A stretch of DNA of 63,980 nucleotides from Chiloscyllium plagiosum. Its lineage: Eukaryota. Under the pieces are notes generated by a model. It saw only the letters and a program-made list of their open reading frames with translations. It had not been told where the DNA came from and did no database searches. The stretch is from assembly GCF_004010195.1 (NCBI RefSeq), contig NC_057759.1, positions 2,765,187 to 2,829,166 of the forward strand, in the 5' to 3' direction. Position numbers and translations under genes: made by a program. Of this stretch, positions 1-63,980 are shown in pieces. Within the stretch, counting starts at the first letter, position 1. Each line of letters begins with the position of its first letter.

Positions 1-2835
1 TCCTCCAGCACCTCACTTGTGTTTAAGGATGCTACAAAGATAGCTGTCAGGGCCCCAGCTATTTCCTCTCTCGCCTCCCTCAGCAGCCTGGGATAGATCC
101 AATCCGGTCCTGGGGATTTGTCCACATTAATAACCTCTAGCTTACCCAACAGATCTTCCTCATTTATGTCAGCGTGATCCAGAGTTACCAAACTTCTGTC
201 TCTAATCTCAACATTCATCATGTACCCCTCATCAGTGAACACTGATGCAAAGTAATCATTCAGAATCTCACCCATTCTCTCAGGTTCGACACACAGCCTT
301 CCTTCATTATCCTTTAGTGGACCAATCCTTTCCCTAGTTACCCACTTGCTTCTTATATAAGAATTAAATGCTTTGGGATACTCCTTATTTCTGTTCGCTA
401 TAGCTATTTCATGATCCCTTTTATCCCGCTTGATTCCTCGTTTAAGACTGGTCCCAGTCTCCCGATATTCCTCCAGGGCCTGTTCTTTTCTTAGCTGCCT
501 GGACTTTCTATCCACTTCCCTTTTCATTTTGGCTAGTCATACGATTTCTCCTGTCATCCATGGTTCATGAATCTTGCCTTCCTATCCTTTGCTTTCAACG
601 GGACATGCTTATCCTGCACTGTCTTTAACCTATCTTTGAAAGCCTCCCACATCTCAAATGTGGGCTTCTCTTCAAATAGCTGTGACCAATCCCCACTTCT
701 CAACTCCTGCCTAATTTTGATATAATTGGCCTTGTCCAGTTTAGTAATCTTCCCTTAGGACCACTCTCATCTTTGTCTACGAGTATTCTAAAACTTACAG
801 AATTGTGCTCACTATTCCCAAAGAAACCCCCCACAATGTAACTTCTCCCACCTGGCTCATTTCCCCAATACCAAGTCCAATATTGCCCCTTCCCTCGTCG
901 GATTGTTGACATATTGCTCCAGAAAACTCTCCTGGATGCTTCTTAAAAATTCTGCCCCATCCATTTTGACCCAAAATGTATCCCAGTCAATGTTGGGAAA
1001 ATTAAAATCTCCCATCACTACCACTCTGTTGCCTTTACATCTTTCCATAATCTGTTTACCTATTTGTTCTTCTACCTCACGATAACTGTTGGGAGGCCTG
1101 TAATAAAGCCCCAACAATGTAACGGTACCCTTCTTATTTCTCAGCTCCACCCATAATGCCTCACTACTGCAGCCCTCCATAGTGTCCTCCTTTAGCACAG
1201 CAGTGATATTATCCCTGACCAGCAATGCAATTCCTCCCCGCCCCACCTCCCCCCCCCCAACTTTTTACTTCCCTCCCTGTCCTGTCTGAAGCATCTATAT
1301 CCTGGAACATTTAGTTGCCAATCATGCCCCTCCCTCAAACAAGTCTCTGTGATTGCAATAACACCATACTCCCAGGCACCAATCCAAGCCCGAAGTTCAT
1401 CTGCCTTACCCACTGTACTCCTTACATTGAAGTACATGCACTTCAGGCCACCAGTTCTTCTGCGTTCATCTGCTCTCTGCCTACTCTTCGCATTATTAAT
1501 GCTATCTTCATGATCCGTACAGTCTCCAGTTTCCACCTCGCTGTCTTCTCTTCTGGTTCCCTGCCCCCTGCCACATTAGTTTAAAACCTCCCCAACAGCA
1601 GTAGCAAAATCTCCCCTAAGGACATTAGTTCCAGTCTGGTTCAGATGTTGACCGTCCAATTTATAATAGTCCCACCTTCCCCAGAACCGGTCCACAATGT
1701 CCAACAAATCTAAACCCCGCCCTCCTACACCATCCCTCAAGCCATGTATTCATCTGCCTATTCTTTCATTTTCTACGTTGGCTAACAGTGACACTGGTAG
1801 TAATTCCGAGATCACTACTTCTGTGGTCCTCCTGTTTAACTTGACTCTTAGCTCCCTGAATTCTGCTTTCAGGACCTCATCTCGATTTTTACTTATATTG
1901 TTGGTACCTGTAAGCACCAAAACAACTGGCTGATCACCCTCCCCTTTTAGAATGCTCTGCAGCCGATCGGTGACATCCCTGACCCGAGGCAACATACCAT
2001 CCAGGAGTCCCATTTTTGGCCACAGAACCGCCTATTTGCTCCCCTTACAACTGAATCCCCTAATACTATGGCCTTACGAGTCTTTTTCTTGCCACGTGCC
2101 ATGATCTTGGCAACTGCTGCCCTCCCCTGGTGAGCCATCTCCCTCAACAGTATCCAAAATGGTATACCTGTTTTGGAGGGAGATGACAGCAGGGTATACC
2201 TGCACTGCCTCCCTACTCTTTTTCTGCCTTTTGGTCACCCATTCACTGTCTCCCTCAGCAATTCTAACCTGCCGTGTGACCAGTTCACTAAACGTGCTAT
2301 CCATGCTTTCCTCAGCATTGTGGATGCTCCACAGTGAGTCCATCCGCAGCTCCAGAGCCATCATGCGGTCAAACAAGAGCTACAGCTGCACACACGTCTT
2401 GCAAGAGTCAGGAACGTCAACCACTTGCCTGAGCTCCCACATCAAGCAAGAGGCACATGCCACGGGTCTGAGGTTCCCTGTCATTGTAAGCCTTAGCATT
2501 AAATCAACTAACTAAAACCAAACAATGCACTCAAATATATGAAACAAAAGAAAGAGAAAATAAAAGCTGTAACTTACAGAGTCTTTTTCTTCTGGTTAGC
2601 GGAGAAGGGATGGTGCAGGAGGGAGATACTATACGTGTAGTATCTCGGGTTTAGCCGCTGCCCAAAATATACTAAGTCCTTACCTTCCCGGCACCCTCCT
2701 TGGTCTGTCTCCTGCTGCTCCCAAACAGGAAAAAAGGCTGCGGGCTCCGAAAGTAAGAATTTAAACAGTGTCCTTACCTTCCCTGCACACTCCTGGTCTC
2801 ACGTCACCTTCGCTCTGTCTCCCATTGCTCCCGGA
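1..2835 (-). mobile_element. CR1-clade LINE, 5' half (5'UTR, ORF1, ORF2 endonuclease and linker); continues beyond window start; degenerate
   Basis: Minus-strand ORFs give APE endonuclease motifs (GLKCMYFNVRS, IAITET, GGGIALLVRD, LYYRPPN, VMGDFNFPNIDW, PTREGAILDLVLG) and an SGNH-esterase ORF1 (IVLGDSVVRG, TGTNNI). Several frameshifts. Confidence 0.93.
1576..2484 (-). pseudogene. CR1 ORF1 (CxxC...CxxC zinc finger/leucine zipper plus SGNH esterase), disrupted
   Basis: ATG at 2484 reads MTGNLRPVACASCLMWELRQ...CKTCVQL*; later ISLQNRYTILD, LGDSVVRG, TGTNNI; ends GEVLN* at 1576-1578. Confidence 0.85.
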
Positions 2836-2838
2836 CAG

Positions 2839-3410
2839 GATATCGTGTAACTTGAAAGAGTTCAGAAAAGATATACAAGGATGTCTCCACGGTTTGAGGA
2901 TTTGAGGTGAATATGCTGAGGCTGTTTTCCCTCGCGCACCGGAGGCTGAGGGGTGACCCGAGAGACATTTAGAGTCATTGAGATGTACAGCATGTAAACA
3001 GGCTCTTCGGACCAAAACTAGTCCTTGCTGAACAGTTATCCCAACCTAATCTAGTCCCATTTGCCAGCACTTAGGTCACCTCTCAGCTTTCAACTTTCCA
3101 GGGAAAACAGCCCCACCTTTCAGCCTCTCCCTGTAGCTCAAATCCTCCATCCTGGTGTGGAGTCCAGAAATAGAGGGTAATAGGTTTAGAATGAAGGCGG
3201 GAGTGGGTGTTTTAAAAGTGACCTCAGGGGCAACATTTTCATTTAGAGAGTGGTCTCTGTGAAGAATCAGCTGCCAGAGGAAGTGGTGGATGCGAGTACA
3301 ATTATGACATATAAAAGGTGTCTGGATAGGTATATGAAAAGGAATGGTTTAGAGGGATATGGGCCAATGGGACTAGATTAGGTTAGGATATCTCTACGAC
3401 TTTGACTTGC
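2839..3410. mobile_element. Nested CR1 3' fragments (minus-strand piece inside a plus-strand piece)
   Basis: LERVQKR-type and GLFSL-type coding remnants plus a CR1 3'UTR. Paralogous blocks at ~17290-18110 and ~21465-22160. Confidence 0.75.
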
Positions 3411-3947
3411 CTCTAACGTATGGCACGTTTGTATGTTCAGTTTCTCTCTGGTGTCAGTGTCAATGCATTGATGTCTTATTCACCCACCCCAACCCCCTTC
3501 CCGGGGGTGTTAACTATTTCGTGTACAGTTGTTTCCCAAGAATCTGCATTGCAGGTTCATCCTGAATTTACACACTTTTCTTGACTCCCAAAATCAGGTC
3601 CGCTCAATCTCAGCAGTATCCCAATGTTGTGAAAGGTATTAACTTTTCATGTGGAGTTATCCAAAATTCAAAGAGATGCCAGTCTTAATGTTTTTGCTTT
3701 TGTGCCCCTGTTAGATCCTGAATTAGCACCTTCAGGAGAATTAGTTAGAGCTGAGTGAGAACAGAGCGGGAGAAAGAGAGCGTGGGATGGTGCTTTCAAT
3801 GTTTCAGAATAACAAAAGAAAGAAATGTTCCACAGAAATTGGAATTGCTTTTTTCTGAATTTCTAATTTGAACTGATAGTGATGAGTTTTGTAATCTCTT
3901 CTTACAGAATATTTGAAGATCTAAATGTGGATGTTTCAAAATTAACA

Positions 3948-4060
3948 GATGAAAGGCTTATGCCTGACTCCCCTCCTCTGTGGATGCTGCCTGAACTGCT
4001 GTGCTTTTCCAGCATTGCACTTTTTGACTCTGACTCTCCAGCATCTGCAGTTCTCACTTC
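3948..4060 (+). mobile_element. Penelope-like element terminal-repeat relic (decayed hammerhead motif)
   Basis: GATGAAAGGCTTATGCCTGA...GGATGCTGCCTGAACTGCTGTGCTTTTCCAGC...CTCCAGCATCTGCAGTTCTCACTT matches the 3' end of the GIY-YIG element at 53295-53425. Paralogs at ~18642-18756 and ~22690-22803. Confidence 0.7.
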
Positions 4061-4309
4061 CACTTCAATGTCTCCAAGTCACTCCAATCCATCGGGGCTG
4101 CAACGATTTTAGACTATGATCCTGTGAGATGGAGCAAAGCATTGTGGTTCCTATTTCAGTAAGTTTTCAGCTTCAGTGGGACTGGCTGAGTGGGCCCAGT
4201 GTTGCAGTGCACTGTGTGTGGAACCTGAAAACATTAATACAGCCTGGAAAGAGGAGTTCACGGTGGCAAGGGGCTCTACATGCGTTTGTGTACAGCTGAA
4301 GCTTCAGCC

Positions 4310-5350
4310 ATGGAGGAACCTGAGGAATCCTGGCCCATGGGGAAAACATGGAAGTGTGGCGACTGCGGAAAAGGCTTTTGTGTACCGTCTGCCCTGGAAA
4401 GTCATTGACGCAGTCACACCGGGGAGAGGCTGTTTTCCTGCCCTGAGTGTGGGAAGGGCTTCACACATGCGTCTACCCTCTGGGCCCACCGACGGGTCCA
4501 CAGCGGAGAAAGGCCATTCTCCTGCCCTGAGTGTGGGAAGGGATTTACCCGCTCCTCCCAGCTGCTGTCCCACTGGTGGGTCCACTCACCAGTGGGGAGG
4601 GGCCGTTCAGCTACCCTGAATGCTGGAAGGCCTTCACCGATTCCTGTGCCCTGCTGAAGCATCAGCGGGTCCACACCGGGGAGAGGCCATCCTCCAGCCC
4701 CAAGTGCGGGAAGGACTTTACCCGCTACTCCAACCTGATGAGGCACCAGGAGCTCCACACCAGGGGGAGGCTGTTCTCCTGCCCCTAGTGCAGAAAGACC
4801 TTTAAACCGCTCCTCCAGCCTGCTGGCACACCAGTCAGTCCACTCCAGGGAGAAGCCCTTTAGCTGTCCCGAGTGCGGGAAGACCTTCAGCAATTCCTCC
4901 GGCCTGCTGGTGCACCAGCGGGTCCACACAGGGGAGAGGCCGTTTACCTGCTCCATGTGTGGGAAGGGATTCAGTCAGCTGGGCAACCTGCAGAGGCATG
5001 AGTGGGTCCACACAGGGGAGAGGCCTTTCAGGTGCCCTGAGTGTGGGAAGGGGTTCACTTGCTCGGCTAAGCTGATGACCCATCAGTGGATCTATACCGG
5101 GGAGAGGCCGTTCACCTGCTCTCAGTGCGGGAAGGGATTCCTAGATTCTTCCACCCTGCTGACCCACCAGCGGGTGCACACCAGAAAGCGGTCATTCACC
5201 TGATCTGTGTGCGGGAAGGGGTTCAGTCATGTGGGCAATCTGTGGATGCACCAGTGGGTCCACACCAGGGACAGCCCGCTCACCTGCTCTAAGTGGGAAG
5301 GGCTTTATCCACTCCTCCCACTTGCGGAGGTACCAGTGAGTTCACGTGCT
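4310..5350 (+). pseudogene. C2H2 zinc-finger array gene, copy A (pseudogene)
   Basis: GCCATGG start at 4310; repeated CxxC-x12-HxxxH fingers with TGERP linkers; in-frame TGA at 4406 (CGA in copies B and C); frameshifts near 4585 and 4800. Confidence 0.92.
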
Positions 5351-5384
5351 ATTGCAGGGGGATTGAAGAAGCGACGCCTTCGTG

Positions 5385-5690
5385 CTATTCACTGGCTGGA
5401 CAATCGACCCAGAACTGGAGACTTCAGGGTTCAAATCCCACAGCGCAAGATGGCAGAGTTGGAATTCGGGCAGAAATCTGCAGTTCTGAATCTAATGATG
5501 AAAACAATTTTGGGGGTGAAGAAACGCCTAATTCACTCATGCCCTTTTTAAGGAAGGAAACCGCCACTGCGGAATGGATTCACTCTGTCATCTCAGCTGC
5601 ATCCTTTATCCGGTCTGACCTACGTGTGACTCCAGACCCACAGCAATGTGGTTGACTCTTGACTTAACCCTCCCACCTGCCATCCCAAGA
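5385..5690 (+). mobile_element. tRNA-derived SINE-like repeat (second family)
   Basis: B-box-like GGTTCAAATCCC at ~5428 followed by a body with ...AGGAAGGAAA...GTGACTCCAGACCCACAGCAATGTGGTTGACTCTT. Paralog at ~24165-24450. Confidence 0.6.
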
Positions 5691-5789
5691 AAATGAGCGG
5701 GGAGAAACTTACTTGGATTCAGTGTATAGGTTGAAATTGCTGAGTGAGGCAACACTTCCTGCAGGTTAAGGCTGTCACAAGGATCCAAT

Positions 5790-7610
5790 GAAAATGGGAT
5801 CACTCAGCTGACCAATAGTAAAGGAAGTGTGGTGGGGAGTGTGTGTGCTTTGACCTTAAGCAGTTTAAAAAAGTAAAGCTACTTTTTGTACACCTTTTTG
5901 CTGAGGAGATCTTAAGGAGTCACAAAATTGGGTCACAATAAAGGTTACCTGAACTTCCCGTGGTACTCAGACATTGAAATCTCTGAGATCTAACAGGTAT
6001 TTCTTTTAAAGCTGCTCTTTTCTTTCAGCCTCCAGCATTAAGTTTCCAATGTCATGTATCAGAAGGAGCAGTGAATGAGTAGCTAGTATCATTAGAAATT
6101 GTAATTTTTTCAGGAGTGCAGGTACTGCATTGTTTCATTGTAAAGTTTACTGGCAGCACCAGGCAGTGTGGGCTGTGTTCACTAGAAATGATGTGGAGGA
6201 GCTGGTGTTCAACTGGGATGGATAAAGTTAAAAATCACACAACACCAGGTTATAATCCAACAGGTTTATTTCGAAGCACTAGCTTTTGGAGCACTGCTCA
6301 AGTCGTCAGGTAGCTGTGGTGCAGAATCATAAGACACAGAATTTATATCAAAGGTGTCATGCCACTGAAATGATATATTGAACAAACCTAGATTGTTGTT
6401 AAGTCTTTCATCTTTTAGAATGGTTTGCAGGTTTCGGTTCATTAATATGTAAAGCTCAGAACTGCCTTCAAGTCACATTCTCAACGTAACTTAAGGTTTT
6501 ATATATTTTTAAAGAATGACCTTTCAGCTCAGATAATGCATTAAAAGTGTCAGGTTTGAATCCATCTGTATCCCAATCTTGAGTGAGACTGGTTCCATTT
6601 CCAAAGTAGGAATTTAAAATATATTACATGGAATGACTGTCCGCAGATTTTGTGCTTTTTGGGCAAAATAGAATGTATCTGCAAATACAACTCCAGTAAA
6701 TGCAAATTCATCCCAAAGACTTATATGTGTGTATGCATGCATGAGAGAGAGAGTGAGTGTTTGTGCTTGTGCATGCTTGGTAAAGTGTGTGCGTGATGGA
6801 GTGTAAACCTGGGTGAGGGTGTGGATGAGCGTGTCGGAGGGGGGGGGGGGGTATGTGTGTGTGTCTGAGAGAGAGCATGTGTATGAGCGAGGTCTGTGTG
6901 ACTGTGTGTATGAGTGTGAGAGAGCTCACCTGTGAAATGACATGAACCCAAGGTCCCCCTTTGAAGCTATCCTCATGGGTTCTGAATTTGGCTATCAGCC
7001 TCTGTTCAGCCACTAGAAATGATTAAACAGTTACACAACACATATTGGAGAGGGCAGGGTGGGACGTGTCTTTCAATTTGCAGAAGGTGGGAGGCTCTGG
7101 ATGCTGTAATCCATGACAAACGCATGCTGGAGGACCTTTGGCGCAGAGAGATGGAGCTGGAAGCCAGGCTGCAGACACGTTGGGGGGAAATGGGTAAAGT
7201 TGACTGGACGCTTTATTCCAGAAGATGGTCATTCCCCTCCAGACAGAGCCTTTTGATTGGTTCAGTGGACAGTATCAGGAGGGTGTGAGTGCGAGTCAGG
7301 CGGGTAAAAGGGATCTGAGAGAGAATTGCAGGGTGGAAGAGCTAACTGGCTGGTTTACGGGAGTAAAAAGAATGTTGGGCAGGAGGATATGTGGTAAGGG
7401 ACAAAATAGTGACAGGGATTGTCTCCATTCTCTGCAGTTGACATCAGGAGGCCAGATGGCATTGGTGTCTGTCTGGTGCAAATTTGGGAACCAATGTACT
7501 CAGGTCTAGAAAAGTGGAAAAGGGAGGTTGCTGTGGTGTGGTCCAACAATGTCAGGACGAGGGAGTCTCTCTTGTGGGCACAGGAGAAGTTAGAAGCTAC
7601 AAAGACAAGG
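5790..7610 (+). mobile_element. Old CR1 5'UTR/ORF1 remnant, interrupted by the Penelope insertion
   Basis: GQGGTCLSICRRWEALDAV...MELEARLQT resembles the CxxCxxWE...LE start of the CR1 ORF1 at 2484. Paralogs at ~24560-26380, 10990-11370 and 28770-29160. Confidence 0.55.
6193..7010 (-). mobile_element. 5'-truncated Penelope-like element with 13-bp TSD
   Basis: AEQRLIAKFRTHED GIY-YIG C-terminus, (CA)-rich 3' region and a decayed hammerhead at ~6280-6320. CACTAGAAATGAT repeated at 6180-6192 and 7011-7023. Confidence 0.8.
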
Positions 7611-7630
7611 CAGAGCCTCAAAGCTCTGAA

Positions 7631-7938
7631 CGGCATGGTGGCTCACGGGTCAGCATCGCCTCCTGACAGCGCCAGGGACCCGAGTTTGATTCCATCCTGA
7701 GGCGCCAATCTGTGTGGGTTACCTCCCCGTGCTCTAGTTTCTTCCCACAGTTCATTGACTTGCAGTGTAGGAAGGATCGGCTGTGCTAAAGTGTCCAGGC
7801 ATGTGCAGGTTAATTTGGATTAGTCATGGGGAACTGCAGTGCTGTTGGGTAAACAGGTGGGTCTGGGTGGGATGCTGTTCAGAAGGTTGGTGTCAATTCG
7901 ATGGCCAAAGAGCCTGCATAGACTACATGATTCTATAT
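7631..7938 (+). mobile_element. HE1/V-SINE-like tRNA SINE, diverged
   Basis: A-box TGGCTCACGGG, B-box GAGTTTGATTCC, core TTCCCACAGT, CR1-like tail ATGATTCTAT. Paralog at 26391-26724. Confidence 0.75.
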
Positions 7939-8624
7939 TGAGAAATGATTGCCCCAAGTCTGCTGTGACACAGAGTAGACACCAGTTCATGGGAAACTGA
8001 CACCAGTCCTGTAGAAGGTGGGATTTGTGCTGTCCCTCCTCATACTTTGCACACCACATTCTCTCAACCCCCCCAACCTTCTTCCCCCATTCTCTCTCTG
8101 TGCTCCACCATTCTCTTCCCCTACCATCTGTCCCCCCAGCATTTCTCTTTGCCCCATCCCCCAAGTCCTTCTCTACTCCCACCGTCTGTCCACCTGTCCA
8201 CTTTCTCTCCCTCTCTCCCACCAGCGTCTGACTCTGTCCATTCTGTTTCCCATCTCCCCCCCCACATTACCCCACCATCCTTTCTCATGCCTCAAGCCCT
8301 CTTTGATCACTGTATCAAACCCTTCTCAGAAGAGAGAGAAAATGGAATGGTGATGATTCTACCTGTGAGACCGGGGTGCATTAGAAATTATTGATATTTA
8401 AAATTGAGAATACCTAAAATGTATTCAGAAGCATCAGTAAAGTCTGAAAGCATGTTCAATTCCTTTAAAAAGCTACAGGCATCTTTCTGAAACTTGCATT
8501 GAAATATGCAGAGTTAGGCCACAATTGAGGACAGGCTGTAAGGGATGAATGGTCTATTCCTATCTTGTGAAATTGGTTCTGGATATGTAGAAGTAGTGTC
8601 ACAGGATTGAGGAGAATGGAAACA

Positions 8625-8900
8625 AACATTTCGGTCTGTGCTGATTAGAAATCCTAAATTAATCTAGTCCCATTTGCCTAAATCTGGTCCATAACCCTCG
8701 AAACCCTTCTTGTTTAGATATCTATCCTGACGCCTTTTAAATGTTGGAATAGTACCAGCCTCCAACACTTCCTCTGGCAGCACATTCCAAACACGTACCA
8801 CCCTCTGTGTGAAAAAGTTATCCCTTAAGTTCCTTTTAAATTTTCCTCTCAACCTATGCCCCTCCAGTTTTAGACTTCCTCTACGTTGGAGAAACGACCT
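8625..8900 (-). mobile_element. CR1 3' fragment
   Basis: Minus ORF ...FFTQRVVRVWNVLPEEVLEAGTIPTFKR..., the ORF2 C-terminus. Confidence 0.85.
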
Positions 8901-9039
8901 ACAAAGGTTGAGCAGCCAGGCAAATTGCAAAAGGAATTGACCCATAAGGGGAAACAAGTTGTGGGTCCAACCATTCGTTGTCTGCTATTGGCATTTGGAC
9001 ACTTAAAATCTGTCAGTAACACCAGCATCGTCACATCGC

Positions 9040-9260
9040 ATAGTGCGCATGCTCCTCGGTGACAGCACACGTTCACTGGTGTCAGAAAAATAGTACGCAT
9101 TCTCCTTGCTTTCCGCTGAAACGTCCCAAGACCTTCTTTCCATGGACCAATGGGAAGGCTTGGACGACCGGAAGGAGTCTTGTCCTGCTGCCAATCAGAG
9201 TCACGTGGTGCGTGAATGCGGAAGTTCGCCATGAGCTTGGGGAGGAGCTGCTCGTTTGAA
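9040..9260. promoter_or_regulatory. Candidate TATA-less promoter
   Basis: Clustered TGCGCATGC (9044), CCAAT (9147, 9191), ACCGGAAG (9167), GTCACGTGG (9200), GCGGAAGT (9218) and CGCCAT (9227) in locally CpG-rich sequence. Confidence 0.55.
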
Positions 9261-9544
9261 TGAAGACTGAGTTTCACTCCGGGCTGTAGCTTCCTTGCTC
9301 TGTCTAAACGTCTGTGAATACAGCATTCTCTTATCCATTTTTTTTTCATTCTGGGGTTCAATTTTTAATTTGTTGCAATTGAAATGAAAGGGAGTGAATC
9401 CAGGGAGGAGACAGACTGGAAACTGTGTCTCAACTGGCAAACACATGGCAATTGAAGTTCCACAGTGTGAACTTGTTTCCTTTGCTGTAGAAAACAAAAG
9501 GCAGAACGGAGGTGTATTGTTTAAATGGTGATACATTGGGATGT

Positions 9545-9666
9545 GGAGAAAGTGAGGACGGCAGATCAGAGTCAAAAAGTGTGGTTCTGGAAAAGCGCAG
9601 CATATCAGGCAGCATCTGAGGAGCAGGAGAGTCGACGTTTCAGGCATGAGCATTTCACCAGGAATG
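9545..9666 (-). mobile_element. Penelope terminal-repeat relic, single arm
   Basis: Reverse complement CATTCCTGGTGAAATGCTCATGCCTGAAACGTCGACTCTCCTGC... matches the arms at 35721-35915. Confidence 0.75.
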
Positions 9667-9914
9667 ATGTGTGGGTGTACAAAGGTGTCTCAGCGTCCCG
9701 CTACTCCAGTAATGTCCGTTGTCAGACAGGTGGAACAAGCAATGAGCGAGGCAAGTCGTATATTACCAAGAGGAATTGAGTTCAGAAGCAGGGATGCCCC
9801 CTGCACTTACGGAGCCATTGGATGTATTCAAGGCTGAGTTCATCAGGTTTTGAACAGCAAAGAAGTGGAAGGTTCTGGGGGAAGGCAAGAAAATGGTTTT
9901 AAGACCCACACAGG

Positions 9915-10790
9915 ACAGTTATACAGTCATACAACCCAGAAACAGACCCTTTAGTCCAAATAGTCCGTGCTGACTATGTTCTCAGGCTAATCTAGTCTGA
10001 CTTACCAGTGTTTGACCCATATCCCTCTGACCTGTTCCTATTCATGTATCTAATGTCTTTTAAATGTTGTAATTGTATCTGCATCCACCACTTCCTCTGG
10101 ACATTCATTCCACACACAAACCACTCTCGCTGTAAAAAGAAAGAACTAGTGCTTCTCATGTCTTTTTAAAAAAATTCTCCCCTCACCTTTAAAATTTGCT
10201 CCTTAATCTTGAAACTCCCATCCTCAGGAAAGGACACCCTCTGTTCACTACACCTATACCCCTCCTGATTTTATAGACCTCTATAAGGTCACCTCTCAAC
10301 CCCCTATGCTCCAGTGAAAAGAGTCCCAGCATATTCACCTAAATATAGGTATATTCACATGTGTTCAATGCTGGTGAAGGCTCGAAAGACCAAATGGCTG
10401 CCTCCTGCTCCCATTTCTCATACTGTGTCTTGGACAGCAAGAGACCATAAGACATGGGCGCAGAAATGTGGCCATGGCTGATAAATTTCTCAACCCCATT
10501 CTCCTGCTATCTCCCAATAACTCTCAATCCCCTTGACACTCTAACCTATCTATCTCAGTCTTAAATATACTCGGTGACCTGGCCTCTATAGCCTTTTGTG
10601 GCAACAAATTCCCTAGATTCACCACTTTCTGGCTGAAGAAGATTCTCCTTATCTCTGTTCTAAAAGGCTTTCCCTTTACTCTAAGACTGTGCTCTCGGAT
10701 ACTCGTTTCCCCTACCAATGGAAACATTTGCCCAATGTCCATTCTGTCGAGGCTGTTCTGTATTCAGTAAATTTCAATTAGATCCCTCCT
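9915..10790 (-). mobile_element. CR1 3' fragments (two or more)
   Basis: ORF MFPLVGETSIREHSLRVKGKPFRTEIRRIFFSQKVVNL and CR1 3'UTRs. Paralog at ~27735-28590. Confidence 0.82.
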
Positions 10791-11374
10791 GAGAGCGGAC
10801 CCGTTAATAAGCATGGACCAGACCCTTCAGGATGAAATACAGAAAGGATTAGGTTCAGCAAAGTGGGAATCGAGGGAGTGTGTGTGTGAGAGAGAGAGAG
10901 ATGGAGATTTTCAGCTTTTAGGGAATGATAGAGGAAAGAAAGTTTGAGATAGCAACTGAGTGAGTGAGTGCATCTGGGATTTTGGTGAAAAGTGGGAATT
11001 TATTGTACTATGGGGATGAAGTGCTTTAAGGTTTACCGGCAGGAAATGAAGTTTTAGTTGGGTTTTTGTTTTAAACTGCTCATTTCTTTCAGTCTCCAAC
11101 ATTGTATTTCTGATGCTGTGCATCAGAAGGTGCGGTGAATCAGTAACTGGTATTATTAGAGACCGCATGATTTTTAAGACTGTAGGTATTGCATTGTTTC
11201 ATCAGAATTGTAAGGTTTACTGGCAGCAGTGGGAGGTGTGGGCTGTACTCACTAGAAATGATTAAGCAGTTAGGTAACACAAAAATGAGAGGACAGGGTG
11301 GAACTTGTCTTTCGATTTGCAGACGGTGGTAGGTTCTGGGTGTTGTGATCTGGAGCAAACACAACTGCAGTAAA

Positions 11375-11872
11375 TCATAGTAGTCCTACAGTGTGGAATC
11401 AGGCCATTCAGCCCATCAAGTCCACTCGGACCCCTATGAAGAGAATGCCAACTCCACCATCTCCTACCCTATCTGGGTGAGACTGGATGAGGGGACATAG
11501 CCTCATGGTTAGGGGGAATATATTTAGGATAGAGATGGGGAGGAACTGCTTTTCTCAGACAGCAGTGATTTTATGTAATTCTCTGCCAAAGGAATTAGTA
11601 GAGGCAGCTTCATTAAGTATACTCAAGGCACAGTTGGATAGGTCTTTGCATGATAGGGGAATTAAGGGTAGTCAGGATAATACTGTTAGGAGGAGCTGAG
11701 ACTATGGATAGATCAGCCATGATCCTAAGGAATGGACGAGCAGGCTCAACGGGCCAAATGGCCTATTGCTGCTTTGATTACTGTGAAACTATAACCCTGC
11801 ACCTCCCACATCTAATCCACCTGACCTACACATCCCTGAACATTATCGGCAATTTAGCATGGCCAATCCAAA
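11375..11872. mobile_element. Minus-strand HE1-like SINE split by a plus-strand CR1 3' fragment (~11474-11787)
   Basis: SINE tail and core (CAATTTAGCATGGCCAATCCA) flank ORF MRGHSLMVRG...FSQTAVILCNSLP. Paralog at ~29165-29680. Confidence 0.7.
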
Positions 11873-12183
11873 TCAAGGCAGGTCAGCAAGTAGTGATGTG
11901 GAAAATAAATGTCAGAGAATGATAAACAGGGACAAGGAGAATAAATATACCAGCAATCAAAGCTGAATTCAAAATATCACAAAAATTGAAACTAAAAGCT
12001 GTGATGTCTGAATGTGTGCTGCATCGTGACAAAAGTGAATGAATTGACTGCACGTTAGAGAGACTAATTATGATCTTAGACTTCAGTATGATAAGGATTG
12101 GATCCTGAATAACGAGGGGGTATGTGGCATTCAAGTTGAAGGGAAGCTAAGTTAAGGTAGAGGGTTGGCACTGCTAATCAAAG

Positions 12184-12384
12184 GAGGGGAAAGTGAGGAC
12201 TGCAGATGCTGGAGATCAGAGCTAAAAATGTGTTGCTGGAAAAGCGGAGCAGGTCAGGCAGCATCCAAGGAGCAAGAGAATCGACGTTTCGGTCATGAAG
12301 AAGGGCTCATGCCCGAACCGTCGATTCTCCTGCTTCTTGGATGCTCCCTGACCTGCTGCACTTTTCCAGCGACACATTTTCAGC
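12184..12384. mobile_element. Fold-back Penelope-terminus mini-element with 16-bp TSD
   Basis: Inverted arms (12221-12292 vs ~12313-12384) and an unpaired tail at 12184-12220. GCACTGCTAATCAAAG at 12168-12183 and 12383-12398. Confidence 0.85.
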
Positions 12385-12880
12385 ACTGCTAATCAAAGCA
12401 CTGATAACATGGTAGATGGTGTTGTCTCAGATTTCGGGGGTCCTGTTTTCTCAGTGCTCTGTTGATCTCCCTGTTCCAACAGAGTAAGATGTTGTCTATT
12501 CTCAGCTCTGCTGTATTTCTGGTGAAACTCTGACCCCCTTTTACACCTTCTGGAATAATAGAACAGTAAATCAGTCGATCAAGGCCCAACCCACAATCTC
12601 CCAGCCTGTAAACCATCCAGACACAGAATGTCATCATAGCAGGGAATAAAACAAGAAAAGTAAAACAAAATAAATGCACAATTGGTTCTTGTGGTTAATG
12701 TTTGTTCATTAGAAAGTAAACCAAAAATAGGGGTCTCCCAGGATTCTCAACAGTTCTCGACTTGAGGAACTCTCTCTCCTTAACATCTGAATATTAGTAC
12801 CTTGCTCTGATTTATAACAATATTTACATCAACTGAAAGAAAGCATCTGTTATCAAATAGACAAAAAGGTGTGTCGCACA

Positions 12881-13380
12881 NNNNNNNNNNNNNNNNNNNN
12901 NNNNNNNNNNNNNNNNNNNNNNNNNNNNNNNNNNNNNNNNNNNNNNNNNNNNNNNNNNNNNNNNNNNNNNNNNNNNNNNNNNNNNNNNNNNNNNNNNNNN
13001 NNNNNNNNNNNNNNNNNNNNNNNNNNNNNNNNNNNNNNNNNNNNNNNNNNNNNNNNNNNNNNNNNNNNNNNNNNNNNNNNNNNNNNNNNNNNNNNNNNNN
13101 NNNNNNNNNNNNNNNNNNNNNNNNNNNNNNNNNNNNNNNNNNNNNNNNNNNNNNNNNNNNNNNNNNNNNNNNNNNNNNNNNNNNNNNNNNNNNNNNNNNN
13201 NNNNNNNNNNNNNNNNNNNNNNNNNNNNNNNNNNNNNNNNNNNNNNNNNNNNNNNNNNNNNNNNNNNNNNNNNNNNNNNNNNNNNNNNNNNNNNNNNNNN
13301 NNNNNNNNNNNNNNNNNNNNNNNNNNNNNNNNNNNNNNNNNNNNNNNNNNNNNNNNNNNNNNNNNNNNNNNNNNNNNNNN
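12881..13380. other. Assembly gap (500 N)
   Basis: Run of N. Confidence 1.
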
Positions 13381-14784
13381 CCTCAATCTCCTTTTTTCTA
13401 ATGAAAATAAACCTAACCTACTCAACCTCTCTTCATTGTTAGCACCTTCCATAAAGGCAACAGCCTCGTAAACCTTCTCTGCACCCTCTCCAAAGCGTCC
13501 ACATCCTTTTGGTAATGGGGCGACCAGAACTCTGCACAGCATTCTAAATGGGCTGAACCAATGTCGTGTACAATTTTAACATGACTTGCCAGCTCTTATA
13601 CTCAATACCCCATCCGATGAAGGCAAATATACCACATGCCTTCTTGACCACTCTACCCATCTGTGCAGCAACATTTAGGGTACAATGGACCTGAACTCCC
13701 AGATCTCTCTGCTCATCAAATTTTCCCAAGGCTCTTCCAATTACTGTATAATTTGCTCTCGAATTAGACTTCCCAAAATGCATCACCTCACATTTACCTG
13801 GATTGAACTCCATCTGCCACTTCTCCACATAACTCTACAGTTTATCTATATTCTCCTGTAATCTTTGACAGTCCCCTATGCTTTCTGCTACTCCATCAAT
13901 GTTCATGTCATCTGCAAACTTGCTGATCATACCAACAGTGCCCACTTCCAGATCATTTATGTATATTACAAACAACAATGGCCCCAGCACTGATCCCTCT
14001 GGAACACCACTGGTCGCCTTTCTCCATTTCGAGAAACTCCCTTCAACTACTACTCTCTGTCTCCTGTTGCTCAACCAGTTCTTTATCCACCTAGCAAGAA
14101 CACCCTGCATGCTATGCGACTTCACTTTCTCTATTCGTTCATCAAACGCCTTACTAAAGTCCATGTATATGACATCTATAGCCCTTCCTTCATCTATCAA
14201 CTTGGTCACTTCCTCAAAGAGCTCTACTAAGTTTGTAATGGAACGATCTCCCCTGCACAAAACCATGTTGCCTATCACTGATAAGCCCATTCTTTTCCAA
14301 ATATAAATAGATTTTATCCCTCAGTAGCTTCTCCAGCAACTTTCCCACCGCTGACATCAGGCTCATTGGTCTGTAGTTACCCGGAATATCCCTTCTTGTA
14401 CACGGGACAATATGAGCAACCTTCCAGTTCTCCGGCAACTCACTTGTGTTTAAGAATGCTACAAAAATAGCTGTCAAGCCCCCAGCTATTTCCTTTCTCG
14501 CCCCCCTCAGCAACCTGGGATAGATCCAATCAAGTCCTGGGGATTTGTCCACCTTAAAAACATCTAGCCTACCCACAGATCTTCCTTGTTTATGTCAACG
14601 TGATCCAGAGTAATCAAACTCATGTCTCTAATCTCAACATTCATCATGTCCCCCTCATTAGTGAACAGTGATGCAAAGTAATCATTCAGAATCTCACCCA
14701 TTCTCTCAGGTTCGACACACAGCCTTCCTTCATTATCCTTTAGTGGACCAATCCTTTCCCAAGTTACCTGCTTGCATCTTATAT

Positions 14785-15184
14785 AAGAATTAAAGGCTTT
14801 GGAATTCTCCTTAATTCTGCTCACTATAGCTATTTCATGACCCGTTTTATCCCGCTTGACTCCTCGCTTAAGACTGGTCCTAGCCTCCCGATATTCCTCC
14901 AGGGCCCATTCTGTTCTTAGCTGCCTGGACTTTATGTACACTTCCCTTTTCATCTTGGCTAGTCATACAATTTCTCCTGTCATCAAGAATTAAAGGCTTT
15001 GGGATTCTCCTTAATTCTGCTCACTATAGCTATTTCATGACCCGTTTTATCCTGCTTGACTCCTCGTTTAAGACTGGTCCTAGTCTCCCGATATTCCTCC
15101 AGGGCCCATTCTGTTCTTAGCTGCCTGGACTTTATGTACACTTCCCTTTTCATCTTGGCTAGTCATACAATTTCTCCTGTCATC
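14785..15184. repeat. 200-bp tandem duplication inside CR1 ORF2
   Basis: AAGAATTAAAGGCTTT...TCCTGTCATC at 14785-14984 and 14985-15184 with few mismatches; single copy in unit 1. Confidence 0.92.
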
Positions 15185-16846
15185 CACGGTCCACGAATCT
15201 TGCCTTTCCTATCCCTTGCTTTCAATGGGACATGCCTATCCTGCACTATCTTTAACCTATCTTTGAAAGCCTCCCACATATCAAATGTGGATTTCTCTTT
15301 AAATCGCTGTGTCCAATCTCCATTTCACAGCTCCTACCTAATTTTGATATAATTAGCCGTGCCCAGTTTAGTAATCTTCCCTTAGGACCACACTCATCTT
15401 TGTCTAAAACTTACAGAATTGTGGTCACTACTCCCAAAGAAACCCACCCCCACTCCACCCCGCAGTGTAACTTCTCCCACCTTGCTGGCTCGTTCTCCAA
15501 TACCAACTCCGATATGGCCCCTTTCCTTGTCGGATTATTGACATATTAGACCAGAAAACTCTCCTGGAAGCTTCTTAAAAATTCCGCCCCATCCAGACTT
15601 CTGACACAAAGTGTATCCCAGTCAATGTTGGGAAAATTAAAATCTCCCATCACCACCACCCTGTTGCCTTTACATCTTTCCATAATCAGTTTACCTATTT
15701 GTTCTTCTACCTCATGCTAACTGTTGGGAGGCCTGTAATACAGCCCCAACAATGTTAACAGCACCCTTCTTATTTCTCAGCTCCACCCAAAATGCCTCAC
15801 TACTAAAGCCCTCCATAGTGTCCTCCTTTAGCACAGCCGTGATATCATCCCTGACCGGCAATGCAACTCCTCCCCCCACTCCCCCACCCCCAACCTTTTA
15901 CTTCCCTCCCTGTCCTGTCTGAAGCATCTATATCTTTGAATATTTAGTTGCCAATCATGCCCCTCCCTCAAACAAGTCTCTGTGATTGCAATAACACCAT
16001 ACTCTCAGGCACCAATCCAAGCCCGAAGTTCATCTGCCTTACCCACTATACTCCTTGTATTGAAGTATCTGCACTTCAGGCCACCATTTCTTTTGCGTTC
16101 ATCTGCTCTCTGCCTACTCTTCCCCTTATTAATGCTATATTCATGATTCTTACAGTCTCCAGTTTCCACCTTGCTGTCTTCTCTTCAGGCTCCCTGCCCC
16201 TGCCACATTAGTTTAAAACCTCCCCAACAGCAGTAGCAAAAATTCCCCCAAGGACATTAGTTTCAGTCTGATTCAGATGTCGACCGTCCAATTTGTAATA
16301 GTCCCACCTTCCCCAGAACCGGTCCCAATATCCAACAAATCTAAACCCCTCCCTCCTACAGCATCTCTCAAGCCGCGTGTTCATCCTGCCTATTCTTTCA
16401 TTTCTACGCTGGCTAGCCTTCCTACTCTTTTTCTGCCTTTTGGTCACCTAATCACTGTATCCCTCAGCAATTCTAACCTGCCGTGTGACCAGTTCACTAA
16501 ACGTGCTATCCACGATCTCCTCAGTATCGTTGATGCTCCACATTGAGACCATCCACAGCTTCAGAGCCATCATGCGGTCAAATAAAGGGTACAGCTGGAC
16601 ACACTTCTTGCAAGAGTCAAGAACGTCAGCCACTTGCCTGAGCTCCCACATCAAGCAAGAGGCACAAGCCATGGGTCTGACTTACCCTGCCATTGTAAGC
16701 CTTAGCATTAAATCAACTAACTAAAACCAAACAACGCACTTAAATATATGAAAGAAAAGAAAGAGAAAATAAAAACCTTACCTTTCAGAGTCTTTTTCTT
16801 ATGGTTAGCGGAGGTGGAGTGGTGCGGGAGGGAGATACTGTACGTG

Positions 16847-17067
16847 GTGGGCCTGTGGAATTCATTGCCATGGAGTGCAGTGGAGACCGGGACGCTAAAT
16901 GTCTTCAAGGCAGAAATTGATGAATTCTTGATGTCACAAGGAATTAAGGGCTATGGGGAGAATGCGGGTAAGTGGAGTTGAAATGCCCATCAGCCATGAT
17001 TGAATGACGGAGTGGACTCGATGGGTCGAATGGCTTTACTTCCACTCCTATGTCTTATGGTCTTATG
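16847..17067 (+). mobile_element. 5'-truncated CR1 tail (221 bp) inserted in the CR1 5'UTR
   Basis: VVGLWNSLPWSAVETGTLNVFKAEID; (TCTTATGG)n tail; GTG on both sides; absent at ~2637 in unit 1. Second copy at 21021-21241. Confidence 0.88.
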
Positions 17068-18966
17068 GTGCAGTATCTCGGGTTTAGCCGCTGCCCAAAA
17101 TACATATTAAGTCTTTACCTTCCCAGCACCCTCCTGGTCTCCATGTCACCGTCGCTCTGTCTCCTGCTGCTCTCGAACAGGAAAAAGGCTGCGGGCTCTG
17201 AAAGTAAGAATTTAAACAGCGTCCTTACCTTCCCTGCACCCTCCTGGTCTCATGTCACCTCCACTCTGTCTCCCATTGCTCCCGGACAGGATATCGTGTA
17301 ACTTGAAAGAGTTCAGAAAAGATATGCAAGGATGTCTTCACAGTTTTAGGATTTGAGGTGAATATGCTGAGGCTGTTTTCCCTAGCGCACCGGAGGCTGA
17401 GGGCTGACCCAAGAGACATTTAGAGTCATAGAGATGTACAGCATGTAAAAAGACCATTCGGTCCAACTGTCCATGTCAAACAGTTATCCCAACCTAATCT
17501 AGTCCCATTTGCCAGCACTTGTCCCAAATCCCTCCAAACCTTTCCGATTCATATACCCATCCAGATGCCTTTTAAATGTTGCAATTGTACCATCCTCCAG
17601 CACTTCCTCTGGCAGCTCATTCCATACATTCATCACTCTCTGTGTGAAAATGTTGACCCTTAGGTCCCTTTTATATCATTCCCTGCTCACCGTAAATCTA
17701 TGCTCTCTAGTTCTGGGCTCCCACACCTCAGGGGAAAAGACTTTGTCTACTTATCCTACCCGTGCCCCTCATGATTTTATAAACGCCTATGAGGTCACCC
17801 CTCAGCCTTCAACTTTCCAGGGAAAACAGCCCCAGCTATTCAGCCTCTCCCTATAGTTCAAATCCTCCATCCTGGTGGTGTAGTCCAGAAATAGAGGGTA
17901 AGAGGTTTAGGTGATGGTGGGGGTGGGTGTTTTAAAAGTGACCTCAGGGGCAACATTTTCATTCAGAGGGTGGTCTCTGTGAAGAATCAGTTGCCAGAGG
18001 AAGTGGTGGATGACATTTAAAAGGCATCTAGATAGGTATGTGAAAAGGAATGGTTTAGAGGGATATGGGCCAATGGGACTAGATTAGGTTAGGATATCTC
18101 TACGACCCTGGCTTGCCGCTAACGTTTGTATGTTCAGTTTCTCTCTGGTGTCAGTGTCAATGCGTTGATGTCTTTTTCACCCACCCCAACCCCCTTCCCG
18201 GAATGTTAACTATTTTGTGAACAGTTGTTTCTCAACAATCTGCATTGCAGATTCATCCTGAATTTACACACTTTTTTTGCCTCCCAAAATCAGGCCCGCT
18301 CAATCTCAGTAGTATGCCAATGTTGTGAAAGATATTAACTTTTCAGGTGGAATTATCCAAAATTCAAAGAGATATCAGCCTTAACGTTTTTGCTTTTCTG
18401 CCCCTGTAAGATTCTGAATCAGCACCTTCAGGAGAATTAGTTAGAACGGAGTGAGAACAGAGCGGGAGAAAGAGAGCGTGGGATGGTGCTTTCAATGTTT
18501 CAGGATAACAAAAGAAAAGAATGTCAGATAAAAATTGGAATTGCTTTTACTGAATTTCTACTTTGAACTGATAGTGATGAGTTTTGTAGTCTCTTCTTAC
18601 GGAGTATTTGAAGATCAAAAGGTGGATGTTTCAAAATGAACAGATGAAAGGCTTATGCCTGACTCCCCTCCTCTGTGGATGCTGCCTGAACTGCTGTGCT
18701 TTTCCAGCAACGCACTATTCGACTCTGACTCTCCAGCGTCTGCAGTTCTCACCTTCACTTCAATGTCTGCAAGTCACTCCAATCCATCGGGACTGCAATG
18801 ATTTTAGACTATGATCCTGTGAGATGGAGCAAAGCATCCTGTTTCAGTAAGTTTTCAGCATCAGTGGGACTGGGTGAGAGAGCCCAGCGTTGCAGTGCAC
18901 TGAGTGTGGAACCTGGAAAGAGGCAAGGGGCTGTACATGCGTTTGTGTACAGCTGAAGCTTCAGCC

Positions 18967-19956
18967 ATGGAGAAACCTGAGGAATCCTGGCCCATGGGGA
19001 AACCATGGAAGTGTAGTGACTGCGGGAAAGGCTTTCGTGTACCGTCTGCCCTGGAAAGTCATCGACGCAGTCACACCGGGGAGAGGCCATTCTCCTGCCC
19101 TGAGTGTGGAAAGGGCTTTACACATGTATCTACTCTCTGGGCCCACCGACGGGTCCACAACGGAGAAAGGCCATTATCTTGCCCTGAGTGTGGGAAGGGA
19201 TTTACCCGCTCCTCCCACCTGCTGCCCCACTGGCGGGTCCACACCGGTGAGAGGCCCTTCAGCTGCCCTGAATGCGGGAAGGCCTTCACCGATTCCTCCG
19301 CCCTGCTGAAGCATCAGCGGGTCCACACCGGGGAGAGGCCATTCTCCTGCCCCAAGTGCGGGAAGGACTTTACCCGCTACTCCAACCTGATGAGGCACCA
19401 GGAGCTCCACACCAGGGAGAGGCCGTTCTCCTGCCCAGAGTGCGGTAAGAGCTTTAACCGCTCCTCCAGCCTGCTGGCCCACCAGTCAGTCCACTCCGGG
19501 GAGAAGCCCTTCAGCTGTCTCGAGTGCGGGAAGGCTTTCAGCAATTCTTCTGGCCTGCTGGCACACCAGCAGGTCCACACAGGGGAGAGGCCATACACCT
19601 GCTCCGTGTGTGGGAAGGGATTCAGTCAGCTGGGCAATCTGCAGAGGCATGAGTGGGTCCACACAGGGGAGAGGCCCTTCAGGTGCCGTGAATGCGGGAA
19701 GGGGTTCACTTGCTCGGCTAAGCTGATGACCCATCAGCGGGTTCATACCGGGGAGAGGCCGTTCGCCTGCTCTCAATGCGGGAAGGGATTCCTCGATTCT
19801 TCCACCCTGCTGACCCACCAGCAGGCCACCATTTCTTTTGCCGTTCATCTGTCTCTGCCTACTCTTCCCCTTATTAATGCTATATTCATGATTCTTACAG
19901 TCTCCAGTTTCCACCTCGCTGTCTTCTCTTCAGGCTCCCTGCCCCTGCCACATTAG
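18967..19956 (+). CDS. C2H2 zinc-finger protein copy B: 9 complete fingers, a truncated 10th, and a 44-aa antisense-CR1-derived tail (329 aa; expression unknown)
   Basis: Uninterrupted ORF from GCCATGG at 18967 with TGERP-linked fingers; sequence switches to antisense CR1 at 19822; TAG at 19954. Confidence 0.7.
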   Translation: MEKPEESWPMGKPWKCSDCGKGFRVPSALESHRRSHTGERPFSCPECGKGFTHVSTLWAHRRVHNGERPLSCPECGKGFTRSSHLLPHWRVHTGERPFSCPECGKAFTDSSALLKHQRVHTGERPFSCPKCGKDFTRYSNLMRHQELHTRERPFSCPECGKSFNRSSSLLAHQSVHSGEKPFSCLECGKAFSNSSGLLAHQQVHTGERPYTCSVCGKGFSQLGNLQRHEWVHTGERPFRCRECGKGFTCSAKLMTHQRVHTGERPFACSQCGKGFLDSSTLLTHQQATISFAVHLSLPTLPLINAIFMILTVSSFHLAVFSSGSLPLPH

Positions 19957-21460
19957 TTTAAAACCTTCCCGACAGTAGTAGCAAAAATTCCCCCAAGGAC
20001 ATTAGTTTCAGTCTGATTCAGATGTCGACTGTCCAATTTGTAATAGTCCCACCATCCCCAGAACCGGTCCCAATATCCAACAAATCTAAACCCCTCCCTC
20101 CTACAGCATCTCTCAAGCCGCGTGTTCATCCTGCCTATTCTTTCATTTCTACGCTGGCTAACAGTGGCACTGGTAGTAATCCCAGATCACTACTTTTGTG
20201 GTCCTCCTTTTTAACTTCTTTCTTAGCTCCTTGAATTCTGCTTTCAGGACCTCATCTCGTTTTTTTACTTATATTGTTGGTGCCTGTATGCACCAAAACA
20301 ACCGGCTATTCACCCTCCTCTTTTAGAATGCTCTGCAGCCGATCGGTGACATCCCTGACCCGAGAACCTGGGAGGCAACATATCATTCAGGAGTCCCGTT
20401 TTCGGCCACAGAACCGCCTACCTACTACCCTTACAATTGCTTCCCGTAATACTATGGCCTTACGAGTCTTTTTGTCACCATGTGCCATGATCTTGGCAAA
20501 TGCTGCCCTCCCCGATGAGCCATCTCCCTCAACAGTATCCAAAACGGTATACCTGTTTTGGAGGGAGATGACCTTAGGGTACACCTGACTGCCTTCTTAC
20601 TCTTTTTCTGCCTTTTGGTCACCCATTCACTGTCTCCCTCAGCAATTCTAACCTGCTGCGTGACCAGTTCACTAAACGCGCTATCCACGCTTTCCTCAGC
20701 ATCGTGGATGCTCCAAGTGAGTCCATCCAAAGCTCCAGAGCCATCATGCGGTCAAACAAGAGCTACAGCTGGACACACTTCATGCAAGAGTCAAGAACGT
20801 CAGTCACTTGCCTGAGCTCCCACATCAAGCAAGAGGCATAAGCCATGGGTCTGACTTACCCTGCCATTGTAAGCCTTAGCATTAAATCAACTAACTAAAA
20901 CCAAACAACGCACTTAAATATATGAAAGAAAAGAAAGAGAAAATAAAAGCCTTACCTTTCAGAGTCTTTTTCTTATGGTTAGCGGAGGTGGAGTGGTGCG
21001 GGAGGGAGATACTGTACGTGGTGGGCCTGTGGAATTCATTGCCATGGAGTGCAGTGGAGACCGGGACGCTAAATGTCTTCAAGGCAGAAATTGATGAATT
21101 CTTGATGTCACAAGGAATTAAGGGCTACGGGGAGAATGCGGGTAAGTGGAGTTGAAATGCCCATCAGCCATGATTGAGTGACGGAGTGGACTCGATGGGT
21201 CGAATGGCTTTACTTCCACTCCTATGTCTTATGGTCTTATGGTGCAGTATCTCGGGTTTAGCCGCTGCCCAAAATACATACTAAGTCTTTACCTTCCCAG
21301 CACCCTCCTGGTCTCCATGTCACCGTCGCTCTGTCTCCTGCTGCTCCCGAACAGGAAAAAGGCTGCGGGCTCTGAAAGTAAGAATTTAAACAGCGTCCTT
21401 ACCTTCCCTGCACCCTCCTGGTCTCATGTCACCTCCGCTCTGTCTCCCATTGCTCCCGGA
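19822..21460 (-). mobile_element. CR1 5' part (5'UTR and ORF1), duplicated copy
   Basis: Matches 16077-17285 and 1444-2835; retains ORF1 segment 20161-20590. Confidence 0.92.
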
Positions 21461-23014
21461 CAGGATATTGTGTAACTTGAAAGAGTTCAGAAAAGATATG
21501 CAAGGATGTCCTCACAGTTTTAGGATTTGAGATGAATATGCTGAGGCTGTTTTCCCTAGCGCATCGGAGGCTGAGGGCTGACCCAAGAGACATTTAGAGT
21601 GATAGAGATGTACAGCATGTAAAAAGACCATTCGGTCCAACTGTCCATGTCGAACAGTTATCCCAACCTAATCTAGTCCCATTTGCCAGCACTTGTCCCA
21701 AATCCCTCTAAACCTTTCCGATTCATATACCCATCCAGATGCCTTTTAAATGTTGCAATTGTACCAGCCTCCAGCACTTCCTCTGGCAGCTCATTCCATA
21801 CATTCATCACTCTCTGTGTGAAAATGTTGACCCTTAGGTCCCTTTTATATCATTCCCCGCTCACCGTAAATCTATGCTCTCTAGTTCTGGGCTCCCACAC
21901 CTCAGTGAAAAATACTTTGTCTACTTATCCTATCCGTGCCCCTCATGATTTTATAAACGCCTATGAGGTCACCCCTCAGCCTTCAACTTTCCAGGGAAAA
22001 CAGCCCCAGCTATTCAGCCTCCTCTGTGAAGAATCAGCTGCCAGAGGAAGTGGTGGATGACATTTAAAAGGCATCTAGATAGGTATGTGAAAAGGAATGG
22101 TTTAGAGGGATATGGGCCAATGGGACTAGATTAGGTTAGGATATCTCTACGACCCTGGCTTGCCGCTAACGTTTGTATGTTCAGTTTCTCTCTGGTGTCA
22201 GTGTCAATGCATTGATGTCTTTTTCACCCACCACAACCCCCTTCCCCGGGATGTTAACTATTTTGTGAACAGTTGTTTCTCAACAATCTGCATTGCAGAT
22301 TCATCCTGAATTTACACACTTTTTTTGCCTCCCAAAATCAGGCCCGCTCAATCTCAGCAGTATCCCAATGTTGTGAAAGATATTAACTTTTCAGGTGGAA
22401 TTATCCAAAATTCAAAGAGATATCAACCTTAACGTTTTTGCTTTTTTGCCCCTGTAAGATCCTGAATCAGCACATTCAGGAGAATCAGTTAGAACGGAGT
22501 GAGAACAGAGCGGGAGAAAGAGAGCGTGGGATGGTGCTTTCAATGTTTCAGGATAACAAAAGAAAAGAATGTCAGATAAAAATTGGAATTGCTTTTACTG
22601 AATTTCTACTTTGAACTGATAGTGATGAGTTTTGTAGTCTCTTCTTACGGAGTATTTGAAGATCAAAAGGTGGATGTTTCAAAATGAACAGATGAAAGGC
22701 TTATGCCTGACTCCCCTCCTCTGTGGATGCTGCCTGAACTGCTGTGCTTTTCCAGCAACGCATTTTTCGACTCTGACTCTCCAGTGTCTGCAGTTCTCAC
22801 TTTCACTTCAATGTCTGCAAGTCACTCCAATCCATCGGGACTGCAATGATTTTAGACTATGATCCTGTGAGATGGAGCAAAGCATCCTGTTTCAGTAAGT
22901 TTTCAGCATCAGTGGGACTGGGTGAGAGAGCCCAGCGTTGCAGTGCACTGAGTGTGGAACCTGGAAAGAGGCAAGGGGCTCTACATGCATTTGTGTATAG
23001 CTGAAGCTTCAGCC

Positions 23015-24130
23015 ATGGAGAAACCTGAGGAATCCCAGTCCATGGGGAAACCATGGAAGTGTGGCGACTGCGGGAAAGGCTTTCGTGTCCCATCTGCCCT
23101 GGAAAGTCATCGACACAGTCACACCGGGGAGAGGCCGTTCTCCTGCCCTGAGTGTGGGAAGGGCTTTACACATGCGTCTACCCTCTGGGCCCACCGACGG
23201 GTCCACAACGGAGAAAGGCCATTCTCTTGCCCTGAGTGTGGGAAGGGATTTACCCGCTCCTCCCACCTGCTGCCCCACTGGCGGGTCCACACCGGGGAGA
23301 GGCCCTTTAGCTGCCCCGAATGTGGGAAGGCCTTCACCGATTCCTCTGCCCTGCTGAAGCATCAGCGGGTCCACAACGGGGAGAGGCCATTCTCCTGCCC
23401 CAAGTGCGGGAAGGACTTTACCCGCTACTCCAACCTGATGAGGCACCAGGAGCTCCACACCAGGGAAAGGCCGTTCTCCTGCACAGAGTGCAGTAAGAGC
23501 TTTAACCGCTCCTCCAGCCTGCTGGCTCAGTAGTTGGTCCACTCCGGAGAGAAGCCCTTCAGCTGTCCCGAGTGTGGGAAGACCTTCAGCAATTCCTCCG
23601 GCCTGCTGGCGCACCAGCGGGTCCACACAGGGGAGAGGCCATACACCTGCTCCGTGTGTGGGAAGGGATTCAGTCAGCTGGGCAACCTGCAAAGGCACGA
23701 CTGGGTCCACACAGGGGAGAGGCCCTTCAGGTGCCCTGAGTGCGGGAAGGGGTTCACTTGCTCGGCTAAGCTGATGACCCATCAGCGGGTTCATACCGGG
23801 GAGAGGCCGTTCGCCTGCTCTCAATGCGGGAAGGGATTCCTCGATTCTTTCACCCTGCTGACCCACCAGCGGGTCCACACCGGAGAAAGGCCATTCATCT
23901 GCTCCGTGTGCGGGAAGGGATTCAGTCAGGTGGGCAACCTGTGAATGCACCAGCGTATCCACACTGGAGCGAGGCCATTCACCTGCCTGAGTGCAGAAAC
24001 GGATTCATCGATTGTCCGGCCTGTTGACCCACCAGAGGGTCCACACCAGGGACAGCCCGCTCACCTGTTGCAAGTGGGAAGGGCTTTATCCACTCCTCCC
24101 ACCGGCGGAGGTACCAGTGAGTTCACGTGC
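23015..24130 (+). pseudogene. C2H2 zinc-finger array gene, copy C (nonsense codons; could make a 5-finger peptide)
   Basis: ATG at 23015; TAG at 23531 in finger 6 and TGA at 23942 in finger 11; frameshifted terminal fingers. Confidence 0.88.
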
Positions 24131-24955
24131 CATTGCAGGGGACTGAAGGAGCAATGGCATGTGCCATTCATTGGCTGGACAGTCGACCCAGAACTAGAGA
24201 CTTCCGGGTTCAAATCCCACAGCGCAAGATGGCAGAATTGGAATTCGGTCAGAAATCTGCAGTTCTGAATCTAATGACGAAAACAATTTTGGGGATGAAG
24301 AAACGCCTAATTCACTCATGCCCTTTTTAGGGAAGGAAACTGCCAATGCGGAATGGATTCACTCAGTCGTCCCAGCTGCATCCTTTACCCGGTCTGGCCA
24401 GACCACAGCAGTGTGGTTGACCCTTTACTACACCCTCCCACCCACCACCCCAAGAAAATGAGCGGGGGGAGTTTTACTTGGATACAGTGTATAGGTTGAA
24501 ATTGCTGAGTGAGGCGACACTTCCTGCAGGTTAAGGCTATCACAAGGATTCAATGAAAATGGGACCACTCAGCTGACCAATAGTAAAGGAAGTGGGGTGG
24601 GGAGTGTGTGTGCTTTGACCTTGAGCAGTTTAAAAAGTAAGGCTACTTTTTGTACACCTTTTTGCTGGGGAGATCTGAAGGAGTCACAAAATTGAGTCAC
24701 AATAAAAGTTACCTGAACTTCCCGTGGTACTTAGACATTGAAATCTCTGAGATCTAACAGGTATTTCTTTTAAAGCTGCTCTTTTTTTTTCAGCCTCCAG
24801 CATTAAGTTTCCAATGCCATGTGTCAGAAGGAGCAGTGAATGAATAGTTCGAAATTGTAAATTTTTCAGGAGTGCAGATACTGCATCGTTTCATCAGCAT
24901 TGTAAAGTTTACCGGCAGCACCAGGAGGTATGGGCTGTGTCCACTAGAAATGATT

Positions 24956-25778
24956 TGGAGGAGCTTGTGTTCAACTGGGGTGGATAAAGTTAAAAATCAC
25001 TCAACACCAGGTTATAATCCAACAGGTTGATTTGGAAGCACTAGCTTTTGGAGCACTGCTCCGTCATCGGGTAGCTGTGGTGAAGAATCATAAGACACAG
25101 AATTTATAGCAAAAGATTATAGTGTCATGCCACTGAAATGATATATTGAACAAACCTAGATTGCTGTTAACTCTTTCATCTTTTAGAATGGGTTGCATGT
25201 TTTGGTTCATTAATATGTAAATCTCAGAACTGCCTTCAAGTCACATTCTCAACGTAACTTAAGGTTTCATATGTTTTTTTTAAAAACGACATCTCAGCTC
25301 AGACAATGCATTAAAAGTGTCAGGTTTGAGTCTATCTGTATCCCAATCTTGAGTCAGACTGGTTCTATTTCCAAAGTAGGAATTTAAAATATATTACATG
25401 GAATGACTGTCTGCAGATGTTGTGCTTTTTGGGCAAAATAGAATGTATCTGCAAATACAACTCCAGTAAATGCAAATTCATCCCATAGACTTATATGTGT
25501 GTATGCATGCATGAGAGAGAGAGTGAGTGTTTGTGTTTGCTTGGTAAAGTGTGTGCGTGATGGAGTGTAAACCTGTGTGAGGGTGTGTGTGTGTGTGTCT
25601 GAGAGAGGGCACGTGTATGAGCGAGGTCTGTGTGACTGTGTGTATGGATATGTGCTTGTGTGTGTATGAGTGTGAGAGAGTGTATAGTATATTGAGGTCT
25701 GTGATGTGACATGAACCCAAGGTCCCTTTTGGAAGCCATCCTCATGGGTTCTGAACTTGGCTATCAGCCTCTGTTCAG
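24956..25778 (-). mobile_element. 5'-truncated Penelope-like element (paralog of 6193-7010) with 15-bp TSD
   Basis: AEQRLIAKFRTHEDG / KRDLGFMSH; CCACTAGAAATGATT at 24941-24955 and 25779-25793. Confidence 0.8.
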
Positions 25779-26390
25779 CCACTAGAAATGATTAAGCAGT
25801 TACACAACACAAATTGGAGAGGGCAGGGTGGGATTTGCAGAAGGTGGGAGACTCTGGATGCTGTGATCCAGGGCAAACACATGCTGGAGGACGTTCAGCT
25901 CAGAGAGGTAGAGCTGGAAGCCAGGCTGCAGACACGTTGCGGGGGAAATGGCGAAAGTTAACCAGACACTTTATTTCAGGAGATGGTCATTCCCCTCCAG
26001 ACAGAGCCTTTTGATTGGATCAGTGGACAGTATCAGGAGGGTGTGAGTGCGAGTCAGGCCGATAATAGGGATCTGAGAGAGAAATGCAGGGTGGAAGAGC
26101 TAACTGGCTGGCTGATGGGAGTAAAAAGCATGTTGGGCAGGGGGTGATGGTGGTAAAGGACAAAATATTGACAGGGATTGTCTCCATTCTCTGCAGTTGG
26201 CATAAGGAGGCCAGATGGCATTGGAGTCTGTCTGACGCAAGATTTGGGAACCAATGTGCTCAGGTCTAGAAAAGTGGAAAAGGGAGGTTGCTGTGGTGTG
26301 GTCCAACAATATCAGGACGATGGAGCTTCTGCTGAGGGCACATGAGAAGTTAGAAGCTACAAAGACAAAGCAGAGCCTCAAAGCTCTGAG

Positions 26391-26724
26391 CGACACGGTG
26401 GCTCACTGGTCAGCATCGCTGTCTGACAGCACCAGGGACCCGAGTTTGATTCCATTCCTCATGCCCCAGACTGTGTGGGCCTTAGCAAGTTGTGTCTGCG
26501 TGGGTTACCTCTGCATGCTCTGGTTTCTTCCCACAGTTCAAAAATTTGCAGTGCAGGAAGGATCGGCTGTGCTAAAGTGTCCAGGCATGTGCAGATTAAT
26601 GTGGATTAGTCATGGGGAACTGCAGAGCTGTTGGGTAAACAGATACGTCTGGGTGGGATGCTGTTCAGAAGGTTGGTGTGAATTCGATGGGCCAAAAAGC
26701 CTGCATAGACTATATGATTCTATA
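26391..26724 (+). mobile_element. HE1/V-SINE-like tRNA SINE
   Basis: A and B boxes, conserved core and tail; paralog of 7631-7938. Confidence 0.75.
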
Positions 26725-27404
26725 TTGAGAAATGATTGCCCCAAGTCTGCTGTGACACAGAGTAGATTCCAGTTCATGGGAAACTGACATCAGGCCTGGA
26801 GAAGGTGGGATTTGTGCTGTCTCTCCCCCATCCTCTGCCCACCCACCTGTTTATTCTGTATTCTCTCTCCCCCTCATTCTCTGCCCCCATTCTCTTATCC
26901 ACCACCATCTGACCACGCAGTGTTTCACTTCCCCACCACCCCTTGTCCCCAAGTCCTTCTCTGTCCACCTGTCCATTTTCTCTCCCTCTCTCCCACCACC
27001 ATCTGACTCTGTCCATTCTGTTTCCCTTCTCCCGCGCACACTACCCACCATCCTTTCTCATGCCTCAAGCCCTCTTTGATCACTATATCAAGTCCTTCTC
27101 AGAAGAGAAAGAAAATGGAATGGTGGTGACTCTACCTGGGAGACAAGGGTGCAATAGAAATGGCTGATATTTAAAAATGAGAGTACCTAAAATGTATGCA
27201 CAAGAATCAATAAAGTCTGAAAGCATGTTCAATTCCTTTAAAAATCTGCAGGCATCTTTCTGAAACTTGCATTGAAATATGCAGAGTTAGGCCACAATTG
27301 AGGACAGGCTGTAAGGGGTGAATGGTCTTTGCCTAGTCTTGTGAAATTGGTTCCGGCTATGTAGAAGTAGTGTCACAAGGTTGAGGAGAATGGAAACACA
27401 CATT

Positions 27405-28590
27405 TCGGTCTGTGCCAATCAGATATCCTAAATTAATCTAGTTCCATTTGCCTAAATTTGGTCCATAACCTTTGAAACCCTTCTTGCTCAGATATCCATC
27501 CTGACGCCTTTTAAATGTTGAAATTGTACCAGCCTCCACCACTTCCTCTGACAGCTCATTCCAAACACGTTCCACCCTCTGTGTGAAAAGGCTACCCCTT
27601 AAGTTCCTTTTAATTTTTTCGCCTTTCTTTCTCAACGATGCCCCTCCAGTTTTAGACTTCCTCTACCTTGGGGAAAAGACCTACGAAAGTTGAGCAAAGT
27701 GCAAAAGGAATAAAGACCCATACAGAACAGTTACGCAGTCATACAGCACAGAAACAGACCCTTCAGTCCAAATAGTCCGTGCTGACTATGTTCTCAGGCT
27801 AATCTAGTCCGACTTACCAGTGTTTGACCCATATCCCTCTGAGCTGTGCCTATTCATGTATTTATGCAATGTCTTTTAAATGTAATTGTATCTGCATCCA
27901 CCACTTCCTCTGGACATTCATTCCACACACAAACCACTCTCACTGTAAAAAGAAAGAACTGGCACTTCTCATGTCTTGTTAAAATATTTCTCCTCTCACC
28001 TTCAAAATTTGCCCCTTAATCTTGAAACTCCCATCCTCAGGAAAGACTGTTCACTTCACCTATAACCCTCCTGATTTTATAGACCTCTATAAGGTCACCT
28101 CTCAATTTCCTATGCTCCAGTGAAAAGAGTCCCAGCATATTCACCTAAATATAGGTATATTCAGATGATGTGTTCAATGCTGGTGAAGGCTCAAAAGACC
28201 AAATGCGCTCATTTCTCATATTGTGTCTAGGACAGCAAGAGACCATAAGACGTGGGAGCAGAAATGAAGCCATAGCTGGTAAGTTTCTCAACCACATTCT
28301 CCCGCTATCTCCCAATGACCCTCGATCCCCTCGACACTCGAACCTATCTATCTCAGTCTTAAATATACTCAGTGACCTAGCCTCCATAGCCTTTTGTGGC
28401 AACGAATTCCATAGATTTACAACTTTCTGGCTGAAGAAGGTTCTCCTTATCTCTGTTCTAAAAGGTCTTCCCTTTACTCTAAGACTGTGCTCTCGGGTAC
28501 TCGTCTTCCCTACCAATGGAAACATTTGCTCAATGTCCATTCTGTCGAGACTGCTCTGTATTCAGTCAATTTCAATTAGATCCCTCCTGA
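27405..28590 (-). mobile_element. CR1 3' fragments
   Basis: ORFs FTQRVERVWNELSEEVVEAGT and FFSQKVVNLWNSLPQK. Confidence 0.82.
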
Positions 28591-30196
28591 GAGCGGGCTG
28601 TTAATAAGCGTGAACCAGACCCTTCAGGATGAAACACAGCAGGGATAATGTCCAGCAAAGTGGGAATGGAGTGTGTGTTTGTGTGTGCTGGAGACTTTCA
28701 GCTGTTAGGGAATGATAGAGGAAAGAAAGTTTGATACAGCAGCTGAGTGAGTGATTGCATCTGGGATTTTGGTGAAAAGTGGGAATTCGTAATATTATGG
28801 GGATGAAGTGCTTTAAGGTTTACGGGCAGGAAATGAAGTTTTAGGTGGGTTTTTGTTTTAGCTGCTCATTTCTTTCAGCCTCCAACATTGTATGTCTAAT
28901 GCTGCGCATCAGAAGGAGCGGTGAATCAGTAACTGGTATTGTTAGAAACCATATGATTTTCAACACTGCAGGTTTCAATACTGCATTGTTTCATTGGAAT
29001 TGTAAAGTTTACTGGCGGCAGCGGGAAGTGTGGGCTGTTCTCACTAGGAACGATTAAGCAGTTAGGTAACACAAAAATGAGAGGGCAGGGTGGGATTTGT
29101 CTTTCAATTTGCAGACGGTGGGAGGTTCTGGGTGCTGTGATCCGGAGCAAACACAACTGTAGTAAATTATAGTAGTCCTACAGTGTGGAATCAGGCCATT
29201 CAGCCCATGAAGTCCACTCGGACCCCTATGAAGAGAATGCCAACCCACCGTCTCCTACGCTATCTGGTTGTTCCTGCTGGTGGGTGAGACTGGATGAGGG
29301 GACAGAGCTTCAAGGTTAGGGGGAATATATTTAGGATAGAGATGGGGAGGAATTGCTTTTCCCAGATAGCAGTGATTCTATGTAATTCTCTGCCAAAGGA
29401 AGCAATAGAGGCAGCTTCATTAAGTATATTCAAGACACAGTTGGATGGGCTTTTGCATGGTAGAGGAATTAAGGGTAGTCAGGATAATACTGTTAGGAGG
29501 AGCTTACACTGTGGATAGATCAGCGAATATCTTAATGAATGGATGAGCAGGCTCAACAGGCCAAATGGCCTACTCCTGCTTTGATTACTGTGAAACTATA
29601 ACCCTGTATTTCCTGCGTCCAACCCACCTAACCAACACATCCTTGGACAGTATGGGCAATTTAGCATCGCCAATCCAAATCAAGGCAGGTGAGCGAGTAG
29701 TGCTGTGGAAAATAAATGGCAGAGAATGATAAACAGAGACAAGGAGAATAAATGTACCAGCAATCAAAGCTGGATTCAAAAGATCACAAAAATTGAAACT
29801 AAAAGCTGTGATGTCCGAATGTGTGCTGCATCGTAACAAAAATGAATGAATTGACTGCACGAGTTAGAGAGACTAATTATGATCTGGGGCTTCAGGATGA
29901 CAAGGATTGGATCCTGAATATCGGGATATGTGGCAGCCTGTCCCAGCCTGTCAACCATCCAGATACAGAATGTCAGGGAAGAAAACAAGAAAAGTAAAAC
30001 AAAATAAAAGCACATTTGGTGTTTGTGGTTAATGTTTGTTCTTTAGAAAGTAAACCAGAAATAGGGGTCTCCCAGGATTCTCAAAAGTGCTCAACTTGAG
30101 GAACCCTCTGTCCTTAACATCTGAATATTAGTACCTTGCTCTGATTTATAACAATATTTACATCAACTGAAATAAAGCATCTGTTATCAAATAGAC

Positions 30197-30652
30197 ATAG
30201 AGATGTACAGCATGGAAATAAACTTCTCAATTCAATATATCCCTGCTGACAAGATATCCTATGCAAATTTACTTCCATTTGCCAGCATTTGGCTCATATC
30301 CCTCCAAACCCTTCCTATTAATACACTCATCCTGATACAATTGTAACATTTAAAAGGCATCAGCGTCCACCACTGGCAGCTCATTCCATATATTCGCCAC
30401 CATCTGCGTGAAAGATTTGACCCTTAGGTCCCTGTAAAATCTGTTCACTTTCACCCTAAACCAATGCCCTCTGGATTTGGCACGCCTACCCTGGGGAAAA
30501 GACCTTTCCTATTTTGCATCCATGCCTCTCATGATTTTATAAACCTCGGAGGTCACCCTTCAGCCTCCGCTCCAGGGGAAACAGCACCAGCGTATTCAGC
30601 CTCTCCCTGTAGGTCAAATCTTCTAACCCTGGCAACATCCTTGTAAATCATT
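30197..30652 (-). mobile_element. CR1 3' fragment at the end of the duplicated block
   Basis: Reverse of FTRMLPGLE...GLFPLE..LRGD...WNELP plus 3'UTR. Confidence 0.8.
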
Positions 30653-30860
30653 TGAATTGAATTGAATAAATTGAATTGAATTTATTGTCACGTATACTGA
30701 GGCACAGTGAAAAGATTTGTCTTGCGTGCAATACAGGCAGATCACATTGTTAAATAGCATAGATAAGTTTTAAGCAAAGGAAATAGCAGCAAAACAAAAA
30801 CACAGGTACAGGCGAATGCTAAGATTTTGTGAGTCCATTCAATATTCTAACGACGGTGGG
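30653..30860 (-). mobile_element. Non-LTR retrotransposon 3' end with (CAATT)n tail, possibly Rex1/Babar-like
   Basis: (GAATT)n followed by TTTATTGTCAC, which is AATAAA plus a short-repeat tail on the minus strand. Clade assignment is from recollection only. Confidence 0.45.
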
Positions 30861-30864
30861 GTAC

Positions 30865-31430
30865 ATAGTTCCTTGAAAGTTCAATCACATGTCAGCTGGA
30901 AAATGAAGAAGCCGTTTGGCACATTTACCTTCATTAGTGTTGAGTGTAGGAGTTATAATATCATATTATAGCTGCGCAAGTATTGGTGAGACCACTTTTG
31001 ACGTACTGCATACAATTCCAGTAACTTATGTTATGGAAAAAAATAAGTTGCAAAAAAAGATTTGCAATGACGTTACCAAAACTGGAAGGTTTGAGTTATA
31101 AGTAGAGACTGGAAAGATAGGGACGTTTTTCATGAGGGCTTGAGAAGGTGAATAGCCAATGTTCTTTTCTCCGTGTAGGGGTGTTTAAAACTGGAAGGTA
31201 GAAGTCTAAGGTGAGAGGTAAAGATTTAAAAGGAACCAAATGGCCAGTTCTTTATTCACGCAGCAGGTGATGCATATTTAGAAATGAGATAAAAGAGGAA
31301 GTGATAGAGGGTGTACAATTATAACGTTTCAAATGCATTTGGATCTGTGCAAGGATTGGAAAAGTTGAGAAGAATATGGGCCAAATGCACGCAAATGGGA
31401 TAAGTCAGTTGAGAAAACCTAGTTGTCGTG
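30865..31430 (+). mobile_element. Old CR1 3' fragment
   Basis: Degenerate match to 48914-49605 (CCTTGAAAGT..., TTGGTGAGACCAC..., ATATGGGCCAAATGC). Confidence 0.7.
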
Positions 31431-32759
31431 GACAGCCCCATCGTCTCCAGGGCATTTAGGAATGGCCAAATGAAACTGAATCACCCAGCATCACCCTCAT
31501 CCTATGGATGGACGAGAAAACCTCCAGAAATGTCCCAGGTAGAATGTGGTACAATAGAAATAGAAATACCATTTAGTTGTTTAAAGAATATGTTGTGTTA
31601 ACTGATATTTTTAATGAGGGAAATCGCTACATTAGCTTTAAAAGACAACTTATATCCACTATGTCAGAGAACGGTAGCAACATCAGGCTTGAGTGTAAGG
31701 TATTGATTAAAGAGAAGAGAAAATTACCATGTCAAAATGCTCAAATAAATGCAATGTACGTTTGGTTCTGCAAACTGAATATTAAAAGAACACACCCAAA
31801 ATGCTGAAGAATATCAGCAGGTCTGGCAGCACCCGTGGAAAGAGAGACTTAGTTAATGCTTTGAGTTCGATAAGACTCTTCCTCACAACCGCGGTGAAAG
31901 CTAACCACAATGCTAATTAAGTATCTGATTAAATGAGAAATTCATCATATTGAGCAAAGATTGATACATAAGCTCAGGGATATCAATCACCAGGTCCTCA
32001 TTGAAAAAGGTTTCCTCATTCTATTTAAGAAAGAAGTAAAGAACATTTCAACCTATCCTCATCTGAGAAAATTGACAATAAGAAAATGTAATGAAACGAT
32101 CTTGCACAGACATTTGACAACATAGGAATTCAGATCAGCCATAAGAGTCAATTAGATATTTATCATGTGCCTCTGAAACCAATAATCAGTAAGGCCAACC
32201 TGAATGAGATGGAACTATTGATCTTGGTGCGGGTTGAGATTTGGAAAATTGTGATGAAGCAATAGTTGTGTTGACCAAGGCACCAGGGAAGTTTAGTGTT
32301 GTCCTGCTTCTAATCGACTTTGGAGAGGCCTTGCACCATTAGAGCGAGATAGCAATCTGGGGTATACTGGTGCCGTCTAAACTCGACAGGTAAACCAAAG
32401 CCATCATATATCCAGGCCTGCTTTTATACCGTGAAGTTCCAAATATACCACACTTATTGGTTGAAATCCGAAATGAACAAATTAACATTGGAATTTGAGT
32501 TTAAATCAGATACGCATTTAGTGGGGAGCAGAGGAATGTTGGCCTTCATTTCAAATGCACTGAAGTCGAAAAATAAGCAAACGTACAGGGCCACGCTAAT
32601 GAGACCATATTTGGAACGTTGTGAAAGTTTGTGCGTTTGTTACATAAGAAAAATACGTTATAATTGGACTTATGCCTCTTATCCAAAAGGCAAGTAGAAA
32701 TCGAATTCAGCCAGCTAACTGAGCTAACCGGTTCTTCCAGTGAACACACTGCAGGTAGA

Positions 32760-33150
32760 ACAGTCAATGGCGGCCTGGCTATTCAGAATGCCAATCGATA
32801 ATATCTGTTCCATAGTCACAGAACAGAAAGATGCACGCAGGATCAGTACCGTGTTTGAGTGTAGCACGCGCGGCGCGAGTCACAGCGAAGAAGGCATGTT
32901 GTGTCATGCGGCTCCCGGACCGTTAACAATCCGGGAGGACGATGGGGGCGTTGGATTCGGTGGATGAACAGAAAGGCTTCATAAAGATGTGAAGTAAGCT
33001 GCAAACATCAATGTGATTTCCTTATGTCTTGTTTTGTCGCCATTGGCGAAGTTCAAACTATACTTCACTGTCGGTATCTTGTTTGGGAACAATGGGCGGT
33101 AGGGCGCAGGCGCGGTGGTAATGTTTGCTGGGGAGTAGGTTAACGGTGCC
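32760..33150. promoter_or_regulatory. Small CpG-rich patch, candidate promoter or first exon
   Basis: GCACGCGCGGCGCG (~32864), GGGCGG (33094), GCGCAGGCGC (33104) and donor-like GAA|GTAAGC (32994) in an AT-rich context. Confidence 0.35.
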
Positions 33151-33169
33151 GACATGTTTTTAGGAGAAA

Positions 33170-34585
33170 TATTGTTGATGACTGCGAGGAGTTTTCTACC
33201 AATTTCTTAGAATGGGGATAACTTCTCCATAAAGCAAATTTGTGATTTGAGCATGGTACGAGTGGGCAGATGCATAGTTGAAAAAGTATGATGTGGATAA
33301 ATTTCAAGTCTTCAACTTAGTAACAAAAACAGCAAACCAATTTATTATCTTCCCAAATATTAACTGGAGTAGTCATAGTATGAAAGGTTTAGATGAAGCG
33401 GAAATCTTGGCGTGTGTCCAAGGCAGCTTTTCAAAGTGAGTATGAGCAAGGCCCGACAAGACAAGGGGCAGTATTGGACCTTATGTTTTGTAATGAAGCT
33501 GAGCAACTCTTTGAAATATCAATGGGGGAGTAATTTTAGACCACAATCAGAACTCAGTTATATTCAAGGTTGCGATGTATAAAGTTGGGCATGAATTAAA
33601 AATTCTTAACTGGTGGAAGGTCAAATGTGATTTAGCCAGAGGAGACTGAATATCAAATCTGTGGGATAGATTGAAGAAGCACATCTGGAGAGTTCCAATG
33701 AAGCCAAATGATGAGAACAATAAATTATATGAAGCCTGTATTTGCAGAATTAGATAAAAAGAAAATTAGTCATTTAGAAAGTAGTGAAGTTTCAAGACAA
33801 CAGAAGCGCAAGAGAAGTACCCAATGTGGAAGGGATAACTTGAAAAGGAAATTACAGCAAAACAGGGGCATGAATGGATTATGACAGTTCAAAGAAAGAA
33901 AAGTAGCAAGTTACTTTACAAGTACCTTTACAGTGAAAGGATAACCAGAGTAAGAAGATGGTCTCTTGAAGGACCACAGCTATACTTTATAGCAAGGGGT
34001 CACAGATGAAGGTCATGAGGAAACCATTTAGTTCTGAGGTAACGAGAAATTTCTTCCCACAGGGAGTGGTCAACCTGTGCAATTTGCTACTACAGAAAAC
34101 AGTCAAGGGCAAACATTGTGTGGTTTCAAAAGGAGTTAGATATTGCATTTGGCTGAAGGAATCAAAGCAAGTGAGAGGAAAAGCAAGAACTTGCTATTTG
34201 AGGTGGGTGATCAGCCATGATCATACTGATTAGCAGAGCAATCAGAAAGGGCTTAATGGCCCACTCCTACTCTCATTCTCTAGATTTTTACAGACACTGT
34301 GGTCAGGAAGAAACCTCTCCCCTCGGTGGAGGAATGAATGACCAGGGTGCATAGATTAAGGTAAGGGACACAAAGGTTTACAAAGAATGGGAGAAAGCTT
34401 TTTCACAAGAAGGTGGTAGGAAACGAGAATTCACTGCCTGTGAAGTGATTTGGGTCAAAGGCCAAGGCGTACAAGATTCTGGGCCAGTGTTGGAAAATAG
34501 GAGGAGAACAGTTAGGTGGTTGTTTCTGACTGGCACAGCCTCAATGGGCTGAAGGGCCTCTTTCCGTGTTTGTAGATCTGTTTGT
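33170..34585 (+). mobile_element. Old CR1 ORF2 fragments
   Basis: Degenerate PTRQGAVLDL endonuclease remnant at ~33450 and NFFPQGVVNLCNLL C-terminus with 3'UTRs. Confidence 0.7.
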
Positions 34586-35777
34586 ATTAGCTTGTACACT
34601 TCTATCACCCCGCCATATCCTTTAGAATAATTAGTTATCCAAATTTAACCAAGTAACTGAAATTCCCGAACCACAAACCACTCTGATAAAAGCTATGTCC
34701 ACCATCTTAGAGCATCTCCCATCTTTCAGAATGTGGGAGTGATCACTAGATTTTACAGACCCCAGAATTCTGTGTTTGTGGCTGTGCTGTCATCACACAC
34801 TGACACTTGCAAGGTGACATTACCCACTCCCCAAGTGATTACCTCAAATGTGGGATATTCTGAGTCTAGTGGTTCTGAAATCTTTACGATGGAGGCTCCA
34901 GTGGGAGGTTTCACATTGTAAATGGCGAAATTGTTGAAGTGGTGAGTAGTTTTGACCATTTTTCTACAGGTTTGAGCTTTTTTTTTGCATTGCCAGTTAT
35001 CTGTGAGAGTTTCCATATCTGAAGCTGGTGTAATTCCTTTACTGTAGATCTGAATCCATGTCTATCCATTGCTCTGTTTCACCTCCCCATCCTGATCAGT
35101 TCTCTACAAAATGTCTAACCTCCTCTGTTTCATATTGCAGCGCTTGTTTGCTAAATCTGTGAGTTTCTAACATTGCCATCTTCTAACTATGAGCTGCTGA
35201 CGTATCATCTTCCCTCGGTACCTCTCACTGTCAGGAGTTATGCAATCATAGAATCATGCAATTTCGAAGTTGCAATTTGATCCATCGAGTCTACACCAAC
35301 AAAATTAATTGCCCCATACTAATCTCACTTTCCAACACTTGGTACATCGTCTTAAGTGTTATGACATTCCAAGTGCTCAGACAAGTGCTTATTAAATGTT
35401 GCGAGGTTTCCTGCTGTAGTTACTAGCCCATGCTGTCCATTCGAGATACCTAAACCCATCTGAGTGAAAAAAAAGTTCATCGAATTTTCTCCAACTGTCT
35501 TATCTCTCTGCTTGAAATGATTTCCTATTAAGCCTTCAGGTAACAGGAACAGCTGGTTTATATCCACCTCATCCATGCACCTCATGGTCTTATAGGAACT
35601 GGACGAGGCCATTCGGCCCTTTAATCCTCTCCCACCATTCAATGAGATCAAGACTGATCTGAAAGTTTCCACGTACCTGCCTTTAGGAGAAAGTGAGAAC
35701 TGCAGATGTTGGAGATCAGAGCTGAAAATGTGTTGCTGGAAAAGCGCAGCAGGCCAGGCAGCATCCAAGGCGCAGGA

Positions 35778-35815
35778 GAATCGACGTTTCGGGCATGAGC
35801 CCTTCTTCAGGAATG
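35778..35815 (-). ncRNA. Minimal type-I hammerhead ribozyme motif (mirror copy)
   Basis: Minus strand reads CATTC-CTGAAGA-A-GGGC-TCAT-GCCC-GAAA-CGTC-GATTC. Confidence 0.72.
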
Positions 35816-35820
35816 AGCCT

Positions 35821-35858
35821 CATTCCTGAAGAAGGGTTCATGCCCGAAACGTCGATTC
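35821..35858 (+). ncRNA. Minimal type-I hammerhead ribozyme motif
   Basis: CTGAAGA (35826-32), A, GGGT-TCAT-GCCC, GAAA, CGTC; predicted cut after 35853. Confidence 0.7.
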
Positions 35859-37489
35859 TCCTGCTCCTTGGATGCTGCCTGGCCTGCTGCGCTTTCCCAG
35901 CAACACATTTTCAGCACGTACCTGCCTTTGGCTGGTCCACTTAATGCCTTGGCATAACAAATTTTATATATGTGTGATTGAAAGTTAACAGCTGATCCAG
36001 CATCCACTGCCATTCGTAGAGGAGAGTTCCAAGCACCCTTTGTGTATATAACTGCTTCCTAATATCTCTCTTGTTGGCGTGGAACTTGTTCTGGAATGCC
36101 CAACTAATGGAAATATGGTAGATAAAGATAAACTGTCTTTTTCTGTGAACATTAATAAATGAATTTGATCATATAATCTTCTAACCTTCTAAAATTTGGA
36201 GAAAACGTGTCTAATTTCTATAAATTCTCTTCATATCTTAAGCACTGTAGTAAAAGTGTCGTTCTTGTGAGGCTACATCATACTCTGTCCAGTACCTAAC
36301 ATATGCCTTCTCAGGTGTGGTGCCTATATCTGCTCTCAATACTCCCAGTATAGACTTAAAAGGATCTTGATCGATCCTTTTTCAGTCCAAAATGGATGAC
36401 ATTGACTTCCCGACAATGAGATCCATCTGCTGCAGGTTAACACATTCACTTTGTCTATCACCATACCATGATGATTTTATGCAGTTATCTACACTGTCTT
36501 CAGTGCCTTCTGACATGTGTCATCAGCAATTTTCATATATGACTTCCTATGTCATTATCCAAGTTAATGAATAATGCAAATGATTGAGACACTAACACAG
36601 ATCCATTTGGGACACTACTGGTCAAATTCTGTTAATTTGAAATCCTACCCATTATCCTTATTTTCTGTCACCTGCCACTCAAACAATTTCCCAGCCATGT
36701 CAGTAATTTGCCCTCAACATCTGAGGCTGCAGCCTTTCATAGACACCGAGCTGTGCTCACGCACACACACATTCTTTTCTAACTCATTAATTATATCATA
36801 GAAGTAAGAACCCCAGCACCGATCCCTGTCGTACACCATTGAACAGCAGCCTCCAGTCACACAGTCTTCTATCACATCCCTCTGTTTGCTGCAAATAAGC
36901 TAATTCTGGATCCAACATGCCATGTTACCCCGAGAGCCATGTTATTTTTCCCTCATAATATTTGTCTTCCATTTTGCTCCTTGTCAGAAGCTTTGCTGAA
37001 ATACATTCCGAACACTTGGTCATCTCCTTGAAAGAATTCACCAGATTTGTTCAGCATTTGTTCTGACGGAGCCTCGCTGACTATCCTTGATCAAAGCTTG
37101 CCTCTTCGAGTGGAGACCAATGCTGTCCTTCAGAACTGTCGTCAGTCGTTTCCCTGATGTAATAGTACCACTGAGGTAAACACACTAGTCTGTAATTCCT
37201 GATATATATCTGTTCATATTCTTGAAAAGTAGAAGCACGTTAGCTGTCCTCAGTCCTCTGGCATCTCCCCTATGTTCAGAAAAGTAATTAGGAGATTCAG
37301 TTAGAGGCCTGGTAATTTGCACCCTCACCTCCCACAGCAGCGTGGGATCCAACTGACCAAGATCTGGGGATGTGCCCACTTGTAAACCTTCCGAAATCTC
37401 TGTTACCTCCCCATTCACTATTTCAATCTACTCAACGACAACGTATTCCTTCCTCCAGAATTCTGCACCTGCGTCCTTGTTGAACCAGT

Positions 37490-38610
37490 GTTTGGATGAG
37501 GGGAGAGCAGTTAATGTCTTTTGTATGGATTTCTGCAAGGCCTTTAACAAGGTTCCACTTGGGAAACTGATAAAGATGGTAGAAGCTCATGGGATCGAAG
37601 TTACCTTGGCAAGATGGATGCAAACTGGTTTAATGATAGGAGACAGAGGATGGTGATGGAAGATTTTTTGTGGGACTGGAAGCAGACTACAGTGTGTAGT
37701 GTTGTGCCCCTTATTGTTTGTGATATTTGGCAATGGTGAATATGAGATTGTGAGAGAGATGATAAGTAAGTTTGGAGATGATGCAAAGCTGGCTGGATAC
37801 TTGATAATGAGGGTGAAGGTGTTAGGTTACAGGAAGATGTAAACAGGTTGCTTAAATGGCCTGTGAATTTAAGCATGAGAAATAGGAGGAGATGTATGTT
37901 CGAAGAAGGAAGTGCTCAATGAATGGCAAGACACTAGGAAGCTCAAAGGGGCAAAGGGATTTTGTGATGCTTATCCACAGATCCCTGCAGTTGGCAGGAC
38001 ATGTTGATAGAGTGGTTAACGTATGGGACAGTTTATGCCTTTTCCCATCATTGCATAGATTAGAAGAGCAGGGAGGTCATGTCAGAGACACATATAACTT
38101 TGGTTGGGTCGCAGCTGGAGTACTGTGTGCAGTTCTGGTCACCACATTAGGGAAGGATGTGATTGCACTGGAGAGTGTGTTAAGGGGTTTCACCAGGGTA
38201 TTGTGTAGGTAGGATCACTTCAGTGATGAAAAGATGCTGGATAAGCTCAAGTAGGTATCAGTGGAACAGAAAGGATGAGAAGGAATCTGGGAGCGGGATG
38301 TAGGTTATTGAGGGAAAGGTGTGATAGAAAGCAACTGTTTCCCTCAGTTGAAGCGTCAATGAAACGTCAGTATAATTTGAAACTGAAAGTCAGCAGGTCG
38401 AGAGGGGAGATGAGGAACACCGTTTTCACCCAGAAGGTCTGTGTTGTACTTTATGGGAATGTAGTTCAGGCAGGACTATTAAAATGTACATGGAGGAACA
38501 CTTGATATGTCACAATACCCAAGGCTATGGGCCTAGTGGGGAAATTGACGCTCGTGTAGGCAGCAGAACGTTTCTGGTCATACAGACTATAGGGGCTGTA
38601 GGATCTCATC
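37490..38610 (+). mobile_element. CR1 RT to 3' end, degenerate
   Basis: LDEGRAVNVFCMDFCKAFNKVPLGKLI...; QRDFVMLIHRSL; ALESVLRGFTR. Confidence 0.85.
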
Positions 38611-38699
38611 TGTTCTGTATGATCCTCATTCTCCTGAGTAAAGGCAGACATGAAGTATGATTCAACACGCTGGCCATATCCTATAGCTCCACGGTCAGA

Positions 38700-39720
38700 T
38701 TTTCCCCTTGATTCCTAATGGCTCTGGCTCTTCTCTTGATATCTTTGTAAAATACCTGGGGATTCTGCCTGTTTATACCTGACAGTGTTTTCTCGTGCCT
38801 TTGTTTGCTCTCCTCATTTCTTCTGTAAGTTCCCCTTGAACTTTCTATTATTCAATGGGGCCTACAATACTTTGTTCCCTTTGTCGTCTGTTGAAAATCT
38901 AGGCAGTACATTCAGATTCACATGAGCCTCTGGGTAAAAAAAAAAAGATTTGTCCAAATCTCCTCCAAACCTCTTGCCTTTCATGTTAAAATTATGCCCC
39001 TTTTTATTTGAACCTTCAATGAAGGGGAACAGCTGCTTAATTGTATTTAACCAGTTTAGCTGGATTCTTTGAGAAGTGACGTGCTTTGAATAAAGGGGGT
39101 CCAATGATGTATTGTACTTGGATTTCAGTTAGGCATTTCACAAGGTACCACATTCAAAATAGGGGCTAGCTATTGTGTGGTAACAAACTAGCCTGGGTGG
39201 CTGGAGAAAGCAGAGTATTGATCAATGGCTCTGTTTTATGTTGTCAGAATGACACGATTGGAGACGCACAGGGTTCTACTGACCACACAATTTCGTACAG
39301 TTTGTATCAATAATTTAGATGAAGGGAATGAATAATTTAGATGAAGGGAAGGGTGGTTACATTTTGAGATGGTACAATGTTGGGAATGAAATATTACTGT
39401 TAAGAAGACTTAATTTGTCTGCATTCAATCTGTAGTACTGTTCCAATGAGATTTTCAGGTGGATTATCATTTAGGAAATTCGGAAGTTGTCCTCTCCAGA
39501 AATAAAAGGGAAAACAATTAGGAGGACAATTGTTAGAATTTGAAGGTGTAGAGGGATTTTGATGAATAGTATGTAGTTACAGGAAGTAATGAAGAAGGCC
39601 AATCATCTCCCACGTGAGGAATTGAACAGAAAAGAAAGGAAATCATGATTAAGTTGTACAGGCATTGGTGAGAGCACATTTTCAAAACAGTGTACATGTT
39701 TGGTCTCCATCGAGTTATGC
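38700..39720. mobile_element. Old CR1 fragments on both strands
   Basis: QLFPFIEGSNKKGHNFNMKGKRF on the minus strand; degenerate YLDFS.AFHKVPH on the plus strand at ~39110. Confidence 0.65.
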
Positions 39721-39904
39721 AGCACAGTACCAGACCAGACACAGTCCAAGCAGTGCATGCTGAGCATAATTCCAAACGTAACTAATTCCATCTATCAGCC
39801 CCTAGTCCGTATCCATGCAAAGCTTTCCTATTCATGTACTTACCTTAGTGTTTTTAAATGTTGTAAGTGTGCCCACACTCACCACCCCAAGGAAGTTTGT
39901 GTAC

Positions 39905-41685
39905 TGCTAAGTTTGCCTATATGACTACACTCGCAAGTGTTTTATCATTAATTGTGTCAATCCTGTCCTGGTTTGTGTTTCCAAAACGTAACACCTTGTC
40001 TTGGTCTGAATTAAACTCCATTTGCAATTCCTCAGTCTACTGGCTCATTTGATCAAGATCATGTTGCAGTTTTAGATAGCATCCTTCACTGTCTACGATA
40101 CCAACAATTTTGGTGCAAACCGCAAACTTGCTAACCATACCATCTATACTCTCATTCGAATCATTTATATAAACGACAAACAACAATGGACTCAGAACCA
40201 ATCCTTGCTGTAGACTGCTTGTTGCAGGCCTCCTGTCTGAACAACAACTCTCAACCACTACCCTCTGCCTCCGACTGTCAAGCCAATTTTGTATACAACT
40301 AGCTAGCTCTCTTTGGATCCTATATGATCTAACCATAACAACCAATTCAGTGCAAAACGTTCTTGAAGGCTTTGCTAAAATCCACATAGACAACGACTAC
40401 CTTGTTGTCTCCATCTATCTCTTGGTCACCTCTTTCAAAAAACTCAAACAAATATGTTAGGAACGATTTTTCATGCACAGTCATGCTTGCTATCTATAAT
40501 CAGTCATTGCCTTTCCAAGTGCATGCAAATCCTGTCTCTCAGAATTCTCTACAAGAAGTTACCTATCACTGACATCAGGCTTATTAGTCTATTGTTTCCC
40601 GGATTGTCCTTACCATCTATCTTAAATGATGGTACCATGTTAGCCAACTGCCAGTTTTCTGGGACCTCACTTGTGACAATAGATAATGCAAATGTATTTG
40701 CAAGGAATCCAGCAATCATTTCTCTTCCCACAAAGTTATGGGATACACCTGATCAGTCCCGAGGATGTATCCTTCTCTATACCTTTTAAAACTGTCCATA
40801 CCACCATCTCTGTCAAATGGACACTTTTCAAGCTATCACAATTTCTTTCCCAAAGTTCTCTAGCTTCCATATCCTTCATCACAGTAAACATTGATGCAAA
40901 ATACTCGTTTAGACTCTCATCCATCTCCTGCGGTTCCATGCATAGGCGGCCTTGCAGTTCTTAAGGGAACCTATTCTCTCCCTTGTTACTTTTTTAAACC
41001 GTTCATGTATTTGTCGAATCTCTTTGCATTTCCCTTATCCCTACTTGCCAAAGCTAGTTCATATCCCCTTCAGCTTTCCTGATTTCCCTCTTGAGTATGC
41101 TCCTGCCGCCTAAGGAATCACTCTATTCCCTCTGACTATACCTGATGTATTTGTTGTACTCCTTCTTCAGCAGACCTGAATTTCTCTAGTCATCCAGCAT
41201 CCTGATATGTACTAGGCTTACCCTTCAAACTGAACAGAACATACTGCCTCTGGACTCCTTCGTCTTATTTTTGAAGGCCTCCCATTTTCCAGCCGTCCCC
41301 TTACCTGTAAATATCCGCTTACAACCAACTTTTGAAAGTTCTTAAATAATACCATCAAATCAGCTTTCCTTCAATTTAGAGCTTTAACGTTTGTTATCGG
41401 GTATATCCTTTTCCATAACTGTCTTAAAACTATTAGAATTCTGCTCATTGGCCTCATTGTACTCCCTCACTGACACCTTCAGTCACTTACCCTACATGAT
41501 TTTCTAAAAGAAGAACAAGTTTTGCTCCTTGTCTAGTAGGTATATCCACATACTGAATAATAAAAAAAAGTGCACCCTTAACAAGTTCTTCAGCTTCCAA
41601 GTACTGAAAACTATGGCAGTCCCAGTATATGTTTGGAAAGTTAAAATCCCCTTTCATTACAAACCTATTTCTATTAAAACTATCT
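39905..41685 (-). mobile_element. CR1 ORF2 segment (endonuclease end to RT), degenerate
   Basis: WLDSRRQRVVVE, QGLVLSPLLFVVYIND, KFAVCTK, VPENWQLANMVP, LNEYFASMFT, and GDFNFP at ~41650. Confidence 0.9.
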
Positions 41686-42344
41686 TTTACCTCCCCCCCT
41701 AGAATACTAGTCCGATATAAAATTCAGATTACGATTTCCCATAAAAAATCACGTTTTAAAACCAGTCAACTTTTCCGAGTTTCCTCTGTAAATCTTTGTG
41801 TTGTTTTCTGCTTAAGGGATTCTGCTTCACATGTCTTTGGTAGATAAAGGTAGAGAGCAGTTCTGCTGGCAGAGCCACTTGTTGGTGGCTCACTTCTCTT
41901 TGTCACTCTGGCTAACTGTTCAAAACACCTGATCTGTATACCCCGAAACATTGGATAATATCCTTGGTTTCAATTTTGTCAAAATACTACATTCAAGTTT
42001 GCTTGGCGTTTGGTCATTGGGGCATAATTTAAACTGATAGGCCGAAATTCAATTTGTTTTTGTCTCAGAGCAATCTAGCTACAGCAAGCTGTTCGACCAA
42101 CTTTTTACATTTTAATTTTTCCAGTACTCCGTGTGCTTGCTCAGTCGTTGCTACTTTCAACTCTCTTAAAGGTACAGTACACCTACAGCTTCATAACAGT
42201 CTGAAATCAGGATTGCAGGGTTGAGAGACAGTAACTTGCTTCAAGCTGTCTCCTGACAAACAAATGTGTGGTGTACTCACTCGTAAGGGTGTTAATCACT
42301 CAGTCATTTAACCACGCAACAACTCAGGCAGAAGTTTTTGTGCG

Positions 42345-42975
42345 GATGTGAAGAAATTTTTTTTCACCCAGAGGGTGGGGAGAATCTGGAACGCACTGCC
42401 TGCAAGTGTGGGAAAGGCTGAGGCCCTCATCACATTGAAGAAGGATTTAGATATGCACTTGTGATGGCAAGGCTATGTGCCAAGTGTTGGCAAAGTGGAA
42501 TTGGAATAGTTTGGTTCTTTTTGATATGTGCGGACTCGATGGGCTGAAGAGCCTGAAGTACCGAATGCCTCTGTGTCGTTCATAATTACTATCAGCATCT
42601 ACCTACACAGTAAGTAATGCGATCCAATGTACTCTATCGTTCTCTAAATCCTAATATCAACATAAACCATGGCAAACAATGATGTTCATGCATGTAAGAC
42701 CACAAAACATCAGAGCAGTATTAGGCCATTCAACCCATTGCGTCAGCTCTGCCATTTGATTATAGCTGATATGTTTCTCCTGCCTTCTCTTCGTAACACT
42801 TGAACCTTTCAATCAAGAACCTATCTATCTCTGTCTTAAATACAATCAGCTTGGCCTCCACTGCCCGTCTGTGGGAATGAGTTCCACAGATTCACTACAC
42901 TCTGGTTAAAGGAATTCCCCCTCATCTCAGTTCCAAAGAGCTGTCCCTTAACTGCACCCTCGGGTCCAATTCTAC
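42345..42975. mobile_element. Two CR1 3' fragments (plus 42345-42570, minus 42695-42975)
   Basis: TTTTCACCCAGAGGGTGGGGAGAATCTGGAACGCACTGCC, and the reverse equivalent with 3'UTR. Confidence 0.75.
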
Positions 42976-43419
42976 CGAGAAGCAGATCACATTCTTCTTC
43001 TGTGATGGGTTTTCATCGCTCACTGTACTTGTTCCTCGGGTAAAGACATTGGCTCCATGCATTTGCGAAAGTTTAAATAAAATGGACATTGAGTGATTTT
43101 AAAACCAGAGTCCAATTTGCTAAGTTAATAGCTCCAGTATTGAAACCAAATAATAGATATGATCAAGTTTGAGAGCTGGATACCTGCTTTCGCTTGTGTT
43201 TCTATTAATGTGTTATTTCTTCATGTCTTTTACATTATCTGATTTTTGTCCCTTTGCGTTTTAAATCGCCTACAGGTGCTGCTTTTAATTTGTGTGCAAA
43301 AAGCCTAGATGGTTAGAAAAAGAGTATTATAAAAATCATGTACTTCTTACTGGTTTTCATTCAAAGCTGCAGATATGTGGAGCCATTAATTCACTGTTGA
43401 ATGTTGCACAGAACCACCC

Positions 43420-43615
43420 CCTGACTTCACCACAGGAAATAATATCACCATAGGAAATGGCATCACCGACCAAAAGAAACCCATACATATAAATGGAAAG
43501 CAGGAAATTGTGAGCTGTGCTTCGCCTGAGGCCCATTTAAAATGTTACCTAGTAGGATAGCGAAACGTTTGGAAATGAACCTTCAAGTTGAGCGAGCAAA
43601 CCTACATCCAAAAAG
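43420..43615 (+). mobile_element. Penelope-like 3' relic related to 60309-60537
   Basis: TATAAAT...GCTTCGCCTGAGGCCCA...ATGTTACCTAGTAGGATAGCGAAACGTTTGG...AGCGAGCAAACC parallels 60412-60530; hammerhead core decayed. Confidence 0.55.
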
Positions 43616-45289
43616 TCAAACAGCAGCTGCAACTGTATTGATTATTCCCATGCTTGAAATTTATTGCAGGCCATTAAAAAAGAAATCTGTTCTAAATACC
43701 ATGAAGATAGAATGATTGCATCTAAAACATTCAGATATCAAGAGAGAGTATGCAATGGAATGATGCACTGTTCGTCCTTACCGATTGAGACTGGGAGGGG
43801 ATAAATGGTGATGCACAAAACAAATTCAATTTTGGCTTCAAGAGAATATTTGCAAGCAATTAATTATACACATTTGTTTCGAACTCTTCTTAAAAGTTCT
43901 GTTTGTGTCTGTTTCAGATCTCCAGCATCTATCCACTGTTTTTTGTCTTGTTTTATTTTGCGACCTTGGGGAGGATTCATATGAAAATGGCACAAAAGCT
44001 ACTTCAAAGGACAAATAAACTTCCTTCAGTTGGATAGATGGAAATGATGGAATTTCTCCTTTATGAAGAAATCCAGTTTGACAGGATATTGCTCGGTGCT
44101 ACTCAACACCACAGCTGTTCTAAAAAGTATATAGAGATTTGCACAATTTCCATTTTGGGGGCGTTCCTAAAATTGTGATTACAAACTGAATGTCGAGGAT
44201 GGAAATGAGTTAGCTTTTTCTTCACTCTGCAATAAGTTAGGAATTGGAATGTTCTCCTTTTGCATGTCTCTACTGCACTTAATAACTTGACTTCCACAGT
44301 TCGCTGCAGCAAAAGCATTCCATCCAGCCGAAGAAATTCCTGCTCATCTCCACTCTATAAGATTTGTCCTTTCACACGGAAAAAATGCTGGAGACAGTCG
44401 ATAGATCTGACAAAATCCGTGGAGAGTGATGGTCAGTGCTTGCCATGTGCAACGTGAATGTGACATGCCACTTGTCTTCCCAATCCTGGATATTATCTAC
44501 ATCTCGTTACGTTTGAACATGGTCTGCTTCAGTGTCTGAGCAGTGGTGGTTGGTGCTGAAAATTGTGCAATCATGGCCAACATCCCACAAGCGTGAAGCC
44601 GCCGAGTTGAATGCATTGAAAAATCTGCAACATGCATAATTTGGCCAGTGTTCCAATGATTGAAATGGAAGGTAACAGGGAGCTACTTTACTCAGATGAA
44701 ATGATATGATGTTGAAATGTTATTAAAATAAGATAGACATGGATGAGATGTAAAAAAAAATGCGTTCAGTTTATACTTAACGTGTGAGAACAGAATTAAT
44801 CTTCGATTATCTCGGAGCACTTTTTGACAACTGCAATTCTACATCCAATATCCCACAATTCTGGCCATTATCACTGAAACAAAACCAGGCATCAATAATT
44901 AAGAAGGTTCTGGGAGAATATGGTTTTCCAACACACTTCACACTGTACATGACATTTTAACTGCAGTTGAACAAGGCAGCGCACCACCACCCTCATAAGG
45001 GCAACTGGGGATGGGTAATAATTGCTGGCCAGGAGTAAATTAAAACAAAATCCAGATGCCTCAGGTAAATGGATAAACACAGTAACATGTGGAATATTCA
45101 ATCAGCTTTTCTTCTTCCAAGTAAACACTTTGTTCCTTAAAAGTATAGTACCACATTATACAGCATCTCAAAATTGACAACTCACGATAGTGTATCGTGA
45201 ATATTATCCTTTGAATGTGATTCACATAAACCTTATGTATATTAAGCATTCCAATTTCATTTCCAGTCTGTATTTGTGATCTTCGACCC

Positions 45290-46040
45290 TTAGGCATCAG
45301 AGCAGAGATTAGCCCATTCGGCTCATGGAGTCTGAACGCCATTCAATCATGGCTGATTGGGTTTTTCAACCCCATTTTCCCGCTTTCTCCCTGTAACCTT
45401 TCATCCCTTTGTCAAATAACAACTTATCTACGTCTGTTTTAATTGTACTTAATGTTCAGGCCTTCATAGCCTTCTTTGTCAATGAATTCACATATTCACT
45501 ATTCTGTTGTTAAAGAGATTTATCCTTATCTCCGTTCCAAAAGACCTTCCCTTTACTGTGTCCTCGGGTCCTATTATCTCCTGCCAATGAAAATATCTTC
45601 CCAATGTCCACTCTGTCCAGGCTGTTCAGTATTTTGAAATTTTCAGAAAGAAAACCCGCTCATTCTCCTGAACTTCATCGAATATAGAGTCCTCAAATGT
45701 TGCTCATATGTTAAGCTTTTCATTGCTGAGATCTTTCTCATGAACATCCTCTTGACCGCTTCCAGAGCCAATGCATCCTTCCTGAGATATGGAGCTCAAC
45801 ATTGCGTGCAATACTCTATAGGTAACCTGACCAGATCCTTAATAAGCCTCTGAAGTACATCCCTGTTTTTATATTGTAGTCCTGTTGAGGCAAATGACAA
45901 CATTGTGTTTACCTTCCTAACTACCAATAAATTCTCCTTAAGTGAAACCTGGACTAGGACTTCCAAGTCCCTTTGCACTTCCAATTCCTGTATTTTCTCC
46001 CCATTTAGAAAATAGTCCAGGCCTACGTTTATTCGACCAT
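45290..46040 (-). mobile_element. CR1 3' fragment
   Basis: YFLNGEKIQELEVQRDLEVLV...LVRLPIEYCTQC plus 3'UTR. Confidence 0.85.
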
Positions 46041-46694
46041 GCATCACAAGGAAACTGTCCAGCCAACTGAGCTACATTTACTCCTTTGTGTAATCCATCT
46101 GAGGGGCCTTAGGGCTCTCTCACTTCCACACACTGCTTCTGTGCTGACTGCGCAATAATGTTTTTTTTTACTTTTAGCAATAACTTGACTCACCCGAATA
46201 TGGATGATAAAAATTGATTTGAGAAACCACATGAACACTTATGTTGTCATCTCAGTTCCTGTTTCACCTTTCTCAAGACAGACTGTTATCTTCCAAACAA
46301 TAGAAATTTAAGCAGGAAAGGAAGCCAACATACCATGGTTCTGATACCCCGTGTGGAAAGCTAGCATCCTGAGAATGATTCACTCATCCCACCACTCTGC
46401 TCTCTATATACTGAGCAATTTCCAAACCGCTCGTTTTAATCCACCCAGTCCCATGAATTGTATTTGTCTTTGTTGATATCCTGTGTGGGATCTTACGTAA
46501 AGCCTTTGGAAAACCACGTCACTTCTCTCTTTCTCATTTCCGTATGGTGCAAGGAATATCCTCGAAATGCACCATCAGTTTTGTTAAGTATGTTTTTTTA
46601 AAATTTAATACACCCATATTGGCTCGGTCTAATTTTGCCACTCCTCACTCATGCTCAATTACCAGATTCTCTCTAATCGATTGTATTATGTTCA

Positions 46695-47187
46695 GAAGAG
46701 TTCAGAAAAGATTTACACGGGTGTTGCCAGGGTTGGAGGATTTGACCAATAGGGAGAGGCTGAACAGGCTGGGCTGTTTTCCCAAGAGCGTCAGAGGCTG
46801 AGGGGTGATCTTATAGAGATTTACAAATTATGAGGGGCATGGACAGGATAAATAGACAACGTCTTTTCTCTGGTTTAGTGTAGTTCAAAACTAGAGGGCT
46901 GAAGGTCAGGGTGAAAGGGGAAAGATATAAAAGAGACCGAAGGGGCAACTTTTCCATGCAGTGTTGGGCGAGTATGGAATGAGCTGCCAGAGGAAATAGT
47001 GGAGGCAAGTCCAATTACAACATTTAAAAGGTCTCTGAATGCGTATATGAATAGGAATCGTTTAGAGGGACACGAGCCAAATACTGGCTAAAGGGATTAG
47101 ATTATTTTAGGGTTTCTGGTCGACATGGACGAGTTGGACCAAATCGTCTTTTTCCATGCTGTAATCTCTAAGACTCTTTGACTCCAT
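46695..47187 (+). mobile_element. CR1 3' fragment
   Basis: RVQKRFTRVLPGLEDLTNRERLNRLG; tail GACTCTTTGACTCCATG. Confidence 0.88.
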
Positions 47188-47848
47188 GTTCTCTATTGCG
47201 GTCGTCAGGCTAACAATAGGCTCTATTGACACCTTTTCCTCATTATTTAAGAGGCCATGTTGGATACCTTCAAGTCAGTATGACCATTTCTAGAATGTAT
47301 AGAATTATGAAATACAGAAGTCAATGCAGCAATTATGTTTTGGGAGTCATCGGACCCGATAACATGGCACTCATGAAATCTAGATATCATTCATGAATCT
47401 TGGTAGATCTATCGTTCCTGTTGGATGTTTGTACATTAAAGGATTGTGTATATCTTGTGAAACCTAAAGTGCTTGTTTATAGATTTGCCGTCTCCTATTG
47501 ACTACTTTTCTGAGTTTTCAAAGCTTACTCCAGATGGCCTATTCCGTGGATATCTATATTTTCTTTGTTCAGTTTCACATGATTGATGTTGCATTCAAAC
47601 TTAAAATTTTTAGATGTTATTGTCACTATTTCCTACAAGTCTATAACGTTGTGACCACTATTTCGCATTGGATCATTTAAAAATACAGTATCAATCAACC
47701 TTTCTCATTACAACATATTAAAACCAACTTGGTCTGTTCCTAGAATGGTGCCTCAACCCTAGCCCAGGAAAACATTTTGTACACATTCCAGGAATTCATC
47801 TTCCATCATATTAATGCTGATTTCAGAATTGAGTCTCCTCATAAAGAT

Positions 47849-48348
47849 NNNNNNNNNNNNNNNNNNNNNNNNNNNNNNNNNNNNNNNNNNNNNNNNNNNN
47901 NNNNNNNNNNNNNNNNNNNNNNNNNNNNNNNNNNNNNNNNNNNNNNNNNNNNNNNNNNNNNNNNNNNNNNNNNNNNNNNNNNNNNNNNNNNNNNNNNNNN
48001 NNNNNNNNNNNNNNNNNNNNNNNNNNNNNNNNNNNNNNNNNNNNNNNNNNNNNNNNNNNNNNNNNNNNNNNNNNNNNNNNNNNNNNNNNNNNNNNNNNNN
48101 NNNNNNNNNNNNNNNNNNNNNNNNNNNNNNNNNNNNNNNNNNNNNNNNNNNNNNNNNNNNNNNNNNNNNNNNNNNNNNNNNNNNNNNNNNNNNNNNNNNN
48201 NNNNNNNNNNNNNNNNNNNNNNNNNNNNNNNNNNNNNNNNNNNNNNNNNNNNNNNNNNNNNNNNNNNNNNNNNNNNNNNNNNNNNNNNNNNNNNNNNNNN
48301 NNNNNNNNNNNNNNNNNNNNNNNNNNNNNNNNNNNNNNNNNNNNNNNN
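47849..48348. other. Assembly gap (500 N)
   Basis: Run of N. Confidence 1.
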
Positions 48349-48911
48349 CTCATTAAGGGCACATTCCCGAAGGATCAACTCTCCTGCTTTGCTTTTCTAG
48401 TGCCACACTTCTTGAAGGTGTTTCTTTAAGCCTTCCTTCAACGTTTGGTCTGCTCTTTCTGCAAGACCACTGGGCGATGGGTGGTATGGAGCTATACTTC
48501 CATGCTAAATGCTATTTGCCTTTATGAAATTGGAGTGTTGAGACAAAGGGCTAGGTGGAGTCCATTGAGTATGAGTTTCCTGATTGAGGCCATGAGGTTT
48601 GAACAATTAGGGGGATCTGGCTGACAGATAAAGACAGGAGTTTCAGATGAGACCCCAGAAAGCAGTCTCCTCTATTGATAGAAACCTGTGTGGATAGTCA
48701 TTTCAGTTTACTTCTGGGAATCCTTATCCAATTACAATTGCAGGCATGCATGGCTCATGCCCAGTTTTGTGAAGAACAGCAACCAGCCAGATTTGCATAT
48801 TAGTCCTCTACTTGAGGGACCGGGTCGTTACCCAGCTGCTAAAAGCAGTTCGTTATTTCAAAATCCCACAAAGGAAAATCAACCCATTGTGCCTCACAAC
48901 TGGTATATAGC

Positions 48912-49608
48912 TCCTTGAAAGTGGAGTCGCAGGTAGGTAGGATAGTAAGAAGGCGCTTGGTATGCTTTCCTTTATTGGTCAGAGTATGGAGTACAGGAGT
49001 TGGGAGGTCATGTTGCGGCTGTACAGGGCATTTGTTAGGCCACCTTTGGAATACTGCGTGCAATTCTGGTCTCCTTCCTATCGGAAAGATATTGTGAAAC
49101 TTGAAAGGGTTCAGAAAAGATGTACAAGGATGTTGCCAGAGTTGGAGGATCTGAGCTACAGGGCGAGGCTGAACAGGCTGGGGCTGTTTTCCCTGGAGCG
49201 TCAGAGGCTGAGGGGTGACCTTATACAGGTTTACCAAATTATGAGGGGCATGGATAGGATAAATAGACAAAGTATTTTCCCTGGGGTCGGGGGGTCCAGA
49301 ACTAGAGGGCATAGGTTTAGAGTGAGAAGGGAAAGATTTAAAAGGGATCTAAGGGACAACTTGTTCACACAGAGGGTGGTACGTGTATGGAATGAGCTGC
49401 CAGAGGATGTGGTGGAGGCTGGTACAATTGCAACATTTAAGAGACATTTGAAAGGGTATATGAATAGGAAGGGTTTGGAGGGATATGGGCCAGGTGCTGG
49501 CAGGAGGGACTAGATTGGGTTGGGATATCTGGTCGGCATGGACGGTTGGACCAAAGGGTCTGTTTCCATGCTGAAGATCTCCAAGACTTTATGACTCTAT
49601 GGTATGAC
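48912..49608 (+). mobile_element. Young 5'-truncated CR1
   Basis: 183-aa open ORF2 C-terminus (LVRP-like FVRPPLEYCVQFWSP...WNELPEDVVEAGT) and ATGACTCT tail repeats. Confidence 0.93.
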
Positions 49609-49769
49609 TGGTGATGTCCACTCTGCAAACTGGACAGGTTTGATGACGCCTTCGCTTTCCAGCCTCTTGATATCTGCCTCTACTTTTACACATCAAATTA
49701 ATGGCACTGAACGGGCCTCGTCAAATTATGGAATTGATTCTTGGCCTCTTTGGTCGTCCCTGCAGCCTG

Positions 49770-50067
49770 TAGCAGTGAATCACTGCACCAGGGAGCAGGG
49801 TTTGGTTCCACCCTCAGACAACTACCTGTGTGGAGTTTGCATTTTCACCCGATGGCTCCATGGGTTTCCTCCTGATGCTCCAATTTCCTCCCACAGTCTA
49901 AGGATGTGCAAGTTAGTTTGAATGGCTAAGCCTAATTGCCTTTTATGCAGATTAACCCTGGGAAGTGCAGGGTTACAGGAGATGTCTGGGTGGGGTACTC
50001 TTCGGAAGACCAGTGTGAACTCGATGGGCAAATGACCTTCTTTCCTACAGTAGATATTCTATTCTAT
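49770..50067 (+). mobile_element. HE1/V-SINE-like SINE, diverged
   Basis: Core TGTGTGGAGTTTGCATTTTC...TTTCCTCCCACAGTC; ATTCT tail. Confidence 0.75.
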
Positions 50068-51029
50068 AAGCTTGTTGAAAAAAAAAACCTTGCCAATATT
50101 TAATTAGGACTTTAGACAGGCAGTCATTTTTCAATTGGAAAATGTTGGGCTAATCAAGCTGAATCTTTCTTAAATAATTTCACCATCAAGTTTGGGCCCG
50201 AGACTTTCAGTACAGTCAGTGCTAACTGAATCAGTGGCTTCTCACAAGAGGCCAGAACCGAAGTTGTATCCTTAATTGGTAGGAGTCAAAAACAATATAA
50301 CTGTTCCAAATCAGCTATAAGTGGACTTTCCCGGGTGTGCACCATCCCAGATACCAACTTGTGAGTTCTGTTACTCAATTCAGGCCGACTGGGCATCATG
50401 TGCTGTCTTTTGTCCACATATAAACAGGAACCACAATCACCTGCTGGCCTGCATGAGTACAATTTTTAAACATGAACCATTCGCTATCTGTCAGCAACCA
50501 CTTTAATATGGCTCCACAATCCACCTTGCTAATTCATGCTTCTTAAATCATACATCCCTTTATTTAGATCCAGGACCCTAGCCTCTAGTTCACCTACTTG
50601 GCTCTTCATCTTCATGAAGAATGCTGTCACATTATAGTCACTCTTCTCCAAAGGATCTTTGTATAACAAGAGCGTTAATGCAAAATTTCTCATTGTGAAG
50701 TATCCCATCCAGATTAGGCTGTTGTCCAGTTGGTTCTTCAAGGATAAAGGGCCATTCCCGTTCACTCTTTGAGACGATGGCTTCCTAACACTTTCACAAG
50801 GGCAACTAGGAACAGGCAATAAATACTGGCCAGCCAGTGACACCCACATCCCTCAAATCAATTTTAAAAATACACATACACATTCTCATGAAAACATTCC
50901 ACCATTTTGTTTTGTCAAATGTCTATGTCAATTTAAAGTCACTCAAGATTACCGTTGCACTGTTATTGTAAGAACCTCTGATGTCTTGCTGAATGTCTGA
51001 TTACACTTGTAGGAAGGCTAATGGAACGT

Positions 51030-52375
51030 TAATCCATTATTACACGAGGATTTGAGTACAGGAGCAGTTAAGGTTTGTTTCAGATGCATACGATTTTGGT
51101 TCAGCTGTACCTGCAGGTCTGTGTGGAGTGTGGGTCCCCTTATCTCAGAAAATATGTTATTTCCATGTAGAGAGAGAGCCATGAAGATTCGCCAGATTTG
51201 CCCCTGTGATGGGGCCAACATCCTATAAAGAGACAGTGGGCAAACTGGCATTGGATGGATGTGCGATGATATTATTGAAAATAAAATAACACAATTCTTA
51301 AAGAGACATGTTGCCTATAGTTTGAATATTTGCTGATTGCAGGAAATGAGAACCGGGCAGCATTTTAAAGTAAGTGGGATTTCAAAGATGATGGTTTATT
51401 TTGTTCTGTTCATTAGATGGTAATCTTTTAGAATTATCTACCTGCAGGGTGCTAAGATCACTCTTTCACTGTATATGTTTAAGATGGATGCTGCTAAATT
51501 TCTCATCACCAATCTTCAAGTAGGTTATGGGATGGAGTGTGTAAAATGCATTTTCGTGCTCAATCAGCCATGTTCGTATTCAGTAGGACAGCAGGTTGAT
51601 TGGGATGAATCGCCCACTCCTGTTATTACGTTCCTCTGTTGTGAAAGAAATGGATCTAGTTTCTTTTCTTTCAGAAATTTACTCAAGCACTTTCCTTCTC
51701 TAACAATGAAATATTGATCTAAAATGCACAACTTATACAGTTGTTGGCTCAAAAACTTGTTTTCTGAATTAGTGGCCATGAAAATGTAGTCATAGTTTCA
51801 TAGAGAAAGACAGCATGGAAACAGACCCTTAGGTCGAATTTGTCCATGCCCAACAGATATCCTAAATCAATTTGATTGCAGAGGATGAGAACCGGGCTAG
51901 TACTTGGCCCATATCGCTGTTACCATTCCTATTCGCATTCCCATACAGATGTCTTTTAAATGTTGCAATTGTACCAGCCTCCATCACTTTCTCTGGCAGC
52001 CTATTCGTTACATGCACCATGCTTTGCTTGAAAACGTTACCCCTTAAGTCCCTTTTAAATTTTGCTCCTTTCACCCTAAGTCTATGCATTCCAGTTTTGA
52101 TCAATTACCACCACCCAAACTACCACCACCCCAGGGAAAAGATTTTGTATGTTTACCATATCCATGCCACTGATGATCTTGTAACCTCCAAAAGGTTACA
52201 AACCTCAGCCACCGACGTTTCAGAGAAAACAGCCCCAGCCTACTCAGCCTCTCCCGAAAGCTCAAGCCCTCCAATCCTGGTAACATCCTTGTAAATCTTT
52301 TCTGAACTCTTTTAAGCTTCACAACATCCTTCCTGTAGGAGGGAGACCAGATTGCATGCGATATTGCGAAAGTAT
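51030..52375. mobile_element. CR1 fragments (old plus 51030-51630; younger minus 51795-52375)
   Basis: Minus ORFs KLKRVQKRFTRMLPGLEGLSFRERL and HRLRVKGAKFKRDLRGN. Confidence 0.8.
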
Positions 52376-52619
52376 GAGATTATACTACAACTGTCCTTTG
52401 TCTCAGGGAAGGATTGAAGATTATCCACGACTGAATCAAGCCTCATCAAAGCAAGTATTTCCAGTCAGTACATCTGACAAATATGTGTTTCTGTAAACAA
52501 CAGCTTCACCACATCTTAATTTAACTCTCGACCTGGCAAAGCAGCATTGGCAACTTTGTTTATTTCTCGTATATTATAGGTAAGATGGAGTCTAACGGTA
52601 GAAATGTTGCATGTGACGA

Positions 52620-52640
52620 TAGATAGTCAGAGAGATAGAC

Positions 52641-52702
<62 letters not shown>
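52620..52702 (+). repeat. (GATA)n microsatellite
   Basis: Direct AGAT repeats, imperfect at the left end. Confidence 0.97.
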
Positions 52703-52703
<1 letters not shown>

Positions 52704-52704
52704 A

Positions 52705-53425
52705 GGTGCGCAATCACCTCTATTCAAGGCCTGAAAGGACCCTCCCACATCCATCAAAGTTTCACCTGAACATCCACCAATATCATTTCTTGTATCCATT
52801 GTTCCCGATGCGGTCTCCTTTACATTGGGGAGACTGGGCGCCTTCACGCAGAGCACTTTAAGGAACATCTCCAGGACACCCGCATCAATTAACTCCACCG
52901 CCCCATGGCCTAATTTTTCAACTCCCCCTCCCACTCTGCCGAGGACATGCAGGTCCTGGGCCTCCTCCACCGCCACTCCCTCACCACCCGACGTCTGGAG
53001 CATGAATGCCTCATCTTCTGCCACAGAACACTGCAACCCCACAGCATTAATGTAGACATCACCAGTTTCCTCATTTCCTCTGCCTCCACCTTATCTCAGC
53101 ACCAAACTTCCAGCTCAGCACCATCCTCATGACCTGTCCTACTTGCCAATCTTCCTTCCTACCTTTCGGCTCTTTCCTCTCTCTGACCTATCACCTTCAT
53201 CCCCACCCCCATCCGCCCATTGTACTCTTTGCTGCCTTCTATGCAGAACCAACACCCCTTCCATTTATCTCTCCAGCCTGGAGGCTCTCCCGCCATTCCT
53301 GATGAAGGGCTTTTGCCTGAAGTTTCGATTTTCCTGCTCCGCGGATGCTACCTGACCTGCTGTTGTTTACCAGCATCATTCTAATCTAGATTCTGGTTTC
53401 CAGCATCTGCAGTACTCACTTTCCC
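52705..53425 (+). mobile_element. 5'-truncated Penelope-like element (GIY-YIG endonuclease plus terminal repeat with decayed hammerhead)
   Basis: Translation NIISCIHCSRCGLLYIGETGR...EHL...FNSPSHS...RRLEHECLIF..TLQPHSINVD; CTGATGAAGGGCTTTTGCC at 53299. Confidence 0.88.
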
Positions 53426-54764
53426 ATAGATGGATGGAAATGACATTTGCTACATAAATCTCTAATAATACTTTTCATGATAGATTACATATCTATCAAA
53501 ATTGCACGATTTCATTCAGACTGTAACTCCTGAGCCCTGGTTTAATGTGCATGTCTTCCTTTCTTACCTTCATATACCTCCCATCGATGAAAAAAATAAT
53601 GAAATGATAGGATTTGTTGTCAAACATCATGCTACGAACAGAATTAACCCAGTGATGTCAAAAAGTTAGAAACAAGATTAAATCACAAACGTTAAATATT
53701 AACCCTTGGGGAAAAAGGAATGCACTAATTAGGCAACAACTCCATTGAAATAACTTTCAAGTAGTAAACAAAAATTCTATACCATCTGACAATGCTTCCC
53801 GCTAAATTTCCGTCAGAATTCAGACACATATAAATCATATTCCGAGTTACTTACACCATTGTTTTCATGGAAGGGAAGATCGAGTTAATGTTTGCATATA
53901 ACTCCTTTTTTCAAGAAGGGAAAGGTGTGAATTTTTCCCAGAAGAGAAACAATCCTGAAGCTGGCAGGATCTCCAAGTGTCTCTCTCACTCCAGTACGTG
54001 AACCACACTGACAAATTCTGCAAGAGTCTGTATACTACTTTTTAAATTATCTACTAATCTCGTTACGTAGCCAGAGAAGTTTTTTTTTCAAGATGTGTGA
54101 AAGCGGTGTTGCAATTGCAACAAAATAAGGACTGAAAACATGCACGGAAACAAAACTGTATTGCTGTTTCAGATGGATGGAAATCAATTCTTCTTGGAAT
54201 TGTATCTCATTCCGGAGTGTGCAGTAGACAGAACCGTGACTGAAAACTTTTCTTTACAAAATAAAAGTGGTGGACACCGTGCAACATTGCACATATGTCA
54301 CCCCTGACAGAGGAAATGTCGCACTGGAGGCAACATCTCAGCATCTATGGAATACCAACGATTAAATGATGGCTTTGTTGCAATTGTCTCATGCCTTCAG
54401 CTGAGAGAAAACAGATAAGATTAAAGTCCACCAGCACAAGTTCCAAGGTTCAAGCTCACGCGTATTGCTGCGAGATAAAGACGTTAGCTTGGTCTGACAG
54501 TGAGAATCAGCAGACGCGCATACACACATCGGCAATGCCTACTGTCACCGCCCCTAGCGTTCACAGCGCAGAATCACAGATTGGAACAGTGCTATCAGAT
54601 CAGATAGCAGGGAAAGATTATTTTATGGTCAAATACTGTCAAAGTGGGGAGTGATTCCCTCAATCCTGGAGAACGGTTCATTTCTTTCCTCTGTTGAATT
54701 TATCTACACCCATGTGCCCATTAATTAAATAATCTGTGTCCGCTAGCAAATGGTATTAAGTTCT

Positions 54765-54937
54765 GGAAATGGTTGAGGTGGGTACATTGACAACATTTAG
54801 AAGGTATTTGGACAATTACATGGATTGTAAAGGTTTGGAAGGATATGGGCCTAATGCAGGGAAATGGTGTTAGAGTGGCTGGACATCTTGGTCAGCATGG
54901 AGCACATTGAACTGTCTCCATGCTGTAGGACCCTATG
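54765..54937 (+). mobile_element. CR1 3' tail
   Basis: VVEVGTLTTFRRYLDNYMD..GLEGYGP-like sequence and 3'UTR. Confidence 0.75.
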
Positions 54938-54939
54938 GC

Positions 54940-55360
54940 CGAAACAATATTTCAGGTGAAGCAGCATTTCAACTGTACCTCCTCTAATAATATGTATTGA
55001 ACTCGCTGCACTCAATGTGGCCTACTCTACATTGGCGAAACCAAATACAGACAAGATGAACACTTTACAGAACACCTCCAGTGTGTGCACAAGCAAGACC
55101 CCAACTTTTTTGGCAGCCAGTCAATTTAACACAGGTCACATGCCAATGTGTCCTTCCTCGGCATGTTGCAGTGTTCCAGTGAATCACAGTGTAAACTTGA
55201 AGGGAAAAAGTCTCATCTTCACACTAGGCACTTTGCAAGGGTTTGGAATTAATGTTGAGATCAACACCTTCAATTTGTGAATCCACTCCCTCCCGTTCTC
55301 TTAGCTATGTCATCTCTCCACTCCAACCCCTCATGCTGCCTGCTCCCCCCCTCCATTTCA
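54940..55360 (+). mobile_element. Penelope-like GIY-YIG fragment
   Basis: FQVKQHFNCTSSNNMY*TRCTQCGLLYIGETK...LIFTLGTLQGFGINVE. Confidence 0.8.
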
Positions 55361-55512
55361 GTAAGGATTTTCTGTCCTTTCAAGTCTGGCAGGAATGTGA
55401 TGGACCAGTCGGCCTCCTAAACATATTTCGCAAAGGGGTCCCAGTCCGGAAGGCAAAATTATTAAATTATGAACATATGGCAATGAACCTGTTCTAAAAT
55501 GTATTCAGAGGT

Positions 55513-55667
55513 TAAAAGAAAACTGCAGATGTTGGAATGCAGGCAGGAGGCTGGAAGGACACTGCAGGCCAGACAGCATCAGACAGTGAAAAAGTCGACG
55601 TTCGGTTGAAACCTTTCTCCAGAATTATTCTGAAGAAGGATTACACCCGAAACCTTGACTTCTCCAC
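55513..55667. mobile_element. Fold-back Penelope-terminus element, subfamily 2 (diverged)
   Basis: Centre CAGAAT-T-ATTCTG (55626); right arm CTGAAGAAGGATTACACCCGAAACCTTGACTTCTC; similar to 63623-63785. Confidence 0.65.
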
Positions 55668-56005
55668 ACGGAAATATATTCAAACAGGCAAAGACGAACG
55701 GGTTGTTAGCCTTCTGTAAAGGTTGGCTGTCACGATTTATAACTCTCTATGATTATTCGTGGAGCATACTTGGGAAGTCACGTACTCTACTTGGTGCAGA
55801 ACTGAACCACGGGAGGTGGCAGAATTTGAAGTCTGAATCGTAGAAGGCGATTTCCTCATCTACTGACTAACAGCAGAAACATCGCCGCTCAGCATGAGAA
55901 TATCGCTTCGAAAAGGTTATATTTTAAATTTAATGGAGCAACATGTAAATGAAATAAATTCGAATAGGGAGATACTTTCAAAGCAACCGTTGACACATAA
56001 ATAAT

Positions 56006-56207
56006 GGGCAGCACGGTGGCACAGTGGTTAGCACTGCTGCCTCACAGCGCTGGAGACCCGCATTCAATTCCCGCCTCAGGCAACTGTCTGTGTGGAGTTT
56101 GCACATTCTCCCTGTGTCTACGTGGGTTTCCTCCGAGTGCTTCAGTTTCCTCCCACAGTCCAAAAATGCGCAGGTTAGGTGAATTGGCCATGCTAAATTG
56201 CCCGTAG
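56006..56207 (+). mobile_element. HE1/V-SINE tRNA-derived SINE, 3'-truncated
   Basis: GGCAGCACGGTGGCACAGTGGTTAGCACTGCTGCCTCACAGC head and TGTGTGGAGTTTGCACATTCTCC core. Confidence 0.9.
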
Positions 56208-57971
56208 ACCATTAATGTGAACACCTTAGTTTTGTGAAGAAACCGTGCACAGAAGAGTTGACATCATACTGGTGAAGGGAGAGCATGGAACACTAACAAG
56301 AAACAATTAACTGGAAACCTAAAGCAGTAAAAACTGATACAATAAAAGTGGGAAGCATGTCAACTCAAAGACGAGTACGTGATTGTTTTTCTTTAAAATG
56401 AAACAAACATATGCGGCAGTGAGTCAGTAAAACCGTGATTACGTCAAACAGTGCCCAACTTCTTTGATTTACCTGGAACTCCAATCGCTGCACCCATAGG
56501 ATAGTAAATAGCAGACCCAAGGCCTTTTGGTTATCCGTGCGTTTCTTCAGAAATGTGAGCTCTGCAGTTCATGGAAATAATCCAATATATATAGTTAATG
56601 CCAAACACAAGGATTCTACTTGAAACAAACATATTTATGAAGTTGCTGACAATCTCATGTTTATTATTTTGAAAAATTGTATTTGGCTTTTAAAAAGTCG
56701 CACACGAATTTACGACGGAGGCCCATAGACCATCCCATGACATCAGATATGCTTCATTAATCTTTATTATATAAGAACAAAAAATGGCATTTGTTCATTC
56801 GAAAATTATTGACATAAGGGCCTTCCTGCCGAGTTAGGTGGTTTGAAAATAATCCATAACTAACCAGAGATATCTGGTTCCTCAATGAAAGACGGTTTTT
56901 GTTGACATCCGAAATGCTGCGTGCGCACTCATTCAGGGATGTCCATGAACAGAGCTCCATTCCCGTTAGATGACGTTAAATTTCGATGAAGACACACAAA
57001 AGAGGCACTACACAGCTGCCGAGAAGTTGTGATGTCACTGAGCAAGTAATCCAAAACCTTGACTTGGTGATACTGTACTGGCATGTATCTAAACGCCAGC
57101 GTGAGAAGTAGTGAAATTTGAATTCAATAAAAATCTAAAGTCGAAAGCCAGCAGAATGTTTGTTTTAAATAAATCTGATTCAATCATGTATTTCCAGGAA
57201 AGTTTTTCTTTGTTCTGAAAATTGATTTTTACACGCAATAAGATGTAATCGAGGTTTGCACCCATAACTCCCACTGCTTTGTCGACCACCGAGATGAAAT
57301 GTTAACTCATCATCTATATTTCTTGTTCACCTCCAAGGAAAAGTCCGTCTGGTATAAGGTTGATACTGATCCTCAATAAACAGCGTAAAATCAGAATATC
57401 CAATCAACAACATGGATTTTTTCTTCATTGTTTGCAAACTGATGGTCGCGATTTCCAGCATTATAACAACGACATAATTTCAAAACTGTCTCATTAATAA
57501 CAAAGATCTATGTAACGCCGATAGCTGTGAAAGGTGCAATGCCCTCGCGGGAACTTCTCATTCTTTCTTCCTCGATTATCACTGCCTATAATGTAAGAGT
57601 GTAACACCAGTTTATCAGCGAGTGGTACACCATTCCCTGCCACGATCTCCACCAATATTCAAATCATTCATTCCACAAATGGTGATCCAATAAATACACT
57701 ATGCTTTCAAAAAAATGTTGGAAACCAAACATTGCAGTGTTAATTTCTTGTATTTCAGACAAAACAATTTGCTGAATTTGCAGAAAAGAATGATGGGGAT
57801 TGAGTTTAATTGCTTTCAAGGAAGCACTTTTTGGGAGGCAACAATAAAATCCGGAATCTGCCTGCTACCGTCAGTACTTTTTAGCACTGACAGTAAGGGC
57901 GAATTCAGATTATTAAACCGGTTGTTTTCTTGGTTCAGTTATTCTTTGTTTTTTTTCTTCCGCATTGTTTC

Positions 57972-59696
57972 ATTGATTAAAGGCAGTCAACACGGCTTTG
58001 TGAGAGGCAGGTCATGCCTCACAAACCTTATCGAGTTCTTTCAGGATGTGACTAGAAAAGTTGATGAGGGTCGAGCTGTGAATGTGGTGTATATGGACTT
58101 CAGCAAGGCATTTGATAAGGTTCCCCATGGTAGGCTCATTCAGAAGGTCAGGAGGAATGGGATACAGGGGACCTTAGCTGTCTGGATACATAATTGGCTG
58201 GCCAACAGAAGACAGCGAGTGGTAGTAGAAGGAAAATATTCTGCCTGGAAGTCAGTGGTGAGTGGTGTTCCACAGGGCTCTGTCCCTGGGTCTCTACTGT
58301 TTGTAATTTTTATTAATGATTTGGATGAGGGGATTGAAGGATGGGTCAGCAAGTTTGCAAATGACACAAAGGTTGGAGGTGTCGTTGACAGTATAGAAGG
58401 CTGTTGTAGGCTGCAGCGGGACATTGACAGGATGCAGAGATGGGCTGAGAGGTGGCAGATGGAGTTCAACCTGGATAAATGCGAGGTGATGCAGTTTGGA
58501 AGGTCGAATTTGAAAGCTGAGTACAGGACTAAGGATAAGATTCTTGGCAGTGTGGAGGANNNNNNNNNNNNNNNNNNNNNNNNNNNNNNNNNNNNNNNNN
58601 NNNNNNNNNNNNNNNNNNNNNNNNNNNNNNNNNNNNNNNNNNNNNNNNNNNNNNNNNNNNNNNNNNNNNNNNNNNNNNNNNNNNNNNNNNNNNNNNNNNN
58701 NNNNNNNNNNNNNNNNNNNNNNNNNNNNNNNNNNNNNNNNNNNNNNNNNNNNNNNNNNNNNNNNNNNNNNNNNNNNNNNNNNNNNNNNNNNNNNNNNNNN
58801 NNNNNNNNNNNNNNNNNNNNNNNNNNNNNNNNNNNNNNNNNNNNNNNNNNNNNNNNNNNNNNNNNNNNNNNNNNNNNNNNNNNNNNNNNNNNNNNNNNNN
58901 NNNNNNNNNNNNNNNNNNNNNNNNNNNNNNNNNNNNNNNNNNNNNNNNNNNNNNNNAATTTGAAAGCTGAGTACAGGGTTAAGGATAGGATTCTTGGCAG
59001 TGTGGAGGAACAGAGGGATCTTGGTGTGCAGGTACATAGATCCCTTAAAATGGTCACCCAAGTGGACAGGGTTGTTAAGAAAGCATATGGTGTTTTGGCT
59101 TTCATTAACAGGGGGATTGAGTTTAAGAGTCGTGAAATCTTGTTGCAGCTCTATAAAACTTTGGTGAGACCGTACTTGGAATACTGCGTCCATTTCTGGT
59201 TGCCCTATTATAGGAAAGATGTGGATGCTTTGGAGAGGGTTCAGAGGAGGTTTACCAGGATGCTGCCTGGACTGGAGGGCTTATCTTATGAAGAGAGGTT
59301 GACTGAGCTCGGACTTTTTTCATTGGAGAAAAGGAGGAGGAGAGGGGCCCTAATTGAGGTATACAAGATAATGAGAGGCATAGAAAAAGTCGATAGCCAG
59401 AGACTATTTCCCAGGGCAGAAATGACTAACACGAGAGGTCATAGTTTTAAGCTAGTTGGAGGAAAGTAAAGAGGGGATGTCAGAGGCGGGTTCTTTACAC
59501 AGAGAGTTTTGAGAGCATGGAATGCGTTGCCAGCTGCAGGTGTGGAAGCAAGGTCATTGGGGACATTTAAGAGACTGTTGGACATGCATATGGTCACAGA
59601 AATTTGAGGGTGCATACATGAGGATCAGTGGTCGGCACAACATCGTGGGCTGAAGGGCCTGTTCTGTGCTGTACTGTTCTATGTTCTATGTTCTAT
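57972..59696 (+). mobile_element. Young 5'-truncated CR1 (RT to 3' end), spanning a gap
   Basis: SQHGFVRGRSCLTNLIEFF, YMDFSKAFDKVPH, GVPQGS, KFANDTK (catalytic Asp changed to Asn at 58360); (TTCTATG)n tail. Confidence 0.96.
58560..58956. other. Assembly gap (397 N)
   Basis: Run of N. Confidence 1.
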
Positions 59697-60308
59697 TAAA
59701 TTGTAGGTTCTCATTTAATTACTAATCGAGACGTCACAAGGCATTATTGTAAATTGTTTTTGCAGAAATACTCATTTGGAATAGAAGTCTGTTCAGAAAA
59801 AGGCATGGGCCATATCACTTACTCATGTTATGGATCAGGCCAGAACCCGTCAAAACATTTCAAGAAAGTAACTTAGGGCCCAACTTTGCTCGTTGTTTTA
59901 AGCAGGTGTAGAGTGGATGTTCCAGGAGTGATGCAGCTGGCCAAACCACTTAGTTTTAAATGAATCAGAATTTATTTGCTCATTTACTGAAAGAAACATA
60001 GACACAAGAGAACAGAATATAGTCTAACTCAACTATTTAAAAACTCAACACACTACCCCAATTTATTGATGTTGTTCCAAATTCCTGCAACAATCCCATA
60101 AGCACCCTTTGGCAAGAAAGGTTCAACCAAACATAGACTATTACAGGAGAGTGAGATGTCAGAGCAATTGCATGGAACACCTTCTTCCGTGTAGCACTTT
60201 CTTTTGGATCCAAAGCTAACAAGTGAGCAGCAGCTCTGAGCAGTCAGATTGCAAAAACAAAATCAAAACAATCCAAACCAGAGAAAAGCTGAGCTTGGAG
60301 AAGTGGCG

Positions 60309-60537
60309 ATCCACAAACTCCATCAACAAACACATCGACCTGGGCCCAATATACCGGCCACTACAGCGGACAGCTGAAACTGACAACCGGAAGCGGCAGG
60401 GACAGGCCACTATAAATGCCGGAGGAAACACCACAGAAGCGCTTCACAGGAGGCTCCCAAGCACTGAGGATGTCACCTAGACAGGGGACGAAACGTTTGC
60501 AACAGAAACTTCCAGCTCGGCGAACAGAACCACAGCA
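60309..60537 (+). mobile_element. Penelope-like element 3' fragment (second lineage)
   Basis: STNSINKHIDLGPIYRPL C-terminal motif followed by a hammerhead-containing terminus. Confidence 0.7.
60461..60500 (+). ncRNA. Minimal type-I hammerhead ribozyme motif
   Basis: GCA-CTGAGGA-T-GTCACC-TAGACA-GGGGAC-GAAA-CGTT-TGC: stem I GCA/TGC, stem II 5 of 6 pairs, intact core. Confidence 0.7.
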
Positions 60538-62335
60538 AACTCAGACATTTCAGAATCTAAGCGTTTACGACCCCTCTGAAAAAGGACAACCTAAAACTGT
60601 TAACAAAGCAGCATCGTCACACTTAGAACAGATAACGTTACGTATGTATTAGATAAAAGAGTAATTGCTCCAACTAGTCAGCAAAGCAGAACAACTTTAG
60701 TTTTGAAAACAAAAACAGCTTCCCAGAAAATACCACATTCGAAGTATTTCATAAAAGGAAACTTATGAAGAATGTTACAAAATAATGGATTATGGCTGAT
60801 GCCTGTTCCAGTTAAAGAAATTCCCTACGTGACGAAAAAACTATTATGTATGCACCTGGTCGGACAGGGCGGTCCACATGATTGGATATTATCACACCGT
60901 TTCAAGGGGAAATAAACGTTCAAAAGGCACATGGAAGTGGACATGACGCACCAAGATAGAGGAAAATGTGTATGTATTAGAATAACTGACAGACGTGGGG
61001 TCCGCATGAAAAAAAAGGATCGGTTGTCATTTTGTTTGACATGATGAGGTGGCCTGTTGTCATCTCATTGTAACTCGTTAAAAGGATTTCCCCGCTACCA
61101 ATGCACAGACAAACGTTCGAAAGGTTACACAGTAGACATGGGGGCTTACACATAAGTATTAAAATTTGTTATTCCGCTCTGAAGTATGAACAAAAAAGCT
61201 ATCATCAATTACTGCGAAGCACAATTCTGGTTCAGGAATGCTCTATAATCAAGGCAACCTGCCATCCTGCGTACAAGTGATTGCTGACCAACCTCAATCT
61301 AATTGAAGGTAGATATCCACGTGAAAAGGGTTAGGATGGCATTGAATCGATGGGCAATTAGATATGGGTCATAATCCTAACTTTAACAGCGACACCGACA
61401 TACCAGGGGGAAGTGATGGTAAACAATTAGAGGGAAAGTTGACAAAAAAATCGTCACAGAAATTGTGCTTTGTGCTTTATTTTAGTCAGAAACAACTAAT
61501 TCAGAGATAGTGAGCATAAATTGTTTAACAGCTGTTTAAATACTTAATTAGTTGTGGATTAGAAACAATAAATGTAAAATATCCGGCTAATATCTGCTAA
61601 GAATTCTAATTTTGTTGAATGTTCAGAAGCAATTAGTCCCTTCCATGACGTATTCCTGCGAATCCAGTTTACATCATTTTACGTCCCAGCCAACGAAGTT
61701 AGGTGACGCACAATTACCTTGTCCACTTTTTTTCCAAATGTGTAATCTGAATGGGTAACAGAAACCGCCTTTGACACTTCTTAATATGTCCTGCAAGGTT
61801 GTTATGTTTTCTGACCTAAGGACAAGATTGTACATTGTGTTGAAGATCTGGAGTGAGACCAAAGAAATATGTCCATGCTTGTTTCTGTCTGAAAGACACA
61901 GATAAGATGGGAGATTGTGACCTTGTCTTGGATTGCGTCAGTGTGGTGAGACATTGGATTTAATTATCGTGGGAGAGACTGCATGTTGATCTGGAGTGAA
62001 CTGCTTTTGTCTCCAATAGTTACATTAAAAAAAACTGTTACTTTGTGGGCTGTGGGTCTCGCTGGTCTGCAGTCCCCACTTTCACGGTAATGACTAACAG
62101 TCATTGGATGGCAATCCATCAGGACCGCAACAATTATCGGCTCTGATTCTGCGAGACGGAGAAAAGTATTTTGGTTCCTGTTTTAACACGTTTTCAGCAT
62201 CATAGGACTGGATGAGAGAGCCTAATGTTGCAGCGCACTGAGTGTGGAGCCTGAAACAGTTATATGGCCTGGAAACAGGAATTCACGGCGGCACGGCCTG
62301 TACACACGTGTGTGTGTGCGGCTGAAGCTACTGTC

Positions 62336-63060
62336 ATGGAGAAACCCGAGGAATTCCGACCCATGGACAAACCGTGGAAGTGTGGCAACTTACCTGCCGT
62401 GTCTGCCCTAGAGACTTATGGGTGCAATCACACTAGGGAGAGGCAGTTCCCCTCCACCCAGTGTGTGAAGTGTTTTACCTGCTTTCCCACTGGCAGATCC
62501 GCACCAGGGACTGGCGGTCCTTAATACTCCATGAGTGGGAAGGGCTTCACCATCTCATCCCACCTGCTGTCCCACCAGCAGGTCCACACAGGGACTGGTG
62601 GTCCACTTGCCCCATGAGCAGGAAGGGTTTTACCCACTCCTCCCACCTGCTAGCCCACTGACTGGTCCACACTGGTGAACGGCCATTCACCCACTCTGTG
62701 TGCGGCAATAGCCTGAACCACTCCTCCCACCACGTGGCCCACAAGCTGGCCCACACCGGGGAGAGGCCGTTTCTCCTGCTCCAGTTGCAGGAAGGGTTCG
62801 CCCAGGCCTCCCTCCTCCAAACACATCAGTGGCTCCACATCAGGGAGACGTCCTTCAGTTGTCCCGAGAATGGGAAGGGCTTCACCCACTCCTACATCCT
62901 GCTGGCCCACCGGCTGGTGCACGCTGGTGAGAGAATGTTCGCCTGCCCCGAGTACTGGCGCTTGTTAGCATTGCCCTGCAACTTGCAGAGGCACCAACAG
63001 GGGCACCAGCGCTCCCAACAATCGGATTCCACCGGTGATGCTCCTGTGGCTTGCTCCTAG
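62336..63060 (+). pseudogene. C2H2 zinc-finger gene copy D, heavily decayed
   Basis: MEKPEEFRPMDKPWKCG start and 5' leader shared with copies A-C; HTGERP linkers scattered across frames; ends HQRSQQSDSTGDAPVACS*. Confidence 0.88.
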
Positions 63061-63118
63061 GACTGAACGTTCTGATAGTGGGTGCAGTTTTTGTTTTCTG
63101 TAGGACACCATGGGGATC

Positions 63119-63475
63119 GGGGAGGCACAATGACTCAGTAGATGGCACTGCAGTCTCACAGCACCAGGGACTCAGGTTCGATTCCACTCTCAGTCCAACT
63201 GTCTGTGTGGAGTATGCATGTTGCCGCCCCCTTGTCTGTGTGGCTTTCCTGCAGGTGCTCTGGTTTTCTCCCACAGTCCAAAGATGCACAGGTTAGGGTG
63301 AATTGGTCAAGCTAAATTGCCCACAGTATTCAGGGATGTTCAGGTGTCGTACATTAGTCATGGATAAATGTAGAGTAATGGAGTAGCAGAATGGGTCTGG
63401 GTGGGTTAATTTCCAGAGAGACAGTGTGGACGTGTTGGGCCAAAGGGCCTGTTTCCACACTGTCAGGATTCTATG
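63119..63475 (+). mobile_element. HE1/V-SINE, near full length
   Basis: B-box GGTTCGATTCC at 63175, conserved core, tail GGGCCTGTTTCCACACTGT..GATTCTATG. Confidence 0.85.
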
Positions 63476-63622
63476 TACTTTGCTTCCAGTTGGCGCTGCT
63501 GCTCTTTGACCCCAGGACTGCACGTCCCCATTGAAAAGATCTGCAGAAACTTGAGACCACAAAACCATCAGAGCAGAAGTTAGGACATTCGGTCTATCGA
63601 GTCTGCTCTGTCATGCATTTGG

Positions 63623-63785
63623 AAACAAAAAGGAAACTGCAGATGTTGGAATCTAAAGTAGGCAGGTGGGAGGCTGGGAAAACACAGCAAGCCAGGCAGC
63701 AGCAGCAGGTGGAGACTTCAGAGTTTCCAGTATCAACTCTTTTTCAGGACTGAAGAAGGGTTCTACCCGAAACGTTGACTTCTCT
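63623..63785. mobile_element. Fold-back Penelope-terminus element, subfamily 2, with an intact hammerhead core on the plus strand
   Basis: CTGAAGA (63750-56), A, GGGT-TCT-ACCC, GAAA, CGTT, GAC, preceded by a decayed inverted copy. Confidence 0.7.
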
Positions 63786-63789
63786 ATCA

Positions 63790-63980
63790 GCAAAGATTTA
63801 CCACAATGTTGCCAGGGATTGGAGGGTTTGAACTAGAGGGAGAAGTTGAATAATTTGGGTCTTTTCTCACTGGAGCATCAGAAGCTCCAGCGGCACGGTG
63901 GTTAGCACTGCTGCCTCAAAGCGCTAGAGACCCATCTTCAATTCCCGCCTCACTCTGTGTGGAGTTTGCACATTCTTCCC
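63790..63980 (+). mobile_element. CR1 fragment (63790-63885) followed by an HE1 SINE head running off the window
   Basis: AAGATTTACCACAATGTTGCCAGGG...; CGGCACGGTGGTTAGCACTGCTGCCTC...TGTGTGGAGTTTGCACATT. Confidence 0.8.

Follow-up and report, generated by a model that had tools for sequence, protein, structure and literature searches.

The closest described systems are the EN+ Penelope-like elements (PLEs), whose insertions, as far as the available text of two studies describes them, consist of an inverted 5'-truncated pseudo-LTR (pLTR) with a 30-40-bp tail at one end and a TSD (PMC3846280; PMC8557442). Minimal hammerheads (min-HHRs) within pLTRs, inverted pLTR arrangements and the one-sided tail, which a first-pass annotation of the present locus had given as established for PLEs, are indeed published (PMC3846280; PMC8557442; PMC4209133, in the parts available). 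Dual min-HHRs on opposite strands about 100-700 bp apart, and many solo motifs derived from truncated PLEs, are also already reported in the accessible part of PMC4209133. Both the combination of inverted pLTR, tail and TSD and the opposite-strand min-HHRs are in print. Two further systems are close: (i) PAc (Poseidon of Anolis carolinensis), of a different clade, whose protein cleaves and extends both target strands and whose two reverse transcription start sites bound the tail (Frangieh 2024, PMC11167929, available text), the same text describing neither head-to-head products nor a hot spot of 5' ends; and (ii) the non-LTR retrozymes (Li, Clavereau, Pollet; 10.64898/2026.07.22.740005), presented in the available text as non-coding and pLTR-derived tandem arrays of head-to-tail units, every one of which bears a hammerhead.

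The locus analysed here lies at 35670-35929 of the window, i.e. the whole 63,980-nucleotide stretch of shark (Chiloscyllium plagiosum) DNA, and is composed of the following features:

35670-35684, no strand: left TSD, 15 bp, exact repeat of 35915-35929.
35685-35720, minus strand: 36-nt PLE tail, the element's extreme 3' end, on the left arm only; same tail in the copy at about 53390-53425.
35721-35817, minus strand (sense on minus): left arm, a 5'-truncated PLE terminal segment starting 7 nt upstream of CUGA.
35783-35810, minus strand: core of a minimal type I hammerhead, with the cut predicted at 35783/35782.
35813-35814, minus strand: family-wide hot spot of inner (5') ends, from contig loose ends.
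35817-35818, no strand: head-to-head junction, apparently blunt (-7/-8), without microhomology.
35818-35914, plus strand: right arm, a second 5'-truncated copy with a tail-less end.
35826-35853, plus strand: second minimal hammerhead core, predicted cut after 35853.
35915-35929, no strand: right TSD, 15 bp.

This architecture resembles the EN+ PLE insertions in its head-to-head inverted pLTR pieces, in a 36-nt tail carried by one arm and in a TSD round the whole unit. It differs from the examples in the available text of PMC3846280 and PMC8557442 by its 15-bp TSD (8-10 bp in the rotifer examples) and by the lack of an ORF, none being found at the palindrome, where both copies are reduced to about 100-130 nt. 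The two 3' ends match the two tail-bounding start sites of PAc. The resemblance to retrozymes stops at the non-coding, hammerhead-bearing, pLTR-derived nature of the sequence: the two copies are joined head to head, a single sense hammerhead lies on each strand, and no tandem array of hammerhead units is present at 35670-35929.

Most of the annotated architecture was confirmed. The arms (35721-35817 and 35819-35915) measure 97 nt each and are 97% complementary, with the three announced mismatches at 35740/35896, 35771/35865 and 35799/35837, and the 36-nt tail is confined to one arm. The perfect 15-bp TSD is equally real: the only other copy of the 15-mer 35670-35684 in the window, with at most 1 mismatch allowed, is the exact one at 35915-35929, and two matches were obtained in 0 of 100 shuffles. 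The predicted hairpin fold (-194.8 kcal/mol, z = -25 against chance) agrees with the long dsRNA hairpin that the annotation expected from transcription, here predicted upon read-through. Two details had to be corrected. The TSDs enclose 230 bp (35685-35914) and not 231 bp, base 35915 being common to arm and TSD. The C at 35818, taken for a 1-nt loop, was probably templated as the first base of the right arm; since longer family copies in contigs carry G on the plus strand after 35817, the join at 35817/35818 appears blunt (-7/-8, counted from the C of CUGA).

Loose ends leading to unique flank pile up at 35684-35686 in three DNA runs. One contig of a related species (run X1, record 1) terminates precisely at 35684, the last base of the TSD, a branch that may reflect an empty allele, an excision or a SNP. 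A contig of a second species (run X9, record 17; 35403-35708) contains the left flank and 24 nt of tail, with 14 differences over 306 nt; these 24 nt are fewer than the 31 nt of the bridging rule, and the contig suggests that the insertion is older than the split from that species. No empty-site contig is present among those listed, and the repeat itself is perfect at 15 bp. The left flank at 35582-35665 is a separate, moderately repeated sequence of raised depth in the three DNA runs, with no second copy in the window. From the single RNA run, a poly(A) single-cell one, 0 reads were placed, and this run is uninformative on expression or circular RNA.

The arm and the tail could be attached to a PLE by means of a longer copy in the same window:

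52704-53425, plus strand: longer 5'-truncated PLE copy inserted at a (GATA)n run, with a broken GIY-YIG endonuclease, a pyrimidine-rich UTR, arm and tail; its hammerhead is degenerate.

Here the GIY-YIG remnant (52704-53090) is followed in order by the pyrimidine-rich UTR, hammerhead, arm and tail. The palindrome arm with its tail shares 76% identity over 132 nt with 53294-53425, the end of this GIY-YIG-bearing copy, a link that runs via a sister subfamily. As arm and tail end this copy, the tail is the PLE 3' end and the palindrome consists of two 5'-truncated PLE ends. The remnant matches two Chiloscyllium punctatum RT-GIY-YIG proteins (73% and 64%), in which the GIY-YIG matches, and an RT match in one of them, are all under the Pfam cut-offs; a Pfam search with the broken remnant 52704-53090 itself returned nothing. 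The CX2-5CxxC linker, given as a mark of the Neptune and Nematis clades in the available text of PMC8557442, was found in 76 of 80 proteins with a Y[IV]G[EQ]T motif, among them P0002, the best match of the remnant, the remnant itself being truncated inside the linker region. By this linker motif the element is classed as a Neptune/Nematis-type PLE, taken as a joint class. The long copy adjoins the end of the (GATA)n run with a 6-bp repeat (52618-52703 / 53426), in agreement with a preference of Neptune elements for microsatellites that the same available text suggests. For the exact subfamily of the palindrome, the best match to a full-length ORF reaches only 52%, and longer copies of this subfamily extend past 35817 into a common upstream sequence in contigs of three species. 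The 27 listed protein N-termini showed no resemblance to the arm reading frames, which had been considered because an ATG in the arm could start the ORF. The locus thus shows the 3' terminus of an RT and GIY-YIG element (via the sister subfamily), a tail at one end and an inverted 5'-truncated copy with variable breakpoints. A second, older GIY-YIG remnant, about 42% identical to P0002, occurs at 54950-55250, with no adjoining hammerhead end found. The window also holds what we take, from their motifs, to be C2H2 zinc-finger clusters and LINE-like remnants. The C2H2 cluster is segmentally duplicated (1-12900, 14400-30200 and 62000-63000; about 84-97% identity between blocks), several copies having stops or frameshifts.

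The hammerhead announced on each strand (CTGAAGA-A-stemII-GAAA-CGTC) was retrieved as CUGA..GAAA..GUC cores at 35826-35853 (plus) and 35810-35783 (minus), and the predicted cut after 35853 is correctly placed on the former. The minus core is made of CUGAAGA, an extra A, a 4-bp stem II, GAAA, a self-complementary ACGU and C17; the arm difference at 35837 creates a U-G wobble in stem II of the plus core. The min-HHR features found are the CUGANGA / GAAA / UH core, the extra base, G10.1-C11.1 and palindromic positions 15-16. The min-HHRs in the available text of PMC4209133 are alike in their full core, the extra nucleotide before G10.1, the G10.1-C11.1 pair, the palindromic 15/16 positions and the lack of helix III. 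They differ in stem II (4 bp here against 7-8 bp in Schistosoma), in helix I, which here comprises just 2 bp, a U-U mismatch and 1 bp instead of 4-5 bp and shows no both-sides change, and in spacing, the two cores here starting 16 nt apart against about 100-700 bp for dual opposite-strand min-HHRs. In the 9 window arms, a small, related and partly self-derived set, 91% of the stem II cells are paired, one pair being C-G in 4 arms, U-A in 4 and U-G in 1, and the count of both-sides changes was matched by 2 of 500 shuffles.

The Infernal comparison with hammerhead models that the annotation had proposed was negative: the Rfam hammerhead models gave no match at gathering score in the whole window and none at E<=10 over 35500-36100, where only a generic hairpin and other sub-threshold matches appeared. 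The Rfam mir-3179 match (35773-35863; 62.7 bits against a gathering score of 90) was taken as a generic hairpin match, as were the other Rfam miRNA matches, all below threshold. The mir-3179 model has some letters in common around the GAAACGUC core, probably through generic hairpin scoring.

For stem II, the predicted pairing probability is 0.95-1.0 when an arm is folded alone and 0.0 when the full element is folded, and the hammerhead is predicted to be unable to fold inside the full hairpin. Each strand holds one sense core, so that a cis dimer is impossible. Hammerhead activity at the palindrome locus is accordingly predicted to be unlikely. As background, and within the available text of each source, no activity was reported for the min-HHR monomer (PMC4209133), 1 of 9 Xenopus retrozyme dimers cleaved (10.64898/2026.07.22.740005), and the PLE protein assists hammerhead cleavage, which is dispensable for insertion in vitro (PMC11167929).

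Further copies of the family are present in the window:

12184-12384, no strand: sister palindrome with the same tail and tail-less ends, 15-16-bp TSD, centre +12/+1, TGA microhomology.
9545-9667, minus strand: solo arm with tail, 5-6-bp TSD, 5' end about -4.
55516-55667, no strand: older sister-subfamily palindrome, centre -3/-3, short right arm.
63628-63786, no strand: older sister-subfamily palindrome, centre about -2/0, short right arm.
3947-4060, plus strand: solo arm, start +2; repeated at 18645-18757 and 22693-22804.

The last three segments represent one event spread by segmental duplication. The right arms at 55516-55667 and 63628-63786 stop about 10 nt past the GUC site and not at the usual tail-less end. 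The family occupies about 2.1% of the called bases of the window, and 47,115-68,494 contigs per DNA run match the arm (a figure that is not a copy number); the palindrome is a single copy among very many.

Counted from the C of CUGA, the palindrome centres differ in all four cases in the window (-7/-8, +12/+1, -3/-3 and about -2/0). The closest sister (12184-12384) has the same outer ends and another centre, which breaks the hammerhead, intact on neither arm. Four different centres and a sister with broken cores mean that this is not one self-copying palindrome. In contigs, the 6 opposite-strand joints shown among 15 of the 56 listed are likewise all different, symmetric joints being uncountable there as the comparison stretch is a single arm. 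The comparison of centre junctions had been offered in the annotation as the means to refute a self-propagating family, and in the copies covered here it speaks against one. Of the two readings proposed there, the discrete ribozyme-bearing fold-back element, which would have been an undescribed system, is contradicted by these centres and by those of the metagenome family described below, while the minimal Penelope insertion product is supported by arms that are PLE 3' ends, the tail, the TSD and the varying centres. The fixed internal sequence, terminal inverted repeats and fixed TSD length of fold-back families or MITEs were not found, as centres and arm and TSD lengths vary.

When metagenome contigs were scanned for the hammerhead core, at least 119 loci were retrieved, which by inspection are unlike the shark arms outside the core; the listed loci are reduced to 104 distinct ones after merging of same-locus groups, 93 of which have at least 180 nt on each side. 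Among the matches listed, (i) 22 of the 93 usable distinct loci are head-to-head inverted, (ii) the axes of these 22 palindromes lie at -30 to 0 in 15 cases, at -31 to -60 in none, beyond -60 in 6 and at +14.5 in 1, (iii) a direct repeat was called in 10 of the 22, measuring 12-15 bp in eight and being weak, with 8-9 bp, in two, and (iv) the 3' ends (n=67) are bimodal, with 28 at 60-105, 7 at 106-125 and 32 at 126-170. The two groups of 3' ends, about 50 nt apart, correspond to ends with and without tail. Members of one family (L023, L032, L107, L117) have different centres, and L023 is a zero-loop palindrome. Judging from these loci, the head-to-head layout is a general product of PLE insertion. 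The exact arm pattern was absent from the metagenome contigs, and the hammerhead pattern from the viral contigs. Longer palindromes of different families with similar axes were also seen (L057, L066 and L106 at -219 to -227; L009 and L110 at -142), as were many 5' extents at -219 to -300, possibly a second boundary such as the start of a full pLTR, and a retrozyme-like locus (L080) whose arm recurs head to tail in units of about 70 nt.

The inner ends accumulate just upstream of the hammerhead. Indeed, 9 of 10 arm starts in the window, from 6 independent short insertions, lie at -8 to +2 (a count that leaves out the long copy at 52704 and the weak fragments 31801-31844 and 54644-54681). In contigs of three related species, among the 18 of 807 entries listed, 35813/35814 are the top inner loose ends with heterogeneous flank in 3 of 3 DNA runs (165 and 226; 285; 259 contigs), comparable to the outer end 35684 (193; 305; 278), contig counts in repeats being a biased sample. 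Among the metagenome matches listed (n=67, 6 hand-picked groups), 30 of the 5' extents fall at 0 to -35, 4 at -36 to -70, 6 at -71 to -175 and 27 beyond, to which a constant truncation rate is a poor fit (p about 1e-5); subfamily divergence may inflate the short class, but not the axes. The inner ends of these listed loci are scattered over -1 to -35 and do not fall on one base. In the shark family, the base at 35814, which precedes CUGA by 4 nt, is the A in a TCA that resembles an initiator, the TCA/YA context being judged by eye. The pile-up suggests an RNA 5' end reached by run-off, which would probably be a transcription start.

Two other origins were considered for these ends. Self-cleavage was rejected, as the ends at 35813/35814 pile up about 30 nt upstream of the predicted cut (35783/35782), and short copies from a spliced RNA with an upstream exon are unsupported, the off-diagonal matches coming only from the inverted arms (67 loci, 6 hand-picked groups, among the matches listed). 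Within 35779-35818, 6 of the 12 joints listed run from the hot spot (35813, 35814 or 35818) to 35779-35781, which lies just 3' of the predicted cut. One of these six goes back 38 and so duplicates the hammerhead core head to tail, an arrangement in which a dimer could form. In the literature covered, neither this shark family nor an accumulation of 5' ends ahead of the hammerhead is described; the family may be catalogued in Repbase or Dfam, or in subscription papers or supplements.

Very probably, the palindrome is a PLE end built anew at insertion. As to the route, we favour, with modest confidence, a one-off Neptune/Nematis-type PLE insertion product that arose through two nicks, two run-off cDNAs and their head-to-head joining. 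The PLE RT-endonuclease would make two nicks 15 nt apart, both of which would prime reverse transcription on PLE RNA, one at a tail-inclusive start and the other 36 nt inside; each cDNA would run off the RNA 5' end, probably the transcription start, a few bases upstream of the hammerhead, and the two cDNA ends would be joined head to head. The hammerhead would be a pLTR passenger, locked and inactive in the hairpin of a read-through transcript. The two start sites and the priming on both strands are taken from the available text of PMC11167929, which concerns a different clade, and we infer the run-off and the joining. Several points speak against this scheme, among them the scatter of the metagenome inner ends over -1 to -35. 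The element of Frangieh is a Poseidon and not a Neptune. In D. virilis, moreover, 46 nt separate the start site from a 75-bp intron downstream of it (PMC2377424). As this intron ends in helix I (PMC4209133, available text), the start is placed about 120 nt upstream of the hammerhead and does not adjoin it.

A possible, though rather doubtful, alternative keeps the same PLE identity and requires one cDNA, which would fold back or switch template onto itself or onto antisense RNA and copy itself, the boundary near the hammerhead then being due to RT pausing or release at RNA structure, or to trimming of an unstable longer palindrome, instead of a transcription start. Self-priming from palindromes at inverted junctions was argued by Arkhipova 2013 (PMC3846280, available text), and such a route is consistent with the 3-nt microhomology at the centre of 12184-12384, with arms that share the same subfamily variant within an insertion, and with asymmetric joints that pair 35795-35817 with 35738-35769. 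The minority variant at 35754 present in both arms (about 15% of depth) fits the copying of one molecule as well as one source gene. However, the blunt junction at 35817/35818 and the zero-loop L023 are poorly explained by a simple fold-back primer, and partnerless solo arms end at the same hot spot (9545-9667; contig loose ends). Furthermore, RT is in general expected to stall at a structure on the 3' side of stem II, whereas the pile-up is upstream of CUGA.

It is improbable that the palindrome belongs to a discrete non-autonomous, retrozyme- or SINE-like family, with the whole palindrome or a dedicated 130-nt unit as its RNA and the PLE protein moving it in trans. Its very high abundance, in the contigs of each run as in the window, and the sharpness of both ends would suit such a family, non-autonomous PLE derivatives are published (10.64898/2026.07.22.740005; PMC8557442, in the parts available), and a dedicated single-arm template is indistinguishable from a short PLE transcript in the present data. 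Against it stand the differing centres of the four window palindromes and of the L023, L032, L107 and L117 family, the broken cores of the sister palindrome, the longer copies that run into common upstream PLE sequence, a hammerhead predicted unable to fold within the hairpin, and a non-tandem layout. An origin from a DNA transposon, as a MITE or another derivative bounded by long terminal inverted repeats, or the chance meeting of two unrelated insertions, for which the short, palindromic, non-coding and TSD-flanked character could speak, is effectively refuted, because the 36-nt tail makes the inverted repeat non-terminal, TSD lengths vary (15, 15-16 and 5-6 in the window; 12-15 in the metagenome loci), solo arms occur, the arm forms the terminus of an RT-GIY-YIG element, metagenome loci show the same layout and a single TSD encloses both arms.

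In summary, the palindrome is real and explained, and its layout, already described for PLEs, is common in this genome and in unrelated loci. The formation of pLTRs and of inverted ends is stated to be unresolved (PMC8557442, available text; PMC2377424), and mini-palindromes, as a class, record where PLE reverse transcription starts and stops. The accumulation of ends upstream of the hammerhead, which recurs in non-shark loci, leads to a concrete prediction that 5'-end mapping and the in vitro PLE system can address. Mini-palindromes transcribed within host introns or UTRs would be an abundant source of long dsRNA. It is quite possible, if still somewhat doubtful, that across animals hammerhead-bearing PLEs make an RNA, short or long, with its 5' end just upstream of the hammerhead, on which reverse transcription started at the tail would yield a 95-140-nt 'strong-stop-like' cDNA. 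If so, one such cDNA inserted would give a solo arm and two a TSD-flanked palindrome, while a cDNA that jumped successfully to a full transcript, at its 3' end, would restore the pLTR. Mini-palindromes would then be the fossil record of the missing step of PLE replication, and would account for the solo minimal hammerheads that animal genomes contain in their thousands.
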